In this document: positions 1 through 64,000 of the stretch, in pieces | Numbering within the stretch: position 1 is the first letter of the stretch | Layout: every line of letters begins with the position of its first letter | DNA from: an uncultured Bizionia sp. | Lineage (GTDB): Bacteria > Bacteroidota > Bacteroidia > Flavobacteriales > Flavobacteriaceae | Direction: 5' to 3' | Assembly (NCBI GenBank): GCA_947496215.1 | Contig: CANMCF010000023.1 | Coordinates: 2,111 to 66,110, forward strand | Length of the DNA: 64,000 nt | The notes under the pieces: model-generated | The model's database searches: none | What the model saw: only the letters and a program-made list of their open reading frames with translations | Told to the model about the DNA's origin: nothing | Translations under genes and position numbers: made by a program

Positions 1-168
1 GTAAAACTGATGTTAAGAGGTGAATTTTTACAGATGAAATACACGCTTTTAAAGGTTTATAAGCTTTTTGTTTTATGAATAGTTTAATGAAATAAGAATA
101 AAAGAGGTTTAAAATATTGAAAAAACGCTAAAATTAGGTTTTTGCTGAAAATACTTCAAAAAAAAGAA

Positions 169-1029
169 CTACTTGCTTTTACCTACGTAAGTTATTAAAA
201 TCTCTACGCGACGATCGTGTTTTGCTTCTCCTCCTAGAGGGAATTTACGTCGCAAACCAACATATTTCATTCGCTTTTTGTTTATTCCTTTTTTGGCTAG
301 GTAATCATAGATGTATTTTGCACGTGCAACGGACAAATTACGTTTTCTTGTTTTTTTGTCTACTGCATCTCTACTCATTTGTGTACAACAAACATGACCT
401 TGTATGGTAAAATAGATGTTATCGTGTTCTAACAGAAGCTTAGCTATTTTCTCTAGGGTTTTCTTGGATTCTGAAGTAACGTAGCTATAACTCGTTTTAA
501 AGTATATTTTTTCCAGGCGTATCTTATCCCCTTTCTTTATGTTTCCTTTTTTAATGTCCTCTGTCGTCTTTGGTCCATCATCGAGGACTATATTTTCATC
601 TGTTGTGGCAGTTTCTTCAATCTCCGGTTGTTTTTTGGAAATGATGATCTCCACCTTTCTGTTTAAACCTCTAATCTTATGAACTTCGGTTTCATTCAAT
701 ATTTTCAATAGAATCTCTCCTTTTCCATTAACATTGGTAATTAAATTAGGGTCGATGCCATAACCGGAAAAAACCTCCTTTATTTTGTCTGCCCTATTTT
801 GGGATAACTCTAAATTATACTTGTCGGTACCTCGATCATCACAAAAGCCATAGATGGAAATTCTTTCTATTTCGATGTCGTCCAAAGATGAGATGAATAG
901 GAGCAATCTGTTTTCCTCTGTTAAAGGAACATCATATTTATCCGTATCAAAGTACACATCGTGTGTGATTTCATCTTGAGATGATGCAAGGTTCGAAATT
1001 AAGAATAATATTATAAATAGTCTTTTCAT
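169..1029 (-). CDS. OmpA family protein with signal peptide and two OmpA-like peptidoglycan-binding domains
   Basis: N-terminal signal peptide MKRLFIILFLISNLASSQ. Two OmpA_C-like motifs (LSQNRADKIKEVF...NRKVEI and LSVARAKYIYDYL...DRRVEI). Confidence 0.85.
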   Translation of the reverse strand: MKRLFIILFLISNLASSQDEITHDVYFDTDKYDVPLTEENRLLLFISSLDDIEIERISIYGFCDDRGTDKYNLELSQNRADKIKEVFSGYGIDPNLITNVNGKGEILLKILNETEVHKIRGLNRKVEIIISKKQPEIEETATTDENIVLDDGPKTTEDIKKGNIKKGDKIRLEKIYFKTSYSYVTSESKKTLEKIAKLLLEHDNIYFTIQGHVCCTQMSRDAVDKKTRKRNLSVARAKYIYDYLAKKGINKKRMKYVGLRRKFPLGGEAKHDRRVEILITYVGKSK

Positions 1030-1089
1030 GATTATAAGTACATCATTAAATATACCAAAATTTTATATGGCTGATGTTTTTTGTTTTCT

Positions 1090-2733
1090 CTATTTTAAAT
1101 ATTTGTTGTATTTGGATGGGTTTGCGAGTATTTCCGTTGCTTTTTTTATTTCTTCATTATGTACTTTGTAATAGTCATACAAACCTTCTCTATATACATA
1201 TCGTTTTACGATTTCATCCGTCAACAATCCAACCAACTGTACTTTGTTTTCATCGATGGCCTTTAATTTTGAGTTGTTTAAATTGGATATTAGCCTATTG
1301 TAATCTTTTTGTATGTCGTCATCCAACTTTTCAGTTTTGGCAACTTTTAAAACTTTCGACAATGATTTTTCTGTTTTTGTTTCAAAGGAGAAATTGGTTG
1401 TCTTGAGATAGTTTTTAAAATCGGAAAAATCGGAATCATTGAATTTAAATGTATTTATGTCTTCTATCTTATGGCTATAATGATACTTTGTGGCATAATC
1501 GAATATGCTTTGGTTGTTCAATATTGCTTTTGTTATTGCTGAATTCTTTGAATAAGCCAAAACCTCATCAGGAAAAACACCACCACCATCAAATACTTTG
1601 CGACCATTTTTTGTTTTGAACTCGTTGTAGTCTTTTTGTTCCACGCGAATGGCATTTCCCTTGTCATCCTTGTTCCAATAGTCCAAAGCTTGTATACAGC
1701 GTCCAGAAGGCGTATAATAGCGGGAAATGGTAACCTTTAGTTGTGTGCCATACGTTAGTTTCTTTGGGCGTTGAACCAAACCTTTTCCAAAACTCCTTGA
1801 GCCGACCACTACGGCACGATCCAAATCTTGTAGTGTTCCGGATACTATTTCACTAGCAGAGGCACTACCTCCATTTATCAATACTACAACCGGTATTTCG
1901 GTATCTATGGGATCTTTTTTTGTGTAATAGGTCCTGTTGTATTTTTTAACCTTGGATTTTGTGGTTACCACCAACTGTCCTTTGGGAACAAATAGGTTTA
2001 CTACATTTACGGCTTCACGAAGCAAACCTCCAGGATTTCCTCTTAAGTCCAGAATAATTCTTTCTGCCCCTTGCGCCTTTAAATCTTTCAAGGCATAGCC
2101 AGTTTGTGAGGATGCTTTGGTGTTGAACTTTCTAAGAACGATATAACCAGTTTTTTCATCTACCATCGAAAAATGAGGTACGGCATCAATTTCTATTTCA
2201 GAACGTTTTACAGTGGCTGTGTTTTCTTTTCCTTGTCTTAGGTAGGTTACCTGAAAAGAGGAGTTGGGAGCGCCTTTCAAAAGGTTTGAGGCATCATCTT
2301 TGTATGTGGATATCAATATGTCCCCTACTTTTATGATTTCGTCTCCGGCTTTTAAACCCGCCTTGTCTGCTGGATAATCCTTGTATGGCTCTATGACTAC
2401 GAGCTTGTCTTTCAATGTTCTTATTCTTGCTCCTACACCAGTATAGTCGCCAGTTCGTTTTATACGTTCGGCTTCAACGTCCTGTTCATTGTAAAAACGT
2501 GTATATGGATCCAATTCATTAAGCATATTCTTAATGGCGTTGTCCATTAAATCACCAGGGTTTGTCTCATCGACATAGTTCATGTTCAACTCTTTGAACA
2601 ATGTGGTGAAAATTTCTATTTGCTTGGCAATTTCAAAGAAATCGTTGTTATAGGCCTTGAATGCGGTTCCGGTTAATAAGATAGAGAGCGCTAGGGTCGG
2701 AATGATTAGTTTGCGTTTCAGAATTGTTTTCAT
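1090..2733 (-). CDS. S41 family carboxy-terminal processing peptidase (PDZ domain)
   Basis: PDZ-like segment (AGLKAGDEIIKVGD), LRGNPGGLL, and the catalytic-serine region GGSASASEIVSG. The ORF extends to 2796, but MKTILKRKL with a signal-like helix at 2733 is the more plausible start. Confidence 0.9.
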   Translation of the reverse strand: MKTILKRKLIIPTLALSILLTGTAFKAYNNDFFEIAKQIEIFTTLFKELNMNYVDETNPGDLMDNAIKNMLNELDPYTRFYNEQDVEAERIKRTGDYTGVGARIRTLKDKLVVIEPYKDYPADKAGLKAGDEIIKVGDILISTYKDDASNLLKGAPNSSFQVTYLRQGKENTATVKRSEIEIDAVPHFSMVDEKTGYIVLRKFNTKASSQTGYALKDLKAQGAERIILDLRGNPGGLLREAVNVVNLFVPKGQLVVTTKSKVKKYNRTYYTKKDPIDTEIPVVVLINGGSASASEIVSGTLQDLDRAVVVGSRSFGKGLVQRPKKLTYGTQLKVTISRYYTPSGRCIQALDYWNKDDKGNAIRVEQKDYNEFKTKNGRKVFDGGGVFPDEVLAYSKNSAITKAILNNQSIFDYATKYHYSHKIEDINTFKFNDSDFSDFKNYLKTTNFSFETKTEKSLSKVLKVAKTEKLDDDIQKDYNRLISNLNNSKLKAIDENKVQLVGLLTDEIVKRYVYREGLYDYYKVHNEEIKKATEILANPSKYNKYLK

Positions 2734-2832
2734 CTGTTCTTTTTTATTGTTTTTAATAGTCAGATGGAATTTGCCAAAATTATGATCTCGGCTCATTTCA
2801 TAGCTTGGTATTTCCGAATATTAGGATAATTT

Positions 2833-3201
2833 CTAAATATTGGAAATATGGACCTTAAATTTACTAAATAAAGCTTTCATTTTGGTGTTTAATAGCTTAA
2901 AATCTGGCTTTTCTTTGCCAATGTATAAAATCATAAACGAATAACCATAAATGTTGTTGTCTATTAACATATTTTTATTAAGTCTGTAATTTTCACGCAA
3001 TAAGCGCTTTATCATAATACGATCCACAGCTTTTTTAAAATTTCGCTTACTTACGGAAACTCCTACCTTCAAGCCAATGGTTTCGTTCTTTAGATAAACC
3101 AATCGCAAAGGATATGCCGAAATGCTCTGACCTTCGGTAAACAATTTACCGATGGCTTTCTCGTTTTTAAGTTTTTCGGTCTTGTTATAGGTAAACTTCA
3201 T
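2833..3201 (-). CDS. rnpA: Ribonuclease P protein component
   Basis: 122-aa basic protein. It has the RnpA-type motif VSVSKRNFKKAVDRIMIKRLLRENYR and typical size. Confidence 0.85.
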   Translation of the reverse strand: MKFTYNKTEKLKNEKAIGKLFTEGQSISAYPLRLVYLKNETIGLKVGVSVSKRNFKKAVDRIMIKRLLRENYRLNKNMLIDNNIYGYSFMILYIGKEKPDFKLLNTKMKALFSKFKVHISNI

Positions 3202-3224
3202 AGGTTTTAGAGATGTGCTAGGGT

Positions 3225-4037
3225 CTAATTTCTCAAAGCTTTGTTACTAATGGATTCCTTTAGTTCCAACAACTGGCTTTCCAATTCATGAAGCCTATCA
3301 TAGACATCCACAGGTTCTGGCATTTGTTTTGAGGCAAACATCGTGACGTACCACACTTCCATGATGTCCTCGATGTCTATGGTGTAGGTTGGATAGTTAC
3401 CATCCTTGTTGTCACTCTTTAGAATTAACTTTCCTCGTTTGTCTATTCTGTTTATTACACGTTTTAGGACAATCCCATCATTCTTGCTTACAATGACGTA
3501 GACACGTCCGTCTTTTACTTCATTCAAGTCCTCTACATATTTTCCAAAAACCAAATCACCATCGAAAAAAGTACGCACCATGGAGTTACCTTGTACCTCG
3601 AAGCACCTGAAGGTCCCATTGGTAAGTTGTGGCATATGGAAAGATGGCAATGTTTCTATGTATTCCGTGTCTCCATACCCATCCAAGTATCCCGCACGAG
3701 CTTTAATTGGAACATAAACGACGTTTTCTTCGTTGTCTTGGTTGACGGCTATAACTTGAGGTACTCCAGAATATGTTTGAATTTGAGGCACTTCATCTTT
3801 TAACATTATAGTACTTCTTCCAAAAAGGTAATCCGGATTTATATCGAATTCTTCAATTATTGCAGATAGGACATCATATCCAGGTTTTGTTTTTTTTCGA
3901 GAACCATCAGATTGAGGTCTTCCATTGACTATGCTATCTATGGTAGTTCCCGTAACTCCTATGCGTTTTGAAAAAGAAAAGTTGTTTAGTTGGAAGTGAT
4001 TAATAATCGCTTTTATTTTATCATCTATGGTCTCCAT
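3225..4037 (-). CDS. HTH + peptidase S24 (LexA / phage CI-like) transcriptional repressor
   Basis: N-terminal HTH-like region (FSFSKRIGVTGTTIDSIVNG). C-terminal S24 fold signature with the GNSM serine motif (VQGNSMVRTF) and a downstream Lys (IVLKRV). Divergent from the large gene at 4387. Confidence 0.8.
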   Translation of the reverse strand: METIDDKIKAIINHFQLNNFSFSKRIGVTGTTIDSIVNGRPQSDGSRKKTKPGYDVLSAIIEEFDINPDYLFGRSTIMLKDEVPQIQTYSGVPQVIAVNQDNEENVVYVPIKARAGYLDGYGDTEYIETLPSFHMPQLTNGTFRCFEVQGNSMVRTFFDGDLVFGKYVEDLNEVKDGRVYVIVSKNDGIVLKRVINRIDKRGKLILKSDNKDGNYPTYTIDIEDIMEVWYVTMFASKQMPEPVDVYDRLHELESQLLELKESISNKALRN

Positions 4038-4066
4038 AAGCTATTTCAAATTAAATTAAACTTTTT

Positions 4067-4110
4067 ACAGAATACACTGTAAAATGTTTGTTTTTATTTG
4101 TAAAATGTTT
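4067..4110 (+). promoter_or_regulatory. Bacteroidota-type promoter (-33 TTTG at 4077-4080, -7 TATATTTG at 4101-4108) overlapped by two direct TGTAAAATGTTT boxes (4069-4080, 4089-4100)
   Basis: The sequence ctgtaaaatgtttgtttttatttgtaaaatgttttatatttgta matches the TTTG/TAnnTTTG consensus with about 20 nt spacing. The same architecture recurs at 13090-13152 and 22420-22463. Confidence 0.6.
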
Positions 4111-4386
4111 TATATTTGTACTGCAATAATGTTGCTAATATACAAAATTATCTATAAATCAAACATTTGTATAAAAACAGAGCAACAATTTCTTGATTTT
4201 ACATAAAAGACGTCTTGAAAAATCAAAACGACGGATAACTATTCAAACATTTTTTTGAATAGGGTGGAGAGTTATGCCTTTCATTATTAAGGCTTTGTAT
4301 TGAGGTTTACCTGTTGGAAAAGCGAAATGAAGACAGTTCTTGATAACAAGAACCCAATAATGATTATAAATTTTAAAACAATTAGA
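4111..4386 (+). promoter_or_regulatory. Long conserved 5' leader of large gene 1, containing a 9-bp-stem hairpin (4239-4247/4254-4262) and a 9-codon uORF MPFIIKALY (4274-4303)
   Basis: About 235 nt (from 4158) are nearly identical to 13187-13418, with roughly 14 differences by eye. The coding sequence that follows is clearly more diverged than that. Confidence 0.5.
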
Positions 4387-7300
4387 ATGAGAAAAGAGAT
4401 TAAACAAAACCTATTTAGATTCGTAACCTTACGTAATCCACAATTAATAGACAAAAAGGAAAGCCATCCGGGATTTGTGTATCATCCAGACGATAATTAT
4501 GAAAGAAGTGTTTATTCTGAGGTGCTTTCAGAGACAGATGAAGCAAGTAAAATGGCCTTGTCAAAAGCAGTGTCAGATGAATTTGTTCCTTTGAAGGGAA
4601 GAAAAGGCGTAAAAGACTATAGGCAAACCATATATGACTTTTCATTATGGTTGATGCGTAACAAAAACCATTTGTCGTACAAAAGCATAAAATCAAATGC
4701 ACAAGGAGTAGATAATTTGACGACAGAAGCACTTTTGGTTATCTGGGACAATTTGATATATCAAACGATAAACAAGAAATCCGTCTATGTGAGGGAAGCT
4801 TTGATACAAGTCTTGATAGCAGATCAATTCTTTAAGGCGTTCAAAGATTTCTCTGCTGGTTTATCTGGAGATATCTTGTTCACGGAAGATCAAGAAAAGG
4901 AGTTTGTTCGTAGAGCCAATGCGAGTGTTGTAATTTCGAAGGCATTATTGGCTGCAACGACGATAAAACCAACAACAAAGGAAAAAAGGGTAAGCATATC
5001 TAAAATCAAAGAGCTTGAAAATGCTACTGATGTTGCGTTGGCAAAAGAGCGAGTACAAAGATACCAAACCTTGGTTGAAGAGTTGAAAAGTGTCGAGACC
5101 AAGTATAAAAATGAGAATCAAGTCAAGTATGAAAAAGCTTTGACTGACTATAACCAGACGATTGAAAACCTTTTGAAAAAGGTGGAACCGGTAATTGTAG
5201 AGGAAACCAATACCAAAGGAGAGGTTTCAAAAATAGAAACATATCCAAATTTGGATTTGCCAAAATTTGTTTACAACAAGGAAGCGGCAATCAACAAGGA
5301 ATATTTGACGAACAAGATTTCCAAAGACTCATTGGCTATTTTGGAGGAACAAGGATTGGATGTCCATAAGGATTTTTCAGAAGTGTTTGATGCAGTAAAA
5401 ACAAAAGTCAAAGATGAAAATGAAATTATTCTTGGCAAGGCGCCTAAACAAATAAAAACGCTCAAAGTAGGAGGGGCAAGCGTTACCGTCAATCCGAGTT
5501 TGGAATCCGAACCATATGACTATAACATTAGTCCATTGCATTCTATAAATCCAGGAGGGTTGAGAAATATCAACATGTTGATATTCAATTACGTTCAAGA
5601 TTCTCAAATAACGGATGTATCCTATAAGATAACTTTTAACAATGGTACGGAAAAAACAAGTACGGATTTCACCATATTCAATTCAGGAACAACGCAAATT
5701 TTAAGATTGTTTCCAAACTTGATTGCTTTTCCATTTGGGACGCTGTCATACACATTAGAAGGGGAGATCACATTGGAAGATCAAACAAAGCTTAGCTTTA
5801 GTAAGCTTGTAAAAATGAAAAGCAGACACAACTTTGGAATGTTTGATTTGCAAAATGATGATTCTGGTGACAACCCTGTGGATTCTCAGGTATTTGGAGT
5901 TACCAACCTGGGAATAGCCGACTTTAGACGTGTGGAACAAGAAGTATGCTGTTATGTGCCTGGGGAAGTGTCCCATATAGAAAACATCATGGCGCGAGAA
6001 TACAAAGAACGTGCAACGAGAAGTTTGAACAGCATAGAGACCACCAGTGAAGAAACCTCGGAGCGTGAAACGGAAAAACTTACAGATACCACAACAACGG
6101 AGCGTAATGAAATGCAAAGTGAAGTATCTTCTGTAATCAATGAAGACAAATCCAAGAACTATGGGGCAAACGCAAGTGTAAGTGGCAAGTTTGGTACCAC
6201 AAGTTTCAATGCAGGAGCACATTTCGATGCATCATCATCCAGTTCCACATCAAACTCCAACAGCCAAGCACAGACGTATGCACAGGAAGTCACGGAAAGA
6301 GCCATGGAGCGTATTGTGCAAAAGGTGAGCAGCAAGCGTACATCCCGTATATTGAAGGAGTTTGAAGAAAACAACAAGCATGGTTTCGATAACACGAAGG
6401 GAGACAAACATATTACAGGAGTATATCGTTGGGTGGATAAAATCTACAAGAATAAATTGATAAACTATGGTAAACGTCTAATGTATGAATTTGCTATTCC
6501 AGAACCTGCAAGATTCTTAAAAGATGCATTGATTAAAAAAGCAGACGATGGGCAATTGGATTCAGGTATCATTTTACCGGTAGAGCCAGTAAAACCAAGT
6601 ACGATAGGGTTGAATTCAGCGACCAACATAAATGAAAGCAGCTACCAAGGATTTGCATCCAAATATGCTGCCGAAGTTAGTGCTCCAGTAGATCAATACT
6701 TGAAAATTGGTCGCGCTTTCTCCAAAGACGATCAGAGTTATGATGCCAAAGGATATGCATTTAACGACATTGATGTTCCAGAAGGATATTATGCAACGTC
6801 GGGAACAGTTAATTGGGCTGTGATCCAGAAGAACAATTCGCATAAGTTCATGTCCATTGGGTTGGGAGATTCAAGACATTCTGTAATTGGAGGATCTGGA
6901 AGTACGTCTTTTTATAATTTTTCTGACATCTATAAAAAGAATATCCCATTCTCATTCAACACTTGGTACATTCACTCAGGGCATTTCAATGTTACGATAA
7001 ACTGTACAAGAAGCAATGAAGAGTACAAGCAATGGCAAAATGAAACATATACTGCCATCATGGATGCCTACAACGATCGTTTGCGTGAGTATAACGAAGC
7101 TATGGCCGCAAACAACATTGTTCCAGACAACGATGAGAAAGTTTCTTTCAATCCGGCCTTCAATAGAAGTCTTGAGAAAAAAGAGTTGAAACGCATTGCC
7201 ATCGAGTTGTTGATAGATCAAGACAGAGTATCCAAAAACGATTATGTGGACGATTCTTTGGTCAAGGTTAAAAACGATGAAGCCTTCCATGCACATGCGG

Positions 7301-8337
7301 CTACGGTGAAGTTCTTTGAGCAAGCCTTCGATTGGGACATCATGGCTTATGTCTTATATCCGTATTTCTATGCGAAGCAATCGGATTGGAAGACATTGTT
7401 CCAAGAAACAGACGTTGCAGATCCTATTTTCCAAGCCTTTTTACAGTCGGGTATGGCAAGAACGGTTGTTCCTGTGCGTCCAGGGTTCGAAGATGCGGTA
7501 AACTGGTACATGTCCACGGGCGAAATCTGGAATGGGGAAGGATTGATCACAGATCAAGACGATGATCTTTACGTGTCCATCTCAGAAGAAATGGAAACTG
7601 TGGAAGGAGTAGTGGAAGAGACTTGGGAAACACGTTTGCCTACGAGTTTGACGGTGATACAAGCTGGGTCCATAGGTTTGAATGTGGAAGGCCTACCATG
7701 CAATGTGGATTGTGATGACTTTGCGTTGTTCGATTCTGATGGAAACCCAGTATTGGATTCAAACGGAAACCCATTGACAAACAACCCTATAGAGCAAACC
7801 GATGTTTTGATTGGAGGAGCCTCTGGGGTAGGAGGAACTGGTACAGAGGAACTTAAAATGGTCGAGTTTACCTTTGTGGACAACACGGGAAGCAATTTTG
7901 CCAATATAGGGGAGTATGATGCAGAAGGAGCCTTTCCTTTGGTTTTCAAATGCATGGATCAAAAAATAGAGATTCAAAGAGAAGCCCAATGGCATGCCTC
8001 AAACAGCGTTGGTGTAATCTATCAGAAATTGGCGGAACAAGTGTCTTTGATTTCAGGGATTCAGGCAAATCAAGTCTTTAGTAAGAAAGGAGATCCATTG
8101 GGAATTAGATTCAAGGTAGAGATAGCCAAAATTCCAACATTCACATTTGAGAAATTCGTTGAAAAAGGAGCGTTCTCCGAACCAAACCACGATTTATTGA
8201 AGCTAATCATCAATGATACTGCTGTAAAGGTGATATCTCCTACCGTGTATTTGGATAGAATCTTCGATAAAGCAAATACAGGGCTCAAGGAAGCAGAATT
8301 AAACATCAATTTACCTATCGATAGGTTTTTGGTATGA
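4387..8337 (+). CDS. Giant protein 1 of an unrecognised family (about 1316 aa). No signal peptide. Mosaic of conserved and variable modules.
   Basis: Uninterrupted ORF 4300-8337; the track start is a TTG, and ATG 4387 (MRKEIKQNLFRFVTLRNPQLI) aligns with the paralog. Paralog of 13419-17081. I recognise no known domain signature. Confidence 0.85.
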   Translation: MRKEIKQNLFRFVTLRNPQLIDKKESHPGFVYHPDDNYERSVYSEVLSETDEASKMALSKAVSDEFVPLKGRKGVKDYRQTIYDFSLWLMRNKNHLSYKSIKSNAQGVDNLTTEALLVIWDNLIYQTINKKSVYVREALIQVLIADQFFKAFKDFSAGLSGDILFTEDQEKEFVRRANASVVISKALLAATTIKPTTKEKRVSISKIKELENATDVALAKERVQRYQTLVEELKSVETKYKNENQVKYEKALTDYNQTIENLLKKVEPVIVEETNTKGEVSKIETYPNLDLPKFVYNKEAAINKEYLTNKISKDSLAILEEQGLDVHKDFSEVFDAVKTKVKDENEIILGKAPKQIKTLKVGGASVTVNPSLESEPYDYNISPLHSINPGGLRNINMLIFNYVQDSQITDVSYKITFNNGTEKTSTDFTIFNSGTTQILRLFPNLIAFPFGTLSYTLEGEITLEDQTKLSFSKLVKMKSRHNFGMFDLQNDDSGDNPVDSQVFGVTNLGIADFRRVEQEVCCYVPGEVSHIENIMAREYKERATRSLNSIETTSEETSERETEKLTDTTTTERNEMQSEVSSVINEDKSKNYGANASVSGKFGTTSFNAGAHFDASSSSSTSNSNSQAQTYAQEVTERAMERIVQKVSSKRTSRILKEFEENNKHGFDNTKGDKHITGVYRWVDKIYKNKLINYGKRLMYEFAIPEPARFLKDALIKKADDGQLDSGIILPVEPVKPSTIGLNSATNINESSYQGFASKYAAEVSAPVDQYLKIGRAFSKDDQSYDAKGYAFNDIDVPEGYYATSGTVNWAVIQKNNSHKFMSIGLGDSRHSVIGGSGSTSFYNFSDIYKKNIPFSFNTWYIHSGHFNVTINCTRSNEEYKQWQNETYTAIMDAYNDRLREYNEAMAANNIVPDNDEKVSFNPAFNRSLEKKELKRIAIELLIDQDRVSKNDYVDDSLVKVKNDEAFHAHAATVKFFEQAFDWDIMAYVLYPYFYAKQSDWKTLFQETDVADPIFQAFLQSGMARTVVPVRPGFEDAVNWYMSTGEIWNGEGLITDQDDDLYVSISEEMETVEGVVEETWETRLPTSLTVIQAGSIGLNVEGLPCNVDCDDFALFDSDGNPVLDSNGNPLTNNPIEQTDVLIGGASGVGGTGTEELKMVEFTFVDNTGSNFANIGEYDAEGAFPLVFKCMDQKIEIQREAQWHASNSVGVIYQKLAEQVSLISGIQANQVFSKKGDPLGIRFKVEIAKIPTFTFEKFVEKGAFSEPNHDLLKLIINDTAVKVISPTVYLDRIFDKANTGLKEAELNINLPIDRFLV

Positions 8338-8681
8338 GTCAAGTAAAATTGGAAATGATATGGCAACACGAGAAAGTGTTGCCATACATTCTCAATGATC
8401 TAAAAAAGCAAGTAGAGACCATCACAACAGTACATGGTATTGTGTTGTATGGTAGTCGTGCAAAAACGAACATTGAGAATTGGGACACTTTAAAAGGCAA
8501 GGATTGGGATGTTGTGGTGGTAACAGATTTTCCAATAGTCAATACTCAAATATGGACTCAGGATGAAAACTACCATATAGACTTGAGGGTCATTGATAAA
8601 AAAAGAGCGGATGAAATACTGGGGTTTTTGAAACAGACCATAGAATTATATCCTGTGAATCAATTGAAACAGCCTTTTTAA
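8334..8681 (+). CDS. Small Pol-beta-superfamily (minimal) nucleotidyltransferase-like protein
   Basis: VLYGSRAKTN...KDWDVVVVTD fits the G-S...DxD minimal NTase pattern. Its start overlaps the giant gene stop (ATGA), which suggests translational coupling. Confidence 0.45.
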   Translation: MSQVKLEMIWQHEKVLPYILNDLKKQVETITTVHGIVLYGSRAKTNIENWDTLKGKDWDVVVVTDFPIVNTQIWTQDENYHIDLRVIDKKRADEILGFLKQTIELYPVNQLKQPF

Positions 8682-8718
8682 CTCAAAAATTTCAAGTGTA
8701 ATTTAAAAAAAAGAAAGA

Positions 8719-11088
8719 ATGAACAATACAATATACAATGAAACGATTAGAGATATGACACATGTGAGCAAGTTGGCGTCTCAAAAGTTTTATAATAGGA
8801 CGGCTCCGGAAATCTCACAAATCTACTTCCCACAATCTGACCAAAAAAAAATCAAGAACATCGTGGTTGAAACAGATGTGGATACAAGTGGCAAGCTGTT
8901 GGAATATGTGACGAAACGGGTGTATTTCTATGACAAGAACAACAACAACAAGCTGGATGATGATGAACAGTTGGCCTACAATGCTTACATATACACGTCA
9001 ACAGATGCCATAAAGTTGAAAGAGACATATGAAGTGGCCGAAGCAGGGGAAGACGATGTCTTGATTTTTGTAGAAGACAACCAAGGAGACGTAAGTTCCC
9101 AGTTTTGTAGAGCTAGAGTTGGAAAAAATGTTTTGAGCAATTTAAAGAATGCAGGCCATTTATACAACAACAGGAAACTTTTGGCAAGAATAAACGAACA
9201 TGCCCCTATCGATGAAGCCGTTTTAAATGAATTGTTGAAAAAGGGAAAGATAGAGAATACCACGTTGAAGGTGTTGGAATTCTTGTTTGCAGTTCCGGAT
9301 TATCTAGGCCCTTTCAGTCCAAATACTTTTGTAATGAAAGGCTTGGGAACTATATGTGAGGAGATTGCAAAGTTTATAAACAAGGCAAAAGTAGACGATT
9401 ACAGGTGGAACCCCCAAGCTAAAAAACGCAATGAGGATGGGACAGAAGATGAAACACATGAGTTTGCTCCTTTCCTGTTTCCCTTTGTGACAGAAGCATT
9501 GGATAGCATTGATGATTCCAAGGTAAATGGATATATGCAAAAATCCATTGCAGAATTGAAAAGTTTATACGCTTCTCAAGATCAAGCCATTCAAAATTAC
9601 GTTAAGAATGTGGATGTCGGCCGCTTGGGCAATGTGCCAATTTATTTTCCCTATGGAGGTTACGTGAACGTGGAAGTGGATTTGGTTCCGGATTCCATAG
9701 AACTGTTTTTGTTTAACAAGTACTTGCAAGTGAAAAAAGTGATAGATGCGGTATTCGAGAAATTGGAAGGGTTTGATTTCACGGACCTCATCAAAAAAGG
9801 GATTACCACGGCCAATGCATTCCTATGTGGTGTTTGGAATGGTTTGGTAGATGCCATTTCCGGTATTTTCGTGCTTTTGGAAATGGTGTTCAAAGCCGCC
9901 GCTGCAATGAATGATTTCAGGCAAAACTTCAGTACGGAATTTCCAATATTGTTGGAGTATATCGATAACTTTACGGAAGCATTGAGCAGTATAGATTTCA
10001 AAGAGCTCTATACACATCTAAAAACAAAGTTGTCAGATGCATCCATAGGAAGCATATCTTTGGAAACGATTGCTTATTTTAGTGGAGCGTTCATTGGGTT
10101 TGTAATAAGTTTGGTTATTGAAATAGTCGTAGGGATTCTATTTACAGGTGGTACGTTGAGTGTGGCAGCTGTAATAGAAAAGCTAGCGGCCATATTTTCA
10201 GGATTGCTCAGAGCAGGAGCCAAGGTTTTGAAAAAGACTTTTGATTTTTCAAAAAAATTGGTGGTCAACACCTTCAAGGGGTTCAAAAAGTTGTTGCAAG
10301 GAATGATAACTCTTTTGCGTAAGGGAACAGCTGGTTTCAAAGTAATGATAGATGACATATTCAAGGCATTCGGAATTTATGCCAAGGAAGCATTGAGTAA
10401 TGCAAATTCAGGATTGATACCGTTGTTGACAAAAGCAGAATTAAACCTCTACAAGAATTTGGCAAAAGCTTTTTTCAAGCCATTCAAAAAGTTGCTTTTA
10501 AGATATGCGGATAATGCAAGGGTGTTAAGGAGGTGGAGAAAGTTGAACCCTATGGATAGTCTATTAAAAGTTGATATAGACGAACTTTTAAGACTTAGGT
10601 CTTTAAATAAAAGAGGTTACAACAAAAATACTGCAACTATGAAAGCTCAAGTAGAGGTAAATGGAGAAGTTCTTGAGTTGGAATATAAAGCTTTGGCTGG
10701 TAATAAGACTAGTGGAGAAGGATTGCTTGGTAATGTGAATAAAGACTATATAGCTAAGCAATTAGGTATTAGTATAGAAGATTTAATGAAACATTTTGAT
10801 GATATTGCTGATGATGATTTGATAAGAAGGTTTCATGATAGTGAGCATAAGATCTTTAGTGCTTTCGATGATGATGTGTTGAAGCTTCAAACCCGTTATG
10901 GTAAAGAAAGTGTAAATGTTAAGAGTGTAAACTTTAAAACACTTTACGAACCATGTATATCTTGTAAACGTCAAATGATCATTCGTCAAGAAATGCACGA
11001 ATTTTCACTTAAAGTTCAGGCAATATTAATAAAAGGTAAGAATTACGCAAAAAATAATTCAGACTTACAAAGTTTAATGTTAAAATAA
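8719..11088 (+). CDS. Membrane-module protein with polymorphic C-terminal toxin domain (deaminase-like)
   Basis: Central hydrophobic helices (GVWNGLVDAISGIFVLLEMVFKAAAA; IAYFSGAFIGFVISLVIEIVVGILFTGG) are shared with 17278-19125. The C-terminus has FHDSEHKIF followed about 35 aa later by LYEPCISCKRQM, resembling the deaminase HxE...PCxxC layout. An immunity gene starts 6 nt downstream. Confidence 0.6.
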   Translation: MNNTIYNETIRDMTHVSKLASQKFYNRTAPEISQIYFPQSDQKKIKNIVVETDVDTSGKLLEYVTKRVYFYDKNNNNKLDDDEQLAYNAYIYTSTDAIKLKETYEVAEAGEDDVLIFVEDNQGDVSSQFCRARVGKNVLSNLKNAGHLYNNRKLLARINEHAPIDEAVLNELLKKGKIENTTLKVLEFLFAVPDYLGPFSPNTFVMKGLGTICEEIAKFINKAKVDDYRWNPQAKKRNEDGTEDETHEFAPFLFPFVTEALDSIDDSKVNGYMQKSIAELKSLYASQDQAIQNYVKNVDVGRLGNVPIYFPYGGYVNVEVDLVPDSIELFLFNKYLQVKKVIDAVFEKLEGFDFTDLIKKGITTANAFLCGVWNGLVDAISGIFVLLEMVFKAAAAMNDFRQNFSTEFPILLEYIDNFTEALSSIDFKELYTHLKTKLSDASIGSISLETIAYFSGAFIGFVISLVIEIVVGILFTGGTLSVAAVIEKLAAIFSGLLRAGAKVLKKTFDFSKKLVVNTFKGFKKLLQGMITLLRKGTAGFKVMIDDIFKAFGIYAKEALSNANSGLIPLLTKAELNLYKNLAKAFFKPFKKLLLRYADNARVLRRWRKLNPMDSLLKVDIDELLRLRSLNKRGYNKNTATMKAQVEVNGEVLELEYKALAGNKTSGEGLLGNVNKDYIAKQLGISIEDLMKHFDDIADDDLIRRFHDSEHKIFSAFDDDVLKLQTRYGKESVNVKSVNFKTLYEPCISCKRQMIIRQEMHEFSLKVQAILIKGKNYAKNNSDLQSLMLK

Positions 11089-11094
11089 TAAAAA

Positions 11095-11574
11095 ATGGAA
11101 ATACAATTTTTACAAAAATTAAAACAGAATCCTAAGATTGGTGTAAGAGAAATAAAAGGAGTTTTGGAATCAGAGATCTTTGAGGTAGAGAATAAACTTA
11201 ATATTAGTTTTCCAAAATCGTATAAAGAGTTTTTATTTTTAGCAGGAGAGTCTTGTGGAGCATTACAAATATTGGATACTACAGATTTGAAAACTATTTC
11301 TTCAGATTGGCATAAAGAAATACAAAAAGAAGAATTAGAATCTACAAGGACTGAATTTGATGGACCTTTTTGGTTGTTTGCTGAAAGCAATGGATGTGAG
11401 GTTTTTCATTTCTTTTATTTGGAAGATGGTATTGATGATCCAGTGGTATTTTCTGTAGACTATGATATATATGATGATAATAAACGTATAATTAAGACCA
11501 GTGATAAAAAATTCAGCGTATTTATTGAAAATAAGATAAAATCGGCTATAAGAATAGATAAACAAGGATATTAA
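11095..11574 (+). CDS. SMI1/KNR4 (SUKH-1) family immunity protein
   Basis: N-terminal pattern ESEIFEVENKLNISFPKSYKEFLFLAGESCG is typical of SMI1_KNR4. It lies immediately after the toxin gene. Confidence 0.8.
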   Translation: MEIQFLQKLKQNPKIGVREIKGVLESEIFEVENKLNISFPKSYKEFLFLAGESCGALQILDTTDLKTISSDWHKEIQKEELESTRTEFDGPFWLFAESNGCEVFHFFYLEDGIDDPVVFSVDYDIYDDNKRIIKTSDKKFSVFIENKIKSAIRIDKQGY

Positions 11575-11627
11575 TTAGTAAAGTATTCAAAACAAAAAGC
11601 CGAACTCTAGCCAGGTTTAAGAATAAA

Positions 11628-11876
11628 ATGATTATGAAAAAAACATTTATTTGTACTGGATATATTGAAACGAGTTTGGATAGTATCATCTCAATTTTAA
11701 AAACTTTTTTAGATGCATCCAATATTACAGATAGATATGCTGTAGATATAGAAAGAGAAGTTAAATATAGAGATGAAAAAATAGACATTTACTCATACAA
11801 GTACTCAGAAAAAGGGAGTTTATTTCAAGTAGAACTCAACGGAACGAAGAAGCTCAAAGCTTTATTGATACAATAA
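11628..11876 (+). CDS. Small hypothetical protein, possibly the 5' part of a frameshifted gene extending to 11986
   Basis: 82-aa ORF. A different frame stays open from about 11770 to 11986 and reads protein-like (EEAQSFIDTITEKLREDSIVHQFEWNEVDENEDQVGEEFEIRFPED) but has no start codon. Confidence 0.35.
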   Translation: MIMKKTFICTGYIETSLDSIISILKTFLDASNITDRYAVDIEREVKYRDEKIDIYSYKYSEKGSLFQVELNGTKKLKALLIQ

Positions 11877-12038
11877 CTGAAAAATTAAGAGAGGATTCAA
11901 TAGTTCATCAATTCGAATGGAATGAGGTTGATGAAAATGAGGATCAAGTAGGAGAAGAGTTTGAAATTCGATTTCCAGAAGATTAATTTCCAGGTTATTA
12001 AGTAATAGTTATGCTTTGCTAATAAAACATAAAGCCTA

Positions 12039-12075
12039 AAAAAGCTCTTACATCTTATAGTAAGAGCTTTTTTAA
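12039..12075 (+). terminator. Rho-independent terminator
   Basis: aaaaagctcttac / 8-nt loop / gtaagagcttttttt: a GC-containing 11-13 bp stem followed by a T-run. Confidence 0.65.
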
Positions 12076-12098
12076 ATATTTTGTAGACTTTTAAAAAG

Positions 12099-12404
12099 AT
12101 GACCTTAACAGAAGAAAAAGCAATACAATTAGGAAAGAAGATAATGTCTGACATTAATTTCGATTATGATAAAGAGGCGGAAATAACAGCTAAGTTTGTT
12201 GAAGAAAGTGATGAAGCTTTAGTTATTCCAAATAAATCTTGGTTGGTTAGTTTTCCATATGGATATGAGGATTTTGGAAGATATGTTAGAGGACATTTAA
12301 TAATTTTGGATGAAAATATGATTGGTGTAGATGTTTCAATAAGAAATGGTAGTATTAAATTGGAATATAATTCAGGTGAAGACAGGTATTATGTTAAAGA
12401 GTAA
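12099..12404 (+). CDS. Small hypothetical protein (candidate orphan immunity protein)
   Basis: 101-aa acidic ORF located between the two SUKH genes. No recognisable motif. Confidence 0.45.
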   Translation: MTLTEEKAIQLGKKIMSDINFDYDKEAEITAKFVEESDEALVIPNKSWLVSFPYGYEDFGRYVRGHLIILDENMIGVDVSIRNGSIKLEYNSGEDRYYVKE

Positions 12405-12493
12405 TTGTAATGTCAATTTATTTTTTCAGAGATAAAATCATATAGAATCTGTAATATGGTTAAGCGTTATCGTATGATGACTTGTTGGATACA

Positions 12494-12976
12494 ATGAATA
12501 TAGAATATTTAAATAGTTTAAAAGAAAACTCAGAAATTGGAAATAGAAAAATTAAAGGAGTTTCCGAATCAGAGATAACAAGTGTAGAACAAAAACTAAA
12601 TATTGCTTTCCCAAAATCATATAGGGAGTTTTTGTTTTTGGCTGGGGAATCTTGTGGGGCTTTGCCTTTATTGGAATCTGCAGATTTAAAGACATTGTCA
12701 TCAGATTTTTACAAGGAGGTTTTGGAAGAAGACATGAAAGACACCAACACTGTTATAGAGCGACCATTTTGGGTTTTTGCAGACAGTATTGGGGACCAAG
12801 GATTTTGGTTTTTCTATCTTGATGAAGAATCAGAAGATCCGCAAACCTATTATTATGCATATAAAGAAACTGAGCCTTATGAAGCGGTCATTGGTTCTCA
12901 TGAATTGATCTTTAGTGAGTTTATTGATGGAAGAATAGACTTTGGTAATCAAATAGAAAAAGAAGGTATTTGGTAA
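12494..12976 (+). CDS. SMI1/KNR4 (SUKH-1) family immunity protein, paralog of 11095-11574
   Basis: ESEITSVEQKLNIAFPKSYREFLFLAGESCGALPLL aligns with the first SUKH protein. The track start at 12482 is a TTG; ATG 12494 is more likely. Confidence 0.8.
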   Translation: MNIEYLNSLKENSEIGNRKIKGVSESEITSVEQKLNIAFPKSYREFLFLAGESCGALPLLESADLKTLSSDFYKEVLEEDMKDTNTVIERPFWVFADSIGDQGFWFFYLDEESEDPQTYYYAYKETEPYEAVIGSHELIFSEFIDGRIDFGNQIEKEGIW

Positions 12977-13000
12977 CTTAAAATCATTTAATATATCAAT

Positions 13001-13040
13001 AAAAAAAGCCGAACTCTAATCTGAGTTCGGCTTTTTTATT
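13001..13040 (+). terminator. Rho-independent terminator closing locus 1
   Basis: Stem gccgaactc (13008-13016) pairs with gagttcggc (13023-13031). An A-run precedes it and a T-run follows. Confidence 0.75.
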
Positions 13041-13089
13041 TTGAATGTATATGTATATATCATATGTTTGATTGTGTTAAAACCATTAT

Positions 13090-13152
13090 AAACATTTTAC
13101 AAAACAAATAGTGTTGTAGTTGCTTTTGTTTGTAAAATGTTGTATATTTGTA
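13090..13152 (+). promoter_or_regulatory. Second copy of the promoter/operator. The upstream TGTAAAATGTT box is inverted here (13091-13101). A direct box at 13131-13142 abuts the -7 element TATATTTG at 13143-13150.
   Basis: aaacattttacaaaacaaa ... tttgtttgtaaaatgttgtatatttgta forms a 17-18 nt inverted repeat around an approximately 19-nt spacer. Confidence 0.55.
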
Positions 13153-13418
13153 ATGTAATAAGGCTGCTAATGTGCTGAAAAACTATAAATCAAACATTTG
13201 TATAAAAACAAAGCAGCAATTTCTTGATTTTACATAAAAGACGTCTTGAAAAATCAAAAACGACGGATAACTATTCAAACATTTTTTTGAATAGGGTGAA
13301 GAGTTATGCCTTTTATTATTAAGGCTTTGTATTAAGTTAAACCTGTTGGAAAAGCGAAACGATGACAGTTCTTAAAGACAAGAACCTAATAATAATTATA
13401 AATTTTAAAACAATTAGA
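13153..13418 (+). promoter_or_regulatory. Second copy of the conserved 5' leader, including the same hairpin and the uORF MPFIIKALY (13306-13335)
   Basis: Near-identity to 4111-4386. Within the uORF the only differences are ttc to ttt (synonymous) and tga to taa (stop to stop). Confidence 0.5.
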
Positions 13419-16400
13419 ATGAGCAAAGAGATTAAACAAAACCTATTTAGGTTTGTAACCCTACGTAATCCACAATTAATAGAAGACAAAAAAGAACATC
13501 CAGGTTTTGTATATCATCCAAGTGAAGATTATGACGGGAGTGCATACAGAACCATGCTTACAGAAACAGATGTTGCAAGTAAAAAAGCATTGTCTAAAGT
13601 CGTTTCGGATGAATTCACCCCTTTAAAAGGTCGTAAAGGTGTAAAGGACTATTCACAAGCAATGTATGACTTTTCGTTGTGGTTGATGCGCAATAAGAAC
13701 CATTTGTCTTATCAAAGCATAAAATCCAATGCAGAAGGAGTTGGCAATTTGACAACAGAGGCACTTTTGGTTGTTTGGGACAATTTAATATATCAAACAA
13801 TAAACAAAGAATCCGTTTATGCGCGAGAAGCTTTGATACAAGTTTTAATTGCAAATCAATTTTTAAAGGCATTTAAAGGTCTTTCAATAGGAATGGAAGA
13901 ATTTACAGATGACACTGAAAAGGAGTTTGTGCGAAGAGCAAATGCAAGCGTTGTAATTTCGAAATCCTTATTTGTTGAGAATGGAGAGAAAAGTCAATCT
14001 AAAAAAAGATTGACAGAATCTCAAGAAAAAGCAATGCTTAAAGTGATTGAAACAGAAGAAGCCAAGGAGAATTTGGCAGCTTATAAAAAATTGAATGCTG
14101 AGCTTAAAGGAATAGAGATAGGTTACAACAAGGAATCTCAAAGATCATACGATAATACTTTAAAAACGCACAAAGCATCTATAGCTAAAATATTGGCGTC
14201 AACAGAACCTGTAGTAGTTAGTGAGACAGACCCAAGAACAGGAGTTGTTAAAAAAGTTAAAACATATCCAAACTTGGAACTGCCATCGTTTAACTTTGAA
14301 AACACAAAAGCAATAGATTCCAAATACTTGAAAGAGCGATTGTCTCCAGAATCTATGCAGGTTTTCGATGCAGTAGAGTTAGGGGTTTACGATGATTTTT
14401 CTGAAGTGAACAACGCTATTAATAATCAAATTCAGCTTGTAAATCAAACGATTCTAAATAACGATTCTTCAACATCAGGAACGGTATTGGTTGGGGGAAC
14501 CACAACTACCGTAAGTGAAAACATGGCAACTTTAGACCCTTATTGCTTTTTTGTTTCTAGGTTGAGTTCAATAGGAAACCCCGGATTGACCATGTTTTTA
14601 GGAACTGGGTACTTGGGAGCTTTAGCATCGAATGCGTCTTACACTTTGGAAAACTTGGATTCTAACATAAAGTATGAAGGAACAGTAATACAAACAAATT
14701 CTAGTTTCAACAATACAAGTACGCGTTTGTTTTTTCCAATAGCTCATCCTATAGACAATAATGGGAGTTATCGTTTTTCGGGAAAATTCACATTGGATAA
14801 TGGCGTGACATTAAGTTTCGATGTTACAAACGACGTATCTAAACGAGGTGTGAGATTTAATGGTTGTTGTGATGCCGTAAAAGGAGATGATACTACAGAT
14901 CCAGCAGGAGGAGAGGTTAAGCCACAAGTGTTTGGAGTCACCAATTTAGGTATTGCGGATTTCAGACGTGTAGAACAAGAGGTGTGCTGCTATGTGCCTG
15001 GAGAAGTGTCACACATAGAAAATATCATGGCACGTGAATACAAAGAACGTGCAACAAGAAGTTTGAACAGTGTAGAAACTACCAGTGAGGAAACGACAGA
15101 ACATGAAACAGAAAACTTAACAGATACAACTACAACCGAGCGCAATGAAATGCAGAGTGAAGTTGCTTCCGTTATTAATGAGGATAAATCTCAAAACTAT
15201 GGAGCAAATGCAAGTGTGAGCTATAGTCCTACAAAAGCATTGTCCATAAATGCAGGAGGTTATGCGGATTTTTCATCATCAAGCTCTACGTCAAACTCCA
15301 ATAGTCAAGCTCAAACCTATGCACAAGAAGTGACTGAGAGAGCAATGGAGCGTATTGTTCAAAAAGTAAGCAATAAACGTACTTCTCGTATTTTAAGAGA
15401 GTTCGAAGAGAATAACAAGCATGGTTTTGACAATACCAAAGGCGATAAGCATATTACAGGTGTGTACCGTTGGGTTGATAAGATTTACAAGAATAAATTA
15501 ATCAATTATGGTAAGCGTTTAATGTATGAATTTGCGATACCGGAACCAGCTAAATTTTTTAAGGAGGCATTATGGAAAAAGTTCAAAAACGATGAATTGG
15601 GGGCTGAGGTTGTATTGCCTATAAAACCAGCTCATCCAAGAGACATTGGTGTGACTTCTCCAACGAGTATTATAGAGTCGACTTACCAATTAAAGGCGGC
15701 TGAATACAATGCAGAGGTTATTGCAGCTCCAGAAAAATACGATTATGTCGGTACGTCGTTTACTAAATCGCAACAAGGTGGAGACGGCGGAGATAACACC
15801 AATAAATCTGCCAAAGATGTCATTAAAATCCCAAAAGGATATAAAAGCATTGCAGCAAAAACAACAGGAAGACAAAAAAATGGTGCAGTTTTAATTTCTG
15901 TTGCCGGTGAAGACTTTCCTGTTAATAGTTCGTACTATTCTACAATAACTCCTCATTTGGACGAATTACCTGTTTCTGTTTCTTTTGAATGGAACTGGGT
16001 GACGAATGTAAATATAGATGTAAAGTGTGAGAGAACGGATGGAGCCTACAAACAATGGCAAAATGAGACGTTCAATGCTATCATGGAAGCTTATAATGAC
16101 CGTTTGCGAGAGTATAACGAATCGATTATTGCAAATGAGATCAACCAGAATGCCAGTGGTGAAAAATTAAAATTCAATCCATTGTTCAATAGAAGTATAG
16201 AAAAGAAAGAGTTAAAACGTATTGCGATTGAATTGATCATTGATCAAGACAGGATTTCCAAAAACAATTATAATGCAATCAATGATGCTACAGGTTTGTC
16301 AAAAGTGATGAAAACACAAGGTTTGCAAGATCATGCAGCTACCGTTAAATTCTTTGAGCAAGCATTCGATTGGGATATCATGTCATACATCTTTTATCCA

Positions 16401-17081
16401 TATTTTTATGCTAATGAAGAGAATTGGAAAGACTTGTTTCAGTCTCAAGATGCAGCAGATCCGTTATTTCAAGGTTTCTTGCAATCCGGTATGGCTAGAA
16501 CAATTGTTCCTGTTCGCCCAGGGTTTGAAGACGCAATGAACTGGTATATGTCTACTGGAGAAATCTGGAATGGTCAAGGATTGATCACGGATCAAGATGA
16601 TGACCTTTATGTGTCCATTGCAGAAGAAATGCAAACCGTGGAAGGAGAAGTGGAAGATACGTGGGAAACACGTTTGCCAACCAATTTAACTGTAATACAA
16701 GCAGGTTCAATAGGTTTAAATGTGGAAGGGTTGCCATGTAACATTGATTGCGACGATTTTGCGTTGTTTGATTCTGATGGCAAGCCAATTTTGGATGACA
16801 ATGGAAAGCAGGTGACTGAAAACCCGATAGAGCAAACCAATACAATGGTTGGGGGCGAGCTTGATCCAACCGAGTTGGAAAAGGTACAAAGCCGCTTGAT
16901 CGAAAATGTAGACATAGACAATGGTTACCTTAAACTGACCACAGAAGGAAGCAACAGGCAGACAGTTGCACAAATTTCCGTGGAAGCAATCAAACGAGCC
17001 ATAGATGAGTCGGTAGCTACTACGACGACCAGAACGTCTACCCTTGAAAAAGGCTCTGAAACAACTACGGCTTCAAGATAA
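13419..17081 (+). CDS. Giant protein 2 of the same unrecognised family (about 1220 aa)
   Basis: Uninterrupted ORF 13362-17081. ATG 13419 (MSKEIKQNLFRFVTLRNPQLI) aligns with protein 1. The N-terminal, core and C-proximal modules are shared, while two internal regions and the tail differ. Confidence 0.85.
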   Translation: MSKEIKQNLFRFVTLRNPQLIEDKKEHPGFVYHPSEDYDGSAYRTMLTETDVASKKALSKVVSDEFTPLKGRKGVKDYSQAMYDFSLWLMRNKNHLSYQSIKSNAEGVGNLTTEALLVVWDNLIYQTINKESVYAREALIQVLIANQFLKAFKGLSIGMEEFTDDTEKEFVRRANASVVISKSLFVENGEKSQSKKRLTESQEKAMLKVIETEEAKENLAAYKKLNAELKGIEIGYNKESQRSYDNTLKTHKASIAKILASTEPVVVSETDPRTGVVKKVKTYPNLELPSFNFENTKAIDSKYLKERLSPESMQVFDAVELGVYDDFSEVNNAINNQIQLVNQTILNNDSSTSGTVLVGGTTTTVSENMATLDPYCFFVSRLSSIGNPGLTMFLGTGYLGALASNASYTLENLDSNIKYEGTVIQTNSSFNNTSTRLFFPIAHPIDNNGSYRFSGKFTLDNGVTLSFDVTNDVSKRGVRFNGCCDAVKGDDTTDPAGGEVKPQVFGVTNLGIADFRRVEQEVCCYVPGEVSHIENIMAREYKERATRSLNSVETTSEETTEHETENLTDTTTTERNEMQSEVASVINEDKSQNYGANASVSYSPTKALSINAGGYADFSSSSSTSNSNSQAQTYAQEVTERAMERIVQKVSNKRTSRILREFEENNKHGFDNTKGDKHITGVYRWVDKIYKNKLINYGKRLMYEFAIPEPAKFFKEALWKKFKNDELGAEVVLPIKPAHPRDIGVTSPTSIIESTYQLKAAEYNAEVIAAPEKYDYVGTSFTKSQQGGDGGDNTNKSAKDVIKIPKGYKSIAAKTTGRQKNGAVLISVAGEDFPVNSSYYSTITPHLDELPVSVSFEWNWVTNVNIDVKCERTDGAYKQWQNETFNAIMEAYNDRLREYNESIIANEINQNASGEKLKFNPLFNRSIEKKELKRIAIELIIDQDRISKNNYNAINDATGLSKVMKTQGLQDHAATVKFFEQAFDWDIMSYIFYPYFYANEENWKDLFQSQDAADPLFQGFLQSGMARTIVPVRPGFEDAMNWYMSTGEIWNGQGLITDQDDDLYVSIAEEMQTVEGEVEDTWETRLPTNLTVIQAGSIGLNVEGLPCNIDCDDFALFDSDGKPILDDNGKQVTENPIEQTNTMVGGELDPTELEKVQSRLIENVDIDNGYLKLTTEGSNRQTVAQISVEAIKRAIDESVATTTTRTSTLEKGSETTTASR

Positions 17082-17277
17082 CGTTTGGCACATTTCCTAA
17101 TGCTGGGAAAATAAATGTTTAATCCATCTTACTTGTCATTTTAGGTAACCTCAAACTTAATCAGCAGGTTCCAAAATAAGATTCCTCATTCTTTTTTTCA
17201 AAGGAGAATGAGGAAACAGGTAAGGTGTGTTTAAATGTTGCCAGACAAATGTTTAACAATTGAAAAAAGAATAAATA

Positions 17278-19125
17278 ATGAGTAATATAAATGAGAACAA
17301 TCCATTGGAGGGAATCGATTTCCCGGATGGTGTTTCAAATGCCTCTAACCTCTTTGCTGCAAATGCACCGATTTCGAATTCCATATTTCAAACTTGTACT
17401 ACAGATAATTTTTTGAATTACTTCTTTCAAGGAGCAGAGCGTAAGGATGTCGTGGAAAAAATGGGAGCTTTTGGAGGCAAGATAGTAGAAGAAACTTATG
17501 TTGGAGGAGGAATCGAAAAAGTATATAGGACAAACCGATATGTCAAAAAAGATGGAATTAGGCAAGAAGCGGGAACAGTGGTTTTGATTATTGGTACAGA
17601 TGGAGCAGAAATACTGAAGACCCATAATGGCTTGGTGCCAAAAAAAGGGGAACAAATTATCCTTCTGGAAAAAAATGACAATGATTTCTCTGGAGCCATA
17701 ATGCGTTTTAAACAGGATACAAGTATAAACATCAACAAATCCGCAGTTTCATTGACCAGTTTCATCAATAAACGCTATGAGATCACATTGGATCAATTTA
17801 AAGACATTGTCAATAGGGTAGACAACACCTCTGCTCTGGAAAGTTTGGTGATCTCGATACTTGACAATACCAAAACAGTTAGAACCGTGGCAACGGTAGG
17901 TTTGGCATTGGCAGGTAAAATGATAGACTCAGCCATAAAGGGGTTTGATGAATTTGTGGATGGTTCGCTAAAGATCGATCCTAGTTTTTGGAACCCGGAC
18001 CATAAGGATTTCAAACAGAAGGTAAATGTAACATCAGAACAAATAAAGGAGTTAACAGCCTCTTTGGATGTTATTGGTGGAAAAGTGGATGGATTGAGTT
18101 TTAAAAGCGTGGTTGCTGCCGGAGGAGCTGCATCTGTGGCAGCAGGACCGTTTGCACTTGCATTTCTGGCTCCCGGAGCAGTGGCATACAAATTATATTC
18201 CGAAGAAATAGAATTGGTGTTCGATAAGATGAAGGCTCAAATAAAAAGCGCCCTAAAGACTCTTAAGGAATTTTTGAACAATACGTTGGAAAGCCTGATA
18301 AAAGGCATAAATACGACAATAAATGTCGTATTGGCTTTTATTTCCGGAGTTTGGTCAGGTTTGGTGGACTTTGTTGCAGACATCATAAGGCTCTTCCTGT
18401 TCTTGGTGAAATTGGCTGTGGCCGGTGCAGGAAAAGTAAATGAGGTGATTGGTGTTAAAGAAGGGGATTCCAAAGCATTTGTAAAGAACTTTGGGTTGTA
18501 CTATAACCTCATCTTGGAAAACATAGATAATACGTTGCAAGGTTTGGGAGCAGTAAACTGGTTGGAATTCTTCAAGGAATCCTTTTTAAAGTTCGAACTG
18601 TTGAAAATACGTATCCTAGCCAAGATCTTCGATAAGGCCGGGAAGACTCTGGACGGATTGAATTATGCTGAGTGGGCCTATTACATAGCCTATGCCATAC
18701 TATTGATTGCAGATATCATATTGTCCTTCTTCTTTCCTGGTCTGTTGGCAACCAAAATAGCCAAATTAGGCAAGGCAGGAAAGGTGTTGGCGAAAATCAT
18801 TGTAGCTGTGCAGGATGCTATGGCACTTGTATTTAAAATAGGGTTTAAGACAGTTGCCTTTGGTGTGAAAAGCATTATAGGTGTTTGGTCCAGCATTGTA
18901 GGTATTTTAAGAAAGGGAACTAAAAAACTCTTGGAGTTTTTGGATGTAGTGTTCGCTAATCTGGCAAAGGTGTTCGATGAGGTTATTACTGGGGTGTCTA
19001 AAGCGGCAGAAAAGGCTTACAAGTCTTTGTTTAATGTAACTGAACGAAGTTTGATAGATAAGTTGGGCTTAAAGGTAAGTAAATACGAGGATGACATATT
19101 AACACTTTGTCCGATAGGCAAATAA
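17278..19125 (+). CDS. Membrane-module protein, paralog of the central part of 8719-11088
   Basis: LAFISGVWSGLVDFVADIIRLFLFLVKLAVAGAG and GILRKGTKKLLEFLDVVF align with GVWNGLVDAISGIFVLLEMVF and LLRKGTAGFKVMIDDIF of the 789-aa protein. The N- and C-termini are unrelated. Confidence 0.7.
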   Translation: MSNINENNPLEGIDFPDGVSNASNLFAANAPISNSIFQTCTTDNFLNYFFQGAERKDVVEKMGAFGGKIVEETYVGGGIEKVYRTNRYVKKDGIRQEAGTVVLIIGTDGAEILKTHNGLVPKKGEQIILLEKNDNDFSGAIMRFKQDTSININKSAVSLTSFINKRYEITLDQFKDIVNRVDNTSALESLVISILDNTKTVRTVATVGLALAGKMIDSAIKGFDEFVDGSLKIDPSFWNPDHKDFKQKVNVTSEQIKELTASLDVIGGKVDGLSFKSVVAAGGAASVAAGPFALAFLAPGAVAYKLYSEEIELVFDKMKAQIKSALKTLKEFLNNTLESLIKGINTTINVVLAFISGVWSGLVDFVADIIRLFLFLVKLAVAGAGKVNEVIGVKEGDSKAFVKNFGLYYNLILENIDNTLQGLGAVNWLEFFKESFLKFELLKIRILAKIFDKAGKTLDGLNYAEWAYYIAYAILLIADIILSFFFPGLLATKIAKLGKAGKVLAKIIVAVQDAMALVFKIGFKTVAFGVKSIIGVWSSIVGILRKGTKKLLEFLDVVFANLAKVFDEVITGVSKAAEKAYKSLFNVTERSLIDKLGLKVSKYEDDILTLCPIGK

Positions 19126-19138
19126 AACCGATACATGT

Positions 19139-19960
19139 ATGAAACAGACAATAAAAAAACTGTGCTTGTATTGGCAAGCCAAAAAAGTAGAAGCCAAAGC
19201 AATTAAAAAAATTGTTGATTTACCAATGTTAAAAGTGGTATATAAAAAAGATACTAGTATAACATTGGGTTGTTTAACGACAGGAATGTCCAATAGCAAA
19301 CCGACTTTGTCATGGAATAGTGTGGAACTATTGGTCAAAAACAAAACTGGAGATGTCAGGGATTTTTTTAAAAAGGTTTATAAGGAATCCAAGGCCAAAA
19401 ATATCTCTCCACAAAAGTATTTGGATGAGTTGGCTGAATTAACTGAAAAAGCTAATTTACGTAGGATAGCTTTAGGGAAATGGGCTAATAAGTTTGATTC
19501 TAGTTTTTTCAATCATCTGAGCGGAGATGTTGGGACTGAGAAAATAACAATTTTTTTTAAAGAATTAGTTTATGTTGCCCCTAAAGGGCAAGGAGGACAT
19601 TGGCTTAATAAATTTTTAAAAGTAGATCAGGTTACTTTTCCTCCAGGAATTAGCAAGGTTAGTCAAATAGCAGATGATGTTCCTTTTAAAGCAAAAGTTA
19701 CCATTAAATCTGCAAAAGGTAAAGTATTTCCAAAAACAGCAGAGTCTTCTATGTTTCCTAAAAATTGGAGTAAAACAAGAATACAGGAAGAAATTGCTTG
19801 GGTTTATGAAAATACTGTAGTTAAAAATATTAATAGAAAAATAAAAGGACCAAACGATTTATTTAATAAGTTTGAAGGAGATACAACAACTGGGTTTAAA
19901 GTATTGTTAGAGGTTGATGACTTAGGAAAAATTGTTAATGCATATCCAATTATTATTTAA
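19139..19960 (+). CDS. Stand-alone toxin with C-terminal bacterial EndoU-like RNase domain
   Basis: GQGGHW ... SSMFPKNWSKTRIQEEIAWVYEN ... GKIVNAYPI matches my recollection of the EndoU_bacteria pattern (GGH ... FFP..WS ... I.taYP). Confidence 0.6.
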   Translation: MKQTIKKLCLYWQAKKVEAKAIKKIVDLPMLKVVYKKDTSITLGCLTTGMSNSKPTLSWNSVELLVKNKTGDVRDFFKKVYKESKAKNISPQKYLDELAELTEKANLRRIALGKWANKFDSSFFNHLSGDVGTEKITIFFKELVYVAPKGQGGHWLNKFLKVDQVTFPPGISKVSQIADDVPFKAKVTIKSAKGKVFPKTAESSMFPKNWSKTRIQEEIAWVYENTVVKNINRKIKGPNDLFNKFEGDTTTGFKVLLEVDDLGKIVNAYPIII

Positions 19961-19970
19961 AAAAACAAAA

Positions 19971-20327
19971 ATGAATTATAAGTTTTATAAAGAAGAAATA
20001 GACGGAATTATTACTTTAGGCGTAATGCCTGAAAAAAAAGAGTATAATATATTGTTTAGGTTTGGTAACTATGGTTGGACATCATTAAAGGCGCAGGAAA
20101 TAATAGATGGAGTTCAAGAAAGCAAAGAAAAACCTAAAGGAGAAGAATATGTTTGGGCAAACGAGGATGTTACATTGTATTCTAATGAAAATGGAATATT
20201 GTTGATTGATGACATCTCTCAAAGAGCAGGAGAAAAGAATCCTGAAAAATTGAATTTTGGCATTGGTACTGACGAGTTTATTGTATTTATGCAAGAGTTT
20301 AAGTTGTTCATTGAGGAGAATAGTTAA
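19971..20327 (+). CDS. Small cytoplasmic protein, candidate cognate immunity protein for the EndoU-like toxin
   Basis: 118-aa ORF (MNYKFYKEEIDG) starting 10 nt after the toxin stop. The track start at 19932 overlaps the toxin gene and is less likely. Confidence 0.5.
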   Translation: MNYKFYKEEIDGIITLGVMPEKKEYNILFRFGNYGWTSLKAQEIIDGVQESKEKPKGEEYVWANEDVTLYSNENGILLIDDISQRAGEKNPEKLNFGIGTDEFIVFMQEFKLFIEENS

Positions 20328-20368
20328 ATATCGTTGGGTTACCATTTAAGTAAACCAAATGATTAAAT

Positions 20369-20399
20369 AAAAAGAGCGCCAACATTGGCGCTCTTTTTA
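20369..20399. terminator. Bidirectional terminator between convergent genes
   Basis: aaaaagagcgccaacattggcgctcttttt: a GC-rich palindrome flanked by an A-run and a T-run. Confidence 0.75.
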
Positions 20400-20416
20400 T
20401 TTATGTTCTAAAACTT

Positions 20417-21655
20417 TTAGTTTCCGGCGATGTTGTTTGTGTCTTTCCTTGACGTTGCATGTCTGAAATCCGGAGCGTCTTTCAAATTTGGGTTTATGAA
20501 AAAGCGGGTTATTGAATCATCTGTTATATTGATGCCTTCATTGCTGTTGGCTACAAAGTGATTTTCACAATGACTTATTTTTAAATCTTTCAATTTCAGA
20601 AACTCCTTAAGCTCTTTTTTTGGTAGTTGCCTAGCTATGATCAAGAAATCTCTAAAGCCGTAAGCGATGCTGTTTTCAAAAGTCAAATGACTATTTTCAC
20701 CTAGATGGATGGCTTCCTTGATCAAGCCTTGATCGTTATCCTCGACATTTACCAAAGTGATGTTGGTTGCTTTTACATTTGTCTTGTCTCCATTCGGGTT
20801 GAAATCTTCAAATTTTTTGTAGGTGTCTATCTCAAAAGCCCTGGATTTTCTATTGTCCGAAGAATAAGGATGTCTTATGGCAATGCTATTGCTTATGATC
20901 GATTGAGCACCTTTTGTGAAATCGAAGTCGTCATCGGTTGCCCTATACGAAATCAAGTTTTTCATTTTTACGTCACCTCCATAGAATTCGAAAGAGTCGT
21001 CGTTGGAGAAGCTTATCTGAATGTTTTCTATTGTCGTCTTGTTTCCCACACCGGCAAACGAAATTCCATTCAACTCTTTTTTCAAGCTTAGCTTTCTTCC
21101 ACAATACTCCACTCTCACGTATTTTAAGGTTCCAGACGAACTCTCGGGGTTATTTCCCCCATAGACTTTGAATTCTGGTTTTAAATCAAATCCTAGGACT
21201 CCCAGTCCGCCGTAGGCATTTACAGGAGCGTCACCCATGATTATGATTCCTCCCCAATCCCCTGGCCTTCTGGAATAGGTGTTTTTATTGGATGTAAATA
21301 CAATGGGGCTTACATCTGTGCCTTCGGCAATTATTTCGGATCCTTTCGTCACGACCAAGGTTCCACAGGACTTGTAGTCACCTCTAATGATCGTGCCTGG
21401 TTCTATTGTCAAAGTGGCATTGTTTGTGACATAGACAACGCCTTGCAATAAGTATGTGTGTCTACTGGATAGAGTAGTGTCTTCGGTTATGATGCCCGCC
21501 AAGGTCTTGTTTGTTTTTCTGTATTCTTGCTTCATGGGATTGAAATTGGTCCAATTTTCAAACCAATTCTCTTCACCAAAAATACCTGGGTTTACTTGTG
21601 AATGACTTAATACACAGCTTAAAACTACGCTAAATGCTAAAATGATCTTCTTCAT
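20417..21655 (-). CDS. Secreted hypothetical protein (signal peptide; possibly beta-helix-like)
   Basis: Signal peptide MKKIILAFSVVLSCVLSHSQ. Long ORF with no catalytic motif that I recognise. Confidence 0.6.
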   Translation of the reverse strand: MKKIILAFSVVLSCVLSHSQVNPGIFGEENWFENWTNFNPMKQEYRKTNKTLAGIITEDTTLSSRHTYLLQGVVYVTNNATLTIEPGTIIRGDYKSCGTLVVTKGSEIIAEGTDVSPIVFTSNKNTYSRRPGDWGGIIIMGDAPVNAYGGLGVLGFDLKPEFKVYGGNNPESSSGTLKYVRVEYCGRKLSLKKELNGISFAGVGNKTTIENIQISFSNDDSFEFYGGDVKMKNLISYRATDDDFDFTKGAQSIISNSIAIRHPYSSDNRKSRAFEIDTYKKFEDFNPNGDKTNVKATNITLVNVEDNDQGLIKEAIHLGENSHLTFENSIAYGFRDFLIIARQLPKKELKEFLKLKDLKISHCENHFVANSNEGINITDDSITRFFINPNLKDAPDFRHATSRKDTNNIAGN

Positions 21656-21871
21656 GGTACTTGCTTGTTATTTGGAATGTAAAGCTATTGCTTATCCATT
21701 ATGCTAGTATTTGGATAGGTTTATGCTTACGTTACCATAGATTGCTCAATGCGAAATAATTGTTAAATCTAGGCATGTGTAAATGAAAAAGGTATTGAGA
21801 ATATGTTTTCAAAATACAAGTTTGTCCATGGCTATTGCATAAGTTTGCATACACCATAAAACCAGATTCAG

Positions 21872-22372
21872 ATGTTATTGGCTCTAGATGTCCATTATAA
21901 AGAGAATTATGCGAAAAGCGTTGGAGTGATTTTCAATGCCACAGAGGGCACTTTGCAAGCTAGCCTCATAGAGATCATAGATGAGGTTGAGGATTATGTG
22001 TCTGGACAATTCTACAAACGCGAACTGCCATGTTTGTTGAAGGTTGTGGATAAGGTAAATTTGACGACTATTGATGCAATTGTCGTAGATGGTCATGTAT
22101 ATGTGGACAATGATTGCAATCTGGGGTTGGGCGGACACTTGTACAAGGCATTGGATGAACAAATACCAATTATTGGGGTTGCCAAACGCTCTTTTCATGA
22201 CACTGAGGCTGTTTCAAAGGAGGTCTTCAAAGGGAAAAGTAAGAATCCGCTTTATGTTTCTGCGATTGGCATGGATTTACAGGATGCCATAAGCATTATC
22301 TCTCAGCTTCATGGGGAGCATAGAATACCAACGATTCTCAAGGCGTTGGACGATATTACAAAAGAAGCATGA
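21872..22372 (+). CDS. nfi: Endonuclease V family protein
   Basis: Aligns by eye with E. coli Nfi: LDVHY vs ADVGF, YVSGQFYKRELPCLL vs YIPGFLSFREYPALL, VVDGH...IPIIGVAKRSF vs FVDGHG...VPTIGVAKKRL, and NPLYVS vs NPLFIA. Confidence 0.75.
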   Translation: MLLALDVHYKENYAKSVGVIFNATEGTLQASLIEIIDEVEDYVSGQFYKRELPCLLKVVDKVNLTTIDAIVVDGHVYVDNDCNLGLGGHLYKALDEQIPIIGVAKRSFHDTEAVSKEVFKGKSKNPLYVSAIGMDLQDAISIISQLHGEHRIPTILKALDDITKEA

Positions 22373-22419
22373 TTGCAAGATTCTGTCTTAAAACAAATTA
22401 CAAAAAACAATAAATTAAT

Positions 22420-22463
22420 CTGTAAAATGTTTGTTTATTTTCTGCAAAATGATTATATTTGTA
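22420..22463 (+). promoter_or_regulatory. Third copy of the promoter/operator (boxes tgtaaaatgttt 22421-22432 and tgcaaaatgatt 22443-22454; -7 TATATTTG at 22454-22461)
   Basis: ctgtaaaatgtttgtttattttctgcaaaatgattatatttgta has the same architecture as 4067-4110. The downstream leader is unrelated. Confidence 0.55.
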
Positions 22464-22623
22464 TTCGCTTTTCTAACAACGGTTTACCGAAGTTAAAATT
22501 AATTCGTGTTAAGTAGAAACCCAAAAACCTAGGCTTAATCTATATCTGATTAAGAAAAAACAAGCAATGGAAGTCTTTGGTCAGTGGTTTGGTCTACTTG
22601 AAGTTAAAAAATCAAACATATGT

Positions 22624-23061
22624 ATGAGTATAATTAATAAAGCGCTATCCGAGTATGGCGTTAAGGAAATTGTAGGCTCCAAAGACAACCTTAGAATCTT
22701 GAAGTATTTTGATGAAATAGGTTTCAATGGCTCAAAATTACATGACGAGACAGCTTGGTGTAGTGCTTTTGCAAATTGGGTTGCAAAAACCTCAGGTCAT
22801 GAGTATTCCAAGAAGTTGAATGCTAGAAGTTGGCTGGCTGTTGGAGACTCCACTAACAGACCCAAGGTGGGAGATGTAGTGGTACTTTGGCGAGAAAGCC
22901 CAAACAGCTGGAAAGGGCATGTTGGGTTCTTTGTCAAGGAGACCAAGAATTTCGTGTATGTCTTGGGAGGCAACCAACGTAATATGGTATGTATCAAGGC
23001 TTACCCAAAAAGTCGTGTGTTAGACTATAAAAAACTCAAAAAAAATAACAAATTAAAATAG
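22624..23061 (+). CDS. TIGR02594-type NlpC/P60-CHAP-like peptidoglycan hydrolase (endolysin-like)
   Basis: GVKEIVGSKDN..ILKYF...DETAWCSAFANWV...ARSW...GDVVVLWR...KGHVGFF...VLGGNQRNMV matches the TIGR02594 family pattern. Confidence 0.8.
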   Translation: MSIINKALSEYGVKEIVGSKDNLRILKYFDEIGFNGSKLHDETAWCSAFANWVAKTSGHEYSKKLNARSWLAVGDSTNRPKVGDVVVLWRESPNSWKGHVGFFVKETKNFVYVLGGNQRNMVCIKAYPKSRVLDYKKLKKNNKLK

Positions 23062-23068
23062 ATGAGAT

Positions 23069-23503
23069 ATGGACAGAGTAATCAAATTAATGTTTTGGTT
23101 GCTTACGCTCTTGTCTCCTGTTAATGGTGTTATGGTAACTATGGTTTTTTTAATTGTAGTCGATTTTATAACAGGATCGTATGCAGCTATCAAAAATCAC
23201 ATCCCTATTAGAAGTTCACGAATTGGACATACCATTTCTAAATTTTTTATTTATAACCTGGTTATTCTGGCTGCATTCTTTTTAGAGAAGCACATCGTGG
23301 ACGAAGTGCCTTTTTTAAAGATAATAGCAGGCTTTATAGCGATAACCGAAATAAAATCGGTTTTGGAGAACTTTAATAAAATTTATGGAGTAAATCCTTT
23401 TAAAGCTTTGGTCAACTTGATAAAGATGACACCTTTGAAGGATACGATAGAAACACTTACAGAAGATGAAGACGCTTCGAAAGAAGCTTCCAAGAAGGCG
23501 TAA
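23069..23503 (+). CDS. Phage_holin_4_1-type holin
   Basis: Multiple TM helices with VVDFITGSYAAIKNH...SSRIGHTISK...ITEIKSVLENFNKIYG, a pattern typical of this holin family. Confidence 0.75.
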   Translation: MDRVIKLMFWLLTLLSPVNGVMVTMVFLIVVDFITGSYAAIKNHIPIRSSRIGHTISKFFIYNLVILAAFFLEKHIVDEVPFLKIIAGFIAITEIKSVLENFNKIYGVNPFKALVNLIKMTPLKDTIETLTEDEDASKEASKKA

Positions 23504-23625
23504 AAAACTAAAACCAAACCTTTCAAAAGCAAGAAATCCTTCCTAAGAAGCTTAGGAAGGAGGCTTTTGATTGTTTAAACAATGAGATTCCTCTGAGATG
23601 GGGATTGAATAAAAAACTTTTTTCG

Positions 23626-24228
23626 ATGATACAATTTTCAATAAAAACAGAAAGATTGCTCTTGTTGATCATACTGGCATTGGTAATCTGCAATTTACTT
23701 TTAAAACAGTGTCGTGGTGGGGAACCCATTGAAAAACCTGTGGTGACCATTAAAAGAGATACGGTTTGGCAAACTAAGGTAGACACGTTCAAGTTGCAAA
23801 CGGTGAAATATGAAACAGTTTATGTAAAAAAGGATGATGTCTCGGACATCGTTGAAGATGCAACCAAAATAGTTGACCTGTCCCTTTATGATAAAGCAAG
23901 GATTTACAAAGACACTCTGAGTAACGATGACATAGATATATATAGTTATAATTTACTCGATGGAAATTTACTGGATGGCCAATTGTCCTATAAATTGAAA
24001 GTGCCTCGGGAAATAACCGTTACAAAGACGATAGAGCACCCAAAGAGCTTCAGGAGTGGATTATATGTGTTTAGTGAGGTTGGTGGCAACGTGAGTACTT
24101 TAGACAACCTTAGTTTGGGTTTGCAATACAATAGAAAAGGGAATTGGTTTGCGAGCTATAGATTGAATTTTAATAGCTTGAGACAGCCAACACACAATGT
24201 AGGCATAGGTGTACGGTTGTTCAAGTAG
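23626..24228 (+). CDS. N-terminally membrane-anchored hypothetical protein (third gene of the lysis cassette; spanin-like role possible)
   Basis: TM anchor LLLLIILALVICNLLL followed by a beta-rich region. Preceded by the hairpin 23537-23561 (tccttcctaag/cttaggaagga). The function is an inference from position only. Confidence 0.45.
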   Translation: MIQFSIKTERLLLLIILALVICNLLLKQCRGGEPIEKPVVTIKRDTVWQTKVDTFKLQTVKYETVYVKKDDVSDIVEDATKIVDLSLYDKARIYKDTLSNDDIDIYSYNLLDGNLLDGQLSYKLKVPREITVTKTIEHPKSFRSGLYVFSEVGGNVSTLDNLSLGLQYNRKGNWFASYRLNFNSLRQPTHNVGIGVRLFK

Positions 24229-24271
24229 GTCTTCTTTGGAAGAATCCCGTGAACATTTCATAGTTAATAAT

Positions 24272-24305
24272 AAAAAGCCTCATCTTGAAGATGAGGCTTT
24301 TTATT
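24272..24305. terminator. Bidirectional terminator
   Basis: aaaaagcctcatcttgaagatgaggcttttt palindrome located between convergent genes. Confidence 0.75.
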
Positions 24306-24321
24306 CTATGAAAAAGAAATA

Positions 24322-26145
24322 TTAATTCTTGTTGTTTTCCCGATTTATATCGGCCATCAACCCTTTTGAGTCTATTTCAACGGATTTCACGGCTTTTTTT
24401 GCCTCAAAGGAATAGGTGGGGTGTGCCCAAGCCCAATCTGCTATTCTGGTCGCAGAGCTTGGTTTTTCCCCACGCATCATTTGTAGAGGGATGTAGATGT
24501 CCTCCTTGGAGCCATCTTCGTAGCTCACGGTCAAGTCCAAAGGCATTGGCATTGTACCAATACGTTCCAAGGTAACCGTCTTGTTGTCCACGCTTTTTAC
24601 GGCGTAGTCAATGGTGTTGGTCGTTTGTGTCCAATCCGTCAAGTACCAATCCAATTCCAGTCCAGATACTTTTTCTGCACAACGAATGAAATCGTTTGGA
24701 GTAGGGTGTTTAAACGCCCAGTCGTCAAAGTATTTCTTTATGGTCTTCTTTAGGTTGTCTTGGCCAATCACATAGCCCAATTGGGAAAGGAATACAGAGC
24801 CTTTGTTATAGGCTGCAATGCCGTAGGCCATGTTGGAGTCAAAACGATCGGCGTGAGTTGTCTGTGGTCTTTCTTTTCCAGATTTCGCCAAATAGTCATA
24901 ACCACGATATGCTCCCAAGTTTGGGACATCCTTGTTGGAGCCCATGATTTCATTCATGGCGTGGTCGCTTATGTAACTTGTAAAGCCTTCATCCATCCAT
25001 TCGTGTTTACCTTCATGTGTAGCCAATAAGAATTGAAACCAAGTATGTGCCAACTCATGTGCAGTTACACCTACCAAGCTTCCAAACTTGCGTTTACCAG
25101 TGATCAAAGTACACATGGCATATTCCATTCCTCCATCACCTCCTTGAATGACGGAATATTGCTTGTATGGATATTTACCGATGTTGGCGCTGAAGTATTC
25201 CATTAATTGAACTGTTTTTGGTTGAAGGTCTTTCCAGAACTTCAAGTTTTCCGTTGGCAATGTTTTCTTGTAATAGAAATGAAGCATTGGGCCATTTGGA
25301 ACTTGCATCGTATCATGAACATATTCAGGATCTGCAGCCCAAGTGAAATCATGCACATTTGGAGCAATGAAATGCAGTGTTTTTTTGTTGCCTTTGATTT
25401 CCGTATCGTTTTGAAGATATCCAGAACCTCCAACGACGTAGTCTTTGTCTATGGTCAACTTCAAGTCGAAATCCCCCCAAACACCGTGGAATTCCCTTCC
25501 TATGTATGGGTCTGCATGCCATCCTTGAAAGTCGTACTCAGCCAATTTCGGGTACCATTGTGTCATGGACAAGGCAACACCTTCTTTGTTGTTCCTTCCC
25601 GAACGACGAATTTGTACAGGTACCTGTGCATTGAAAACCATGTCGAAGGTTACGCGTTCACCAGGTTGAATGGGTTTAGCCAACTCTACCTCCAATACAG
25701 TTCCCGCTGTTTCGTGTTTTACCACGGCACCGTTTTGCTTTAACGAGGTGACTTTTATGTAACCAATCTCATTGGGTTTCAATGTGCTTATTCTGCTTCC
25801 TACCCTTGGGTCGGCATCTTCGATGGTTCTCGAACGCACATCCATTTCGCTTCCAGGTTGGAAGGCATTGAAATGCAAGTGATAAAAGACCTTGTTTAAG
25901 ACATCCGGTGAATTGTTGGTGTAAATTAATTTTTGTGTGCCTTGATATTGGAAATTGTTTACATCCATATCAATTTCCATCTTGTAATCTGCATGTTGTT
26001 GCCAATATGTGGATTTTGAGATGGTGTTTGTGCTAGGGGCTTTTACAGGATTGTTGTTGGATGCAGTGTCTGTTGTACTTTTGGAAGCATCGCAAGAACT
26101 TAGCAACAAAGAGGCGGAAAAGCCATACAATAAAATCTTTTTCAT
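24322..26145 (-). CDS. M1 family metallopeptidase (aminopeptidase N-like), lipoprotein signal
   Basis: HELAHTWF (HExxH) followed by WMDEGFTSY. Signal peptide ending with SSC. Confidence 0.9.
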   Translation of the reverse strand: MKKILLYGFSASLLLSSCDASKSTTDTASNNNPVKAPSTNTISKSTYWQQHADYKMEIDMDVNNFQYQGTQKLIYTNNSPDVLNKVFYHLHFNAFQPGSEMDVRSRTIEDADPRVGSRISTLKPNEIGYIKVTSLKQNGAVVKHETAGTVLEVELAKPIQPGERVTFDMVFNAQVPVQIRRSGRNNKEGVALSMTQWYPKLAEYDFQGWHADPYIGREFHGVWGDFDLKLTIDKDYVVGGSGYLQNDTEIKGNKKTLHFIAPNVHDFTWAADPEYVHDTMQVPNGPMLHFYYKKTLPTENLKFWKDLQPKTVQLMEYFSANIGKYPYKQYSVIQGGDGGMEYAMCTLITGKRKFGSLVGVTAHELAHTWFQFLLATHEGKHEWMDEGFTSYISDHAMNEIMGSNKDVPNLGAYRGYDYLAKSGKERPQTTHADRFDSNMAYGIAAYNKGSVFLSQLGYVIGQDNLKKTIKKYFDDWAFKHPTPNDFIRCAEKVSGLELDWYLTDWTQTTNTIDYAVKSVDNKTVTLERIGTMPMPLDLTVSYEDGSKEDIYIPLQMMRGEKPSSATRIADWAWAHPTYSFEAKKAVKSVEIDSKGLMADINRENNKN

Positions 26146-26162
26146 GATAAATATATTAAAAA

Positions 26163-26196
26163 CAAAAAAGCCTCAACGTTAAATATTGAGGCTCTT
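26163..26196 (-). terminator. Terminator downstream of the S8 peptidase gene
   Basis: agcctcaa ... ttgaggct stem, followed by a T-run on the minus strand. Confidence 0.6.
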
Positions 26197-26210
26197 TAGA
26201 TATGTTTAAG

Positions 26211-27824
26211 TTATTTGGATAATTGTGCTGCCATTATCAAGGCATTGTAAGCATTTACCATCTTTGTGGATTTGCTTAATTCTGCAAAAGGTCTTACATC
26301 GTCGGCATTGCCTCCAACTACTACTTTCGAGGAAACCGGCAAACCGGAATCCATGATGATTTGTTTTACCTGGGCAGCCGTCAATTTTGGATATTGAGAC
26401 CAAACCAAAGCAGCAACACCGGCTACGGCTGGTGCAGCCATCGAAGTACCACCTTTAGTGTCATATTCGTTTTTTGGAGTAGTGGAATATACTTGAGCTC
26501 CTGGAGCAAATACATCAACATTCTTTTTACCGTAGTTGGAGAAGCCAGCTACCATTTCACTACCATATTTTGGAGCCAATGCACCTACTCTTATGTAAGT
26601 GTTGGAAACTTCCACATAGTCAACGTTGTCATCTGGGAAATTAGGTTCGGTATCCACATCCTTGCTGTCGTTTCCAGCAGCATGAACAAAAATGACATTG
26701 TTGTCACTTGCATATTTGATTGCATCTCGTACCCAATCGGCATGAGGAGAAAAGCTCTTTCCAAAACTTCCATTGATTACCTTTGCACCATTGTCAACCG
26801 CATAACGGATTGCCTTTGCTACGTCCTTATCGTATTCGTCACCGTTAGGTACTGCACGAATGCTCATGATCTCAACGTTGTTTGCAACACCATTGGCACC
26901 CAAACCGTTATTGCGTTCTGCAGCAATAATACCGGTAACGTGTGTACCATGGCTTTCGGATTTCTTTACAGGGATGACATTTCCGTTTCCGTAACCTGGT
27001 TTATCTCCAAAAATATCTGGGTTGTCTCCAGTCTTACGACCTTTGAATTCTTTATTGTAATTATAGTTCAAGCCATCTGTAACTTGTTCGATACCACCTT
27101 TTATTTCTTTTTTTGCTTGTGTAACGCTTTCTAATCCAAAACCATAGATTTGTTTAATGACAGCAACGTGTTTCAATAATTCCTCATCCGTAGTTTCAAT
27201 GGCATTTACCTCATCTTTGGAATAGGTTTCCTTTTTCAAATGTTTTGAAACAGCTTCATCTGCTGCTAAAAGAGCACTATAAATTTGCTCATACTGTCCT
27301 TTGATTTGTGTATAGCGTTGTGTGGTCTTGTCAAATTGTGCTTGAGCCTCTTCATAACGAGGATTGCTAGTGTCTCCGCTAGCCAATAAACGTGTTAATT
27401 CCAATTGCTCGTCGTAGCCATCTCCAAGGAAGTTCCAACCGTGGATGTCATCGACATATCCATTGTTGTCATCATCTTTTCCGTTACCCGCTATCTCCTT
27501 TTTGTTAGTCCAAAGAACACCATCCAAATCCTCATGTTCTATGTCGATCCCAGAATCGATGACAGCAACGATTATCGTCTTTCCTTTTTTTCCTTTGATT
27601 ATTTCTGCATAGGCCTTGTCTACGCTCATTCCTGGAATGGTGTCTTTCACCAAGTCCAAATGACCCCAGTTGTGCTTTTCAGCTTCGGTTAATTCCGACT
27701 CTTTCAAAGGTGTGGTGTCAATGTTTTCAATTGGAGTTGATAGAATGGGAGCTCCACCACCACAACTGGAGAGCATTACAGCCGAAATAGCTGAAAATAG
27801 CACTGTTTTATTAATTAGCTTCAT
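26211..27824 (-). CDS. S8 family (subtilisin-like) serine peptidase
   Basis: Catalytic-triad motifs VAVIDSGID, HGTHVTGIIAA and GGTSMAAPAVAG. Confidence 0.9.
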   Translation of the reverse strand: MKLINKTVLFSAISAVMLSSCGGGAPILSTPIENIDTTPLKESELTEAEKHNWGHLDLVKDTIPGMSVDKAYAEIIKGKKGKTIIVAVIDSGIDIEHEDLDGVLWTNKKEIAGNGKDDDNNGYVDDIHGWNFLGDGYDEQLELTRLLASGDTSNPRYEEAQAQFDKTTQRYTQIKGQYEQIYSALLAADEAVSKHLKKETYSKDEVNAIETTDEELLKHVAVIKQIYGFGLESVTQAKKEIKGGIEQVTDGLNYNYNKEFKGRKTGDNPDIFGDKPGYGNGNVIPVKKSESHGTHVTGIIAAERNNGLGANGVANNVEIMSIRAVPNGDEYDKDVAKAIRYAVDNGAKVINGSFGKSFSPHADWVRDAIKYASDNNVIFVHAAGNDSKDVDTEPNFPDDNVDYVEVSNTYIRVGALAPKYGSEMVAGFSNYGKKNVDVFAPGAQVYSTTPKNEYDTKGGTSMAAPAVAGVAALVWSQYPKLTAAQVKQIIMDSGLPVSSKVVVGGNADDVRPFAELSKSTKMVNAYNALIMAAQLSK

Positions 27825-27835
27825 ATAATTAGAGT

Positions 27836-28708
27836 TTAATGTAAAATATCTTTACAAGTGAATGTTTCTTTTAATCGTACGCCTTTGTCAGTATGTTTCA
27901 CGGTGATGATTTCGTTATGGGCATCGTGTTCCAAAAATAAGTAATAATTATTGTCTGCTGCCAAGTTTAGAAATTTTTCTTTTTCTCCAATGGTCAGTAA
28001 AGGCCTTGTGTCGTAACCCATTACAAACGGAATTGGCAAATGTCCAGCGGTTGGCAATAGATCTGCCATGAAACAAATTGTCTTTCCCTTGTAGTTGATC
28101 ATGGGAATCATTTGTTTTTCAGTATGCCCATTGGCAAAGAAAATGTCAAAACCAAGTTCGGAGTTTTTTAATATGTCGTCTTTGGGAAGGGAGGTAAAGT
28201 TCAAATGACCACTTTCTTCCATTGGCAAGATGTTCTCTTTTAGAAAAGAGGCAACTTCACGACGATTTGGCTGTATTGCCCATTGCCAATGTTTTTTGTT
28301 GCTCCAAAGCTTGGCGTTTTTAAAGGCAGGTTCCAACAATGTTCTGTCTTTGTTGTATTTTATGGTTCCGCCACAGTGATCAAAGTGGAGATGCGTCATA
28401 AACACATCAGTGATGTCATCGCGATTAAAACCATGTAGAGCCAATGATTTGTCTAGGGTGTGATCTCCCCAAAGGTGATAATAACCATAGAATTTGTCGC
28501 TTTGCTTGTCTCCCATTCCTGTGTCTATCAAAATAAGTCTGTTTCCATCTTCGATTAATAGGCATCGTGCAGCAATGTCAATCATGTTGTTGCCATCTGC
28601 GGGGTTCGTTCTGGTCCATAAGGATTTTGGGACGACGCCAAACATTGCGCCTCCATCCAATTTAAAATTACCAGCAAGTATTGGATATAAGTTCATATTG
28701 CTCCGCAA
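27836..28708 (-). CDS. MBL-fold metallo-hydrolase
   Basis: THLHFDHCGG (HxHxDH) motif. Confidence 0.85.
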   Translation of the reverse strand: MRSNMNLYPILAGNFKLDGGAMFGVVPKSLWTRTNPADGNNMIDIAARCLLIEDGNRLILIDTGMGDKQSDKFYGYYHLWGDHTLDKSLALHGFNRDDITDVFMTHLHFDHCGGTIKYNKDRTLLEPAFKNAKLWSNKKHWQWAIQPNRREVASFLKENILPMEESGHLNFTSLPKDDILKNSELGFDIFFANGHTEKQMIPMINYKGKTICFMADLLPTAGHLPIPFVMGYDTRPLLTIGEKEKFLNLAADNNYYLFLEHDAHNEIITVKHTDKGVRLKETFTCKDILH

Positions 28709-28820
28709 AGTACTAAAATACCTTGTAAAATTGGAAAACGTTAAGAATTTATTAAGAGACGAGTAGCATGATGAAAAGCAAATAGGTTAAATTTGCGGCC
28801 ATATTTAATTTATTGTTCAA

Positions 28821-29207
28821 TTGAAAATTTATTTTACATACATTTTATTTCTTGCCTTTTCATTGAGGCCTGCATATAATTTGGGGTATGTTGCTTATTT
28901 CGAGTTGAATATAGATTATATCATTGAGACGTACTGCGTCAACAAGGAAAAACCAGAACTTGAATGCAATGGAAAATGCCATTTGGCCGATCAATTGTCA
29001 ATAACGGTTGATGGTCCGGATGACAATACATCACATTCAGCCACTTTTTTCGAAGCCTTTTTCCCTGTTTATTTTCAACAATGCAATTACAATTATAGAT
29101 TGGGGACCAATGTAACATCCAATTGTAGCAATTGGAATTACAGCGCTCAATTCACTTCTTTGTTCAAACAATGTTTGGATCCACCTCCAAGAGTATGTTT
29201 TACATAA
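28821..29207 (+). CDS. Small Cys-containing hypothetical membrane protein upstream of a TonB-dependent receptor
   Basis: ORF with an N-terminal hydrophobic segment. TTG start in the track. No recognisable motif. Confidence 0.4.
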   Translation: MKIYFTYILFLAFSLRPAYNLGYVAYFELNIDYIIETYCVNKEKPELECNGKCHLADQLSITVDGPDDNTSHSATFFEAFFPVYFQQCNYNYRLGTNVTSNCSNWNYSAQFTSLFKQCLDPPPRVCFT

Positions 29208-29381
29208 ATGATTAGGATTTTTTCAATGCAGACTGTTTCAAGGTTGTCATTGAGAACACCTATTTCGTATGCATACCAAATAAAATTTCAATTTTAAAAT
29301 AGATGAACCATAATCTTAGATCGTAAAGATCGAAGAGATTGCTGGTCAATTCTTGTAATAAACAAAATACATAAAGAACGA

Positions 29382-31721
29382 ATGAAAAACATATTACTGC
29401 TAGTTATGGCTCTTGTGAGCTCATACCTACATGCGCAGAATAATTACAATGGAAAAATAGTGGACGAAAACAACAACCCCTTGGGAGGGGCTACAATACA
29501 TTCCAAGACGAACTTGAACAATATGGTTGTTTCGGATTGGGAGGGAAACTTTTCCATAAGCCTTCAAGGTAGTCAGGATGTCATTGTCAGATTCGTTGGT
29601 TTCACAACGGTTGAAAAAACACTTCTGTCATCCAATAACACAATCATATTGACAGAAAATGACGAACTTTTGGACGAGGTGGTTATTTCTGCCAGCAGAG
29701 AATCACAGCAAAGAAAAGAAGTGCCGGCTTCTATTTCTGTAATCTCAGCCAAGGAAATAGATGCATCGAAGGCCTTTGGAATAGATCAGTTGGTAAATGA
29801 CGTGCCTGGGGTTGTAATGTCTACTTCCAGAGCAGCAAGCAACGAGCAACATTTTATGTCAGTGCGTTCACCGATATCTACAAAATCCTTGTTTTTGTAT
29901 GTGGAAGATGGCTTGCCAATTCGTCCAACGGCAGTGTTCAACCATAATGCATTGTTGGAAATGAATGACCTTTCGTACAACCGCGTTGAGGTTTTAAAGG
30001 GGCCAGCATCCAGCATTTATGGAAGTGAAGCCATTGGAGGAAGTTTCAACTTCATAACAAAGAATCCGACTAGAGACTTTTCAGGTAGTGCGGGTTTTCA
30101 AATCAATGATCTTGGATTGACGCGTTATGATTTCGAGTTGTCCAAATATGCAGGGGAAAACGTTGGTTTTTATTTGGGAACACAATATGTGCAGAGAGAA
30201 GATGGCCCAGTACAACATAGTGATTACGAAAAATTCGCGTTGACATTCAAGAATGTGAACCACTTGTCTCCAAAATTGGATTGGACAAATGTGTTCAACT
30301 TGATAGATTATAGATCGGATATGTCTGGTTCTCTAAGTGAAGACGATTATACAGGAGGGAATTTTGAGAGCGATCAAACATTTACTGAGCGTGAAGCTTT
30401 GGCGTTTAGAATAAGAAGTACCGTAAACAAAAGATGGAACAACAAAAACAAGACGACTTTCAATTTCGTTTTCAGAAACAATGAAATGGGGCAAAATCCA
30501 TCTTACCGCATCCGCCAATTTAGGGATCAAGGACAATTGACAGGTTTTGGAAGTGGAGAAATCAACAACAACGCATTTAAAAGTTATGTTGGATTGATAC
30601 AACATAAAGTAGATTTTGACTATGCAAAGTCCTCATTGATCGTAGGATCTTCGTTGGATTATTCTCCGCAAGACTATGTAGCAGAAACATTGTCTGTAAT
30701 TGTAAATCCCGAAACAGGGCAGAATATTGATTTTACCATCAATTCAGGGGATTATATATTAAACTATGATGCCAGCATTTTAAATTATGCAGGGTATTTG
30801 CAATATGAAATAAATCCAACTGAAGCCTTAAAGCTGACAGCAGCATTGAGGTATGATGGCTTTGAATATGATTACAACAATTTGGTGGACGGCATAGCTG
30901 GGCCAAAAGACTCCAAAAACAGCTACGATAACATATCACCTAAATTAGGATTGAATTACAATGTTAACAAAGATCTTGGCCTATATGCCAATTATTCCAA
31001 TGGATTCACACCACCACAAACATCAACGTTGTATCGAAATAGTTTTGTTGGAGTGGGAGGAGATGTTTTCGATTTGAAACCTAGCAGTTATGATAATTTT
31101 GAATTGGGAACCTATTTCAAGATTCCGAACACCTTGCAAGCCGATGTGGCGGTATATCTTTTGGAAGGTAAGAACACATTGATAACATTGAGAGATGAGA
31201 ATGATGAGTTTTTTAATGCAAATGCTGGAAAAACAAGGTCTTTTGGTATAGAATATGGGATAAGATACAACCCAATCGAAGCACTGACCATTAGCCATAA
31301 TGGAAGTTTCGCGAGGCATGGATACGTAGATTTCTTCGAGAGGGGAGTCGACTATTCTGATACCGACAGGGCAACTGCACCAAAACTTTTGGGAACATCG
31401 AAAATAACTTATAGACCCGATGCAATAAAGAACCTTACAGTAAGTATGACACACGAATTGGTTGGTAAGTACAACACCAGTTTTGAAGGGCAAGTAGCTA
31501 ATGATGATGGTTCCTTTGGTACGGCAATCTACAATGGGCACAACATATTCAATGTCTTGGCTTCCTATGAGATCAAAGGAGTGAATGTTTGGGTTCACGC
31601 ATTGAACATTTTCGATGAGCTGTATTCGGCAAGAGCATCGTATAATAGATTTAGAAGTGCCAACACATATACTATCGGGAACCCGAGAGCTTTTCATTTT
31701 GGAGTAAAATACAAGTTTTAA
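29382..31721 (+). CDS. TonB-dependent receptor (CarboxypepD_reg + plug + barrel)
   Basis: Signal peptide, plug motifs (VEVLKGPASSIYGSEAIGG), and a C-terminal aromatic terminus (FGVKYKF). Confidence 0.9.
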   Translation: MKNILLLVMALVSSYLHAQNNYNGKIVDENNNPLGGATIHSKTNLNNMVVSDWEGNFSISLQGSQDVIVRFVGFTTVEKTLLSSNNTIILTENDELLDEVVISASRESQQRKEVPASISVISAKEIDASKAFGIDQLVNDVPGVVMSTSRAASNEQHFMSVRSPISTKSLFLYVEDGLPIRPTAVFNHNALLEMNDLSYNRVEVLKGPASSIYGSEAIGGSFNFITKNPTRDFSGSAGFQINDLGLTRYDFELSKYAGENVGFYLGTQYVQREDGPVQHSDYEKFALTFKNVNHLSPKLDWTNVFNLIDYRSDMSGSLSEDDYTGGNFESDQTFTEREALAFRIRSTVNKRWNNKNKTTFNFVFRNNEMGQNPSYRIRQFRDQGQLTGFGSGEINNNAFKSYVGLIQHKVDFDYAKSSLIVGSSLDYSPQDYVAETLSVIVNPETGQNIDFTINSGDYILNYDASILNYAGYLQYEINPTEALKLTAALRYDGFEYDYNNLVDGIAGPKDSKNSYDNISPKLGLNYNVNKDLGLYANYSNGFTPPQTSTLYRNSFVGVGGDVFDLKPSSYDNFELGTYFKIPNTLQADVAVYLLEGKNTLITLRDENDEFFNANAGKTRSFGIEYGIRYNPIEALTISHNGSFARHGYVDFFERGVDYSDTDRATAPKLLGTSKITYRPDAIKNLTVSMTHELVGKYNTSFEGQVANDDGSFGTAIYNGHNIFNVLASYEIKGVNVWVHALNIFDELYSARASYNRFRSANTYTIGNPRAFHFGVKYKF

Positions 31722-31727
31722 TCATAA

Positions 31728-31762
31728 AGCAAGGGAGTAAATAACTCCCTTGCTAAATTTTT
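31728..31762 (+). terminator. Hairpin/terminator between the TonB-dependent receptor gene and the PepSY gene
   Basis: agcaagggagt / loop / actcccttgct followed by aaatttttt. Confidence 0.6.
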
Positions 31763-31768
31763 TCAAAG

Positions 31769-33016
31769 ATGTTTAAAAAGAACAATAAATTGAATCAATG
31801 GCTGTGGAAATGGCACTTTGTTGCAGGATTGGTATCGTTGCCATTTGTGCTGGTATTGGCCATTACTGGTGGAATCTATCTCTTCAAGGACAATTACGAA
31901 GCGTCGAAGCAACAACATATAAAAACCGTAAAAAAAGAAGGGGATCCCATTTCATTTCAAAAACAATGGAAGCTAGCAAAGGCAGCCATGCACAAGGAAC
32001 CAAACATCATGGTTATTCCTGAAGGTGAAAACCTAGCGACAGAATTTGTCTCTGGGAGGTTTAGTCACAAGAACAGCACATATGTGAACCCATACAATTC
32101 AGAGATCACTGGTACGATCAATCCAAAGGATTCCAACATGCATACCGTTAGAAAGTTGCACGGGGAGTTGCTTTTGGGGAAATTTGGAACCAAGATAGTC
32201 GAACTCATAGCAAGTTGGATGATCGTATTGATCATTACGGGAATATATGTGTTTTGGCCAAGTAAAAAACAGGGTTTCAAAGCTTTTTTCACCATACGAT
32301 TAAAACAGGGTAAACGTATTCTATTTCGCGATTTACATACTGTTTTCGGGTTTTGGACCTCGGTTTTGCTATTAATCACATTGGCTGGAGGCTTGCCTTG
32401 GACCGATGTTTTTGGAGATGGCTTCAAATGGGTGCAGAAGGTAACCGATACAGGTTACCCGAAGACTTGGGATGCTCGAGGATTGCAATCTAAAGTTACA
32501 GGAGAAGCTATTGCTTTAGATGATATGGTTATCCTTGCAAAATCAATGAACTTGGCAGGAGAGTTAAGCATAGGATTGCCAAAGGGAGAGAAAGGAGTGT
32601 ACAGCATTTTTAATACCACTTTGGATTTTGGTGCCCAAAAGCGTTTTCATTTCGATCAATACTCTGGTGAACAATTGGTGGAGCACGACTGGGGGGATGT
32701 TGGAGCTTTGATGAAAGGTAGATTGTGGTTGATGGCTTTTCATCAAGGAGAATTTGGAAGATGGAATTGGTTTTTAATGCTAGGTGTCGCCATCTTGTTG
32801 TTGTTTATTGGCATAGCAGGATTGTTGTCTTATTCAAAACGTAAGAAAAAGGGGAATTGGGGTACGCCAAAAGTGCCAGAAACGCTTAAAATAGGTTATG
32901 GTATCGTCATTTGCATTTTTGTCTTGGGTATTGTATTTCCTTTGTTTGGAATAAGTGTGATACTAATTGCTTTGGTAGAATACATGAAAACCAAAAAGAA
33001 ACAAAAGTCAGTTTAG
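31769..33016 (+). CDS. PepSY-associated TM helix domain protein
   Basis: WKWHFVAGLVSLPFVLVLAITGGIYLF and repeated TM/PepSY_TM architecture. Located next to the TonB-dependent receptor. Confidence 0.8.
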   Translation: MFKKNNKLNQWLWKWHFVAGLVSLPFVLVLAITGGIYLFKDNYEASKQQHIKTVKKEGDPISFQKQWKLAKAAMHKEPNIMVIPEGENLATEFVSGRFSHKNSTYVNPYNSEITGTINPKDSNMHTVRKLHGELLLGKFGTKIVELIASWMIVLIITGIYVFWPSKKQGFKAFFTIRLKQGKRILFRDLHTVFGFWTSVLLLITLAGGLPWTDVFGDGFKWVQKVTDTGYPKTWDARGLQSKVTGEAIALDDMVILAKSMNLAGELSIGLPKGEKGVYSIFNTTLDFGAQKRFHFDQYSGEQLVEHDWGDVGALMKGRLWLMAFHQGEFGRWNWFLMLGVAILLLFIGIAGLLSYSKRKKKGNWGTPKVPETLKIGYGIVICIFVLGIVFPLFGISVILIALVEYMKTKKKQKSV

Positions 33017-35208
33017 GAAAGCACGGCCCTTAGACGTTTGCCAAAATCGAAAAGGGCTTTTATTTCCTTGATGCTCGCTTGGCGTTCACGTCCAAAAATC
33101 AGTAGACAGCTTCCGTTGGACTCAATGTGGTAATAAGGATTGCTTTCGAAGAAATGAGTCAGGTCATCATTAAAAAGCGCTTTTATCCTATCCTCGTCTT
33201 CTCCCAATAGATAAAAACGTTTCGAGAAGTCGTTGTGATTTTGGATGGGAATGTCACTGAAGCCGGCAAAGGCATATATCTTTTCCAAGAAACCTTCCCT
33301 ATCCAATGTGAATTCTGGAATGTCTTTGTTCAAATTAATGTAGAACATTGTGGAACGCACTACTTCTTTGGCAATGAACTCACCTTCGGAAAACTCAATG
33401 TCAAAAAGGTTCAATGCACCATTGTCTGCGGTCAGTTGATTGTAGATATGATTTATTTTCTTGGTTCTGAAGAACAGGAAGTTATTTAAGAACCCTATTT
33501 CCTTTTGTTTTTCGTGTGTATAATTTAGTTTGTAATCAACAGCCAATTCCTCGATCGACGTTTGTCTTCTTGTTAAATTGTTTTTGATGATGTTGGGTAC
33601 TGGAAGTAAACGCCTCAAGGCAAAAGGGTGTTTGGAATCTGTATCATGCATGTCCAAACCTACGACTTCGAATGACCCTCCTCTTTTTTTGAACAACTCT
33701 TGATAGTTGTTGAGGTTTTCCATTACAGTATGGTCTACGAACGCACAAAGCGAGAAATCGATGATCACATTTTCATCTTCGGGAATGGCGTCTATTTTTT
33801 CCTTTAACTTGTAATAATTCAGAAAACTACAAAAGTGCTTTACACTCAAATAATAGTTGTTTTCCCCTTTATCTTCCTTAAACATCAGTACATTCGGCTT
33901 TAGCACATTTTTTGCAAACAATGAGAAATCACGATTAATCACGATGTGAATGATAAACGTAACCAACACACCAGAGGTAATACCGGTGATTAATCCAATT
34001 TTCAATGTCACGAAGAGGGTTACAAAGAAGATAATGAGTTGTTCCCTACCAATGGAAAAAATATTGCGAATGGTGCTTGGCGAAGCCAACTTGTAACCCG
34101 TATAAACCAATATGGCCATCAACGCGGGCAATGGAATTCTCGTTAATTGTGAGCTGAACAATACTATGAATACGACCAAAAAGGTGGCGTGGAAAAAGTT
34201 GGAAGAACGGTTGCTACCACCATTGTTGACATTTACAGAACTTCTGGCAATAACGGTTACTACATTCAACCCTCCTAGAAAACCACTTCCGACAGTTGCC
34301 AATCCCAAAGCTTTCAAATCCCTATTAACATTGGATCGACGTTTTTCCGGATCGAGCTTGTCTACGGCTTTAATACTCAACAAGGACTCAATGCTTGCAA
34401 TTAGCGTCAAAGCCAAAACACTTGTCCAAAAGGGTAGGCTTCCTATTTTACCAAAGTCTATCGTTGGTAGTTGTGCTATGATTTCAGAGAATTGAGGTAT
34501 ACCGGAAATCATATAATTAGGATCTATGGGATTGCTTTCATGTGCTACTAATTCAAAATAATAACTAAAGGTAATAGACAAAATAACAATCCACATTGGA
34601 GCGGGAATAAGCTGTAAATACTTATTCCTGATTTTTGAATAGAATATCATGATTGCAAAACTTAAAACACCTGCAATTGCTGCATAGATAAGCCCTGTAT
34701 TATCATAGTGAATGGCATCGTTTATAGTATATGGAATCTCTAAAAGATAATCGATGGTGTCTTCTCGTTTTATTTTATGCGCTAGCATGATATGAAATTG
34801 CTTTCCTAGAATAATTAAGCCAATGGCAGCTAACATACCTTGAATTGCAGAAGAAGGGAAAAAATCCGCCAACTTGCCTAGACGAAGGAAACCCAGTATC
34901 AAAAGAAGAACACCGGAGCAAATGATTGCCGCATAGGCACTCTCTATGCCCAATGTCGTAATGGCAATTAAAAGGACGCCAACCAAACCGTTTCCGGGAC
35001 CAGCGATGGTAACGTTGCTTCCACCCAGCAAGGAGACGACAAAACCACCTATCACAGCTGCAATTATACCGGATATTGGAGGGGCTTCACTGGCCATGGC
35101 CAATCCCAACCCTAGAGGTAATGCTATTAGACTAACAACAAAGCCTGAAAATATGTTTTTTGGCAATGCTTTGAAAAAATGGACTATGTTATCCTTCTTT
35201 GGGCTCAT
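33013..35208 (-). CDS. SulP family inorganic anion transporter with C-terminal STAS region and extension
   Basis: Multi-TM N-terminal half with a SulP-like start (LPKNIFSGFVVSLIALPLGLGLAMASEAPP). Confidence 0.85.
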   Translation of the reverse strand: MSPKKDNIVHFFKALPKNIFSGFVVSLIALPLGLGLAMASEAPPISGIIAAVIGGFVVSLLGGSNVTIAGPGNGLVGVLLIAITTLGIESAYAAIICSGVLLLILGFLRLGKLADFFPSSAIQGMLAAIGLIILGKQFHIMLAHKIKREDTIDYLLEIPYTINDAIHYDNTGLIYAAIAGVLSFAIMIFYSKIRNKYLQLIPAPMWIVILSITFSYYFELVAHESNPIDPNYMISGIPQFSEIIAQLPTIDFGKIGSLPFWTSVLALTLIASIESLLSIKAVDKLDPEKRRSNVNRDLKALGLATVGSGFLGGLNVVTVIARSSVNVNNGGSNRSSNFFHATFLVVFIVLFSSQLTRIPLPALMAILVYTGYKLASPSTIRNIFSIGREQLIIFFVTLFVTLKIGLITGITSGVLVTFIIHIVINRDFSLFAKNVLKPNVLMFKEDKGENNYYLSVKHFCSFLNYYKLKEKIDAIPEDENVIIDFSLCAFVDHTVMENLNNYQELFKKRGGSFEVVGLDMHDTDSKHPFALRRLLPVPNIIKNNLTRRQTSIEELAVDYKLNYTHEKQKEIGFLNNFLFFRTKKINHIYNQLTADNGALNLFDIEFSEGEFIAKEVVRSTMFYINLNKDIPEFTLDREGFLEKIYAFAGFSDIPIQNHNDFSKRFYLLGEDEDRIKALFNDDLTHFFESNPYYHIESNGSCLLIFGRERQASIKEIKALFDFGKRLRAVLS

Positions 35209-36053
35209 TGAATAATTAAGACGTCGGTTGGTAATTCAGTTAGGATATGTTCAATATCATGTGGAAACAAACGATCCCAAAAAGTCATCTTCGAAGGAGC
35301 GTTCATCACCAATAGATCGGCACGCGAGATTTGTGCATAATGACCAATGGAATAACCTTGCTTCCCAAAGATCGGTTGTGATTTTATGGCTATGTCATTG
35401 GTATACTTCTCGGGAATGTGTTCAATTATTTCTTTGACCCGAGATTCTTCTCTAAGTTTTATGCGCTCTTTGAAAATAGCAGCTTTTCTCAGCGATTTGT
35501 CATCATTTACTTTTATGGAAACTTCGTTTTGTTTGATTTCCTCAACGATGGTGATGCGATCTGCTCGTAATTGTTTGGCAATATAAAAGGCCGTAGATAT
35601 GGTTTGTTCCGTTTTTGGATCTTTCAATCCGTTCACTACGATATGTTCACAAGGAATCCGTTCTATGGAAGGTTTTATCAACAAAAGAATGGAGCATTTT
35701 GCTTTTCTGGTGATTTTTCGAGCAATTGAACCCACATAGTACTTTAGAAAGTTTTCACGCTGGAGTGCTCCTAGAACCAACAAGTCTATTTTTTTCTCGT
35801 CGGAAATCGATAGAATGACATCGACAGGGTCTCCAGTTTTGAATACGACTTCGTAATCTAGGAGATCTCTTTTGAAAGCACTTAATATGAGGGCCAAAGC
35901 CTCTGTTTTTTCTTTGGAGGCATCGCCAACATGAATCAAAATCAATTTTGATTTTAAAAATAAGGACAATCGTGCCGCCTCATAGAGGTTGGCTTTCAGG
36001 TTTGGTGAAAATGCGACACCAATACCAATGGTTTTGAAGGGTTTTAAGTTCAC
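35205..36053 (-). CDS. Universal stress protein (tandem Usp domains)
   Basis: Two Usp-like halves (ILIHV...LLVLG and ADLLVMN...). Overlaps the SulP start by 4 nt. Confidence 0.7.
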   Translation of the reverse strand: MNLKPFKTIGIGVAFSPNLKANLYEAARLSLFLKSKLILIHVGDASKEKTEALALILSAFKRDLLDYEVVFKTGDPVDVILSISDEKKIDLLVLGALQRENFLKYYVGSIARKITRKAKCSILLLIKPSIERIPCEHIVVNGLKDPKTEQTISTAFYIAKQLRADRITIVEEIKQNEVSIKVNDDKSLRKAAIFKERIKLREESRVKEIIEHIPEKYTNDIAIKSQPIFGKQGYSIGHYAQISRADLLVMNAPSKMTFWDRLFPHDIEHILTELPTDVLIIQ

Positions 36054-36211
36054 GAATTTAATTAATTTCTCAAAAATTGAAAGATAACGTTTTTTTCAAT
36101 CTAAAAAAATGTTGAGGGGAGACGCTTTTGATTAATTTAAATCTATTTTTCAATTAATTTCATTTTCATTGTCCTTGTAAATTGCTAATTTCACGAAAAA
36201 AACAATAATAA

Positions 36212-38053
36212 ATGTTAGCATTAGGAGGAATAATCATTTTAGGTATATTGGCACAATGGGTGGCTTGGAAGTTTAAGATTCCGGCTATTTTACCCTTGAT
36301 ATTGATAGGGCTTTTGGTAGGGCCGATCGCTGCCGAATTTTTAAGCAATGATGGTACGAAATGGATTGAACCGATTTGGAATGGTAAGGAAGGCTTGTTT
36401 CCAGGGGAAAGCTTATTTTACTTTGTCTCATTGGCAATAAGCATTATATTGTTCGAAGGAGGTTTGACTTTAAAGATGGGAGAGATAAAGAATGTTGGAC
36501 CTGTAATTACAAAACTAATATCCATAGGTTCTTTGGTTACTTTCATTGGGGCGGCGGTTGCAGCTCACTTTATTTTTAGTCTGAGTTGGGAGATTTCATT
36601 TTTATTTTCAGGTTTGATCATTGTTACTGGGCCAACGGTTATTACGCCCATTCTAAGAAACATACCTCTAAAGAAAGATGTGTCGGCAGTATTGAAATGG
36701 GAAGGTATCTTGATAGATCCCATAGGAGCTTTGGTTGCAGTTTTGGTTTTCGAATTCATAAGTGTTGATGCTGGTGGGGAGTTTACCAAGACGGCCTTTA
36801 TAGAATTCGGTAAGATCGTGCTGTTTGGTACAACTTTTGGTTTTACGTTTGCACATGCCATGAATTTCATTATAAATAGGAAATGGGTGCCTCATTATTT
36901 ACTGAACGTCTTTGCATTGGCTGCTGTCCTTGGTGTATTCATCTTGTCCGATAGTTTTGCTCATGAATCCGGATTGTTGGCGGTAGTTGTGATGGGTATG
37001 GTTTTGGGTAATTCCAATTCCCCATATTTGAAAGAGCTGTTGTATTTTAAAGAATCGTTGAGTGTCTTGTTGATCTCCATTCTATTCATCTTGCTTGCAG
37101 CAAATATAAATATGGAGGACCTATATCTTATCTATACATGGAAGACTGCACTTTTATTCGTAGTCGTAATTCTTTTGGTAAGGCCTTTGGGAGTGTTTTT
37201 AAGTACATCGGGATCTAGCCTTAAACTAAAGGAGAAAGTATTCATAAGCTGGGTTGGGCCTAGAGGTATCGTGGCAGCTGGAATAGCATCTCTTTTTGGA
37301 TTGAAGTTGGCTAAAAATGGTGTCGTAGATGCAGAATACATTACCCCTTTGGTATTTATGATCGTATTGGGTACTGTATTGCTTAATGCAACGACTGCAA
37401 GATTTTTTGCCAAGTTGATTGGTGTGTTCTTGACTAAATCCGATGGTATCCTAATAGTAGGAGCTTCAAAAGTATCCCGTTTGTTGGGACACTACCTTGA
37501 GTCCAATGGGAGACATGTCGTATTGATTGACAGCAATCAATCAAATGTTTCAAAAGCAAAGGAATTGGGTTTGGAGGCCATCAATACAGATATCTATTCT
37601 GATAATCTGTTAGATAACATAGAACTAAATCACATGGGGTATTTAATGGCGTTGACGGGCAATGCGGACATCAATAAATATGCGATCAATAAATTCAGCA
37701 AGCAATTTGGTGAAAACGGGTCTTTTCGATTGGTTTCGGTAGATGAGATGAAGGACGAAAACAACAACCCAAAAGAAGGATTGTTTTCCCATACGGACGA
37801 TTTTACGACTTTGACGAATACCACGCGAAAATACCCAAGTATCCAAGAGATTGTAATAAGAAACAAGGAGCATTATGAAACCTTGATTGACATCACTAAC
37901 AAGGACAAGGACATAATTCCACTTTTCATAAAAGATGTGGAGGGGGAATTAATCATCATTTCCTCTTACAATACGGCTATTGAAAATGTTGGAGAGGATT
38001 GGAGTTTGGTGTATTTGGGGAAACCCTTTGATGTGGAAGTCGGGACAAGTTGA
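36212..38053 (+). CDS. Cation:proton antiporter (CPA1 Na+/H+ exchanger) with C-terminal TrkA-N/RCK-like domain
   Basis: About 12 TM segments, followed by ILIVGASKVSRLLGHYLESNGRHVVLID (Rossmann-like). Confidence 0.85.
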   Translation: MLALGGIIILGILAQWVAWKFKIPAILPLILIGLLVGPIAAEFLSNDGTKWIEPIWNGKEGLFPGESLFYFVSLAISIILFEGGLTLKMGEIKNVGPVITKLISIGSLVTFIGAAVAAHFIFSLSWEISFLFSGLIIVTGPTVITPILRNIPLKKDVSAVLKWEGILIDPIGALVAVLVFEFISVDAGGEFTKTAFIEFGKIVLFGTTFGFTFAHAMNFIINRKWVPHYLLNVFALAAVLGVFILSDSFAHESGLLAVVVMGMVLGNSNSPYLKELLYFKESLSVLLISILFILLAANINMEDLYLIYTWKTALLFVVVILLVRPLGVFLSTSGSSLKLKEKVFISWVGPRGIVAAGIASLFGLKLAKNGVVDAEYITPLVFMIVLGTVLLNATTARFFAKLIGVFLTKSDGILIVGASKVSRLLGHYLESNGRHVVLIDSNQSNVSKAKELGLEAINTDIYSDNLLDNIELNHMGYLMALTGNADINKYAINKFSKQFGENGSFRLVSVDEMKDENNNPKEGLFSHTDDFTTLTNTTRKYPSIQEIVIRNKEHYETLIDITNKDKDIIPLFIKDVEGELIIISSYNTAIENVGEDWSLVYLGKPFDVEVGTS

Positions 38054-38073
38054 TCAGCAGTTAAGTTACGTAT

Positions 38074-38109
38074 AAAAAAAATGCCTCCATAATTGGAGGC
38101 GTTTTTTTT
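38074..38109. terminator. Bidirectional terminator
   Basis: aaaaaaaatgcctccataattggaggcgtttttttt. Confidence 0.75.
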
Positions 38110-38112
38110 ATA

Positions 38113-39909
38113 TTAGTCATTCAACTTCAATACGGCCATAAATGCCTCTTGAGGTATTTCAACGTTACCTACTTGACGCATACGTTTCTTTCCTTTTTTC
38201 TGTTTTTCCAGCAACTTACGCTTACGGGAAATATCACCACCGTAACACTTGGCTGTTACATCTTTACGAAGAGCCTTTGTGGTTTCACGAGAAATTATCT
38301 TTGCTCCAATTGCAGCCTGGATTGGGATGTCGAACTGTTGTCTTGGAATCAATTCCTTTAATTTTTCACACATCTTTTTTCCAATCGTATGTGCGTTGTC
38401 AGCATGAATCAATGCAGAAAGGGCATCCACGGGTTGTGCATTCAATAAGATGTCGACACGCACCAATTTTGATTTACGCATTCCTATAGGAGAATAGTCG
38501 AACGAGGCATAACCCTTGGAAACGGTTTTCAAACGATCATAAAAGTCGAAGACTATTTCTGCCAGAGGCATATCGAAAGTCAATTCGACGCGCTCGGTCG
38601 TCAAATAGGTTTGATTTGTTATTAGTCCACGTTTTTCGATACACAATGACATGACATTACCAACAAAATCAGATTTTGTGATGATGGTAGCTTTTATGTA
38701 TGGCTCTTCCACACGGTCCAAGCTCGAAGGATCTGGTAGATCCGTTGGATTGTTTACGATGATGACCTCTTCTGTGTTCTTTCTGGTGAAGGCATGGTAG
38801 CTTACATTGGGAACCGTCGTTATTACAGTCATGTTGAACTCACGCTCTAAACGTTCTTGGATAATTTCCATATGCAACATTCCCAAGAATCCACAACGGA
38901 AACCAAAGCCTAAGGCTGCAGAGCTTTCGGGAGCAAAAATCAATGAAGCATCATTTAATTGTAGCTTCTCCATAGAGTTGCGAAGCTCTTCATATTCATC
39001 TGTGTCCACAGGATAGATACCTGCAAAAACCATTGGTTTTACATCTTCAAAACCATCAATGGCGTTGGTTGTAGGAGTTTTTGCATCGGTAATGGTATCA
39101 CCTACCTTTACTTCCTTGGCTTCTTTTATACCTGTGATCAAGTAGCCAACATCACCAGCCTTGATTTCTTTTTTTGGTTCTTGCGTAAGTTTTAGAGTTC
39201 CAACTTCATCTGCGCCATAGGTCTTGCCAGTGGCTATGAATTTTATTTCTTGATTTTTTTTGATCGAACCGTTTATGACTCTAAAATAAGTTTCGACTCC
39301 TCTAAACGGGTTGTAGACAGAATCGAATATCAAAGCTTGTAGAGGCTCATCTATGTTTCCTTTTGGAGCAGGAACTCGTTCTATGATGGCAGTCAAGATA
39401 TCCTCGATACCCAAGCCGGTTTTAGCACTGGCCGGTATGACTTCTTCAGGGTCGCAGCCCAAAAGATCGACGATGTCATCAGTTACCTCCTCAGGGTTAG
39501 CACTCGGTAAATCCACTTTGTTGAGTACTGGTATGATTTCCAAATCGTTTTCCAATGCCAAATAAAGGTTGGAGATTGTTTGTGCTTGTATGCTTTGTGC
39601 TGCATCCACGATAAGCAATGCGCCTTCACAGGCAGCAATGGATCGTGATACCTCATAGGAGAAGTCCACGTGACCAGGAGTATCAATGAGGTTTAGAACA
39701 TACTGTTCCCCTTTGTGAGTGTACTCCATTTGTATGGCGTGGGACTTTATGGTAATACCACGTTCGCGTTCCAAGTCCATACTATCTAAAAGTTGATCTT
39801 GTTTTTCACGATCTGTTACGGAACCTGTAAAATCAAGCAATCTATCTGCAAGTGTACTTTTTCCGTGATCTATATGTGCAATGATGCAAAAATTTCTAAT
39901 GTTCTTCAT
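38113..39909 (-). CDS. lepA: Translation elongation factor 4
   Basis: [32 protein letters not shown], and the LepA C-terminal region. Confidence 0.97.
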
Positions 39910-40045
39910 AGTCTAAAATCTTCCCAAAAGTAAGATGGTGCAAATATAAAGTATTTATTAAGCTTTTTTCGAATTTTATTTTCCATAGTAAAGCCTTGAA
40001 ATTTACGGTTTTTACCGTAATGGAAAGTAATAAACAAGTAGTATC

Positions 40046-42493
40046 TTGCAATGGAATTTAATATTGTCATTTTTGAAGCTCTCTCTCCACATATTTTTAT
40101 TCTTTTACTTTCCCTTGGCTTTTTCTCAAAATTTCACTGTTTCCGGCACCTTGGTTAACGAATCCAATGAGCCGATAGCTTATGCAAATGTCTTGCTTTT
40201 CAAATCGGTAGTAGAAGATTTGAACATTAGTTCGGGCTTTGACAAGCCAATAGGAACGACGACAGATGAAAAGGGTTATTTTAAGTTCGATGACTTGGGA
40301 GGATGGGGATATGCATTGGAAACCAGTTTTATAGGGTATAAGACAACAAGGCAACAATTTCAATTATCGAACGACATAGAACTAAACTTAACCTTGAAGG
40401 AAACAATGGAAAACATAGGGGAAGTGGTAATTACCTCCAAAAGGCCGACCTTGAAGAAGGAGGTAGATAGGTTGATTTTCAACGTTGCAGATACAGCTTT
40501 GAGTGAAGGGACGATTTTAGATGTGTTGAGAAGTACACCAGGTGTTCTGATATTGGACAATAAGATTTCAATCAAGAATACGATGCCAACCGTCTATATA
40601 AATGATAGAAAGGTCAATCTATCATTTGGAGAGCTAACACAGTTGTTGGAAAGTTCATCGGCCAATAGCATTCAAAAAGTTGAGGTTATAACAAACCCTC
40701 CTGCAAAATACGATGCAGAAAGTGGAGCTGTCCTAAATATCGTTATGCTTAAAAACTTGGTTACGGGCTATAGGGGGAATGTCTTCACCAATTATACTCA
40801 AGGTATTTTTCCTAGATACAACGCAGGAATAAATCAGTTTTACAAAACCAAGAAGATCAATGTCAATGTCAATTATGGTTTTACCAGAAACAAAATTGAC
40901 AGAAATAGTGAAGACCAAATAAACTATATGGACGACAATGGGGTTTATGAACGCTGGAATACCAAGTTGGATCGGAATACATGGTCTAAAACCCATAATT
41001 TAAACTTTAATTTCGATTTTTTCATAAATGACAAAAACACGTTGAGTTTGTCATCCAATTTATTGTTTTTGCCATATTTCAAGTATTTGACAAGAGGAAA
41101 ATCAATGGTTTTCGATGAGATGAATGACTTGGGGTATCATTTCGATTCTCACAACTTGTCTCGGGACAAAAAGCATAACCTAGGTTTTGATTTGGATTTC
41201 GTGCACCATTTCAATGACAAATCGAAGTTGTCCTTTAATAGTCATGTCACGGAATACGACTATAATAGGAATCAAGATGTGAATAGCAATTATTTTGACG
41301 AGAATGACGCTTTCGACTTCAGTACGGCATTCAATACCAAAAACAACCAGAGCACGACAATATTCACATCCCAATTGGATTACGAATTACCAATGGGAGA
41401 GGGTGCTTCTTTCAGTGTGGGAGTGAAATCGTCCCATATTGAAGTGATAAGTGACATCATACAATTCGATGTCGATACAAATACGAACGAGCAATCGTTA
41501 AACATTGAAAATACCAACAACTATCATTATGATGAGTCTATTTTTGCAGGTTATGTAAGTTTTTCGAAACGCTGGGAAAAATGGAATGCCTCTGCAGGTG
41601 TTCGAGTAGAACAGACTAGTATTAAAGGCATATCCATAACGACTAATGATAAAAACACACAGGATTACCTTGAGTTGTTTCCAACATTCAATCTAAGCTA
41701 TCGGCTTTCTGAAAAAACGGATGTCTATGCAAATTACAAACGAAGCATAGGAAGGCCAGGTTACAAGAACCTTAATCCGTTTAATTTTTTCTTGAATGAC
41801 AATACCATAGTTTCTGGAAACCCGAAGCTGCAACCTGCCTTTACAGGTCATATGACAATTGGGACTTCCATATCCAAATTCACCTTCGAAGTGTATCATA
41901 AGGAGATTAAATCCAATATCCTCGAACTCCCATTGCAGAACAACGAAGAAAACGTTATCGTATATTCTCCTGCGAACCTGAAAAAGACAAAGGAGTTTGG
42001 GGTTGATTTCATCACCTCTTTCGACATGCTTAAGAACTGGTCTGTCTATTTTCTCACATCATTTTACAATGTCCAAGATGAGTCTATTATCGATGAAATT
42101 CCGTTGAAGAGAAGTCAATGGTCCAACTACTCTACTTTGAGCAATAGTTTTTCCTTTTTGAAGGACAAGAGTTTGAGTGCTAACCTATCATTGATATACA
42201 GCAGTAAGAATCAATATGGATTTAGAATTACTGAAAGAAGGTTGACCTCCAACCTGTCCATAAAAAAGAAAGTACTCAAAACAAAGGGAGTGATCTCCTT
42301 GTCCGTAGCGGATTTGTTTGATACCCAGGATTATGAAATCACTTCCAAATATGCTAATCAAGACAATTTCAATCTAACGGATTTGGATACACGCCGAATA
42401 AGGTTGGGATTCAATTACAAATTTGGCAATACCAATTTGAAAACCAACGCACGCACAAAATCCACAAATGAGCGAGATAGGTTGAACAACTAG
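40046..42493 (+). CDS. Outer membrane beta-barrel / TonB-dependent receptor-like protein
   Basis: CarboxypepD_reg-like N-terminus, a plug-like segment and long beta-rich barrel region. Confidence 0.8.
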   Translation: MQWNLILSFLKLSLHIFLFFYFPLAFSQNFTVSGTLVNESNEPIAYANVLLFKSVVEDLNISSGFDKPIGTTTDEKGYFKFDDLGGWGYALETSFIGYKTTRQQFQLSNDIELNLTLKETMENIGEVVITSKRPTLKKEVDRLIFNVADTALSEGTILDVLRSTPGVLILDNKISIKNTMPTVYINDRKVNLSFGELTQLLESSSANSIQKVEVITNPPAKYDAESGAVLNIVMLKNLVTGYRGNVFTNYTQGIFPRYNAGINQFYKTKKINVNVNYGFTRNKIDRNSEDQINYMDDNGVYERWNTKLDRNTWSKTHNLNFNFDFFINDKNTLSLSSNLLFLPYFKYLTRGKSMVFDEMNDLGYHFDSHNLSRDKKHNLGFDLDFVHHFNDKSKLSFNSHVTEYDYNRNQDVNSNYFDENDAFDFSTAFNTKNNQSTTIFTSQLDYELPMGEGASFSVGVKSSHIEVISDIIQFDVDTNTNEQSLNIENTNNYHYDESIFAGYVSFSKRWEKWNASAGVRVEQTSIKGISITTNDKNTQDYLELFPTFNLSYRLSEKTDVYANYKRSIGRPGYKNLNPFNFFLNDNTIVSGNPKLQPAFTGHMTIGTSISKFTFEVYHKEIKSNILELPLQNNEENVIVYSPANLKKTKEFGVDFITSFDMLKNWSVYFLTSFYNVQDESIIDEIPLKRSQWSNYSTLSNSFSFLKDKSLSANLSLIYSSKNQYGFRITERRLTSNLSIKKKVLKTKGVISLSVADLFDTQDYEITSKYANQDNFNLTDLDTRRIRLGFNYKFGNTNLKTNARTKSTNERDRLNN

Positions 42494-42497
42494 TCAC

Positions 42498-43598
42498 CTA
42501 GTCTTGCCACTCTGCAATAAATAGATTGGTATCACGCCCACCACCGTTGTTTCTATTGGAGGAAAAAGCCAGCTTTTTTCCATCGTTGGAAAAGACTGGG
42601 AAGGCATCGAAGGTTTCACCATGAGTAATACGTTTCAGGTTTTTTCCATCGATGTCTATAAGGTATAGATTAAAAGGAAAACCACGTTCGGATTCAAAGT
42701 TTGAGGAAAACAATATCTTCTTTCCGGAAGGGTGGAAGAATGGGCTCCAATTGGCATTTCCCAAATCCGTCAATTGTTGTAATTCGCTGCCATCCGCATT
42801 GCATATGTAAAGCTCCATTTCAGTAGGTTCCACCAAGCCTTCTGCCAACAAACCTTTGTAATCTTTGACTTCTTCATCTGTTTTCGGGCGAGAAGAACGA
42901 AAAATCAATTTAGTCCCGTCTGGAGAGAAAAACGCTCCACCATCGTACCCTAGTTCATTTGTGATCTGTTTGACATCGCTACCATCGATGTTCATCGTGT
43001 ATAATTCTAAATCACCACTTCTGGTTGAGGTAAAGACTATTTTATCTCCTTTTGGAGAAACCGTAGGTTCTGCATCATAACCAATTTCATTTGTTAATTG
43101 CTTGACTATGTTTCCTTCCAGATCTGCCACAAAAATATCGTAGGAGTCGTAGATTGGCCAAATGTATTTCCCGTTCTTACGTAAGGGGGTATCTGGGCAT
43201 TCTTCAGCTCCTAAATGTGTCGAGGCATATATGATATGCTTGTTGTCTGGCAAAAAATAAGCACAGGTAGTACGTCCTTTTCCCGTACTTATCATTGGAG
43301 GTATTTTGTCTTTGAATGTTTCATTTGCATTCATCAAAAACATTTGATCACAACCAACGTTCCATTTTGCATTGTTGGATTGAAACACCAATTGTTTGTC
43401 ATCGAAACTCCAATAGGCTTCTGCGTTGTCGCCTCCATAGGTTATTTGGCGTATGTTCTTGAAATGAGTTTCCTCTGGGTAGATCAACGGATTTGTAATT
43501 TTCGAAGTTTCAATGGAAGATTTTGATTCTTCTGGTTTTTCTTTCGTTTTGCAAGAAACAAACAACAAAGAAAGTAGTAAAAAGTGAGTAAATCGCAT
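42498..43598 (-). CDS. PD40/WD40-like beta-propeller (TolB-like) protein
   Basis: Repeated PD40 motifs (SPDGTKLIF, SPKGDKIVFTS, SNDGKKLAFSS). Confidence 0.85.
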   Translation of the reverse strand: MRFTHFLLLSLLFVSCKTKEKPEESKSSIETSKITNPLIYPEETHFKNIRQITYGGDNAEAYWSFDDKQLVFQSNNAKWNVGCDQMFLMNANETFKDKIPPMISTGKGRTTCAYFLPDNKHIIYASTHLGAEECPDTPLRKNGKYIWPIYDSYDIFVADLEGNIVKQLTNEIGYDAEPTVSPKGDKIVFTSTRSGDLELYTMNIDGSDVKQITNELGYDGGAFFSPDGTKLIFRSSRPKTDEEVKDYKGLLAEGLVEPTEMELYICNADGSELQQLTDLGNANWSPFFHPSGKKILFSSNFESERGFPFNLYLIDIDGKNLKRITHGETFDAFPVFSNDGKKLAFSSNRNNGGGRDTNLFIAEWQD

Positions 43599-43654
43599 AA
43601 TGGGTGAAAATGATAATTAATGCCTAATTTTGTATAAAATTAATACTTCTAGAA

Positions 43655-44878
43655 ATGAAATATGGCATTGCTTTCCTTTTTTTAATGTTTTTAATGAGTT
43701 GTAAAACAGAGGTAAAGTCTGTTTTGAGCATGAAAGACGATGTCACCTTTTTGGCTTCGGATGCTTTGGAAGGGCGTCAGACTGGAAGCAATGGAGAACA
43801 GAAAGCGGCCGAATACATAGCGAAGCGTTTTGAAGACTTGGGATTGGAAGCCAAAGGGACGAATGCCTATTTCCAGACTTTTTCCTTCAAGCCAAAGACG
43901 GATCCACACCAAGAAATAAACTATGTCGTAAAGGATGGAGATAGCACGATTACTGGGACAAATGTTGTTGGTTACATTGATAACAAGGCTAAGAATACCA
44001 TAATCATAGGGGCACATTATGACCATTTGGGACTAGGAGCGGAGGGGTCTTTACATAGAGGCGAGAAGGCCATTCACAATGGTGCCGATGACAATGCAAG
44101 TGGTGTGGCTGTAATGTTGGATTTGGTAAACAGGTTAAAAGCAACAAACACAGGGAGCAATTATTTGTTCATAGCTTTTTCTGGAGAGGAAATGGGGTTG
44201 TTGGGATCCAATTATTTTGTGAAAAACCCGACAATAGAGATCAAGCAAGCTAATTACATGATTAATATGGATATGGTTGGACGTTTGAAAAAGGACAGTA
44301 CCTTGGCGGTTTATGGTGTAGGAACTTCTCCAATATTGAAACAAACGCTCAAAGCCCACAACAAGGGTTTTAAATTGATTCAAAGAGAATCTGGGGTAGG
44401 GCCAAGCGATCATACTTCTTTCTATAATGTGAATATCCCTGTTTTGCATTTCTTCACAGGACAACACGGAGACTATCATAAGCCAGGGGATGACATTGAA
44501 AAACTGAATTATCAGGGAATGCAAAAAATCTCCGATTATATATTTGAGATCATTTCAGATTTGGATGACAATGGCAAACTGTCCTTCAGGAAAACCAAGA
44601 ATGAGAGCGACTTGGTGCCTCGTTTTGAAGTTGGATTGGGCGTTACACCAGATTATTTGTTTGATGGCAAAGGGATGCGCATAGATGGCACGAGAGACGA
44701 AACTCCAGCTGTAAATGCAGGATTGCAAAAAGGAGACGTCGTGATAAAGTTGGGTGCATTTGAAATCACGGACATGACGACTTATATGCAAGCATTGTCC
44801 ACTTTCAAGAAAGGCGACACGACGAATATAACTGTAAATAGGAATGGTGAGCAAATTAATGCTGAGGTGACATTTTAA
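43655..44878 (+). CDS. M28 family peptidase with C-terminal PDZ domain
   Basis: GAHYDHLG, GADDNASG, EEMGLLGS, and a PDZ-like segment AGLQKGDVVIKLG. Confidence 0.85.
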   Translation: MKYGIAFLFLMFLMSCKTEVKSVLSMKDDVTFLASDALEGRQTGSNGEQKAAEYIAKRFEDLGLEAKGTNAYFQTFSFKPKTDPHQEINYVVKDGDSTITGTNVVGYIDNKAKNTIIIGAHYDHLGLGAEGSLHRGEKAIHNGADDNASGVAVMLDLVNRLKATNTGSNYLFIAFSGEEMGLLGSNYFVKNPTIEIKQANYMINMDMVGRLKKDSTLAVYGVGTSPILKQTLKAHNKGFKLIQRESGVGPSDHTSFYNVNIPVLHFFTGQHGDYHKPGDDIEKLNYQGMQKISDYIFEIISDLDDNGKLSFRKTKNESDLVPRFEVGLGVTPDYLFDGKGMRIDGTRDETPAVNAGLQKGDVVIKLGAFEITDMTTYMQALSTFKKGDTTNITVNRNGEQINAEVTF

Positions 44879-44902
44879 ATATATGATTCAATTTCAGTAC
44901 TT

Positions 44903-45919
44903 TTGCAGCCTTATATAATAGATTTGGTAAAGATAGACAACATAGAACTTCCTGATTTTCCATTGCTTTTGGCTCCAATGGAGGATGTTAGCGATCCGCC
45001 TTTTCGTGCATTGTGCAAGGAGCAAGGGGCAGATGTCGTGTATACGGAATTTATTTCCAGTGAAGGATTGATACGAGATGCAGCCAAAAGTGTCATGAAA
45101 CTCGATATCTACGAAAAGGAAAGACCAGTAGGGATTCAAATTTTTGGAGCCAATTTGGATAGTATGCTTCAAACAGTGGATATCGTTGAGAGATCCAAAC
45201 CAGACATCATAGACATCAATTTTGGATGCCCGGTAAAAAAAGTGGTATCCAAAGGAGCTGGAGCGGGTATTTTAAAAGACATAGATCTAATGGTATCCCT
45301 GACGGAGGCGATGGTGAAGAGAACGCATTTACCAATTACCGTGAAGACACGGTTGGGTTGGGATCATGATTCCATAAAAATAGTCGAGGTTGCAGAGCGA
45401 TTGCAGGATGTTGGTTGCAAAGCTATTTCGATTCATGGACGAACGCGAGCACAAATGTATAAAGGTGATGCAGATTGGAAACCAATTGCAGCGGTTAAAA
45501 ACAACCCTAGAATGCATATTCCCGTATTTGGCAATGGAGACATCACCAGTCCAGAACGAGCTATGGAAATGCGTGATGACTACGGGTTGGATGGAGCTAT
45601 GATTGGTAGGGCTACCATTGGTAACCCTTGGTTTTTCAAACAGGTAAAGCATTTTTTCGAAACAGGTGAGCACTTGGCTCCGATTTCTATCAAGGAACGT
45701 GTAGAGGCTGCTCGCAGGCACTTGCAGATGTCCATAGATTGGAAAGGGCCGGTTTTAGGTGTTTTGGAAACGAGAAGGCACTATACCAATTATTTCAAAG
45801 GAATTCCGCATTTCAAGGAGTACAGAACAAAGATGGTGACCAGTGATGATGCAAAAGATGTTTTTAATGCCTTGGATGAGGTATTGGAAAAATTCGCAGA
45901 ATATCAATTTGAGAGATAA
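44903..45919 (+). CDS. dusB: tRNA-dihydrouridine synthase
   Basis: LAPMEDVSDPPFR, DINFGCP and GRTR motifs of the Dus family. The start codon is uncertain (TTG in the track). Confidence 0.9.
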   Translation: MQPYIIDLVKIDNIELPDFPLLLAPMEDVSDPPFRALCKEQGADVVYTEFISSEGLIRDAAKSVMKLDIYEKERPVGIQIFGANLDSMLQTVDIVERSKPDIIDINFGCPVKKVVSKGAGAGILKDIDLMVSLTEAMVKRTHLPITVKTRLGWDHDSIKIVEVAERLQDVGCKAISIHGRTRAQMYKGDADWKPIAAVKNNPRMHIPVFGNGDITSPERAMEMRDDYGLDGAMIGRATIGNPWFFKQVKHFFETGEHLAPISIKERVEAARRHLQMSIDWKGPVLGVLETRRHYTNYFKGIPHFKEYRTKMVTSDDAKDVFNALDEVLEKFAEYQFER

Positions 45920-45921
45920 AG

Positions 45922-47124
45922 TTACCCTTTAATCAGATTTCTTGTAATTCTTGCCGAAGCCATTTTTGAGGCAATGATTCCCAAAACGGATATCGTGATG
46001 AAAACAATAAGAAAGTTCTCCAAGTTCAAGGACATTGGGTAAGGAAGTTTTTGTGTTATCATTACCAGGGAAAACTGTTGTTGCATGATCACTACGATGA
46101 ATCCTATAAATAGACCAATTGCAGTGCCAACCACTGTCATTGTCACACCTTGATAAAAGAAGATGCGACGAATGTTCTTTAAAGTCGTACCAAGGCTAAA
46201 AAGTGTATTCAAAGTTTTCTTCTTGTCCAGAATCATCATGATGAGTGAACCAATGACATTGAATATCAGTATTATGGATACCAATGTGAGTATCAAATAG
46301 ACTGCAAGGTTTTCGGTGTTCAACATCTTGTACAGCGCATCGTTCAGCTGTACCCTGTTCCTAATACGAATCTTGTCACCTAAAATGATTTGTATTCGAG
46401 ATCTTACGAGATCCTCGTCTGCACCTTCATCCAATTTGAATTCTATGCCAGTTACTTGATTTTGAGAATAATTCAACAACTCCCTAGCCAAACCGATGGA
46501 CGAATAGATATAAGTATCGTTTAATTTTTCATTGACATCGAAAATACCGACGTTTACGGAACTTAATTGTTTAAAGGCTTGCTTGGTCGAGGTTATTTGT
46601 CCTTTTCCAGGTCTGGGCACATAAAGGTGTACGCGCCTGCCGTAATCCAACACTCCAACGGATAAACTGTTGGAAACCCCTAATCCGACGACTATTTGAT
46701 TGGTGTTTTGGATGAGCCAACTACCATATTTAACTATGGAATCCACGGTGTTTACCTTATTGTAATTTTCGTCTACGCCTTTAATGAAGGCAGGGTGCTT
46801 GTTGTCGTCAAAAGAAGCCAAGACACGTTCCTTGACAATTTTAGAGTATGATACAATGCCGTCTACTTCAAGTAGTTCATTCTCATTGTCTTGAGTTAGT
46901 ACGAAAGATTTTCCAACTGTTGCTTCCACTTTTAGATCTGGATCAATAATGGTAGAGAATTCCAAGGTGAACACCTTTAAACCTGCAAATCCGGACAATA
47001 CCACAAATAGCGAAGCAGAACCAAGAATGATACCGACAATGGCTATGTAAGTGATGAAATTAATGGCATTGTTGCTGCTTTTTGAGCGTAGATACCGTTT
47101 TGCAATGTAATAGGAGACATTCAT
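45922..47124 (-). CDS. FtsX-like ABC transporter permease (LolC/E-like)
   Basis: N-terminal TM segment, large periplasmic loop and three C-terminal TM segments. IAKRYLRSK start typical of the family. Confidence 0.85.
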   Translation of the reverse strand: MNVSYYIAKRYLRSKSSNNAINFITYIAIVGIILGSASLFVVLSGFAGLKVFTLEFSTIIDPDLKVEATVGKSFVLTQDNENELLEVDGIVSYSKIVKERVLASFDDNKHPAFIKGVDENYNKVNTVDSIVKYGSWLIQNTNQIVVGLGVSNSLSVGVLDYGRRVHLYVPRPGKGQITSTKQAFKQLSSVNVGIFDVNEKLNDTYIYSSIGLARELLNYSQNQVTGIEFKLDEGADEDLVRSRIQIILGDKIRIRNRVQLNDALYKMLNTENLAVYLILTLVSIILIFNVIGSLIMMILDKKKTLNTLFSLGTTLKNIRRIFFYQGVTMTVVGTAIGLFIGFIVVIMQQQFSLVMITQKLPYPMSLNLENFLIVFITISVLGIIASKMASARITRNLIKG

Positions 47125-47204
47125 AGTTTATAATATTATAAAAAAATAATGATATTATGAATGTAAAGGTGAATCATTAAGAGCAATGAAGTTGATATGT
47201 GAGA

Positions 47205-47606
47205 TTAGGATTTTTTTCGTTTTCCCAAAAGATCTGGATCATTTATAGGGTCGTCTTTTCCTTTTAGGGATTGTTCAATCTTATCAATGTACTCCAAGGA
47301 ATCATCGATGAAGAATTGCAATTGGGGCATACGTCTCAATTGGTTTTTCGTGCGTTGTGCCAATTCGTGCTTAATAAACGGCTGATTGGATCTAATGCCA
47401 ACTATGAGCTCTTGCGCCTTGTCGTTTGGGAAAATGCTTAAATATACTTTTGCCATGGACAGGTCCACGGTAACCGACACTTTGGAAACAGATATGATTA
47501 CGCCTCTCATACCTCCTTGAGTAGCAGCTCCTTGTAGGATGTCTACTAAATCACGTTGCAATACCGAAGCTATTTTCTTTTGTCTTTGACTTTCTTCCAT
47601 CTTCAT
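47205..47606 (-). CDS. rbfA: Ribosome-binding factor A
   Basis: SQRQKKIASVLQRDL...ISVSKVSVTVDLSMAKVYLS, an RbfA pattern. Confidence 0.9.
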   Translation of the reverse strand: MKMEESQRQKKIASVLQRDLVDILQGAATQGGMRGVIISVSKVSVTVDLSMAKVYLSIFPNDKAQELIVGIRSNQPFIKHELAQRTKNQLRRMPQLQFFIDDSLEYIDKIEQSLKGKDDPINDPDLLGKRKKS

Positions 47607-47813
47607 TAAAATTTAAAATCCCATTGCTTTGTAATTGTCTATATTTTAGTACAATGGCTTTGGTAAATACCAGTTATTGGGTTTCTACGATGCAAAAATA
47701 GATGTTATTTAAAGATTATCTTACTTTTGGAGCAAAATTCGTACCTTAAAAGGTAATATATAAGTATAATAAAAGGGATTTTCACTAAAGTGAGAATGAA
47801 AAATATTTTTTTG

Positions 47814-48218
47814 ATGAACAAAATTGAACACATAGGCATAGCTGTAAAGAACTTGAAAAACTCCAACGAATTGTTCGCTAAACTTTTTGGAGAGCCACAT
47901 TATAAGGTTGAAGAAGTAAAAAGTGAAGGGGTAAACACCTCTTTTTTCAGAGTAGGAGAAAATAAAATAGAATTGTTGGAAGCTACGAAAGAAGATAGTC
48001 CCATTGCAAAGTTCATAGATAAAAAAGGAGAAGGAATACACCATATCGCTTTTGATGTGGATGACATAGAAGCTGAAATAAAGCGACTTAAGTCGGAAGG
48101 GTTCATCGTGTTGAACGAGATACCAAAAAAAGGTGCTGACAATAAGTTGGTGGCCTTTTTACATCCAAAATCATCAAACGGAGTATTAATTGAGCTTTGT
48201 CAAGAGATAAAGGAATAA
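47814..48218 (+). CDS. Methylmalonyl-CoA epimerase (VOC family)
   Basis: IEHIGIAV...GEGIHHIAFDV...HPKSSNGVLIEL. The ORF extends to a GTG at 47790. Confidence 0.85.
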   Translation: MNKIEHIGIAVKNLKNSNELFAKLFGEPHYKVEEVKSEGVNTSFFRVGENKIELLEATKEDSPIAKFIDKKGEGIHHIAFDVDDIEAEIKRLKSEGFIVLNEIPKKGADNKLVAFLHPKSSNGVLIELCQEIKE

Positions 48219-48266
48219 AAAATCTTGTAAGGTTATAAAAATAATATTAGATTTGCACCCGATTTC

Positions 48267-48340
48267 GGTCCCATAGCTCAGTTGGTTAGAGCACCTGACT
48301 CATAATCAGGTGGTCCTTGGTTCGAGCCCAAGTGGGACCA
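48267..48340 (+). tRNA. tRNA with anticodon CAU (elongator Met, or Ile2 if lysidinylated)
   Basis: Cloverleaf readable by eye: acceptor ggtccca/tgggacc, anticodon stem cctga/tcagg with loop ctCATaa, and T-arm ggttcgagcc. Confidence 0.9.
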
Positions 48341-48345
48341 CGCTT

Positions 48346-48375
48346 AAAACCCTTCTTTTAAAGAAGGGTTTTTTG
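48346..48375 (+). terminator. Terminator after the tRNA gene
   Basis: aaaacccttcttttaaagaagggtttttt. Confidence 0.7.
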
Positions 48376-48980
48376 TTTTTGTAATCTTACACAAGAGGAA
48401 GTGTTCTTTTAACTAGGGAGTAGTGGCATCAATGAATTACTTGAAATGCGCATCACCTAAAAGAAAAAGCAAGGCATCATGCCAAACGAAAACACACACT
48501 AAAGTGTTTTTGCAATGTGGCTCAATAATTTTATTTGACTTACTCAATGCGGCACTCTCGTCAAATACAAAGCCCTAGAATACCATACTAGAACTTGTAA
48601 GGACTTCAAAGCTCAAGATGAGATGTTGGAAATAACTTATAACTGATTTGAGTTATAGCTTCTTTCGGCTCGAAATCCATTTTTTTACTGAAATATCATT
48701 AAAGCTTAGACAATATGTCTTGACATCACCTAATTTACCATACTACGATTTGAAGAAGCCTTATTTTAAAACCTCTAACAAACTTTTGTTCAAAGAACGT
48801 TAAAAAGGTAATTGTTTTCTAATCCAAATGCTGGTTCTCAGTATTCAGACGATGCCCTTTTTTAGTTACGATACTCGTGTGATTAATTTAGGGTTATTTC
48901 ATAATTGCCTGTTTTATAAATAGATGGATGCTGAGAAATGTTGCGATTACAGAAATTGGTTTAACTCTAAATATAAAATT

Positions 48981-51176
48981 ATGAAACAAACAACTACATT
49001 ATTAAGAAAGGGTATTTGCATGATATTCGCATTAGTCTTGAGTAGCTTTGCCTATGCACAACACAAGAAGACCGATTGGATTGAGCAAGATTTAAAAGAT
49101 CAAAAAAATACCGAAGAAACCATTATGAATCAACTTCCAACGCATTATGCGGTTTGGAAAATATTTACAGAAAAATTCACCAATGACATGCGTAAAGTTG
49201 GTACGCAGGAAATCATTTTTCCAACACCAAATGGTGAGTTTGAAACATATGTTATTTCCCCATCTAAGGTGGTGGCAGATGAAGTGGCTCACTTATATAC
49301 GATCCAAACATTTACAGGTTATAAAAAAGATGATCCTACAACTCTTGTTTCTTGCGATATAAGTAATGCTGGTTTTCATGCAGCTGTCTATAATGCTCAG
49401 GAAACATTTTTTATAGAGCCAATGTATAGGAATGCATCAGAAACGGTTATCGCCTATTATAAAAAGGACAATGTTTCCGATAAACTAAAATGTAACACTG
49501 CAAGTTCGTATGCAAGGAATCAAATTGAAAATATTACAAATTTTAGAACGCCAACCTCCAAAAAAACATTTAGATTGGCAATAGCCGCAGCTGGGGAATA
49601 TTCACAACAGTTTGGTGGAAGTCCAGTTAATACTACGGATGTATTGAATGCTTTGGCATCTGGTGTAAATATGATAAACCCTGTTTTTTTAAGAGATTTG
49701 GGAGTAGAATTCACCCTTGTCAGCAATGCCGCTTTGGTTTATCCAGATCCAAACACAGACCCATTTAATGTCGGGGATGACGTTTCGGCAGCCAACACGG
49801 CTTGTTTAAATGCTTTAGGTGCTTCGGGTTTCGATGTCGGGCATATGGTTATTTGGGCCAATACCGGAGGTGCTGCAGCCTTTGAGGTTGTATGCAATGA
49901 TGCTCAAAAAGGGTTGGGTTTTTCGGGTATAAATACTAGTATTACTACGTTATGGATAGATTATGTGGCTCACGAAATAGGACATCAATTTGGCTCCGAA
50001 CACAATTTTGTAGCTCAAGAGTGTGGGACATCTGTAGGTGGTTTCAGATACGAGCCGGGAGAAGGGTCTTCAATTATGTCCTATGCCAATGTATGTGGTC
50101 CACAATCTCAATATGCGCCAGGCTCCGATCCATTTTTTCATTATGCATCCATTCTTCAAATGCAAACATTTATCAACACTACAAGTTGTGCTGTAACTGA
50201 TGCTTCTGGCAATACGGCATCTCCAGAAGCCAATGCCAATGCAGATTTGACCATACCAAAACAAACACCGTTTATTTTGGTCGGCACTGGTACTGATGCA
50301 AATGATGCAGTTAACAATTTAACCTACGATTGGGTTCAGTACGATGGTTCAAGTCCAGCTGTAACAGGTTCTCCCAATTGCAATTCTACAAATGCGCCAA
50401 TGTTTAGATATCGTCCTGCAGTAAGTGACAATTATCGTAGCTTTCCACAATATGATGATATTTTAGCAGGTAATAATGACCAGCAATGGGAAAAGTTGCC
50501 TTGCGCAGCTAGAACAATGAATTTTTCTTTGACCGTGAGAGATAACAATACCTCTTTTGGTAGAATTGGAGAAGACAAAACTGTAGTTACCGTGGCTAAC
50601 ACGGGACCATTTGATGTTACAAGTCCAAATGGAGGTGAAACATTGACAGGGAATACTTCCCATACAGTGACATGGACGGTAAATGGTACCGATTCGCATT
50701 GCAATAACGTAGATGTCTTGGTTTCTACAGATGGCGGCGCAAGTTACACGGTAGTGGCAGATGCGACGACCAACGATGGAACAGAAAGCATTACCATACC
50801 TAATGTTGCAACCACCACAGCAAGAGTTTTGGTTAGATGTGATGTTGCCGGAGGCTTTAGGGCAGCATCTACTTTTTATGATGTATCCAACGCTAATTTT
50901 ACCATAGATGAAAACTTAAGTGTGGATGATGTTGAGGCTTTAGGCATTTCGATTTATCCTAACCCAGCATCTAGTGAAGTGTTTATCAATTTGGCAAACC
51001 CTGAAAATTATTCGTATAGTTTGGTCGATATTAGAGGAAGAAGTGTCCTAAAAGGACAATTTGACAATTCTACACGTATTCAAACAAGTTACTTGCATGC
51101 AGGAGTCTATTTTTTGGAATTGCATAAAGAACGCTCTAGAAGAACTGTTGTCAAGAAACTTGTCATTCAGAATTAA
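48981..51176 (+). CDS. Secreted metzincin-type zinc metalloprotease with T9SS C-terminal sorting domain
   Basis: HEIGHQFGSEHNF (HExxHxxGxxH), signal peptide from MKQTTTLL, and a T9SS type A CTD (SIYPNPASSEVFINL...GVYFLEL). Confidence 0.85.
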   Translation: MKQTTTLLRKGICMIFALVLSSFAYAQHKKTDWIEQDLKDQKNTEETIMNQLPTHYAVWKIFTEKFTNDMRKVGTQEIIFPTPNGEFETYVISPSKVVADEVAHLYTIQTFTGYKKDDPTTLVSCDISNAGFHAAVYNAQETFFIEPMYRNASETVIAYYKKDNVSDKLKCNTASSYARNQIENITNFRTPTSKKTFRLAIAAAGEYSQQFGGSPVNTTDVLNALASGVNMINPVFLRDLGVEFTLVSNAALVYPDPNTDPFNVGDDVSAANTACLNALGASGFDVGHMVIWANTGGAAAFEVVCNDAQKGLGFSGINTSITTLWIDYVAHEIGHQFGSEHNFVAQECGTSVGGFRYEPGEGSSIMSYANVCGPQSQYAPGSDPFFHYASILQMQTFINTTSCAVTDASGNTASPEANANADLTIPKQTPFILVGTGTDANDAVNNLTYDWVQYDGSSPAVTGSPNCNSTNAPMFRYRPAVSDNYRSFPQYDDILAGNNDQQWEKLPCAARTMNFSLTVRDNNTSFGRIGEDKTVVTVANTGPFDVTSPNGGETLTGNTSHTVTWTVNGTDSHCNNVDVLVSTDGGASYTVVADATTNDGTESITIPNVATTTARVLVRCDVAGGFRAASTFYDVSNANFTIDENLSVDDVEALGISIYPNPASSEVFINLANPENYSYSLVDIRGRSVLKGQFDNSTRIQTSYLHAGVYFLELHKERSRRTVVKKLVIQN

Positions 51177-51201
51177 TTATATTTTGATAAATTGTTCAGA
51201 T

Positions 51202-51645
51202 ATGTTAAATGTGAGTTTACATAAAGTAGTTTTTATAATGACAATGTCTTTGTTGTTATTCTACGGTTGTTCTTCTTTAAATGTCAAAAAGTCGAATTTT
51301 CAAGTCTCTTATGTAAAATCCAAGGGGAGGCTCTTAACAAAACCACATTTTACAATTAAGCTAGAAGGCGATTCCGTTTATTATAATGGAATCGCTAATA
51401 TGCTTGTTTTAGGTGAGCGAAATTTCACGATTTCAAAAGTAGAGTTAGAGGAAATTGAAGAAGCCTTTGAACAAAGCGATTTTTCTGATTTCGATGAACT
51501 TTATCAAGGAAACATAAGGGATTTGCCATTGACCTCAATGATTTACAACAATCATGAGGTAAGGTTTCAAGACAAACAAGCACCTGAAAAACTAAAGAGG
51601 CTAGAGCACTTGTTAGAAGGCTTGATAACACGTATTGAAGAATAG
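51202..51645 (+). CDS. Hypothetical lipoprotein
   Basis: Lipobox LLLFYGCSS. The track ORF starting at 51061 overlaps the preceding gene and is unlikely to be the real start. Confidence 0.5.
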   Translation: MLNVSLHKVVFIMTMSLLLFYGCSSLNVKKSNFQVSYVKSKGRLLTKPHFTIKLEGDSVYYNGIANMLVLGERNFTISKVELEEIEEAFEQSDFSDFDELYQGNIRDLPLTSMIYNNHEVRFQDKQAPEKLKRLEHLLEGLITRIEE

Positions 51646-51770
51646 ACCACATCATAATTAAGTATATAATATGGTCTTTGTTTTTTTATTTGATCGTTCT
51701 TACCGCCACAAGAAAAATTCTAGTGGTAGCCATACTGGGGAGAGTTGAGGCTCTTATTAGTCAAATAACG

Positions 51771-53237
51771 TTAAACTCTAGGTAGATCATCATCGGACTT
51801 CAATGGTAATATTGAGTTTCCCATCAAATACCTGTCAACGTGGTGCGCAACATGTCGACCTTCGGAAATGGCCCAGACAATTAATGATTGCCCTCTTCTC
51901 ATATCGCCAGCCGCAAAGATTCCCGTAATGTTTGTCTTGTAGTTTTTGGTCGTAGCTCTTATGTTGTTTCTAAAATCCAATTCCAAATCAAATTGCTCAG
52001 CCAAGGTCTTTTCAGAGCCAGTAAAGCCCAGTGCCAATAGGGCTAGGTCACAATCCCAGATTTTTTCGGTATTGGGAACTTCTTTTAACTCAGGTCGTTC
52101 ACCTTCTTTGAAGATCCATTCGACTTCAACAGTTTTCAAAGCTTTTAAGTGGCCATTCTCGTCACCAATGAATTCCTTTGTGGAAATGCTGAAGAAACGC
52201 TCCACGCCTTCTTGGTGAGACGAGCTGGATCTTAACCTCATAGGCCAATAGGGCCAAGGTTGATGTGCTGGACGCCCTTCTGTGGGTTTGCTCAATATTT
52301 CAAAATTCACAATGGATCTTGCGCCTTGACGATTGGAGGTTCCAATGCAATCCGATCCTGTGTCGCCTCCTCCAATCACAATTACGTTTTTGTCGGTTGC
52401 CAGAATTACATTTTTAAAATCATTGATGCCGTCTACACGTTGGTTGTTCTGTTTCAAGAAGTCCATGGCCTGGACGACTCCTTTCAAGTGTGTTCCCTTT
52501 ATGGGGATACTTCTTCTAACGGTTGCTCCACCACATAGTACCACCGCATCATAATTGTCTTTCAATCTTTTCACACTTACGTTTTTTCCGACGTGTGCAT
52601 TGGTTTCAAATAGGATGCCTTCTTCCTTTAAAATGTCCAATCGCCTGTCTATGACATTTTTTTGGAGTTTGAAATCGGGGATGCCATAACGTAACAATCC
52701 ACCAACTTTAGCATCACGTTCGAAAACCGTTACCAAATGGCCTACTCGATTCAGTTGTTGCGCTGCTGCCAAACCAGAAGGGCCAGAACCTACGATTGCT
52801 ACTTTTTTTCCTGTGCGTTCCTTTGGTGGTCGTGCGGTGATCCATCCTTCTGAAAAGGCGGTTTCCACTATGTTTTTCTCAATGTTTTCAATGGAAACGG
52901 GATCTTCGTTGATACCTAAAACGCAGGCCTCCTCGCAAGGAGCTGGACACAGGCGCCCCGTAAATTCCGGGAAGTTGTTTGTTGTATGTAGTATTTGCGC
53001 TGCTTGTTTCCAATGCCCCTTGTAGACGAGGTCGTTGAAATCTGGAATCAAATTACCCAGTGGACAACCGCTGTGACAAAATGGGACACCACAATCCATA
53101 CAACGTGCTCCTTGGTCTTTCAACTCCTTTTCTTGCATCGGAATTGTGAATTCCTTATAGTTCTTGAGTCTATTCTCTACGGTGTCCAGAGCATCTACTT
53201 GTCTATTGATTTCTAAAAATCCTGTTGTCTTTCCCAT
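51771..53237 (-). CDS. gltD: Glutamate synthase small subunit (NADPH)
   Basis: CMDCGVPFCH, VAIVGSGPSGLAAA and GDTGSDC motifs. Confidence 0.95.
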   Translation of the reverse strand: MGKTTGFLEINRQVDALDTVENRLKNYKEFTIPMQEKELKDQGARCMDCGVPFCHSGCPLGNLIPDFNDLVYKGHWKQAAQILHTTNNFPEFTGRLCPAPCEEACVLGINEDPVSIENIEKNIVETAFSEGWITARPPKERTGKKVAIVGSGPSGLAAAQQLNRVGHLVTVFERDAKVGGLLRYGIPDFKLQKNVIDRRLDILKEEGILFETNAHVGKNVSVKRLKDNYDAVVLCGGATVRRSIPIKGTHLKGVVQAMDFLKQNNQRVDGINDFKNVILATDKNVIVIGGGDTGSDCIGTSNRQGARSIVNFEILSKPTEGRPAHQPWPYWPMRLRSSSSHQEGVERFFSISTKEFIGDENGHLKALKTVEVEWIFKEGERPELKEVPNTEKIWDCDLALLALGFTGSEKTLAEQFDLELDFRNNIRATTKNYKTNITGIFAAGDMRRGQSLIVWAISEGRHVAHHVDRYLMGNSILPLKSDDDLPRV

Positions 53238-53241
53238 CTTG

Positions 53242-56200
53242 CTATGCGCTTGCTTTTTGTTCTTTTTTTAATCTAATCAATGCTTGTTTGTATTCTTCTG
53301 GCAATACTTTGATGAATTTTGTTCGCTCTTTTTTCCAATTTTCAAGAATACGCTGTGCCAATGGACTCAGGGTTGCATTGTAATGGTTTTCTATGAGTCG
53401 TTTTAACGAAGTCACATCTTCGGAAAGATCGACAGGAATCAAATTCAACCCTTTTTGGTTGCATCGTGCTTCGAAGGTTTTGTTCTTGTCGTAGACATAG
53501 GCTATTCCTCCACTCATTCCCGCTCCGAAGTTTCGTCCGACTTCACCAAGGATAACTGCTGTTCCTCCAGTCATGTATTCGCAACCATGATCCCCGATAC
53601 CTTCAACAACGGCAATTGCACCCGAGTTTCTAACACAAAAGCGCTCTCCTGCCTTTCCGTTTACATATACTTCTCCAGATGTAGCACCATATAGGGCAAC
53701 ATTGCCAATGATGATGTTCTCTTCAGGAATGATCGTTGCTTCCTCTGGTACCTTTACAATCACTTTTGCACCAGATAGTCCTTTGCCCAAGTAATCGTTG
53801 GAACTTCCGTTGAGAATCAAAGTCAAGCCTTTGGTCGCAAATGCGGCAAAGCTTTGTCCAGCGGAACCGGTAAAGTTGATTTTCAATGTGTTTTCAGGTA
53901 AGCCCTGTGCGCCATGGATCTTGGAAATCTCGTTGCTTAAAATCGCCCCAAAGGCTCGATCCATATTTGTGATTTTGGAATCTATGACTGTTTTTTCCTT
54001 TCTGAATAATGCTGGGTGTGCTTGATGGATGATTTTGAAATCCAATGCTTTTTCAAGATTGTGATCTTGTAATTCCGTATTGTATAGTTTTGTGCCTTCC
54101 GAAACTTCTACCTTATGTAGAATGGGAGATAGGTCCAAACCATTGGACTTGTAGAAATCAATGGTTTGATTCCTGTCTAATTTTTGTACTTGCCCAACCA
54201 TTTCATCAATTGTCCTGAAACCAAGTTTAGCCATTATTTCACGCAATTCTTGAGCAACGAAATACATGAAATTTACTACGTGTTCTGGTTTTCCTTTGAA
54301 CTTTTTACGTAATTCAGGATTTTGAGTTGCTATGCCGACCGGGCATGTGTTTAGATGGCACACACGCATCATCACGCAACCGGAAGCAACCAATGGGGCT
54401 GTAGCAAAACCAAACTCCTCGGCTCCTAGAAGACATGCTATTGCTACGTCTCGTCCTGTTTTTAATTGTCCGTCGCACTCTAAGGTTACGCGATTTCTCA
54501 AGTTGTTCATCACCAGGGTTTGTTGCGCTTCTGCCAGACCCAACTCCCATGGGAGGCCAGCGTGTTTCAATGATGTTAGTGGAGAGGCGCCAGTTCCTCC
54601 ATCGTGGCCAGAAATGAGAATGACATCCCCTTTGGCTTTGGCAACTCCTGCTGCTACTGTGCCTATGCCGACTTCGGAAACTAATTTCACATTGATTCTT
54701 GCTTCTCTGTTGGCAGATTTTAAATCGTAGATTAATTGAGAAAGGTCTTCAATGGAGTAGATGTCGTGATGAGGTGGTGGTGAAATCAACCCAACATAAG
54801 GTGTGGAATTTCTTGTTTTGGCGATCTCCGGATTCACTTTTGAGCCTGGCAATTGTCCTCCTTCTCCAGGTTTTGCTCCTTGAGCCATCTTTATTTGGAT
54901 TTCTGAAGCGTTCGTCAAATAATTTGAGGTAACTCCAAAACGACCGGAAGCGACTTGTTTGATTGCTGAGTTTTTCCAGTCTCCATTGGAACCTTTGTAG
55001 AAACGATCTTCATCCTCTCCTCCCTCTCCAGAGTTGCTTTTCCCTCCAATTCGATTCATAGCTATCGCTAGATTCTCATGGGCTTCCTTGCTAATGGAGC
55101 CATAGGACATGGCTCCCGTTTTAAAGCGTTTTACTATTTCTGTCCATGGCTCTACATCATCCAAGGGGATAGGATCGAAATTGGTAAATTCGAACAAACC
55201 TCTAATGGTCATCAATTGTTTGGTTTGCTCATTTACCAGTTTGGAGTATTCCTTGTAACTGCTATGTTTGTTACTGCGAACCGATTCTTGTAGTTTTGCT
55301 ATGGTCAGTGGGTTGAACAAGTGTTTTTCCCCATTGCGTCTCCATTTGTATTGTCCACCGAATTCTACGCCAAGAGTCGTCTTATACGCTTTTTTATGAC
55401 GTTTGTAAATCTCTTTTTCAATTTCCCTGAGGCCGATACCTTGAATCCTTGTAATGGTATTTGGGAAATAATCGTTTACCACTTTGGAGCTTAAACCAAT
55501 GCATTCGAAGAGTTGTGAGCCGCGATAGGAGTTTAAAGTGGAAATTCCAATCTTGTTCATTACCTTCAAGATTCCCATTCCGATTGCCTTGTTGTAGTTT
55601 TTAATTGCTGTTAGATAGTCCAAACCTTCAATGTCATTGCCCTCAACTTGATCGTAGACGATTTCGTTTACTATATAAGGATTGACTGCGCTTGCACCAT
55701 AACCGAACAACAAGGCAAAATGATGTACTTCACGAGGTTCGGCAGATTCTATGATCAAGCTTGCCTTTGCGCGTTTTCCTAATTTGTGCAATTCATGATT
55801 TACATATGAACAAGCCAACAAGGCTGGGATTGGGGCGTGTTTTTCGTCTACGCCCCTATCTGATAGGATAATGATGTTTCCTCCTTTGTCTATGGCCTTG
55901 CTTGCTTGTTCTACCAGCTTTTCCAAAGCGTGTTCCAATTCATTTAAGCCGTTTCCAATCTTGTATAGCATTGGAATGGTAGTGACTACAAAATTTGGAT
56001 TATGGGTGTAGTTCTTGATCTTGTCCAGATCGTGTTTTGAAATTACGGGGTTTTGAATTTTAAGTTTGCGACACTGATCTTCGTTTATTTTGAAAAGGTT
56101 GGTGTCGCTACCCAGTGTAAGACTAATGTCCGTGATGAGTTTTTCACGGATGCCATCCAATGGAGGGTTTGTTACTTGAGCGAACAATTGTTTGAAGTAA

Positions 56201-57732
56201 TTGTAGATTAACTGGGGTCTTTCAGATAAAATGGCGATTGGCGTATCGTTTCCCATGGATCCAATGGGTTCCTTTGCCAATTGTGCCATTGGCTTAATAA
56301 TGGTGTTCAAGTCTTCTTCTGTATAACCGAAAACGATTTTTCGTTTATTCAAGCTATCTTCATTGTGTCGTATAACCCCTTTCTTTGCTGGAATGTCTGC
56401 CAAGTGAATCAAGTTTTCATCTAACCATTTCTCATAGGGATGTTTGGAAACGATATCTTCCTTTATTTCTTCATCTTTGATGATTCGACCTTTGTTCATG
56501 TCTACCAGAAACATCTTTCCAGGTTCCAATCTACCGTGGTGTTCTATGTTTTTTGGATCGATGTCTATTACGCCTGTTTCAGAAGACATGATGACATAGC
56601 CATCTTTTGTTACCGAATAACGAGATGGACGTAAACCATTTCTATCCAAGACAGCTCCAATGTAGTTTCCGTCGGTAAATGGTATCGATGCAGGGCCATC
56701 CCAAGGCTCCATAATGCATGAGTTATATTCGTAAAAGGCTTTTTTTGATGCAGACATATGTGGGTTTTTCTCCCAAGCTTCAGGAACCAACATCATCATT
56801 GTTTCTGGTAGTGAACGCCCTGTCATCAATAACAACTCCACGACCATGTCCATTGATGCCGAATCTGATTTTCCAGGGAGTATTATTGGGAACAGGCTTT
56901 TTATGTTGCCATCGAACCATTTGCTTTCCATTAATTCCTGGCGAGACAAGGTACGTGTTACATTTCCACGAAGTGTATTGATTTCACCATTGTGACACAT
57001 ATAACGAAATGGTTGTGCCAAATCCCAAGTTGGAAACGTATTCGTCGAAAAACGTTGGTGTACCAATGCCAATCGTGTCACTAGTGAGGGGTCTTGTAAT
57101 TCCTTGTAAAACAACTTGATGTCCTCGGGTATTAATAGACCTTTGTATATTATGGTTTTTGATGATAGGCTAGGTAGATAAAAACGAGCGCTTTCCGACA
57201 GTTTTGAATTGGATATGTGATGCTCTACTTGTTTTCTGGCGGAGAATAACTTTAAGTTGAACTGAAAATCTTCTTGATTCTTTTCTGCCTTGCCTATGAA
57301 TACTTGTTTTATGAAAGGAACGGTTTTAGCTGCCACACTTCCAATGACTGATTCATCCACTGGTACATTTCTCCAGCCTAAAACTTCCAACCCTTGTTCT
57401 TTGACATGGAATTCAAATTGACGAATGCAATAATCTCTTTGGTTTTCTTTCTGTGGAAGGAATACGTTGCTTACTGCATAATCTCCTGCTTTAGGTAAAT
57501 CGAAGTTGCAATTTTTCACAAAGAAATCATGGGGAATGTCTATTAGGATACCAGCTCCATCACCCGTTTTTCCATCACTGCTAACTGCTCCTCGATGTTC
57601 AAGCTTTTCTAAAATTTCAAGAGCTTTGTGGATGATGTCATTGGAGGTGTTGCCTTTTAAACTACAAATAAAACCTGCGCCACAATTTTCGTGTTCAAAT
57701 TCTGGTAGATAAAGTCCTTGTTTTTTCAGCAT
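53242..57732 (-). CDS. gltB: Glutamate synthase large subunit
   Basis: N-terminal Ntn amidotransferase start (CGAGFI), FMN/Fe-S central domains and a GXGXG C-terminal domain. Confidence 0.97.
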   Translation of the reverse strand: MLKKQGLYLPEFEHENCGAGFICSLKGNTSNDIIHKALEILEKLEHRGAVSSDGKTGDGAGILIDIPHDFFVKNCNFDLPKAGDYAVSNVFLPQKENQRDYCIRQFEFHVKEQGLEVLGWRNVPVDESVIGSVAAKTVPFIKQVFIGKAEKNQEDFQFNLKLFSARKQVEHHISNSKLSESARFYLPSLSSKTIIYKGLLIPEDIKLFYKELQDPSLVTRLALVHQRFSTNTFPTWDLAQPFRYMCHNGEINTLRGNVTRTLSRQELMESKWFDGNIKSLFPIILPGKSDSASMDMVVELLLMTGRSLPETMMMLVPEAWEKNPHMSASKKAFYEYNSCIMEPWDGPASIPFTDGNYIGAVLDRNGLRPSRYSVTKDGYVIMSSETGVIDIDPKNIEHHGRLEPGKMFLVDMNKGRIIKDEEIKEDIVSKHPYEKWLDENLIHLADIPAKKGVIRHNEDSLNKRKIVFGYTEEDLNTIIKPMAQLAKEPIGSMGNDTPIAILSERPQLIYNYFKQLFAQVTNPPLDGIREKLITDISLTLGSDTNLFKINEDQCRKLKIQNPVISKHDLDKIKNYTHNPNFVVTTIPMLYKIGNGLNELEHALEKLVEQASKAIDKGGNIIILSDRGVDEKHAPIPALLACSYVNHELHKLGKRAKASLIIESAEPREVHHFALLFGYGASAVNPYIVNEIVYDQVEGNDIEGLDYLTAIKNYNKAIGMGILKVMNKIGISTLNSYRGSQLFECIGLSSKVVNDYFPNTITRIQGIGLREIEKEIYKRHKKAYKTTLGVEFGGQYKWRRNGEKHLFNPLTIAKLQESVRSNKHSSYKEYSKLVNEQTKQLMTIRGLFEFTNFDPIPLDDVEPWTEIVKRFKTGAMSYGSISKEAHENLAIAMNRIGGKSNSGEGGEDEDRFYKGSNGDWKNSAIKQVASGRFGVTSNYLTNASEIQIKMAQGAKPGEGGQLPGSKVNPEIAKTRNSTPYVGLISPPPHHDIYSIEDLSQLIYDLKSANREARINVKLVSEVGIGTVAAGVAKAKGDVILISGHDGGTGASPLTSLKHAGLPWELGLAEAQQTLVMNNLRNRVTLECDGQLKTGRDVAIACLLGAEEFGFATAPLVASGCVMMRVCHLNTCPVGIATQNPELRKKFKGKPEHVVNFMYFVAQELREIMAKLGFRTIDEMVGQVQKLDRNQTIDFYKSNGLDLSPILHKVEVSEGTKLYNTELQDHNLEKALDFKIIHQAHPALFRKEKTVIDSKITNMDRAFGAILSNEISKIHGAQGLPENTLKINFTGSAGQSFAAFATKGLTLILNGSSNDYLGKGLSGAKVIVKVPEEATIIPEENIIIGNVALYGATSGEVYVNGKAGERFCVRNSGAIAVVEGIGDHGCEYMTGGTAVILGEVGRNFGAGMSGGIAYVYDKNKTFEARCNQKGLNLIPVDLSEDVTSLKRLIENHYNATLSPLAQRILENWKKERTKFIKVLPEEYKQALIRLKKEQKASA

Positions 57733-58208
57733 GATTGTCCGTTTTTAGGGGTTCGTTTTGTCTCTTGACTGACACTAATGTATAATGAAGAATTCGCAAT
57801 ATGAAATTTGGTATCAATTATTCCGAAATTGAAGAAATAAGCCTTTTAAAACATTGATTTGCTATTTTTAGGTATCAAATTTTATCAAATGAGTATCATA
57901 TATCTTGAGAAAACAATTGAGTTCATTTTTAAATATTATTTATTTTTGTGTTCAAATTGATGTGTATTTTTTGTTAAAATGCTGGAATTTTTAGCAATAG
58001 TGCAAAGTGGGTTGTTTGAAGGATTATGATCAAAAGTAGTTTGTTCTTGCAGAATGAATAAAAGGATGGGTGTTAATTTCGATATTGCATAATTGGATCA
58101 ATTCTCCTTAAATTGAGACTAGTGAACCACTAAATAAACCAAAATGGCCATTCTGTCCAGATCTTAAAGTCTCTATGATGGACGCAAATTTATTGTTACA
58201 TTGATTTT

Positions 58209-58565
58209 TTAACAGACCACGATCTCTTCCAGAAAGAGAAACTCAAATAGAATTTTTATAATTATGCTTTTCATAATTAGTCCTCTAACGTAAATGGTTG
58301 TTCCTTCAAAATCCAAATTTAAGAAGCCTCTTGTTTTAACAATTTTTTCATCATATTTATCAGGGTGATCAATAAGTTCTTTAATTGAAACAAACATTAT
58401 TTCCTCTGAAGAATTCTCTTTATTCTCTTGAATAAATTTTTTTAAAGCATTTTTTCTTGACTTGAAGAAAAAGAGACAATGGATAAAAGGATGATCAGCA
58501 ACAATGACTTTTTCATAAGGAGTTTGTCGGCTTTGTTCAGAATAAACAAACGGAAACGAGAGCAA
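58209..58565 (-). CDS. Doubtful small hypothetical ORF
   Basis: ORF only. The central part (IKELIDHPDKYDEKIVKTRGFLNLDFEGTTIYV) looks protein-like, but the ends are low-complexity. Confidence 0.25.
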   Translation of the reverse strand: MLSFPFVYSEQSRQTPYEKVIVADHPFIHCLFFFKSRKNALKKFIQENKENSSEEIMFVSIKELIDHPDKYDEKIVKTRGFLNLDFEGTTIYVRGLIMKSIIIKILFEFLFLEEIVVC

Positions 58566-58629
58566 AATATTTCAATTTAGCGTAAAAAAAGAAACAACTG
58601 GACTATAAGTATTAGGTCTTAAAATAAAC

Positions 58630-61209
58630 TTATGCCGAATTCCGGCTGGCATTTATGTTTCCAAACAATGAGCGGGTAACCAATTTCTCAAAGATGGCGA
58701 TACGTTCTGTATCTTTTACTTCTGCTTTTTCAAGTTCTTGAATTTGTTTCAAGGCAAATTGCTGTATGGTCAACAATGGCAATACGATGGATTCTCGAAT
58801 GTTGATTGATGCTTTGCCAGCTGGTTCTTCCTGCATTAGATCAGTATATCCCGTCAGTTTCAAAATGAGACGTTTCGTGGTTTTGTATTCTGTGAAGATG
58901 ATAGTCCAGAATTCACCATACTCAGCATCTTCACTCATATATTTCGTTAAATCGAAAAACGACTTGGATAGGGACATCATGCTGTTTTCAATCAATGTCT
59001 TGAAGAAACTCGAGGTTTTGAATAGTTTTTGCACTTTTTCAAATTCACCAGAATTTTCATAATGCTTCAAAGCTGTACCTACACCAAAAAAGCCAGGTAC
59101 GTTTTGTTTCAATTGACTCCATGATCCAACAAATGGGATTGCCCTTAAATCTTCAAACACCAAACCGTCAGCCTTGCCTCTTTTGGAAGGGCGGCTACCA
59201 ATGTTGGTTTTTGCATAGTACTTTAAAGTACTCATATGTTCCAGATATGAAATGAATTTTGGATGTTGCTTGAAATCGACATAAGCCTTGTAGCTGAGCT
59301 TTGCCAAGTTGTCCATTACGGTTCTGTTTTCTGGTAGCATCCTCAAATCTGAATCACTCAAACTATTGTGTATGCCTGAGCTGATGAGTTGTTCCAAGTT
59401 GTATTGGGAGGAATCCAAAGTTCCGAAATTAGAACTTATTGTTTGTCCTTGAATGGTCAGTTGTACTTCTTTGTCCTCAATCGTAGGGCCTAATGAGGCA
59501 TAAAAATTATGTGTTTTCCCACCTCCTCTGGCTGGCGGTCCACCACGACCATCAAAAAATATTACAGTAATGCCATATTGCCTTGAAATTGTAGTTAATC
59601 GTTCTTTGGCTTTGTATATAGCCCAATTAGCCATCAAATATCCTCCATCTTTGGTTCCATCGCTAAAACCAAGCATTATGGTTTGCTTGTTTCCTCGTTT
59701 TGCCAAATGTGCACTGTATTCTGGGTTGGTATATAGTTCCTCCATTACCAAATGTGCGTTTTCCAAGTCGGTAATGGTTTCAAAAAGGGGACCGATGTCT
59801 ACGGTTAATTCATCCTGAAAGGCAACCAATTTCAACATGGCAAACAATTGCATTACGTTTAGTGTGGTTTGGTTGTTGCTAATGATATAGCGGTTTGCCG
59901 CACGTTCTCCGTTGGTTTCTTGAATGGTCTTTATGGCTTTCATCGTGTTCAATGCCTTCAATGTGTCTTCGTCTTCTATCAACGACAAATCCACTGTTCC
60001 CTTTATTTTGGATAGAACTTGTACTTGCTCGCTTTCAGGAAGATCGTAATAGTTTTCAGGAAAGATGTCGTTTCCATTCTTGGCCAAGGCACTTACCATG
60101 TTGTTGAAGGTTTTGTCATGTGCTCGACTATCTTGCCTAATGTCCAATGTCGAGAAATGAAAGCCAAACAAATGGATTTTGTTGAGTAGACTTGTGATTT
60201 CTGAAACGTAAAGCGATTGATGTTTGTCTATAACCAATTGCTTGATGTCTTTCAATTCTGAAACGAATTGCTCTAAGGTTAGCTCGGATTCCTTGTGAAG
60301 CAAAGTAGAATACAATCCTCTTTCTAGTTTGGCAATGCGGTTTTCAACACCTTCAAATGTTAGTTTTCTCTTTAATTTTCGAATATCCCTATAATAGTTT
60401 TTGATTATGGTTTCATGGAGGCGAGCTGCGACTTTCAATGTCGTTTCTGGAGTCACGAATGGGTTGCCATCTCTATCGCCTCCGGGCCAAAAGCCAATGT
60501 TTACAATGTCGTTGTCTATTTGTTCTCCGTTGAATATGTTTTGTTGAATGTAATCGTAAATCTTTCCGAAGGACTGATAGAATACATTTTCCAAATACCA
60601 AATCAAACTCACAGCCTCGTCATAAGGCGTTGGTTTCTCATGTTTGAAAAATGGTGTTTTCCCCAATTGCGCCAAAAGGTCGTTTATCATGAGTAGATCA
60701 TTGTCTTTTATGGCTTCCGTCAAATCGGTAATGATACCCAAAACCGAACCTGGATAAAATTGTGTAGGATGGGCAGTCAATACGATACGAACCTTAAACT
60801 CTTCCAAATAGCTGCGTAAGGTATCCAACTTGTTTTCGGCAGAGGCAGTTTCTTTCAAACTGCGCAAGGTGCCAATGCCATCCATGTTGTTTATTACTGG
60901 AAAGGCTGCATCTTCGATGGCATCAAACAATACTACCTGACGTTCTATGTATTGTATGAAGCGAAAGAGCAGATTTATTTGGCTTTCTGGTGTACGTCTA
61001 GCTTGGTATTTTTCAAAAAAATCATTGACAATCGACGTTGGGTCGTCTCCTTTGGAAAATCCTTTTGTACATGTTTCGTGAAATAGTGGTAGCAATACAC
61101 CTGTTTTTGTAATGGTATCAAAGGGTAAAGTCATAAATATGCTGTTGTATATTTGATATTTCGACAATACATTTTGATTGAAACGAGTTAATTTTGGTTG
61201 AGTTGCCAT
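58630..61209 (-). CDS. ppc: Phosphoenolpyruvate carboxylase
   Basis: VLTAHPTQ, GFSDGTKDGG, FDGRGGPPARGGG, and a C-terminal NASRNSA-type end. Confidence 0.95.
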   Translation of the reverse strand: MATQPKLTRFNQNVLSKYQIYNSIFMTLPFDTITKTGVLLPLFHETCTKGFSKGDDPTSIVNDFFEKYQARRTPESQINLLFRFIQYIERQVVLFDAIEDAAFPVINNMDGIGTLRSLKETASAENKLDTLRSYLEEFKVRIVLTAHPTQFYPGSVLGIITDLTEAIKDNDLLMINDLLAQLGKTPFFKHEKPTPYDEAVSLIWYLENVFYQSFGKIYDYIQQNIFNGEQIDNDIVNIGFWPGGDRDGNPFVTPETTLKVAARLHETIIKNYYRDIRKLKRKLTFEGVENRIAKLERGLYSTLLHKESELTLEQFVSELKDIKQLVIDKHQSLYVSEITSLLNKIHLFGFHFSTLDIRQDSRAHDKTFNNMVSALAKNGNDIFPENYYDLPESEQVQVLSKIKGTVDLSLIEDEDTLKALNTMKAIKTIQETNGERAANRYIISNNQTTLNVMQLFAMLKLVAFQDELTVDIGPLFETITDLENAHLVMEELYTNPEYSAHLAKRGNKQTIMLGFSDGTKDGGYLMANWAIYKAKERLTTISRQYGITVIFFDGRGGPPARGGGKTHNFYASLGPTIEDKEVQLTIQGQTISSNFGTLDSSQYNLEQLISSGIHNSLSDSDLRMLPENRTVMDNLAKLSYKAYVDFKQHPKFISYLEHMSTLKYYAKTNIGSRPSKRGKADGLVFEDLRAIPFVGSWSQLKQNVPGFFGVGTALKHYENSGEFEKVQKLFKTSSFFKTLIENSMMSLSKSFFDLTKYMSEDAEYGEFWTIIFTEYKTTKRLILKLTGYTDLMQEEPAGKASINIRESIVLPLLTIQQFALKQIQELEKAEVKDTERIAIFEKLVTRSLFGNINASRNSA

Positions 61210-61497
61210 AAAAAGGAATTTACATTAAAAGTACTAAAGATTAACTAGGTAGTCTGGTCGATTGACCATTTTTACGAATATTCGTATAATCGTTTGAAGA
61301 AATAAGGAAATGGTAAAAAAGCACTACGAATAATTCCATATTTTCATTTTGGGTTTGCGCCCTTGTTGTTTCAAAAAACCATTCGTCGACACTTAAACGT
61401 CATTCACCGATACTAAAAACGGATTAAACGAAACCTAAAAGCAATTCAATCTTATTTATGTTATTTTCCATGGATTAATCCAATAATAAACTCCTTA

Positions 61498-61914
61498 ATG
61501 AATAAGATTTTAAATGTTCTTTTAATAGAAGACGACACAATAGAAATAATGAAATTGAATAGAACGATTTCATCATTGAAACTCAATCATAACGTTATTG
61601 AAGCAAACAATGGGGAAGATGCATTGAAAATTCTAGAAAAAAAAGATACGCTTCCCGACATTATTTTATTAGATTTAAACATGCCTAAGATAAATGGCGT
61701 AGAATTTTTGTCTATTTTGAAGAATGACAGCCTATTAAAACACATCCCTACCATAGTGTTGACAACCTCCAACAACCAAAAAGATTTGTTGGAGTGCTAT
61801 AAAATAGGCATTGCAGGTTATGTATTGAAACCATTGCGTTATGAAGATTATGTTTCCAAGATGGAAATACTATTGTCATATTGGGCCATTAACGAGTTAA
61901 CAAAAGAAATATAA
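61498..61914 (+). CDS. Single-domain response regulator (CheY-like receiver)
   Basis: VLLIEDD...DIILLDLNMPKING...LTTS...K receiver motifs. Confidence 0.9.
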   Translation: MNKILNVLLIEDDTIEIMKLNRTISSLKLNHNVIEANNGEDALKILEKKDTLPDIILLDLNMPKINGVEFLSILKNDSLLKHIPTIVLTTSNNQKDLLECYKIGIAGYVLKPLRYEDYVSKMEILLSYWAINELTKEI

Positions 61915-62454
61915 ATGAAAGGTATAGTTTTTACAGAGTTCTTGGATTTGGTGGAAAAAAAATTTGGGTTGGAAATGGTGGATAGCATCATCAGTGGATC
62001 TCAATTGGAGTCTGAAGGCGTTTATACAGCAGTTGGAACGTACAAGTTTTCAGAAATGCTACAATTGCTTAAGAATTTAAGCGAAAACACTGGACTCTCC
62101 ATCGATGATTTGTTACTTGTCTATGCCGAGCATTTTTTCAGTGTCCTAAAAATTAGTTACCCAGGATTGTTGGCTACATACAAGGATCCAATAGAAATGC
62201 TGGCATCCATAGAAAATCACATACATGTGGAGGTGAGAAAAATATATCCAGATGCAGAGTTGCCAACCTTTGTAGTAGAGGAAAAAACGAAAAATTCCCT
62301 AATAATGATCTATAAGTCAAGTCGGGCAATGCATCATTTTGGTTTGGGATTAATGAACAAAACCTTTGAACACTTCAACGAAACAGCCACAATTACCCTA
62401 GAAAAAATAAAAGAAGACGGAACAGAGGTGAAATTCATTGTCAATAAAAATTAA
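61915..62454 (+). CDS. H-NOX (heme NO/O2-binding) domain protein
   Basis: MKGIVFTEFLDLVE start and the YxSxR motif (YKSSR). Confidence 0.85.
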   Translation: MKGIVFTEFLDLVEKKFGLEMVDSIISGSQLESEGVYTAVGTYKFSEMLQLLKNLSENTGLSIDDLLLVYAEHFFSVLKISYPGLLATYKDPIEMLASIENHIHVEVRKIYPDAELPTFVVEEKTKNSLIMIYKSSRAMHHFGLGLMNKTFEHFNETATITLEKIKEDGTEVKFIVNKN

Positions 62455-64000
62455 TGAGTCAAAACCAGATTGACATATTGCAGCGGGCATTGAATCGTGA
62501 AAAATTAGCCAGGAAGCAAGCTGAAAAAATTCTTGAGGATAAATCGTTGCAACTATACAATATTGCTCAAGAACTAAAGCTGGCCAATGAAAAATTAGGC
62601 GAACTCCTAGATGAGAAGACGTCACAATTGCAAGGGATATTCGAAAATATAAATGATGCTTATCTGGTTATGGACTTTAGAGGGAATGTTCTAAAAATGA
62701 ATGATGCAGCAATAGATCTCTTTGGCTACGACATAGATGAAGAAGACCTTAATGTGATTAATCTCATTTACAAGGAAGACTATACCTATGCAATGGAATC
62801 CTTCATGCAGTTAAGGGAGGAAGGTTTTTTTACAGATTATACAGCCCGTGTCTTTACCAGGCGAAAGGAAGTGAAGTGGGTACATATTAATGCCAGCGTT
62901 GTTTACGACAAACAAAATAAGCCAATAGCAGCCCAAGGTGTAGTAAGAGACATTACTGAAACAAAATATACTACAGAGTTAATTGAAGAGCAAAAAAAGC
63001 AATTGGATGTCATAGTCGAAAATGCACCATTTGGCATAGCGTTGACACAATTTGGAAAGATGTTAAAAACCAATAGGGCATTTCAAAACCTATTGGGATA
63101 TACGGAAGAAGAGCTTAAAGTTACCACGGTAAAAGATATTTCTGTAGTTGAAGACTATCCAGAATCTAGAATTCAAATGGAAAAAATGAACTCGGGAGTC
63201 ATCGACAATTTCGTCATAAACAAAAGATACAAAAAGAAGGATGGTTCTATAATATGGGCAAAAACCAATGTGAATGCTGTTAGAGATCAATTGGGAAATA
63301 CAAAATATCAAGTAGCCTTAATAGAGGACATTACCTCAGAAAGAGAAAAGACATTGATCATAGACATGATCAATGAAGTTGCCAAATCCATTTTGGGAAA
63401 GGTAGACATCTATGAGATAGCTTGGGAAATAACCAACAGCATAGCCAAGTTTTTGGGAACTGAAGATTGTGTTATTTATTTGGTAAACAACAAGGAAAAG
63501 ACGATAGAGCAAATTGCAACTTATGGTGAAAAGTTAAATGAGAAGAACCAAATTGCCAATAAGATGACATTGCATCTTGGGCAAGGCATAGTGGGAATGG
63601 TAGCGCAAACTGGAAAGGCGCAAATTGTAAACGACACCTCAAAGGATGACAGGTATGTTGTGGATGGAAAAAGGAGGTTATCGGAAATAACGGTGCCAAT
63701 TTTAAGAGACGGGGAGGTTATCGGAATAATAGATGCAGAGCACAACGATAAAAACTATTATACGAAAGAACACCTAAGAACGATACAGAACATTGCAAAT
63801 TTGGTGGCAATGCAACTGAAGAGTGCCATCAATTTGAGAGAACGTGAAAAAGCCGAATCACAAAATGTAGAGTTGCTGAAGGCATTGGAGAAGAGGAATA
63901 ATGAACTGCAAGAGTATGCACATGTTGTTTCACATGATTTAAAGTCTCCATTGCGTAGTATCAATGCTTTGACAGCCTGGATCAAAGAAGACAACAAAGG
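62454..64000 (+). CDS. Sensor histidine kinase (coiled coil, 2 PAS, GAF, HisKA), truncated by the window end
   Basis: My translation from the ATG that overlaps the H-NOX stop (TAATG) shows PAS-like repeats, a GAF region (GIVGMVAQTGKAQIVND) and the H-box HVVSHDLKSPLRSI. This ORF is not in the track because no stop is reached. Confidence 0.85.
   Translation, partial: MSQNQIDILQRALNREKLARKQAEKILEDKSLQLYNIAQELKLANEKLGELLDEKTSQLQGIFENINDAYLVMDFRGNVLKMNDAAIDLFGYDIDEEDLNVINLIYKEDYTYAMESFMQLREEGFFTDYTARVFTRRKEVKWVHINASVVYDKQNKPIAAQGVVRDITETKYTTELIEEQKKQLDVIVENAPFGIALTQFGKMLKTNRAFQNLLGYTEEELKVTTVKDISVVEDYPESRIQMEKMNSGVIDNFVINKRYKKKDGSIIWAKTNVNAVRDQLGNTKYQVALIEDITSEREKTLIIDMINEVAKSILGKVDIYEIAWEITNSIAKFLGTEDCVIYLVNNKEKTIEQIATYGEKLNEKNQIANKMTLHLGQGIVGMVAQTGKAQIVNDTSKDDRYVVDGKRRLSEITVPILRDGEVIGIIDAEHNDKNYYTKEHLRTIQNIANLVAMQLKSAINLREREKAESQNVELLKALEKRNNELQEYAHVVSHDLKSPLRSINALTAWIKEDNK

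Follow-up and report, generated by a model that had tools for sequence, protein, structure and literature searches.

What is the function of the very large protein, giant 1, encoded in this 64,000-nucleotide stretch of DNA (the window) from an uncultured Bizionia sp.? Its ORF is real and intact (4300..8337, + strand), and the family supports the ATG at 4387 as the start, which gives 1,316 aa, the same length as the database protein P0001. One homolog, P0030 (MMETSP), is complete in an assembly made from a transcriptome. Giant 1 has neither a signal peptide nor a TM segment and no hydrophobic segment at all (maximum 19-residue Kyte-Doolittle mean 1.0), whereas its partners carry 2-5 hydrophobic segments. 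This agrees with a sequence-only reading of the same DNA, which had noted the lack of a TM helix and whose quoted motifs were all found in the translation.

Our analysis suggests, with a probability of roughly 0.5, that the giant belongs to a polymorphic-toxin (bacteriocin-like) module of two proteins, as its conserved and non-toxic component. The window holds two modules in tandem, each consisting of a giant, a hydrophobic carrier with a fused or separate toxin, and immunity genes, behind a putative promoter/operator and structured leader of its own (Table 1).

Table 1. Features of the giant modules and the lysis cassette in the window.
Feature	Position	Strand	Remarks
Repressor candidate, XRE-type HTH and S24 self-cleaving peptidase	3225..4037	-	Divergently transcribed
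Putative promoter/operator region, module 1	4044..4120	+	
Structured 5' leader of giant 1	4125..4386	+	Conserved
Giant 1, N-terminal helical domain, aa 1-185	4387..4941	+	AF2 pLDDT 70-91, helical
Giant 1, fast-evolving module 1, aa 186-500	4942..5886	+	AF2 secondary structure
Giant 1, conserved core, aa 501-709	5887..6513	+	90% identity with paralog; family mean 65%
Giant 1, fast-evolving module 2, aa 710-878	6514..7020	+	Predicted beta-sandwich/jelly-roll (771-875), AF2 pLDDT 70-90
Giant 1, conserved C-proximal alpha/beta module, aa 879-1138	7021..7800	+	Ends in LPCxxC
Giant 1, optional C-terminal tail domain, ~165 aa	7801..8337	+	Ends LPIDRFLV
115-aa ORF	8334..8681	+	Overlaps giant 1 stop codon (ATGA)
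Partner 1, 789-aa carrier	8719..11088	+	C-terminal deaminase-type toxin domain
Immunity-gene array, module 1	11095..12976	+	SUKH/SMI1 at 11095-11574, 12482-12976
Small ORFs in this array	11628-11876, 12099-12404	+	
Intrinsic terminator, end of module 1	13002..13037	+	15-bp perfect stem, then T-tract
Putative promoter/operator and leader, second copy	13091..13418	+	
Giant 2, paralog, 1,220 aa	13419..17081	+	Tail shorter and different
Partner 2, 615-aa hydrophobic carrier	17278..19125	+	Hydrophobic segments; no fused toxin
Separate EndoU-type RNase toxin	19139..19960	+	N-terminal adaptor region ~140 aa; Pfam EndoU_bacteria 6e-11
Candidate EndoU immunity protein	19932..20327	+	Position only; no Pfam match
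CHAP peptidase	22567-23061	+	Pfam CHAP 4e-8
Phage holin	23069-23503	+	Pfam Phage_holin_4_1 3e-11
Terminator-like hairpin	23537-23561		Between holin and 207-aa ORF
207-aa protein, N-terminal membrane segment	23605-24228	+	Lysis cassette 22567..24228

A large and unnamed protein family

Searches of Pfam, NCBIfam, PADLOC and PHROGs, PDB sequence searches, Foldseek and an hhalign comparison of the family with a TcA gave no known family for giant 1, in line with its earlier description as unassignable. Fold comparisons revealed no resemblance to any pore-former or translocase, and the literature searched contained no description of the family. The giants form a very large, unnamed family without a recognisable fold, comprising 4,180 clusters at 50% identity, with relatives in Firmicutes, Actinobacteria, Proteobacteria, cyanobacteria and one haloarchaeon.

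Conserved and variable modules

Giant 1 and giant 2 share 58% identity across 1,170 aligned aa, with values of 0.78 at 4387-4943, 0.32 at 4944-5886, 0.90 at 5887-6515, 0.28 at 6516-7020, 0.77 at 7021-7800 and 0.10 at 7801-8337. The same profile is seen among 76 family members (mean pairwise identity of the first five modules 0.41, 0.23, 0.65, 0.24 and 0.52), confirming the mosaic of conserved and variable regions that the sequence-only reading had described. Its account of the variable regions as swapped inserts did not hold up. These regions can be aligned and keep a constant length, with gaps of only ~3% among the 76 members. Four-fold synonymous identity between the two giants is 0.37-0.47 across the five aligned modules, and 0.25 in the tail, a value from just 8 sites. 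This saturation of synonymous sites throughout indicates that the duplication is old, and that selection on the protein, rather than recent exchange, has kept the conserved blocks alike. Since the saturation is equal and the profile recurs family-wide, the mosaic reflects unequal purifying selection. The supposed inserts are homologous, fast-evolving domains of the same length throughout the family.

Only the C-terminal tail is an optional add-on, one that recurs in other genera. Most family members lack it and end 28-40 aa past LPCxxC. The tail of giant 1 has no Pfam match and had been considered protein-specific; homologous tails were found (P0002, P0003, P0027, L064, L072, L080), in giants of Pontimicrobium, Flavobacterium, Dokdonia and Chryseobacterium. 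The different tail of giant 2 has homologs in P0012, P0004 and others. The 115-aa ORF that follows giant 1 belongs to a cluster, c41, that follows tailed giants only (the window, L001, L064 and L072), and it shows a weak, below-threshold match to a minimal nucleotidyltransferase (Pfam Polbeta, 5e-3).

Predicted structure of giant 1

The N-terminal domain carries a near-invariant strand, NLFRFVTLRNPQ, and its LFRFVxLR motif is retained in Bacillus, Sinorhizobium and Tsukamurella relatives. In the AF2 model, the first fast-evolving module has a 62-residue helix (204-265) and, after it, a beta-sandwich (~357-485), and the relative P0255 has FN3 domains inserted in this region. For the second fast-evolving module, Foldseek against the PDB gave only weak matches, to beta-sandwich domains of ~110-150 aa. 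The predicted beta-sandwiches, together with the FN3 domains of this one relative, are compatible with target recognition.

The core is the most conserved part of the giant, yet AF2 does not fold it as a monomer (pLDDT < 50 at residues 528-680). Beta-strands of 21-23 residues (505-525, 683-705) lie either side of its GEVSHIENIM motif, and residues G526, E527, I531, N533, E538, E551, H665, N669, G678, D684 and R697 are invariant across phyla. The core also holds a Thr/Glu-rich stretch and an amphipathic beta-hairpin (593-614), of which the Ser-rich run previously taken for low complexity is a conserved flank. The hairpin pattern is retained even in the archaeal relative, with indels in the turn. 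In beta-moment the hairpin ranks at the 98th percentile; its hydrophobicity is not unusual, with higher scores for other strands. The aromatic residues of the C-proximal module are likewise invariant across phyla, and this module, modelled alone, gave no fold match in the PDB.

Partner proteins, toxins and immunity genes

The partner is a polymorphic toxin with immunity genes, genetically linked to the giant. Readable downstream DNA was available for 79 Bacteroidota giants, and in 65 of these cases one of the three following ORFs encodes a partner of cluster c2 or c8. The usual layout is a hydrophobic carrier, a toxin that is either an exchangeable C-terminal domain or separately encoded, and then SUKH immunity genes. 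Toxin domains in the partner C-terminus or next ORF include Tox-MPTase4 (8), WHH (8), EndoU (6), colicin DNase (5), YwqJ deaminase (4), BURPS668_1122-type deaminase (2), CdiA tRNase and glutamine deamidase, and ART and C39 domains are also present. SUKH-family clusters follow the partners at many loci, in some cases as arrays of 4-8; those of module 1 match Pfam SMI1_KNR4 (9e-9 and 3e-10).

Partner 1 has central hydrophobic segments (369-397, 457-475, 479-497), weak PHROG tape-measure matches (6.5e-6) and a Toxin-deaminase match under the Pfam cutoff (3.7e-4). Its N-terminal carrier region is 94% identical to that of P0288, which carries a metallopeptidase-toxin domain (PF15640) absent from partner 1. 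The real domain swapping is in the partner protein neighbouring the giant. Partner 2 shares 23% identity with partner 1 across 561 aa (E 6e-13), and its split carrier-plus-toxin layout recurs at no fewer than 9 other loci. The cluster of the candidate EndoU immunity protein, c37, is again found downstream of partners at other loci. The sequences of giant modules covary only weakly with the N-terminus of the partner (partial rho <= 0.29).

Putative regulatory elements and lysis genes

The repressor candidate matches Pfam Peptidase_S24 (5e-10) and HTH_19 (6e-4), the architecture of lambda CI and PrtR. Orthologs occur at 49 of 81 loci, as a rule divergent from the giant and immediately upstream of it, and in Kordia the repressor remains beside the lysis genes after a rearrangement. 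The putative promoter/operator region contains an inverted repeat (4044-4070/4077-4103), two direct repeats of TGTAAAATGTTT and a Bacteroidetes-type promoter motif, TTTGTAAAATGTTTTATATTTGT, at 4097-4119. This 23-nt motif has two copies in the window (4097 and 13129; chance expectation 0) and is invariant or almost so across genera. The leader is ~91% identical between giant 1 and its paralog despite synonymous saturation of the coding DNA, and its conservation spans six genera. It has hairpins at 4239-4262, 4276-4293 (terminator-like, followed by a U-tract), 4311-4336 and 4337-4354; RNAalifold gave four hairpins, in which 7 of 23 pairs show compensatory changes, and a match in Rfam was lacking.

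Lysis genes among the 81 loci include CHAP (29) and holin (28). In Flavobacterium and Chryseobacterium loci, a mobilizable Chryseobacterium plasmid included, an M15 peptidase accompanied by a patatin replaces CHAP/holin. In Tenacibaculum maritimum and T. halocynthiae, the giant follows the repressor, and no ORF was called between it and the CHAP and holin genes that come next. At the non-Flavobacteriales loci, neither lysis genes nor the repressor were seen. In the window, a reverse-strand gene sets module 2 apart from the lysis cassette and the promoter/operator motif is absent upstream of CHAP/holin; with no common operator motif there, shared control of modules and lysis genes is a prediction only.

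Proposed function and alternatives

In the mechanism that we propose, a CI/PrtR-like S24 repressor would silence the modules until stress, and the products, which have no signal peptides, would exit the producer via the phage-type lysin/holin cassette, like pyocins, colicins and Tc toxins. Once released, the giant may serve for binding and translocation (the 'B' part): the target surface would be recognised by its fast-evolving beta-sandwich modules, and a membrane or translocation step performed by its extremely conserved, probably oligomeric core. The hydrophobic carrier would then move a nuclease, deaminase or peptidase toxin over the inner membrane. Lysis release, oligomerisation, receptor binding and membrane insertion are steps that we infer for the system. 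Tc toxins are released by lysis through the type 10 secretion system (PMC10847048), and in the pADAP sep locus holin-holin-lysozyme immediately precedes sepA. The toxins, immunity genes and lysis cassette fit the likeness to bacteriocins drawn earlier. Given these gene neighbours, the giant is probably the non-toxic carrier of a hitherto undescribed bacterial weapon.

The giant relatives in monoderm bacteria and an archaeon fit poorly with a step specific to the diderm envelope, and leave room for a role inside the producer, either as a chaperone or storage scaffold for the hydrophobic carrier or as an abortive-infection/defence sensor with a downstream effector. In diderm, monoderm and archaeal hosts alike, these relatives have a co-directional downstream partner, in Natronorubrum a patatin-like phospholipase. 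Nucleases, deaminases, phospholipases and TM proteins are typical defence effectors too, and partners with TM-like segments and no signal peptide would need cytoplasmic shielding. We nevertheless consider such a role unlikely. The toxin domains are the classical polymorphic-toxin repertoire and, with SUKH poly-immunity arrays, mark interbacterial conflict (PMC3482391). Furthermore, no PADLOC model was matched, the giant lacks an NTPase or any other domain typical of sensors, and its fast-evolving beta-sandwich/FN3 modules resemble extracellular recognition domains.

The CI-like repressor, CHAP endolysin and phage holin could also mark a domesticated prophage or tailocin remnant, with the giant as a fusion of tail-tip or fibre type and the partner as a toxin-carrying tape measure. 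Consistent with this, partners show weak PHROG tape-measure matches (1e-5 to 1e-6), tail-collar domain genes and a weak, sub-threshold Gp10_C match adjoin the lysis genes at 18 loci, and the weak BFVD Foldseek matches of the giant are mostly tail proteins. However, TM-scores of the chain-length matches were all < 0.2, and giant homologs were found in none of 50,697 phage genomes (three diverse queries) and in 5 of 2.9 million viral contigs, near the contig end in 4 of the 5. On the same results, the likeness to tail fibres suggested earlier finds no support in homology. Capsid, portal, terminase, tube, sheath and baseplate genes were found at no locus, the giant precedes the 'tape measure', the opposite of siphophage tail order, and the chromosomal position of the locus is conserved across genera, which makes a phage remnant quite improbable.

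T6SS prePAAR/Eag effectors have no signal peptide, carry N-terminal TM segments and require carriers, and giant and partner might similarly be substrates or adaptors of a distant secretion apparatus (T6SS-iii, T9SS or an unknown one), the lysis genes being merely syntenic. The invariant strand LFRFVxLR could then serve as a recognition signal, and the lack of an operator common to giant modules and lysis genes would be expected to fit. Yet no T6SS, T9SS-CTD, PAAR, VgrG or other trafficking domain was found in giant or partners, secretion genes are absent from 80 neighbourhoods, and the family extends to Gram-positives and an archaeon, which have no T6SS or T9SS. That a non-orthologous lysin has taken over at some loci speaks for a requirement for lysin, and we regard this explanation as rather improbable.

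Comparison with known systems

As the putative conserved component of a two-protein toxin module, the giant can be set beside several known systems. Like polymorphic toxins (PMC3482391) and TANFOR toxins (PMC7073777), the partner joins a conserved N-terminal region to a swappable C-terminal toxin of known repertoire, and the loci carry SUKH and other immunity genes, including poly-immunity arrays. Unlike in those catalogues, no T2SS signal, T5SS, T6SS, T7SS, PVC, TcdB/TcaC, PrsW or MuF was found here, nor the TANFOR domain of the Bacteroidetes toxins, and the obligatory upstream giant gene is undescribed in them.

In regulation and release, the giant loci match SOS-inducible bacteriocins set free by lysis, namely colicins, S-type pyocins and R/F pyocins, the last with the PrtR repressor and a holin/lysin cassette: an S24 self-cleaving repressor lies beside killing genes, and there are lysis genes and cytoplasmic toxins (nucleases, tRNases) with the cognate immunity gene directly downstream; by analogy, the giant modules may be under SOS control. 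Here, in contrast, receptor binding/translocation and killing would reside on two proteins rather than one polypeptide. The giant shows no relationship to the R/T domains of colicins or pyocins, and there are no tail genes.

Binary AB toxins and beta-barrel pore formers (anthrax PA, iota Ib, the aerolysin family) also pair a separate binding/translocation protein with enzymatic cargo, and a Ser/Thr-flanked amphipathic beta-hairpin between very long beta-strands recurs in the giant core. This likeness is an analogy of sequence pattern, as the giant hairpin is short and moderately hydrophobic and no fold or sequence match was found, the sole Foldseek match to Ib being a beta-sandwich (E 0.06).

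Tc (ABC) toxins consist of a TcA translocator and TcB/TcC cargo, and their type 10 secretion system is a holin/endolysin/spanin cassette. Like the giant system, they have a very large protein that lacks a signal peptide, an exchangeable toxin on a separate component and phage-type lysis genes in the locus (pADAP; PMC10847048). Their design also resembles the one predicted for the giant: a translocation part of high conservation is combined with beta-sheet domains for receptor binding, which are poorly conserved and inserted in a helical scaffold (PMC6795518). That the giant is itself a very distant TcA homolog, a miniaturised pentameric injector with cargo docked at its C-terminal domain, as this shared design and the UniRef name of one Chryseobacterium member ('TcA C-terminal TcB-binding domain-containing protein') might suggest, is very improbable: this protein and its relatives have no Pfam TcA domain even at E <= 10, PDB sequence and profile searches and Foldseek (full model or C-proximal domain) found no TcA, hhalign of the family profile against SepA gave a probability of 0.1%, no TcB/TcC (SpvB/RHS) genes lie near giants, and the giant is half the size of TcA and has no long channel helices (AF2). 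Besides showing no detectable homology in sequence, profile or fold, the giant system lacks an RHS cocoon. Its cargo is a hydrophobic carrier that comes with immunity genes and antibacterial polymorphic toxins, and the target is therefore presumably bacteria, not animal cells.

Mosaic conservation of the giant protein

The reading frame of giant 1 is uninterrupted, and family alignments together with the database protein P0001 (1,316 aa) place its start at ATG 4387. BLASTP aligned it with its paralog in the window, giant 2, at 58 % identity across 1,170 aa. Identity to the paralog, calculated per module, reproduces the alternation of conserved and variable modules that had been seen by eye in the sequence-only reading, including its borders. 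The absence of a signal peptide and of a TM helix is likewise borne out, as giant 1 has no hydrophobic segment able to serve as either.

At four-fold degenerate sites, giant 1 and giant 2 differ to a similar extent in each of the five modules that align (identity 0.37-0.47). The duplication is therefore old, and the near-identical blocks have been held by selection at the protein level. Saturation of synonymous sites extends to the conserved modules, which rules out gene conversion or recent recombination between giant 1 and giant 2.

Among 76 family members, gaps make up only ~3 % of the variable modules. These modules, taken earlier for swapped inserts, thus emerge from the family-wide profile as homologous, fast-evolving domains; the domain swapping sought in the giant occurs instead in the neighboring partner, a hydrophobic carrier with a fused or separately encoded toxin. 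Nor is the tail specific to giant 1. Most family members stop 28-40 residues past the LPCxxC motif, and the tail is an optional domain of 165 aa with homologs in giants of Pontimicrobium, Flavobacterium, Dokdonia, and Chryseobacterium.

In four loci (window 7801-8681, L001, L064, and L072), the tail domain co-occurs with an ORF of 115-123 aa that overlaps the giant stop codon and carries a weak minimal-nucleotidyltransferase signature. A HEPN/MNT assignment for the tail and the 115-aa ORF was dropped, as the RxxxxH of the tail is not kept in homologous tails.

Family assignment and predicted fold

The family had been called unassignable, and this holds: Pfam, NCBIfam, PADLOC, and PHROGs gave nothing above noise, and PDB searches with the single sequence and three profiles returned no match. 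We also found no prior description of the family in the literature.

An AlphaFold2 (AF2) model of aa 1-1150, built with the family alignment, reached a pLDDT of 68. From the N- to the C-terminus, it shows a helical N-domain, a 62-residue helix (the longest), a beta-sandwich, two strands of 21-23 residues around the most conserved segment, a second beta-sandwich, and an alpha/beta C-proximal domain. The most conserved segment itself, between the two long strands, has a pLDDT below 50. Foldseek searches of the PDB with the 1,150-aa model yielded generic beta-sandwich domain matches only, and no match was found for the C-proximal domain modeled alone (pLDDT 64). One relative of the giant carries FN3 inserts in a variable beta-sandwich module. 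The core contains an amphipathic hairpin with Ser/Thr flanks, the pattern of which is kept from Bacteroidota to an archaeon. In beta-amphipathicity, this hairpin ranks at the 98th percentile; it is not the only such segment of the giant, and its mean hydropathy is about -0.2.

Distribution of the giant family

When 1.84 billion cluster representatives were searched with a family profile, 4,180 clusters were assigned to the family, 2,580 of them below 1e-30 (clusters taken at 50 % identity). The species-representative genome set holds at least 550 giant loci, which span Flavobacteriaceae, Weeksellaceae, Crocinitomicaceae, Chitinophagaceae, Saprospiraceae, and one Planctomycetota MAG. L001, from Bizionia sp. 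MAG-66, is 99 % identical, which assigns the window to Bizionia or a near relative.

More distant relatives were found on plasmids by tblastn. The core and C-proximal modules match at 25-32 % identity over ~560 residues in Bacillus thuringiensis, Sinorhizobium/Ensifer, Cupriavidus, Tsukamurella, and Streptomyces; the haloarchaeon Natronorubrum was also matched, and Aulosira gave a shorter, weaker match. Common to these phyla are an N-terminal LFRFVxLR strand, a GE(V/I)xHIEN motif, the amphipathic hairpin, and an FFEQAF(D/E)W...YPYF(Y/W) block. Repeating the homolog search with the alignment added no further distant members.

On the plasmids of loci L081-L087 (B. thuringiensis, Natronorubrum, Sinorhizobium, Streptomyces, Tsukamurella, Cupriavidus, and Chryseobacterium), the giant relatives are 25-37 % identical over the core and C-proximal modules, and a co-directional partner gene lies 3' of the relative in every annotated locus. 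In Natronorubrum this partner gene codes for a patatin-like phospholipase; in B. thuringiensis its product has 383 aa and a hydrophobic C-terminus. A further family member, P0030 (1,161 aa, 50 % identical), is a complete transcript in an MMETSP marine eukaryote transcriptome assembly; it presumably derives from an associated bacterium and provides indirect evidence that the family is expressed.

Organization of the locus

A tight operon begins with giant 1. The second toxin module, headed by giant 2, shares its promoter and leader with the first (~91 % identical DNA).

Features of the toxin locus in the window. Identities are between giant 1 and giant 2; family values are mean pairwise identities among 76 members.
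Feature	Position	Strand	Description
XRE-HTH/S24 repressor			Upstream of giant 1, divergent
Non-coding DNA before giant 1	4038-4386		Promoter and leader
Leader hairpin	4276-4293		Terminator-like, followed by a U-tract
Giant 1 reading frame	4300..8337	+	Start at ATG 4387
Module 1	4387-4943		Identity 0.78; family 0.41
Module 2, variable 1	4944-5886		Identity 0.32; family 0.23
Module 3, core	5887-6515		Identity 0.90; family 0.65
Module 4, variable 2	6516-7020		Identity 0.28; family 0.24
Module 5, C-proximal	7021-7800		Identity 0.77; family 0.52
Module 6, tail	7801-8337		Identity 0.10
115-aa ORF			Overlaps the giant 1 stop codon
Partner 1	8719..11088		789 aa; central hydrophobic segments, deaminase-type toxin at the C-terminus
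SUKH/SMI1 immunity gene	11095-11574		Small ORFs between this and the next immunity gene
SUKH/SMI1 immunity gene	12482-12976		
Strong terminator	13002-13037		Ends the giant 1 operon
Non-coding DNA before giant 2	13070-13418		Promoter and leader
Giant 2	13419-17081		Paralog, first gene of toxin module 2
Partner 2	17278..19125		615-aa hydrophobic carrier
EndoU RNase toxin			Separately encoded, toxin module 2
Small ORF			Toxin module 2
412-aa ORF	20417-21655	-	N-terminal signal-like segment, no Pfam match; between toxin module 2 and the lysis genes
Endonuclease V-like gene	21872-22372		Short, 166 aa
CHAP peptidase			Lysis gene, downstream
Phage holin			Lysis gene, downstream
Membrane-anchored protein			207 aa, with the downstream lysis genes

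In 13 loci, the endonuclease V-like gene recurs between immunity and CHAP/holin genes. Because deaminated DNA is the substrate of endonuclease V, the position of this gene beside deaminase toxins is notable.

Promoter and leader

Within the window, a 23-nt promoter motif, TTTGTAAAATGTTnTATATTTGT, precedes the two giants and is found nowhere else. The inverted and direct repeats on either side of it could be operators; no copy of the promoter/operator motif was found at the lysis genes of the window. The non-coding DNA in front of the two giants has a Bacteroidetes-type promoter and has stayed ~91 % identical despite coding DNA that is saturated at synonymous sites.

The leader, ~260 nt long, is conserved in six genera and forms four hairpins with some compensatory changes. 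Its terminator-like hairpin looks like an attenuator. An Rfam scan of the leader gave chance-level matches only, and we regard leader and repeats as a candidate new cis-regulatory RNA plus operator. Genes upstream of giants in non-Flavobacteriales loci vary and gave no clue, save for one NusG-like gene. This NusG-family gene lies directly upstream of the giant in a Bacteroidia MAG (L068, 8786-9307); the arrangement hints that processive antitermination acts here, and the long structured leader of Flavobacteriaceae would be compatible with such control.

Conserved neighborhood and partner toxins

To count neighbors, ORFs were called and clustered in 80 related loci plus the window. A partner gene (cluster c2 or c8) lies no more than three ORFs downstream of 65 of the 79 giants. 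Of the 81 loci, 49 contain the S24 repressor, which nearly always adjoins the giant in divergent orientation. CHAP occurs in 29 loci and holin in 28; Flavobacterium and Chryseobacterium have an M15 peptidase and a patatin-like phospholipase in their place, and one mobilizable plasmid of Chryseobacterium combines M15, patatin, giant, and partner. A rearrangement in Kordia splits the giant from the repressor, which remains beside the lysis genes. No secretion-system genes were present in any examined giant neighborhood.

In Tenacibaculum maritimum (L097) and T. halocynthiae, the repressor is followed by the giant, CHAP, and holin, and ORF calling gave nothing between giant and CHAP. No partner ORF was called in Tenacibaculum L097 and L044 (the gap in L097 measures ~1 kb), so a fish pathogen has kept the giant but no intact toxin partner.

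In 18 loci, the lysis genes have neighbors that encode a tail-collar domain. The corresponding ORF cluster c6 (L006, L007, L016, L021, L036, L042, L044, L056, and others; none in the window) comprises proteins of ~220-340 aa that have a phage tail-collar domain and match Gp10_C weakly, below the threshold. Often multicopy, they adjoin CHAP/holin and may be accessory binding proteins.

The partners are diverse at their C-termini. Within the last 330 residues or in the next ORF, we identified Tox-MPTase4, WHH, EndoU, colicin DNase, YwqJ and BURPS668_1122 deaminases, CdiA tRNase, and glutamine deamidase domains, and database relatives sharing the partner N-terminal region carry ADP-ribosyltransferase or C39 domains. 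At least 10 toxin domain families sit on homologous carriers. The database protein P0288 illustrates the exchange: it is 94 % identical to partner 1 over the N-terminal carrier region but carries the metallopeptidase-toxin domain PF15640, which the window protein lacks, having a weak deaminase match. SUKH-1, -3, -5, and -6 immunity clusters are found in many loci, often as arrays of up to 8 copies.

Two partner layouts were observed, one a carrier-toxin fusion of about 750-900 aa, the other a carrier of ~600-700 aa and, encoded separately after it, a toxin of 200-340 aa that has an N-terminal region of its own (window 17278-19960; L011, L031-L033, L036, L051, L079, and L080). They recall specialized versus cargo effectors.

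The giant superfamily is unannotated and prokaryote-wide, and its Bacteroidota members are obligatory companions of polymorphic toxins. The giant is a real finding, and a more interesting one in context than alone.

A possible delivery role

A polymorphic toxin/immunity module is coupled genetically to the giant, which combines conserved with hypervariable modules and has no export signals. Synteny links the giant to a CI-like repressor and to lysins that belong to two unrelated types. We propose that expression would be induced by stress and followed by release through lysis, as for pyocins, colicins, and Tc toxins. The giant would act as the binding and translocation component, its beta-sandwich modules recognizing targets. 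Its invariant core may form an oligomeric, possibly membrane-active device, as suggested by the lack of a monomer fold from AF2 and by the pattern-conserved amphipathic hairpin with its Ser/Thr flanks. The hydrophobic carrier would then cross the inner membrane.

On the boldest reading, the giant would be an undescribed, prokaryote-wide delivery machine: a self-assembling "B component", released by lysis, whose hypervariable beta-sandwiches bind targets and whose invariant core imports the product of the next gene. We hold this reading tentatively, at a probability of about 0.3. Counting against a delivery mechanism are the lack of an operator shared with the lysis genes, the lack of a translocase fold match, and the weak covariation between giant modules and the partner N-terminus (rho 0.07-0.18; partial correlation up to 0.29, for variable module 2). 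The relatives in monoderm bacteria and an archaeon are a further weak point; given these, the giant may instead work inside the cell, as a chaperone or a defence sensor.

If the delivery reading is right, the cargo encoded by the next gene may be a polymorphic toxin, a phospholipase, or another protein, and polymorphic toxins would have a new trafficking mode, one that extends over Bacteroidota, Firmicutes, Actinobacteria, Proteobacteria, and even haloarchaea. Trafficking route is the basis on which polymorphic toxins are classified. A large set of toxins without a known trafficking domain, in marine and freshwater Flavobacteriia, fish pathogens such as T. maritimum, Chryseobacterium, Chitinophagaceae, and Saprospiraceae, depends genetically on an unannotated protein of ~1,150 aa. 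This family has no Pfam model, solved structure, or fold match and reaches Gram-positive bacteria and archaea; its function, once worked out, would annotate a very large block of proteins. It could reveal a new route of protein entry with modular recognition domains and exchangeable cargo, and would help explain strain competition among bloom-associated and fish-pathogenic Bacteroidota.

Comparison with known systems

Membership of the giant in the TcA subunits failed every test. The only pointer is a single UniRef protein name, reproduced neither by Pfam and PDB searches nor by hhalign. At E <= 10, Pfam TcA_TcB_BD matched neither giant 1 nor giant 2 nor any of five Chryseobacterium-type members; phmmer and hmmsearch with the family recovered no TcA in the PDB; and hhalign of the family profile against SepA gave a probability of 0.1 %. 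The AF2 model lacks long channel helices, its longest helix having 62 residues, and Foldseek with the full and C-proximal models did not find the TcA fold (long channel helices, neuraminidase-like domain, ~2,500 aa), a test of limited power at pLDDT 68 and 64. TcB (SpvB/TcaC) and TcC (RHS) genes are missing from the window and the 80 related loci; on pADAP, sepB and sepC follow sepA, and a holin-holin-lysozyme group directly precedes it. TcA is kept as an analogy only.

A phage origin of the giant is not supported. The best BFVD Foldseek matches are tail proteins (E 1.7e-5 to 1e-3), those of chain length having TM-scores below 0.2 and rmsd above 35 Å. A tblastn search of 50,697 phage records with three diverse family members gave no match, PHROGs gave nothing significant, and IMG/VR holds only 5 giant-family loci, with the match near the contig end in 4. 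Tail tube, sheath, and baseplate genes are absent from the window and the clustered neighborhoods. Set against beta-barrel pore-forming toxins and binary-toxin B components, the giant has no significant PDB match to a PA, Ib, or aerolysin fold, Ib appearing only at E 0.063 over 113 columns; its Ser/Thr-flanked hairpin may correspond to their membrane-insertion hairpin.

Colicins and pyocins share with this system a regulatory and release logic, as far as gene content suggests, but not their proteins. An S24/HTH repressor and CHAP/holin or an M15 lysin stand in conserved synteny, with no shared operator found at the lysis genes. Receptor-binding and translocation domains of colicins or pyocins had no Pfam match in the toxins; the sole colicin-type domain there is the cytotoxic Colicin-DNase of some partners.

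The hallmark of polymorphic toxins, a conserved N-terminus with exchangeable C-terminal toxins, is found in the partner and not in the giant, and immunity genes lie directly downstream, often in arrays. Pfam and NCBIfam detected no trafficking module (signal peptide, T5SS/T6SS/T7SS, PVC, TcdB/TcaC, PrsW, MuF, or TANFOR) in the giant or either partner; TANFOR toxins form a distinct, T9SS-linked family (PMC7073777). The partner, a bona fide polymorphic toxin, has no catalogued trafficking module (PMC3482391), and we assign the system to the lysis-released or polymorphic toxin type.

Tc toxins combine a conserved translocation core with variable receptor-binding domains (PMC6795518) and are released by lysis (PMC10847048). 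With a conserved core that may translocate, variable domains that may bind receptors, separate cargo, and proposed release by lysis, the giant system would find in them its closest functional analogy.

Follow-up and report, generated by a model that had tools for sequence, protein, structure and literature searches.

Our analysis of the window, i.e., the whole 64-kb stretch of DNA from an uncultured Bizionia, probably points to a polymorphic toxin used between bacteria, from a Bacteroidota family that has not been described, if the explanation that we favour is taken as a whole. The toxin is the 789-aa protein encoded by an ATG ORF at 8719-11088 (+). The best reading of the system around it, and a reasonably probable one, is that of a repressor-controlled, probably lysis-released, two-component system similar to bacteriocins. 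Toxin domains of this kind are known; what is new is the delivery module, whose mechanism we infer. ORF calls and Pfam agreed with the original prediction of a 789-aa frame with a SUKH gene 6 nt beyond its stop, and the first operon contains the following features.

4387-8337 (+), giant protein 1 (1316 aa, with the ATG at 4387 as start), partner protein to the carrier-toxin and identical to P0034
8334-8681 (+), 115-aa ORF similar to minimal nucleotidyltransferases, which overlaps giant 1 at its stop codon (Pfam Polbeta, E=0.005, weak)
8719-10362 (+), conserved carrier region (residues 1-548), closing with LLRKGTAGFKVMIDDIF (profile family, hydropathy and identity drop)
9817-9909 and 10060-10209 (+), TM-like helices of the 789-aa carrier (hydropathy)
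10363-10566 (+), helical linker or pre-toxin (residues ~549-616), which moves with the toxin cassette (orphan cassettes and breakpoint)
10567-11088 (+), deaminase domain (residues ~617-789) of the BURPS668_1122/PF14424 clade (Pfam, motif, AF2 and Foldseek)
10828-10851 and 10951-10965 (+), deaminase motifs R704-K711 and P745-C749
11095-11574 (+), predicted cognate SUKH (SMI1_KNR4) immunity gene, starting 6 nt past the toxin stop (Pfam)
11628-12976 (+), orphan immunity array of three ORFs
11628-11876 (+), first ORF of the array, truncated and homologous to the immunity gene that belongs to the displaced toxin variant
12099-12404 (+), second ORF of the array
12482-12976 (+), third ORF of the array, a second SUKH
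13002-13037 (+), hairpin similar to an intrinsic terminator (15-bp stem, then a T-run), closing operon 1

By sequence comparison, residues 1-548 form a carrier that is conserved and contains two or three predicted hydrophobic helices. The Kyte-Doolittle analysis in 19-residue windows gave TM-like stretches at residues ~367-397 and ~448-497 of the 789-aa protein, with a peak of 2.74, and found no N-terminal signal-like segment in the carrier or giant proteins and no TM-like segment in either giant protein. Similarity to the 615-aa protein of a second cassette had been thought to be confined to the central ~250 aa, which was wrong: the two proteins are homologous over residues 36-548 against 48-559 (BLASTP E=6e-13, 23% identity) and belong to one profile family, of which residues ~360-550 are the best-conserved stretch. 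This Bacteroidota family has 438 representatives and carries no name. Weak tape-measure PHROG matches aside, no domain, whether for trafficking or secretion (e.g., T2SS signal, T5SS, T6SS PAAR/VgrG, T7SS WXG/LXG or MuF) or of any other kind, was found in residues 1-600 by Pfam, NCBIfam and PHROG, and the carrier was not found described, under the terms searched, in PMC3482391.

The polymorphism of the C-terminus, which the original prediction had proposed, was seen directly as a recombination breakpoint and a range of C-terminal domains. Two near-identical relatives share 96-100% identity with the 789-aa protein up to residue ~546, after which the identity collapses; protein and nucleotide comparisons both placed the breakpoint at residue ~546, after "LLRKGT..MIDD.F", and the nucleotide identity to the Bizionia MAG L003 picks up again at 11602. 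As many as 11 Pfam toxin families were found on one carrier type. The carrier tips include Tox-MPTase4, EndoU, ADPRT/ART, C39, WHH and colicin DNase, and deaminase tips of four clades (PF14424, YwqJ, XOO_2897 and MafB19). Orphan deaminase and SUKH cassettes sit downstream of carriers bearing other tips, and the linker region (~549-616), situated past the breakpoint, is found N-terminal in the orphan cassettes P0002-P0006. Across families, as seen in the Chryseobacterium loci, identity is 40-52% for the toxin and 36-58% for SUKH, but only 29-32% for the carrier. A constant N-terminal region, exchanged tips, cognate immunity genes and orphan cassettes, by which polymorphic toxins in the sense of Zhang et al. 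2012 are recognised, were all found. By these comparisons, toxin and immunity gene move together as one cassette, which has displaced another tip here and left the immunity gene of that tip behind as a truncated orphan. The system is similar to CdiA-CT/CdiI and Rhs-CT/RhsI in its constant N-terminus, fixed junction (LLRKGT..MIDD.F), adjacent immunity gene and displaced orphans. Unlike CdiA and Rhs, it has no haemagglutinin or YD repeat, two-partner secretion or T6SS, and the constant part is ~550 aa with TM-like helices.

The product of 11095-11574 scored 36.4 bits with PF09346 (SMI1_KNR4/SUKH-1), as compared to a gathering score of 25.4, and was also above the gathering scores of SUKH_5 and SUKH_6 (PF14567 and PF14568, both >27 bits). 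Its pairing with the deaminase was borne out in 8 other places, where the same deaminase domain, behind a very different N-terminus, is followed by SUKH. These are five Chryseobacterium loci, the L039 locus and two orphan cassettes, in all of which SUKH homologues of 36-58% identity lie directly 3' of the deaminase domain. SUKH is among the immunity proteins given for the BURPS668_1122 clade (PMC3239186). The SUKH gene is thus assigned, by position and homology, as the cognate immunity gene of the deaminase. Each ORF of the orphan array has homologues directly 3' of carrier-toxins elsewhere (L003, L013/L036 and L018), and the second SUKH has another homologue ~1.6 kb 3' of the toxin in L032.

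The second cassette is of a split type, in which the toxin is a separate ORF.

13419-20327 (+), split-type cassette 2 as a whole
13419-17081 (+), giant 2, 59% identical to giant 1
17278-19125 (+), short-form carrier, 615 aa
19139-19960 (+), separate EndoU toxin, 273 aa (EndoU_bacteria, 43.2 bits)
19932-20327 (+), putative immunity gene, 131 aa, with a homologue in Olleya

The order of a short-form carrier and then a separate toxin ORF was also found in 7 other loci. In 24 of the 30 loci compared, the gene immediately 5' of the carrier gene encodes a giant protein of ~1150-1350 aa; the loci range from Flavobacteriaceae to Chitinophagaceae and include a Planctomycetota MAG. This tight linkage of the two genes supports a functional partnership between their products. 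The 115-aa ORF similar to minimal nucleotidyltransferases was seen in the window and L003 only among these 30 loci. The giant family consists of 118 clusters, all unnamed or annotated as hypothetical or uncharacterized, and giant 1 had no match above noise in Pfam, NCBIfam, PHROG, PADLOC and PDB. The structure model of the giant was poor (pTM 0.34) and gave no functional fold match. In IMG/VR contigs, giant genes adjoin prophage lysis modules.

Both cassettes share an operator-like sequence with a third site in front of a lysis cassette, and a repressor gene stands at the head of operon 1.

3225-4037 (-), gene of an XRE-HTH and Peptidase_S24 (CI/LexA-like) repressor, divergent from operon 1 (Pfam and PHROG)
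4044-4118 (+), operator/promoter element 1, with inverted and direct copies of TGTAAAATGTT at 4059-4069 (minus strand, 1 mismatch), 4078-4088 and 4099-4109, then the TATATTTG box at 4111-4118
13085-13150 (+), operator/promoter element 2, with TGTAAAATGTT at 13091 (minus) and 13131 (plus) and TATATTTG at 13143-13150
22421-22462 (+), operator/promoter element 3, in front of the lysis cassette
22421-24228 (+), lysis cassette with element 3 (Pfam, PHROG and gene order)
22567-23061 (+), CHAP peptidoglycan hydrolase (Pfam CHAP, 34 bits; PHROG tail lysozyme, E=4e-30)
23069-23503 (+), phage holin (Phage_holin_4_1, 43.8 bits; PHROG holin)
23605-24228 (+), spanin-like candidate, 207 aa

The product of 3225-4037 matched Pfam Peptidase_S24 with 39.5 bits, HTH_19 and a PHROG transcriptional repressor (E=1.7e-22), and its gene is kept at the equal position in L003. 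The exact 11-mer TGTAAAATGTT has 5 copies in 64 kb, as compared to 0.24 expected, and all of them lie within the three promoter regions. Within the window, the combination of 11-mer repeat and promoter box is confined to the regions that precede the two giant/toxin operons and the CHAP-holin cassette. The -7 box of Bacteroidetes has the consensus TAnnTTTG, which we take TATATTTG to resemble. The arrangement of the elements is conserved in L003, L039 and Olleya, and so beyond one genus; in L039 the two-site architecture precedes both the giant gene and the CHAP gene, and in Olleya it precedes the CHAP gene. The adjacency of its gene suggests that the S24 repressor may bind the TGTAAAATGTT repeat. 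The trio of CHAP, holin and spanin-like genes was also found in Olleya, L039 and the prophage contig L033, and L039 has a compact island of giant, toxin, SUKH, Endonuclease V, CHAP, holin and a 201-aa protein. A Peptidase_M15_4 gene is linked to the system in Chryseobacterium loci. In the screen of 30 loci, the lysis cassette was seen only in Bizionia/Olleya-type loci, L033 and L034, and no lysis gene was present within 10 kb in Chitinophagaceae, Crocinitomicaceae and other loci. With so many loci having no lysis cassette within 10 kb, release by lysis may be restricted to some lineages, or the cassette may reflect a coincidental prophage context.

The window system resembles colicins and S-type pyocins, which are SOS-induced bacteriocins released by lysis: it has cytotoxic nuclease- or deaminase-type tips with immunity proteins, an S24-type repressor gene next to the toxin genes, and lysis genes that have promoter and operator-like sequence in common with the toxin operons. 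The system differs from them in that lysis would depend on a phage holin and a CHAP endolysin, not on a lysis lipoprotein, and in that two large components, the giant and the carrier, take the place of a single three-domain protein; the regulation and release described here are predicted. In this lineage, relief of the S24 repressor would switch on both giant/toxin operons and the CHAP-holin cassette together, and a subpopulation would lyse and release the giant-carrier complex, in a manner comparable to colicins and pyocins. The upstream giant would be an obligate partner acting in receptor binding, outer-envelope passage or assembly, and the hydrophobic module would insert in the inner membrane of the target cell, carrying the C-terminal domain across. 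The deaminase tip would convert cytosine in the nucleic acid of the rival cell, as other PF14424 members deaminate ssDNA cytidine. We regard it as a possible but rather doubtful extension that the giant and the TM-helix carrier form an unrecognised two-component, phage-derived delivery system of Bacteroidota, independent of T6SS, T9SS and contact-dependent systems. In such a system, the variable beta-sandwich and long beta-hairpins of the giant would give receptor binding and outer-envelope passage, the carrier would insert in the inner membrane and translocate interchangeable enzymatic tips, and release would occur by repressor-controlled holin/endolysin lysis of some of the producer cells.

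It is unlikely that the carrier-toxin is instead the cargo of a secretion machine encoded elsewhere, e.g., T6SS-iii, with the giant as adaptor or chaperone and the lysis cassette as prophage debris. The hydrophobic helices would then work like the TM domains of prePAAR/Tse6-type effectors. Hydrophobic helices before a cytoplasm-acting toxin are a plausible inner-membrane crossing device in those effectors, and the helices upstream of the toxin in the window carrier may be analogous. In favour of such cargo, deaminase, nuclease and ADP-ribosyltransferase tips with SUKH are typical T6SS payloads, TM-like helices but no signal peptide were seen in the carrier, and many loci have no nearby lysis gene. 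T6SS is also among the secretion routes given for the BURPS668_1122 clade, but the window carrier is not (PMC3239186). T6SS-delivered DddA (SCP1.201 clade) and SsdA are likewise C-terminal deaminase-fold toxins with a dedicated immunity protein, whereas the window deaminase is of a different clade and has no PAAR, Rhs or VgrG context. Against such cargo, no VgrG, Hcp, PAAR or Tss was present in the scanned window ORFs (Pfam/NCBIfam) or the conserved neighbours of the 30 loci, and no PAAR/prePAAR motif, Eag chaperone or other T6SS gene was detected in the same ORFs and neighbours. The conserved common operator ties the toxin operons to the lysis cassette, and the L039 island contains nothing else.

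We give little probability to the carrier being a tape-measure-like protein in a tailocin or virion tube, with the giant as a tail, baseplate or fibre part and the toxin injected by the tail. Several PHROGs of the tape-measure type do match both carriers (best E=6.5e-6 and 7.5e-6, range to 2e-3), and the genuine tape-measure protein beside the system in L036 matches identical PHROGs. In L036 and L037, genes for sheath, tube and tape measure are found ~5 kb away from the giant, and in L033 the giant comes after tail-fibre genes. The BFVD matches of the giant model are mostly tail and host-specificity proteins, but have TM ~0.08 and come down to one beta-sandwich. Compared directly, the carrier and the neighbouring tape-measure protein show marginal similarity (E ~3e-3, in several registers), which composition may explain; the Gly/Ala-rich hydrophobic helices of the carrier match the PHROGs weakly, and it differs from tape measure proteins in length and architecture. 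The window showed no tail genes: with Pfam and PHROG, no tail family was found in the island ORFs and ten large ORFs elsewhere in the window, bar the CHAP tail-lysozyme and the weak carrier matches, and the called-gene tables of L039 and the Olleya locus contain no tail genes either.

A prophage-borne anti-phage function (abortive infection or toxin-antitoxin), in which the giant senses infection, the tipped carrier kills the host and SUKH is the antitoxin, is very unlikely. The place of the system next to the lysis genes of prophage contigs, where "morons" sit, the lack of a signal peptide on giant and carrier and the MNT-like ORF between the two would fit it, but PADLOC gave noise-level matches only (E at least 0.004, 12.8-15.3 bits). 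Orphan immunity arrays, orphan tips, fixed-junction tip swaps and conflict toxins are hallmarks of competition, which a suicide module does not need.

In the bacteriocin-like system that we prefer, the tip of the 789-aa protein is, by its sequence signature, a divergent member of the BURPS668_1122/PF14424 toxin-deaminase clade, formed by the C-terminal ~170 aa. The deaminase assignment of the original prediction was strengthened by the PF14424 match, the RxxDxExK signature, the beta2-alpha2 insert and the deaminase-fold structural matches. PF14424 was the sole Pfam match of the window domain, with E=1e-4 and 22.9 bits as compared to a gathering score of 29.6, and profile positions 21-132 of 146 were covered. 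All 8 subfamily members tested matched PF14424, and no other family was matched by all 8. The gathering score was passed by P0002 (31.1 bits) and the L026 C-terminus (33.2 bits), which match positions 3-144 of 146 and are 52-57% identical to the window domain. The clade is defined by RxxDxExK in helix 2, with DxE replacing H/CxE (Iyer et al. 2011, PMC3239186), and the window domain has R704-F-H-D707-S-E709-H-K711. The first zinc motif, originally read as HxxE, is corrected to D707-x-E709, H706 being H, Q, R, Y or K among homologues; the doubt over this motif is resolved because DxE is the defining variant of the clade. Thirteen sequences were compared, i.e., the 8 rows of alignment A1 and five Chryseobacterium C-termini, and R704, F705, D707, S708, E709, H710, I712 and F713 were invariant in all of them, as were E744, P745, C746, S748 and C749. 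K711 is replaced by N in two Chryseobacterium sequences, and K750 by Q in two. In the helix-3 motif P745-C-I-S-C749-K-R, the CxxC is invariant and K/R replaces the Ser of CxxCxS of the clade. Thus the window domain shares RxxDxExK and the insert with the clade, but is without this Ser and below the gathering threshold. D707, C746 and C749 are positioned as candidate metal ligands and E709 as the candidate catalytic base. The subfamily appears small and divergent, with about 13 sequences found.

The strings on which the assignment was first based were all found, MKAQVEVNGEVLELEYKALAG at residues 641-661, FHDSEHKIF at 705-713 and LYEPCISCKRQM at 742-753, and the spacing from E709 to C746 is 37 residues, close to the predicted value of about 35. 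The order of elements in the AF2 model (pLDDT 76) is alpha-beta-beta-insert-alpha(DxE)-beta-alpha(PCxxC)-beta-beta. The predicted strand and helix layout agrees with this model, which has MKAQVEV/EVLELEY in beta1-beta2, with DSEHK and then PCxxC at the N-termini of two successive helices. From beta2 to the DxE helix there are ~45 residues (660-703), so the insert expected for the BURPS668_1122 clade is present. In the Foldseek search against PDB, nearly all of the top 50 were deaminase or JAB folds, although weak (best E 9e-3, TM ~0.36), and the leading matches were APOBEC3F/G/H, SsdA (9c63), DddB (9k3e) and DYW. The least probable reading is a degenerate or repurposed deaminase fold that is not active, e.g., a nucleic-acid binder or other hydrolase, which the sub-threshold Pfam score, the weak fold-search statistics, an Asp metal ligand instead of His/Cys and the inactive BURPS668_1122 members of Perkinsus (PMC3239186) would fit, but the candidate catalytic and metal residues D707, E709, C746 and C749 do not vary among the 13 homologues, which come from different families, DxE is normal for the clade, and the domain is always accompanied by an immunity gene, an arrangement that implies toxicity.

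Deamination of ssDNA cytidine has been reported for members of the PF14424 clade (bioRxiv 10.1101/2023.05.21.541555). The clade has already been shown to yield usable DNA base-editing activity, and the deaminase tip, from a barely sampled DxE subfamily, adds sequence space for editors. To our knowledge, few antagonism systems beyond T6SS-iii and T9SS-secreted enzymes have been characterised in marine and fish-pathogenic Flavobacteriia such as Tenacibaculum, Olleya, Dokdonia, Bizionia and Chryseobacterium. With hundreds of representatives and swappable tips, the giant and carrier may well provide such bacteria with a new route of delivery, and as a candidate they are specific enough to be tested. 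An Endonuclease V gene recurs beside the deaminase tip, which suggests that repair and immunity may be connected.

The deaminase domain under study (the tip) forms the C-terminus of a 789-aa carrier-toxin, whose gene and downstream neighbours are as follows:

8719-11088, + strand, 789-aa carrier-toxin ORF (ORF call)
11095-11574, + strand, SUKH immunity ORF, starting 6 nt past the stop of the carrier-toxin ORF
12099-12404, orphan ORF, homologues directly downstream of carrier-toxins at other loci
12482-12976, second SUKH gene, homologues directly downstream of carrier-toxins at other loci (about 1.6 kb away at one locus, L032)

The product of 11095-11574 exceeded the Pfam gathering scores for SMI1_KNR4/SUKH-1, SUKH_5 and SUKH_6. 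The sequence strings quoted in the original prediction were all found in the 789-aa protein, and its homology to the 615-aa carrier of the second cassette in the window was borne out (BLASTP, E=6e-13); the likeness had been placed in a 250-aa core only, but residues 36-548 align with 48-559 of the 615-aa protein. The window has a G+C content of 37.7%, and the scanned flanks carry ordinary flavobacterial chromosomal genes (rnpA, M1 and S8 peptidases, TonB-dependent receptors, a T9SS-tailed protease and glutamate synthase among them). In a Bizionia sp. MAG, the left part of the island recurs at 96.5% identity. No island protein had a meaningful match in NCBIfam.

The sole Pfam match of the 789-aa protein was PF14424 (Toxin-deaminase, BURPS668_1122 family), which scored 19.4 bits with the full-length sequence and 22.9 bits when the domain was searched alone (E=1e-4, covering positions 21-132 of the 146 in the profile), both below the gathering score of 29.6. 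PF14424 was matched by all eight tip-family members tested, no other family being matched consistently, and two members, 52-57% identical to the window domain, exceeded the gathering score (31.1 and 33.2 bits) over almost the whole profile. The word-indexed homologue search with the tip had returned seven relatives only; the homologue P0011 and five Chryseobacterium proteins, which it had missed, joined the family through locus analysis. Among the aligned homologues, R-F-x-D-S-E-H-K-I-F and E-P-C-x-S-C-K-x-Q are invariant, and the window domain has all the features given for the BURPS668_1122 clade by Iyer et al. (PMC3239186) save the trailing Ser. The HxxE/HDSE proposed earlier as the first zinc motif was ruled out, the conserved residues being D707 and E709, while H706 varies (H/Q/R/Y/K in the alignment). 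The AF2 model of the tip (pLDDT 76, pTM 0.72) has the element order of a deaminase, with DxE at the N-terminus of one helix, PCxxC at that of the next, and a C-terminal beta-hairpin. A sequence search of the PDB with the tip gave no match and PADLOC gave only noise-level matches (E >= 0.004). The top 50 Foldseek hits in the PDB were almost all of deaminase fold (APOBEC3F/G/H, SsdA 9c63, DddB 9k3e, PPR-DYW), albeit weak (best E=9e-3, TM about 0.36). We conclude that the tip is a putative divergent subfamily within the BURPS668_1122 clade.

The carrier belongs to a large family, with 26 clusters of homologues in a word-indexed search (residues 1-600) and 438 representatives in an exhaustive profile search, 181 of them at E<=1e-30; none is named, and no Pfam domain was found in any carrier region. 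Long forms of about 700-850 aa bear varied C-terminal domains, most commonly Tox-MPTase4, and also EndoU, ADP-ribosyltransferases, C39 peptidase, WHH and colicin-type DNases, and the deaminases PF14424, YwqJ, XOO_2897 and MafB19. Short forms of about 580-620 aa have their toxin on an ORF of its own downstream, as at comparison locus L028 (WHH/colicin DNase with SUKH) and in cassette 2 of the window, where a 273-aa EndoU protein follows the 615-aa carrier. A pattern scan of IMG/VR found no carrier; an HMM search of the IMG/VR contigs that contain the giant upstream partner found it in two (L036 and L037). Kyte-Doolittle windows placed TM-like segments of the 789-aa protein at about 367-397 and 448-497. 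Homology of the carrier to tape-measure proteins was not established, the resemblance being weak both in PHROG matches and in comparison with a neighbouring tape-measure protein.

The tip and its immunity gene have been exchanged as a unit. Against two near-identical relatives, the protein is 96-100% identical up to residue about 546 (ending LLRKGTAGFK.MIDD.F) and at background level beyond; the nucleotide match to the Bizionia MAG stops at 10355 and restarts at 11602, and therefore the deaminase and SUKH cassette (10356-11601) took the place of another tip, whose remnant immunity gene is the truncated orphan at 11628-11876. Orphan deaminase and SUKH cassettes were also found 3' of full-length carriers bearing other tips. 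Between Flavobacteriaceae and Chryseobacterium, identity is 40-52% for the tip and 36-58% for SUKH, as compared to 29-32% for the carrier. Tip variety, the breakpoint, the orphans and the stronger conservation of tip and SUKH than of carrier are defining behaviours of polymorphic toxin systems. Just past the SUKH gene (about 11596-11611), AAAAAGCCGAACTCTA repeats the left arm of the operon-ending terminator hairpin at 13002-13037, and this copy is probably a scar from cassette insertion.

Both window cassettes have a giant gene ahead of the carrier, and at 24 of the 30 genomic loci the gene immediately before the carrier encodes a giant homologue; the loci span Flavobacteriaceae, Weeksellaceae, Chitinophagaceae, Crocinitomicaceae and one Planctomycetota MAG. 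This linkage supports a partnership of giant and carrier, as had been suspected earlier. At least 118 clusters make up the giant family, with Tenacibaculum maritimum among the sources, and all are unnamed or annotated only as hypothetical or uncharacterized. Searches of Pfam, NCBIfam, PHROG and PADLOC gave only weak sub-threshold matches, nothing above noise, and a 32-sequence profile had no match below E=0.1 among PDB sequences. The poor AF2 model of the giant (pLDDT 65.7, pTM 0.34) suggests helical N-terminal domains, a beta-sandwich where the window giants differ most, and very long beta-hairpins surrounding the invariant motifs; fold searches matched the beta-sandwich alone (about 100 residues in the PDB by Foldseek; tail proteins in BFVD at TM about 0.08). 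In database proteins, giant 1 begins at 4387 (4387-8337, 1316 aa) and giant 2 at 13419 (1220 aa), which fits the conserved N-terminus M(R/S)KEIKQNLFRF; mechanical ORF calls begin earlier, inside a conserved leader, at TTG 4300 (4300-4386) and ATG 13362 (13362-13418). A distant homologue (31% identity across residues 500-1132) occurs at 8798-12268 of the IMG/VR contig L034, which has Firmicutes-like genes, beside a holin, an amidase-like ORF and siphophage-type tail genes; the family may extend past Bacteroidota as prophage cargo. A 115-aa ORF (8334-8681, +) with the minimal-nucleotidyltransferase signature GS...DxD (Pfam Polbeta, E=0.005) overlaps the giant's stop codon (ATGA) and was seen in the window and the Bizionia MAG alone; the MAG's alternative toxin tip is likewise weakly nucleotidyltransferase-like. 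Around the giant gene of Chryseobacterium loci lie a Peptidase_M15_4 gene, a patatin-like phospholipase gene and one to three paralogous ORFs of about 500-600 aa; the regions concerned are L026 1612-6004, L019 8325-9806 and L036 13600-15189.

A putative promoter element is common to the toxin operons and a phage-type lysis cassette. The 64 kb contain five exact copies of the 11-mer TGTAAAATGTT (0.24 expected; five were reached in no shuffle), all at three sites, namely the intergenic region of repressor and giant 1, upstream of giant 2, and upstream of the CHAP-holin cassette. Every set is followed by TATATTTGTA, which resembles the Bacteroidetes -7 box TAnnTTTG. The arrangement is kept upstream of the giant and CHAP genes of locus L039, whose toxin is 67% identical to the window toxin; in Olleya it precedes the CHAP gene. 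Divergent from operon 1 is an XRE-HTH and S24 peptidase (CI/LexA-like) gene at 3225-4037. The leaders of about 270 nt from the shared promoter to the giant start (4119-4386 and 13151-13418) are 94% identical as compared to 59% for the giants, and their conservation is recognisable at L039 1496-1767; the Bizionia MAG leader is at L003 5402-5672. The leader RNA has a fold z-score of -2.4, with compensatory changes in three pairs of the first hairpin and no real match in Rfam, and may be a structured 5' UTR.

By Kyte-Doolittle windows, the 789-aa protein has no signal-like N-terminal segment and neither giant has a hydrophobic segment. As a signal-like N-terminus is missing from giant and carrier alike, co-induction and lysis-mediated release make the simplest model: toxin operons (4387-12976 and 13419-20327) and lysis cassette (22567-24228) would be induced together and the toxin complex freed by lysis, like colicins and pyocins. 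The compact L039 island has the order giant, deaminase toxin, SUKH, Endonuclease V, CHAP, holin and a 201-aa ORF; lysis modules adjoin giant genes on IMG/VR prophage contigs, and Peptidase_M15_4 and patatin-like phospholipase genes lie upstream at Chryseobacterium loci. At many distant loci there is no lysis gene within 10 kb. At 23605-24228 (+), a 207-aa ORF without family match has an N-terminal hydrophobic/lipobox-like segment. It is a candidate for a spanin-like protein, and such an ORF comes after the CHAP/holin pair every time (in Olleya, in L039 and on prophage contig L033).

Other routes appear less convincing. That the carrier-toxin is T6SS cargo is unlikely, no T6SS genes being linked among the scanned window ORFs and the conserved neighbours of 30 loci. 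A tail-like particle with this payload is more doubtful still: L036 and L037 do have sheath, tube and tape-measure genes about 5 kb off on the opposite strand, but the carrier only weakly resembles a tape measure, and scans of the island ORFs and ten other large window ORFs gave no tail-gene family. We give even less credence to a prophage-borne abortive-infection module, as PADLOC had no match above noise and the arrays of orphan immunity genes speak against it. An inactive deaminase-fold tip is the least credible, as the invariant catalytic residues and the obligate immunity gene speak against it.

The toxin tip is new, its clade (BURPS668_1122) already known, and SUKH pairing and cassette behaviour are textbook. 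The literature searched contained no description of the carrier family or of the giant as its near-obligate partner, nor of the two architectures (fused and split) or of an operator common with a phage-type lysis cassette. We rate the whole as a polymorphic toxin system, with a moderate chance of a distinct delivery system.

For an active tip, members of PF14424 are a guide, for which ssDNA cytidine deamination has been reported (bioRxiv 10.1101/2023.05.21.541555), and by analogy we infer that the tip would catalyse nucleic-acid cytidine deamination. Downstream of cassette 2 lies the gene of a 412-aa protein whose N-terminus resembles a signal peptide (20417-21655, -; no Pfam, PHROG or PADLOC match), followed within the island by a short Endonuclease V gene (21872-22372, +; 166 aa, PF04493, E=2.7e-12). 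The L039 counterpart (8403-8903) comes directly after the deaminase toxin and SUKH, ahead of CHAP-holin; none was found at Olleya loci with other toxin tips. Because Endonuclease V cleaves at deaminated bases, it may be auxiliary self-protection, or hint at a toxin making inosine.

Follow-up and report, generated by a model that had tools for sequence, protein, structure and literature searches.

The large protein LP2, encoded within a 64,000-nucleotide stretch of DNA from an uncultured Bizionia sp. (hereafter, the window), is one of two tandem paralogues in a large uncharacterized family, whose genes immediately precede those for polymorphic toxins and their immunity proteins. It is built from a strongly constrained scaffold (the N, core, and C modules), which carries two poorly constrained inserts and a variable tail, and recombination in the family is real. 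On balance, we favor the combined view that recombination plus constraint generated this mosaic and that LP2 acts as the delivery or target-recognition part of a bacteriocin-like system. The two paralogues are:

13419..17081, plus strand: LP2 (large protein 2), 1220 aa, member of an unannotated family present in several phyla
4387..8337, plus strand: LP1 (large protein 1), 1316 aa, the paralogue used for comparison

The LP2 ORF is real and extends over 13362..17081 (+); a start at 13419 (MSKEIKQNLFRFV...) agrees with the N-termini of homologues and with a 1220-aa database entry, P0001. The initial annotation placed the C-terminal end correctly, the protein closing ...ATTTTRTSTLEKGSETTTASR, although its term "giant" is an overstatement for 1220 residues. 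LP2 has no match in Pfam, NCBIfam, PHROGs, PADLOC, or PDB sequences, and Foldseek gave no significant PDB relative. Clustering at 50% identity divides the family into 4255 clusters, drawn from several phyla and from both monoderm and diderm bacteria. Neither a transmembrane segment nor a signal peptide is present in LP2, whose N-terminus (MSKEIKQNLFRFVTLRNPQ) lacks a hydrophobic core.

The genes that follow the two paralogues include:

8719..11088, plus strand: DP1 (downstream protein 1), 789 aa, with a weak deaminase-like C-terminal tip
17278..19125, plus strand: DP2 (downstream protein 2), 615 aa, helical, with several hydrophobic segments
19139..19960, plus strand: separate EndoU toxin, 273 aa, with a C-terminal EndoU nuclease domain (PF14436, E = 6.2e-11)
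19932..20327, plus strand: putative cognate immunity protein, 129-131 aa, assigned from homologue neighborhoods

Gene content thus bears out the claim that LP1 and LP2 have different downstream sets. A 115-aa ORF, the 789-aa protein, and SUKH/SMI1_KNR4 immunity genes (11095-11574 and 12482-12976) lie 3' of LP1; the 615-aa protein, the 273-aa EndoU toxin, and the 129-131-aa immunity gene lie 3' of LP2. No toxin domain is found within DP2 itself; aligned to DP1 over 561 columns, it shows 23% identity. In Tenacibaculum (L028, L019), the EndoU module of the 273-aa toxin is fused to downstream proteins, where it makes up the C-terminus. Homologues of the putative immunity protein are encoded directly 3' of these fused EndoU-tipped proteins, which match the toxin strongly, and farther downstream in L069 and L063, where the L069 protein matches the toxin weakly.

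A similar arrangement recurs across the family: for 72 of 87 large proteins, a same-strand ORF of at least 560 aa lies within the next three genes. Tips among the 62 downstream proteins scanned include Tox-MPTase4, WHH, Colicin-DNase, EndoU, deaminase, pyocin-DNase, and ADP-ribosyltransferase. The downstream proteins have a common scaffold, with at least eight toxin families represented at the tip. A putative cognate immunity gene lies immediately 3' of the toxin, some immunity genes are orphans, and toxin tips are displaced along with their immunity genes. Exchange of the tip between close strains is seen at position 10355 of the window and in L029/L031. In Nitrosomonas, Cohnella, and Vibrio, the large-protein homologue adjoins a PT-TG protein or a patatin, and the downstream proteins of Nitrosomonas and Cohnella score 28.9 and 31.4 bits, respectively, against PF14449 (PT-TG; cut-off 23.5). 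The window's own downstream proteins differ from PT-TG toxins in having no match to PF14449, even at E <= 5, and a profile comparison of flavobacterial downstream proteins with the Nitrosomonas protein gave no match.

LP2 can be divided into six segments:

13419..13958, plus strand: N module, residues 1-180 (identity to LP1, AF2 model, invariant columns)
13959..14918, plus strand: variable region 1 (V1), residues 181-500 (identity, AF2 model)
14919..15563, plus strand: core, residues 501-715 (identity, structure model)
15564..16043, plus strand: variable region 2 (V2), residues 716-875 (identity, structure model)
16044..16808, plus strand: C module, residues 876-1130 (identity, structure model)
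16809..17081, plus strand: variable tail, residues 1131-1220, with a Thr-rich end (identity)

In the AF2 model, the N module begins with a near-invariant disordered N-terminal peptide (NLFRFVTLRNPQ), which leads into a helical domain; the module is 79% identical to that of LP1 versus 46-60% for homologues of other genomes. V1 is modeled as a helix of ~60 residues, a small alpha/beta unit, and a beta-sandwich (residues ~354-487) with a pLDDT of 70-89, and its identity is 29-34% to LP1 and 52-54% to P0002 and P0007. Within the core (89% identical to LP1 and 80-87% to homologues of other genera), two strands of ~30 residues are predicted to form a long beta-ribbon of ~100 Å. The strands are separated by two helices with an amphipathic hairpin between them, and Ser/Thr-rich tracts lie on either side; the hairpin region is modeled at low confidence, and its hydrophobic/polar alternation is kept across phyla. 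V2 is predicted to be a linker plus a jelly-roll-like beta-sandwich (residues ~774-872, pLDDT >90), for which Foldseek returned only generic beta-sandwich, CBM, or viral-protrusion matches; it is 27-29% identical to LP1 and 54-55% to Olleya P0009. The C module contains a helical hairpin, an alpha/beta domain, and a conserved GLPCNxxC motif (pLDDT mostly >90), with identities of 76-77% to LP1 and 83% to P0002. Finally, the tail is 22% identical to that of LP1 and 80-87% identical to that of P0002 (L001a).

By BLASTP, LP2 and LP1 (4387-8334) share 58% identity in an alignment of 1192 columns (E = 0). In sliding 30-codon windows, amino acid identity is 60-87% for the N module (13419 to ~13950), 19-48% for V1 (~13950-14900), 87-100% for the core (14907 to ~15540) except for a dip to 62% at 15177-15266, 14-50% for V2 (~15540-16000), 54-93% for the C module (16047 to ~16800), and 0-32% for the tail (from ~16812), which in LP1 is 96 residues longer. 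The picture drawn in the initial annotation, that of three shared modules with two inserts and a tail that differ sharply, is upheld by this profile; its boundaries were correct to within ~30 nt, and the transitions are abrupt at 30-codon resolution. Its description of the shared modules as nearly identical applies at the protein level but not at the nucleotide level, where identity is 75-88%.

The same abruptness had been taken as an argument for recombination, and this argument fails, since the boundaries between LP1 and LP2 are conservation boundaries of the whole family. Identity between the two in 30-column windows follows conservation among 57 other homologues with r = 0.86. At four-fold sites, LP1/LP2 identity is 0.37-0.46 in all modules (chance expectation, 0.29), and synonymous sites are near saturation throughout. 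Together, these results indicate that the pairwise mosaic reflects unequal constraint, and it provides no evidence for recent exchange between the two copies.

Independent evidence, however, does establish the module exchange that had been proposed. The nearest relative of LP2 differs by module (bootstrap 0.99-1.00): affinity follows the genome for the N module and the cassette type for the tail, and V1 and V2 each join different homologues. Comparison with Bizionia sp. MAG-66, whose flanks are 86-95% identical to the window at the nucleotide level, reveals a segment that has been swapped out as a unit:

13528..20441, plus strand: cassette replaced relative to MAG-66 (LP2 from codon 37, DP2, toxin, and immunity gene)

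Codons 1-36 of LP2 are 96% identical to their MAG-66 counterpart versus 46% for the remaining protein. Nucleotide identity drops at codon 37 from 96% to ~57%, and a second sharp breakpoint is located at 20441. The tip of DP1, with its adjoining immunity region (10355-11602), is also replaced in this comparison. Exchange can be finer still: the near-identical Tenacibaculum homologues L029/L031 and L023/L027 differ in V2 only, being otherwise 90-97% identical, and nucleotide identity passes from 0.95 to 0.46 and back to 0.95 around V2. A scenario without recombination, in which the copies of an old tandem duplication diverged through unequal constraint or diversifying selection, would explain the correlation with family-wide conservation and the uniformly high synonymous divergence, but it is already contradicted by the differing nearest relatives of the LP2 modules (bootstrap >=0.99) and by the abrupt nucleotide breakpoints relative to close relatives at codon 37 and around V2, and we give it almost no credence. 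We instead attribute the mosaic to two processes acting together: purifying selection on the scaffold, and repeated homologous recombination anchored in the flanking genes, the 5' leader, and the conserved parts of the scaffold. Recombination exchanges single parts (V1, V2, the N module, or the tail), the toxin cassette downstream, or the entire unit, each independently of the rest.

Control and release of the system can be considered from the following elements:

3225..4037, minus strand: CI/LexA-like repressor with an HTH and an S24 peptidase domain, divergent from LP1
13091..13418, plus strand: LP2 promoter, operator, and conserved 5' leader
13091-13103 and 13129-13141: 13-bp inverted repeat at the LP2 promoter
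~13144-13153: Bacteroidetes-type -7 box of the LP2 promoter
13163-13217, 13271-13294, 13308-13325, and 13340-13370: covarying helices of the LP2 leader
22392..24228, plus strand: lysis cassette
22392-22431: operator-like inverted repeat of the lysis cassette
22567-23061, plus strand: CHAP peptidoglycan hydrolase
23069-23503, plus strand: holin (Phage_holin_4_1)
23605-24228, plus strand: 200-aa envelope protein of the lysis cassette

The LP2 leader is 90% identical to the leader upstream of LP1 (4088-4386), and the same 13-bp inverted repeat is common to the LP1, LP2, and CHAP promoters. Against a background of 0.114 per kb, this repeat is overrepresented ahead of large-protein genes (34 of 80 loci) and ahead of CHAP (17 of 36). 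A homologue of the S24 repressor is present in 48 of the 73 loci that have an upstream flank, and CHAP and holin occur together in 33 of the 64 for which 9 kb or more of downstream sequence was available; in the flavobacterial loci, both lie within 10 kb in only about half of cases. No lysis cassette was found near the three non-Bacteroidota homologues examined, suggesting that lysis release may be an addition made in the Flavobacteriaceae rather than the core mechanism.

LP2 is probably a delivery or targeting component of an undescribed bacterial toxin system. In the proposed mechanism, the CI-like S24 repressor would hold both toxin cassettes and the CHAP-holin cassette under one operator. 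Induction would then lyse a fraction of the producer cells and set free both the large protein and its toxin-bearing downstream neighbor. Receptors on the target cell would be bound by the variable, predicted beta-sandwich domains, and the conserved core might oligomerize or enter the membrane, admitting the toxin. A role for the variable parts in target specificity, which the initial annotation had offered as one option, is plausible.

Such a system would resemble several that are known. Like polymorphic toxins, it has tips displaced with their immunity genes, typical toxin families, SUKH genes, and, in other phyla, PT-TG neighbors. It differs in having a conserved partner of ~1200 aa with no Pfam or NCBIfam match, of which no mention was found in the polymorphic-toxin papers compared. 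Searches with Pfam and NCBIfam detected none of the trafficking domains of polymorphic toxins (T2SS signal, T5SS, T6SS, T7SS, PVC, TcdB/TcaC, MuF, and others) in the large or downstream proteins. LP2 also lacks the marks of a type IX secretion substrate: inspection of LP2 and DP2 revealed no Sec signal peptide, the N-termini of the large and downstream proteins are not hydrophobic, and no T9SS C-terminal sorting domain was matched by NCBIfam or Pfam models.

Colicins and S-type pyocins are modular: recombination reassorts their parts for receptor binding, translocation, and killing. They are encoded ahead of an immunity gene, kept under a repressor, and set free by cell lysis, and this locus, with its own repressor, operator, and lysis genes, is reminiscent of them. 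Here, however, the putative targeting and translocation functions would reside on a separate protein of ~1200 aa with no homology to the colicin or pyocin domains, and only some of the toxin tips are colicin- or pyocin-type DNases.

Tc (ABC) toxins are released by type 10 secretion, in which a subpopulation lyses through a holin and an endolysin (PMC10847048, PMC10847046). At this locus, too, a holin and a peptidoglycan hydrolase are encoded with toxin genes, and their promoter shares the operator motif. Like Tc toxins, the system combines a large conserved scaffold bearing variable inserts (predicted here to be beta-sandwiches), which in TcA bind receptors, with a separate polymorphic-toxin component. 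Unlike them, the large protein is much smaller, the toxin is not enclosed in an Rhs cocoon, and the targets are presumably bacteria, because immunity genes are present; no Pfam or Foldseek match indicated homology to TcA, TcB, or TcC (ABC_toxin_N, Rhs cocoon, SpvB). The very long beta-strands, the separate cargo protein, and the conserved predicted amphipathic hairpin with its Ser/Thr-rich flanks also recall binary AB toxins and aerolysin-like beta-pore formers (e.g., anthrax protective antigen). No Pfam or Foldseek match links LP2 to pore-former families, and this model-based resemblance may be taken as a lead only.

Another explanation is that the large protein is not released at all but works in the producer as an export or assembly factor, that is, as a new secretion or chaperone component. 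This would suit the tight linkage of the two genes across phyla with different envelopes, the nearly invariant N-terminal peptide, and the pairing of one large protein with unrelated downstream proteins. Nevertheless, we consider it unlikely, given that the large protein lacks a transmembrane segment or signal peptide and that its presence in monoderms and diderms argues against an envelope-specific machine. In addition, its two hypervariable predicted beta-sandwich domains are exchanged independently of cargo, a pattern consistent with diversification driven by an external target but not readily accounted for in a housekeeping exporter.

The initial annotation also suggested that the variable inserts and tail specify the cognate downstream membrane-module/toxin partner. 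This idea is contradicted in both directions and now appears quite improbable. In L029/L031, V2 has been replaced, and the downstream protein is still 96% identical over 680 residues. Conversely, the large proteins of L077/L079 and L016/L018 are 96.5% and 89% identical, respectively, a likeness that takes in V1, V2, and most of the tail, and their downstream proteins are unrelated; similarly, the LP2 and L001a tails are 80% identical, and their downstream proteins have no BLAST similarity. In favor of a role for the tail, its similarity correlates with that of the downstream-protein N-terminus (partial Mantel r = 0.34), and similar partners are found for 50 of 98 pairs among the 5% most similar tails versus 100 of 1858 other pairs. 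The long tail of LP1 co-occurs with the 115-aa ORF, and the breakpoint in L077/L079 falls within the large-protein gene, very close to its 3' end. However, the N module and V1 show partner enrichments similar to that of the tail, as plain linkage predicts, and the association between tail and downstream protein is not above linkage expectation.

A function in abortive infection or other anti-phage defense, with the large protein as hypervariable sensor, the toxins as effectors, and lysis as suicide, seems very unlikely. The sensor-like domains are indeed hypervariable, effector types such as nucleases, deaminases, and patatin are shared with defense systems, and a phage-type repressor and lysis genes are present at the locus. 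Yet no large or downstream protein matched a PADLOC model, the Vibrio patatin neighbor alone matching generic phospholipase effector models, and the dedicated immunity genes (SUKH-type and others), the orphan immunity genes, and the displacement of tips with immunity genes are hallmarks of interbacterial polymorphic toxins.

More doubtful still is a decayed prophage or tailocin remnant, in which the large protein would be a tail-fiber or host-specificity protein and the downstream protein a toxin-bearing tape measure. The repressor, holin, and CHAP genes are phage-type, and the best Foldseek match of LP2 in BFVD is a phage tail protein (E = 5e-6), but with TM-scores of 0.07-0.13 and a very large rmsd. 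Downstream proteins match several PHROG tape-measure families weakly (E = 7.5e-6, for DP2, to 2e-3), and the composition of their helical/hydrophobic regions could suffice to produce such matches. The large protein itself has no PHROG match. Among the ORFs scanned in 1-26 kb of the window, there was no capsid, portal, or terminase domain and no tailocin or contractile injection gene (tube, sheath, baseplate, spike); homologous loci show the same simple gene set, and the locus keeps a fixed chromosomal position beside rnpA in several genera.

Within the favored reading, in which a recombining and constrained LP2 helps to deliver a bacteriocin-like toxin, a broader proposal can be put forward tentatively. 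The LP family could constitute an undescribed, self-contained two-gene machine for toxin delivery, made up of a large protein and a toxin carrier and distributed over several phyla. The inserts would set the target range, and the ribbon/hairpin core would be the translocation pore. In the Flavobacteriaceae, this machine would have come under a lysis regulon that is governed by a repressor and includes a structured leader RNA.

Large protein 2 (LP2) is a real feature: its open reading frame spans 13362..17081 on the forward strand, and the start at 13419 (MSKEIKQNLFRFV...) is backed by homologues and by a 1220-aa database entry. LP2 shares 58% identity over 1192 columns (BLASTP) with its paralogue in the window, protein 1 (LP1, 4387-8334). 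A codon-aware sliding window along the two genes reproduced, to within about 30 nt, the module map drawn in the initial annotation.

Modules of LP2 (forward strand) and their amino acid identity to LP1
13419 to ~13950, N module, 60-87%
~13950-14900, variable region 1 (V1), 19-48%
14907 to ~15540, core, 87-100%, with a dip to 62% at 15177-15266
~15540-16000, variable region 2 (V2), 14-50%
16047 to ~16800, C module, 54-93%
from ~16812, tail, essentially unrelated to LP1

The transitions between modules are as abrupt as had been described, and the near-identity claimed for the conserved modules holds for the protein sequence but not for the nucleotides, which are 75-88% identical. The tail of LP1 exceeds that of LP2 by 96 residues. 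Within the near-invariant core, the turn of an amphipathic hairpin (15177-15266, LP2 residues about 587-616) is a local hotspot of variation. Identity at this turn falls to 62% between LP1 and LP2, and at gene nt about 1859 the genes of two Tenacibaculum loci (L029/L031), otherwise 95% identical, fall to 0.62 nucleotide identity.

The sharp boundaries between LP1 and LP2 had been taken as a sign of recombination. This inference fails. Conservation computed on 57 members of a 59-member family alignment (A1), with the two window proteins excluded, predicts the LP1-LP2 identity (Pearson r = 0.86, Spearman rho = 0.89, 30-column windows), and the core is 80-87% identical even across genera. At four-fold degenerate sites, identity between the two genes is 0.37-0.46 in all modules versus 0.29 by chance, and thus the copies are old throughout. 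The boundaries mark the edges of constrained domains and give no evidence of recent exchange; therefore, the pairwise comparison does not support the conclusion drawn from it. Recent gene conversion between LP1 and LP2 is ruled out by the synonymous sites, with the first ~36 codons and the leader as a possible exception.

The conclusion of module exchange nevertheless stands on other grounds, because incongruent nearest relatives and breakpoints between close relatives demonstrate recombination at several scales. The LP2 N module is nearest to LP1 (0.79 vs 0.46-0.60 for others); V1 is nearest to the homologues P0002, P0007 or P0003 (0.52-0.54, with LP1 at 0.29); V2 to Olleya P0009 or L001b (0.49-0.55, with P0002 at 0.35); and the tail to P0002 (0.80-0.87, others 0.43 or less). 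Each of these contrasts has a bootstrap of 0.99-1.00. Metagenomic contig L001 likewise carries two cassettes, with large proteins L001a and L001b, and N modules cluster by genome and tails by cassette type.

Alignment of the window to Bizionia sp. MAG-66, represented by two abutting contigs (L007 and L009), gives 94.6% identity at 1-10355, 91.5% at 12689-13528, and 86% at 20441-26734. Between 13528 and 20441, only family-conserved blocks can be aligned, at 65-76%, and the whole cassette (large protein, downstream toxin carrier, toxin, and immunity gene) has been replaced. Codons 1-36 of LP2 have 96% nucleotide identity to MAG-66, with 94% of synonymous codons identical, while from codon 37 the protein is 46% identical and synonymous codons match no better than the saturated background; thus, the leader and the first 36 codons form the left recombination anchor.

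Smaller units are also exchanged. Between Tenacibaculum larymnensis and T. gallaicum (L029/L031), and between T. aiptasiae and an uncultured Tenacibaculum (L023/L027), every module is 0.90-0.98 identical except V2, at 0.37 and 0.32, respectively; the genes, about 0.95 identical in nucleotides, drop to about 0.46 over gene nt 2219-2800 before identity recovers. Another close pair (L063/L066) differs mostly in V1 and the tail, and a further one (L067/L050) mostly in the N module. In other pairs the downstream proteins are unrelated, although the large proteins are 96.5% (Psychroserpens L077/L079) or 89% (Winogradskyella L016/L018) identical. Such downstream swaps are bounded by breakpoints at the 3' end of the gene for the large protein and shortly ahead of the conserved lysis region. 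Finally, the toxin tip and its immunity gene are displaced jointly at window 10355-11602 and in L029/L031, and the change at 10355-11602 is a classic case of a C-terminal toxin being displaced along with the cognate immunity gene. When cassette 1 is compared with MAG-66 (L007 15969-16730), the differences are confined to the tip of the 789-aa toxin protein and the adjoining SUKH immunity gene, the upstream part being 94.6% identical.

The initial annotation also proposed that the variable parts specify cognate partners. Among large proteins and the proteins encoded downstream of them (69 non-redundant pairs), analyzed by Mantel and partial Mantel tests, similarity of the tails correlates with that of the downstream-protein N-termini (partial Mantel r = 0.34, core and C-module identity controlled). 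Enrichments for V1 and the N module are of similar size, and the tail signal, while significant, is non-specific, as plain physical linkage predicts. As evidence of pairing, this co-variation is outweighed by counter-examples among close relatives, in which V2 and the downstream protein vary independently in both directions; therefore, the cognate-partner reading is unsupported. The tails of LP2 and L001a are 80% identical, and their downstream proteins have no BLAST similarity. The one consistent co-occurrence joins the long tail of the LP1 type with a 115-aa ORF, which in the loci examined is found only behind large proteins whose C-terminus is extended by a long additional tail domain (about 170 aa). 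The resemblance of this ORF to Polbeta-type nucleotidyltransferases is weak and below threshold (Pfam E = 0.005). At window 8334-8681 it overlaps the LP1 stop codon, and counterparts lie at L007 13948-14295 and L001 21889-22239.

The large protein has no meaningful match in Pfam, NCBIfam, PHROGs, PADLOC, or PDB sequences by single-sequence or profile searches, and no description of the family or system was found in the literature. Its family is extensive. A profile search yielded 4255 clusters at 50% identity and 519 matches in one-genome-per-species assemblies, the best 80 of which were all from Flavobacteriaceae-type genomes. A second search extended the family to proteins of about 1037 aa from genera that include Nitrosomonas, Vibrio, Streptomyces, Pseudanabaena, and Cohnella. 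These compact homologues (P0241-P0356; loci L084 of Nitrosomonas europaea, L085 of Vibrio nigripulchritudo, and L086 of Cohnella) span Proteobacteria, Actinobacteria, Cyanobacteria, Firmicutes, and Chloroflexi and are 55-83% identical to one another, which implies that a two-gene module, a large protein with a PT-TG or patatin protein, has spread horizontally. Family members have about 1000-1300 residues, and no toxin domains were found fused to the longer ones (1400-1550 aa).

Two AF2 models were obtained, one of the full length (pLDDT 66.8) and one of residues 495-1130 (pLDDT 75.6). In these models, a nearly invariant, disordered N-terminal peptide is followed by a helical domain and a 60-residue helix. 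V1 is predicted to contain a beta-sandwich and V2 a jelly-roll-like sandwich. In the core, two confidently paired strands of about 30 residues surround a helix, the amphipathic hairpin, and a second helix; the C module comprises a helical hairpin and an alpha/beta part. The hydrophobic/polar alternation of the hairpin and its Ser/Thr-rich flanks are kept across phyla. Two Foldseek searches of the models against the PDB returned no match below E = 1e-3. One against BFVD gave marginal matches to phage tail proteins, a likeness treated as generic beta-sandwich similarity given TM-scores of 0.07-0.13.

Among 87 large proteins, 72 are followed within the next three genes by an ORF on the same strand that encodes 560 aa or more. 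Scanning 62 downstream proteins revealed toxin tips that include Tox-MPTase4 (8), WHH (5), Colicin-DNase (5), EndoU (4), and deaminases (5), as well as one pyocin-type DNase and ADP-ribosyltransferases. The carrier is either fused (750-900 aa) or, in some loci as at window 17278-19960, split into a 600-740 aa protein and a free-standing toxin (255-357 aa); the observation also covers L010, L011, L024, L030, L057, L061, L062, L065, L080, and L083. The separate EndoU toxin of the window recurs in Tenacibaculum as the C-terminal module of fused proteins, and toxin and immunity gene occur together. Over its first 46 residues, the split toxin of the window is similar to the split toxin of L083, and this shared start could act as a docking peptide.

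In some Flavobacterium genomes, two large-protein genes stand head to tail before a single downstream toxin protein, separated by about 95 nt in L050 (10001-17347) and L067 (10001-17349) and by about 380 nt in L082 (5921-13672); such a pair may form a hetero-oligomer. Outside Bacteroidota, two of the neighboring genes encode PT-TG proteins and a third encodes a patatin. Profile comparison found no similarity between the flavobacterial downstream proteins and PT-TG. PT-TG toxins without trafficking domains pose a recognized, still unsolved question (PMC13483458). At the Nitrosomonas locus, Tc-toxin-like genes lie 8 kb away.

The locus adjoins rnpA in Flavobacteriaceae. A CI-like repressor that combines HTH and S24 domains flanks it in 48 of 73 loci, and 33 of 64 loci have both a CHAP peptidoglycan hydrolase and a holin. 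A 13-bp inverted repeat, AACATTTTACAAA...TTTGTAAAATGTT, overlaps Bacteroidetes-type promoter boxes at three places in the window, and a leader precedes each large-protein gene.

Shared upstream elements
4059-4109, inverted repeat at LP1, overlapping the promoter
13091-13141, inverted repeat at LP2, overlapping the promoter
22392-22431, inverted repeat at the CHAP-holin lysis cassette, overlapping the promoter
4122-4386, 5' leader of about 265 nt, upstream of the LP1 gene
13154-13418, 5' leader of about 265 nt, upstream of the LP2 gene

The presence of one repeat at all three promoters suggests that LP1, LP2, and CHAP-holin form a single regulon of the divergent S24/HTH repressor (3225-4037, reverse strand). 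The repeat is strongly enriched across loci, upstream of large-protein genes (34/80) and of CHAP (17/36). The leader is 90% identical between its two window copies and 70-82% across genera (homologues in L001, L002, L004, L010, L011, L016, L018, L024, L030, L041, L045, and L079), exceeding the conservation of the N-module coding sequence. It contains four helices with compensatory changes; paired cells make up 93.9% versus 83.1% in shuffles (0/500 shuffles attain as high a value), and covariation scores 0.355 versus 0.03-0.10 in slid controls. No Rfam match was found, sub-threshold scores falling solely on the upstream terminator. The leader may be an undescribed cis-regulatory RNA.

The sequence analysis establishes that the large proteins are modular and recombine, that they are genetically coupled to polymorphic toxins and immunity genes, and that the locus has a putative operator in common with the lysis cassette. 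Derepression would induce the cassettes together with lysis, releasing the large protein and the toxin carrier; the variable sandwiches would then recognize targets, and the conserved core would serve oligomerization or membrane passage. In function, the nearest counterparts are colicins and S-type pyocins, binary AB toxins, and those Tc toxins that a type 10 system releases (PMC10847048). When membership was tested, the LP2 system fell within none of the colicin/S-type pyocin, Tc toxin, or binary AB toxin families. The locus is rated among modular, recombining bacteriocin or polymorphic-toxin loci, and the large unannotated family is plausibly an undescribed toxin-delivery component; there is a substantial, though less than even, chance that it is a categorically new delivery machine.

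Polymorphic toxins shape bacterial competition, and many have no identified exit from the producer or entry to the target. The large protein, widespread in genomes and in thousands of metagenomic clusters and without annotation or structural relative, is a candidate for this missing export or entry component. Natural variants that differ solely in V2, the downstream protein, or the toxin tip are ready-made constructs, and therefore isolates of Tenacibaculum, Psychroserpens, and Winogradskyella that already exist make hypotheses of pairing and target range directly testable. The system is also of practical interest, since fish pathogens occur among the Tenacibaculum species. In addition, the shared putative operator and the structured leader would provide a tractable circuit tying toxin expression to altruistic lysis in Bacteroidota.
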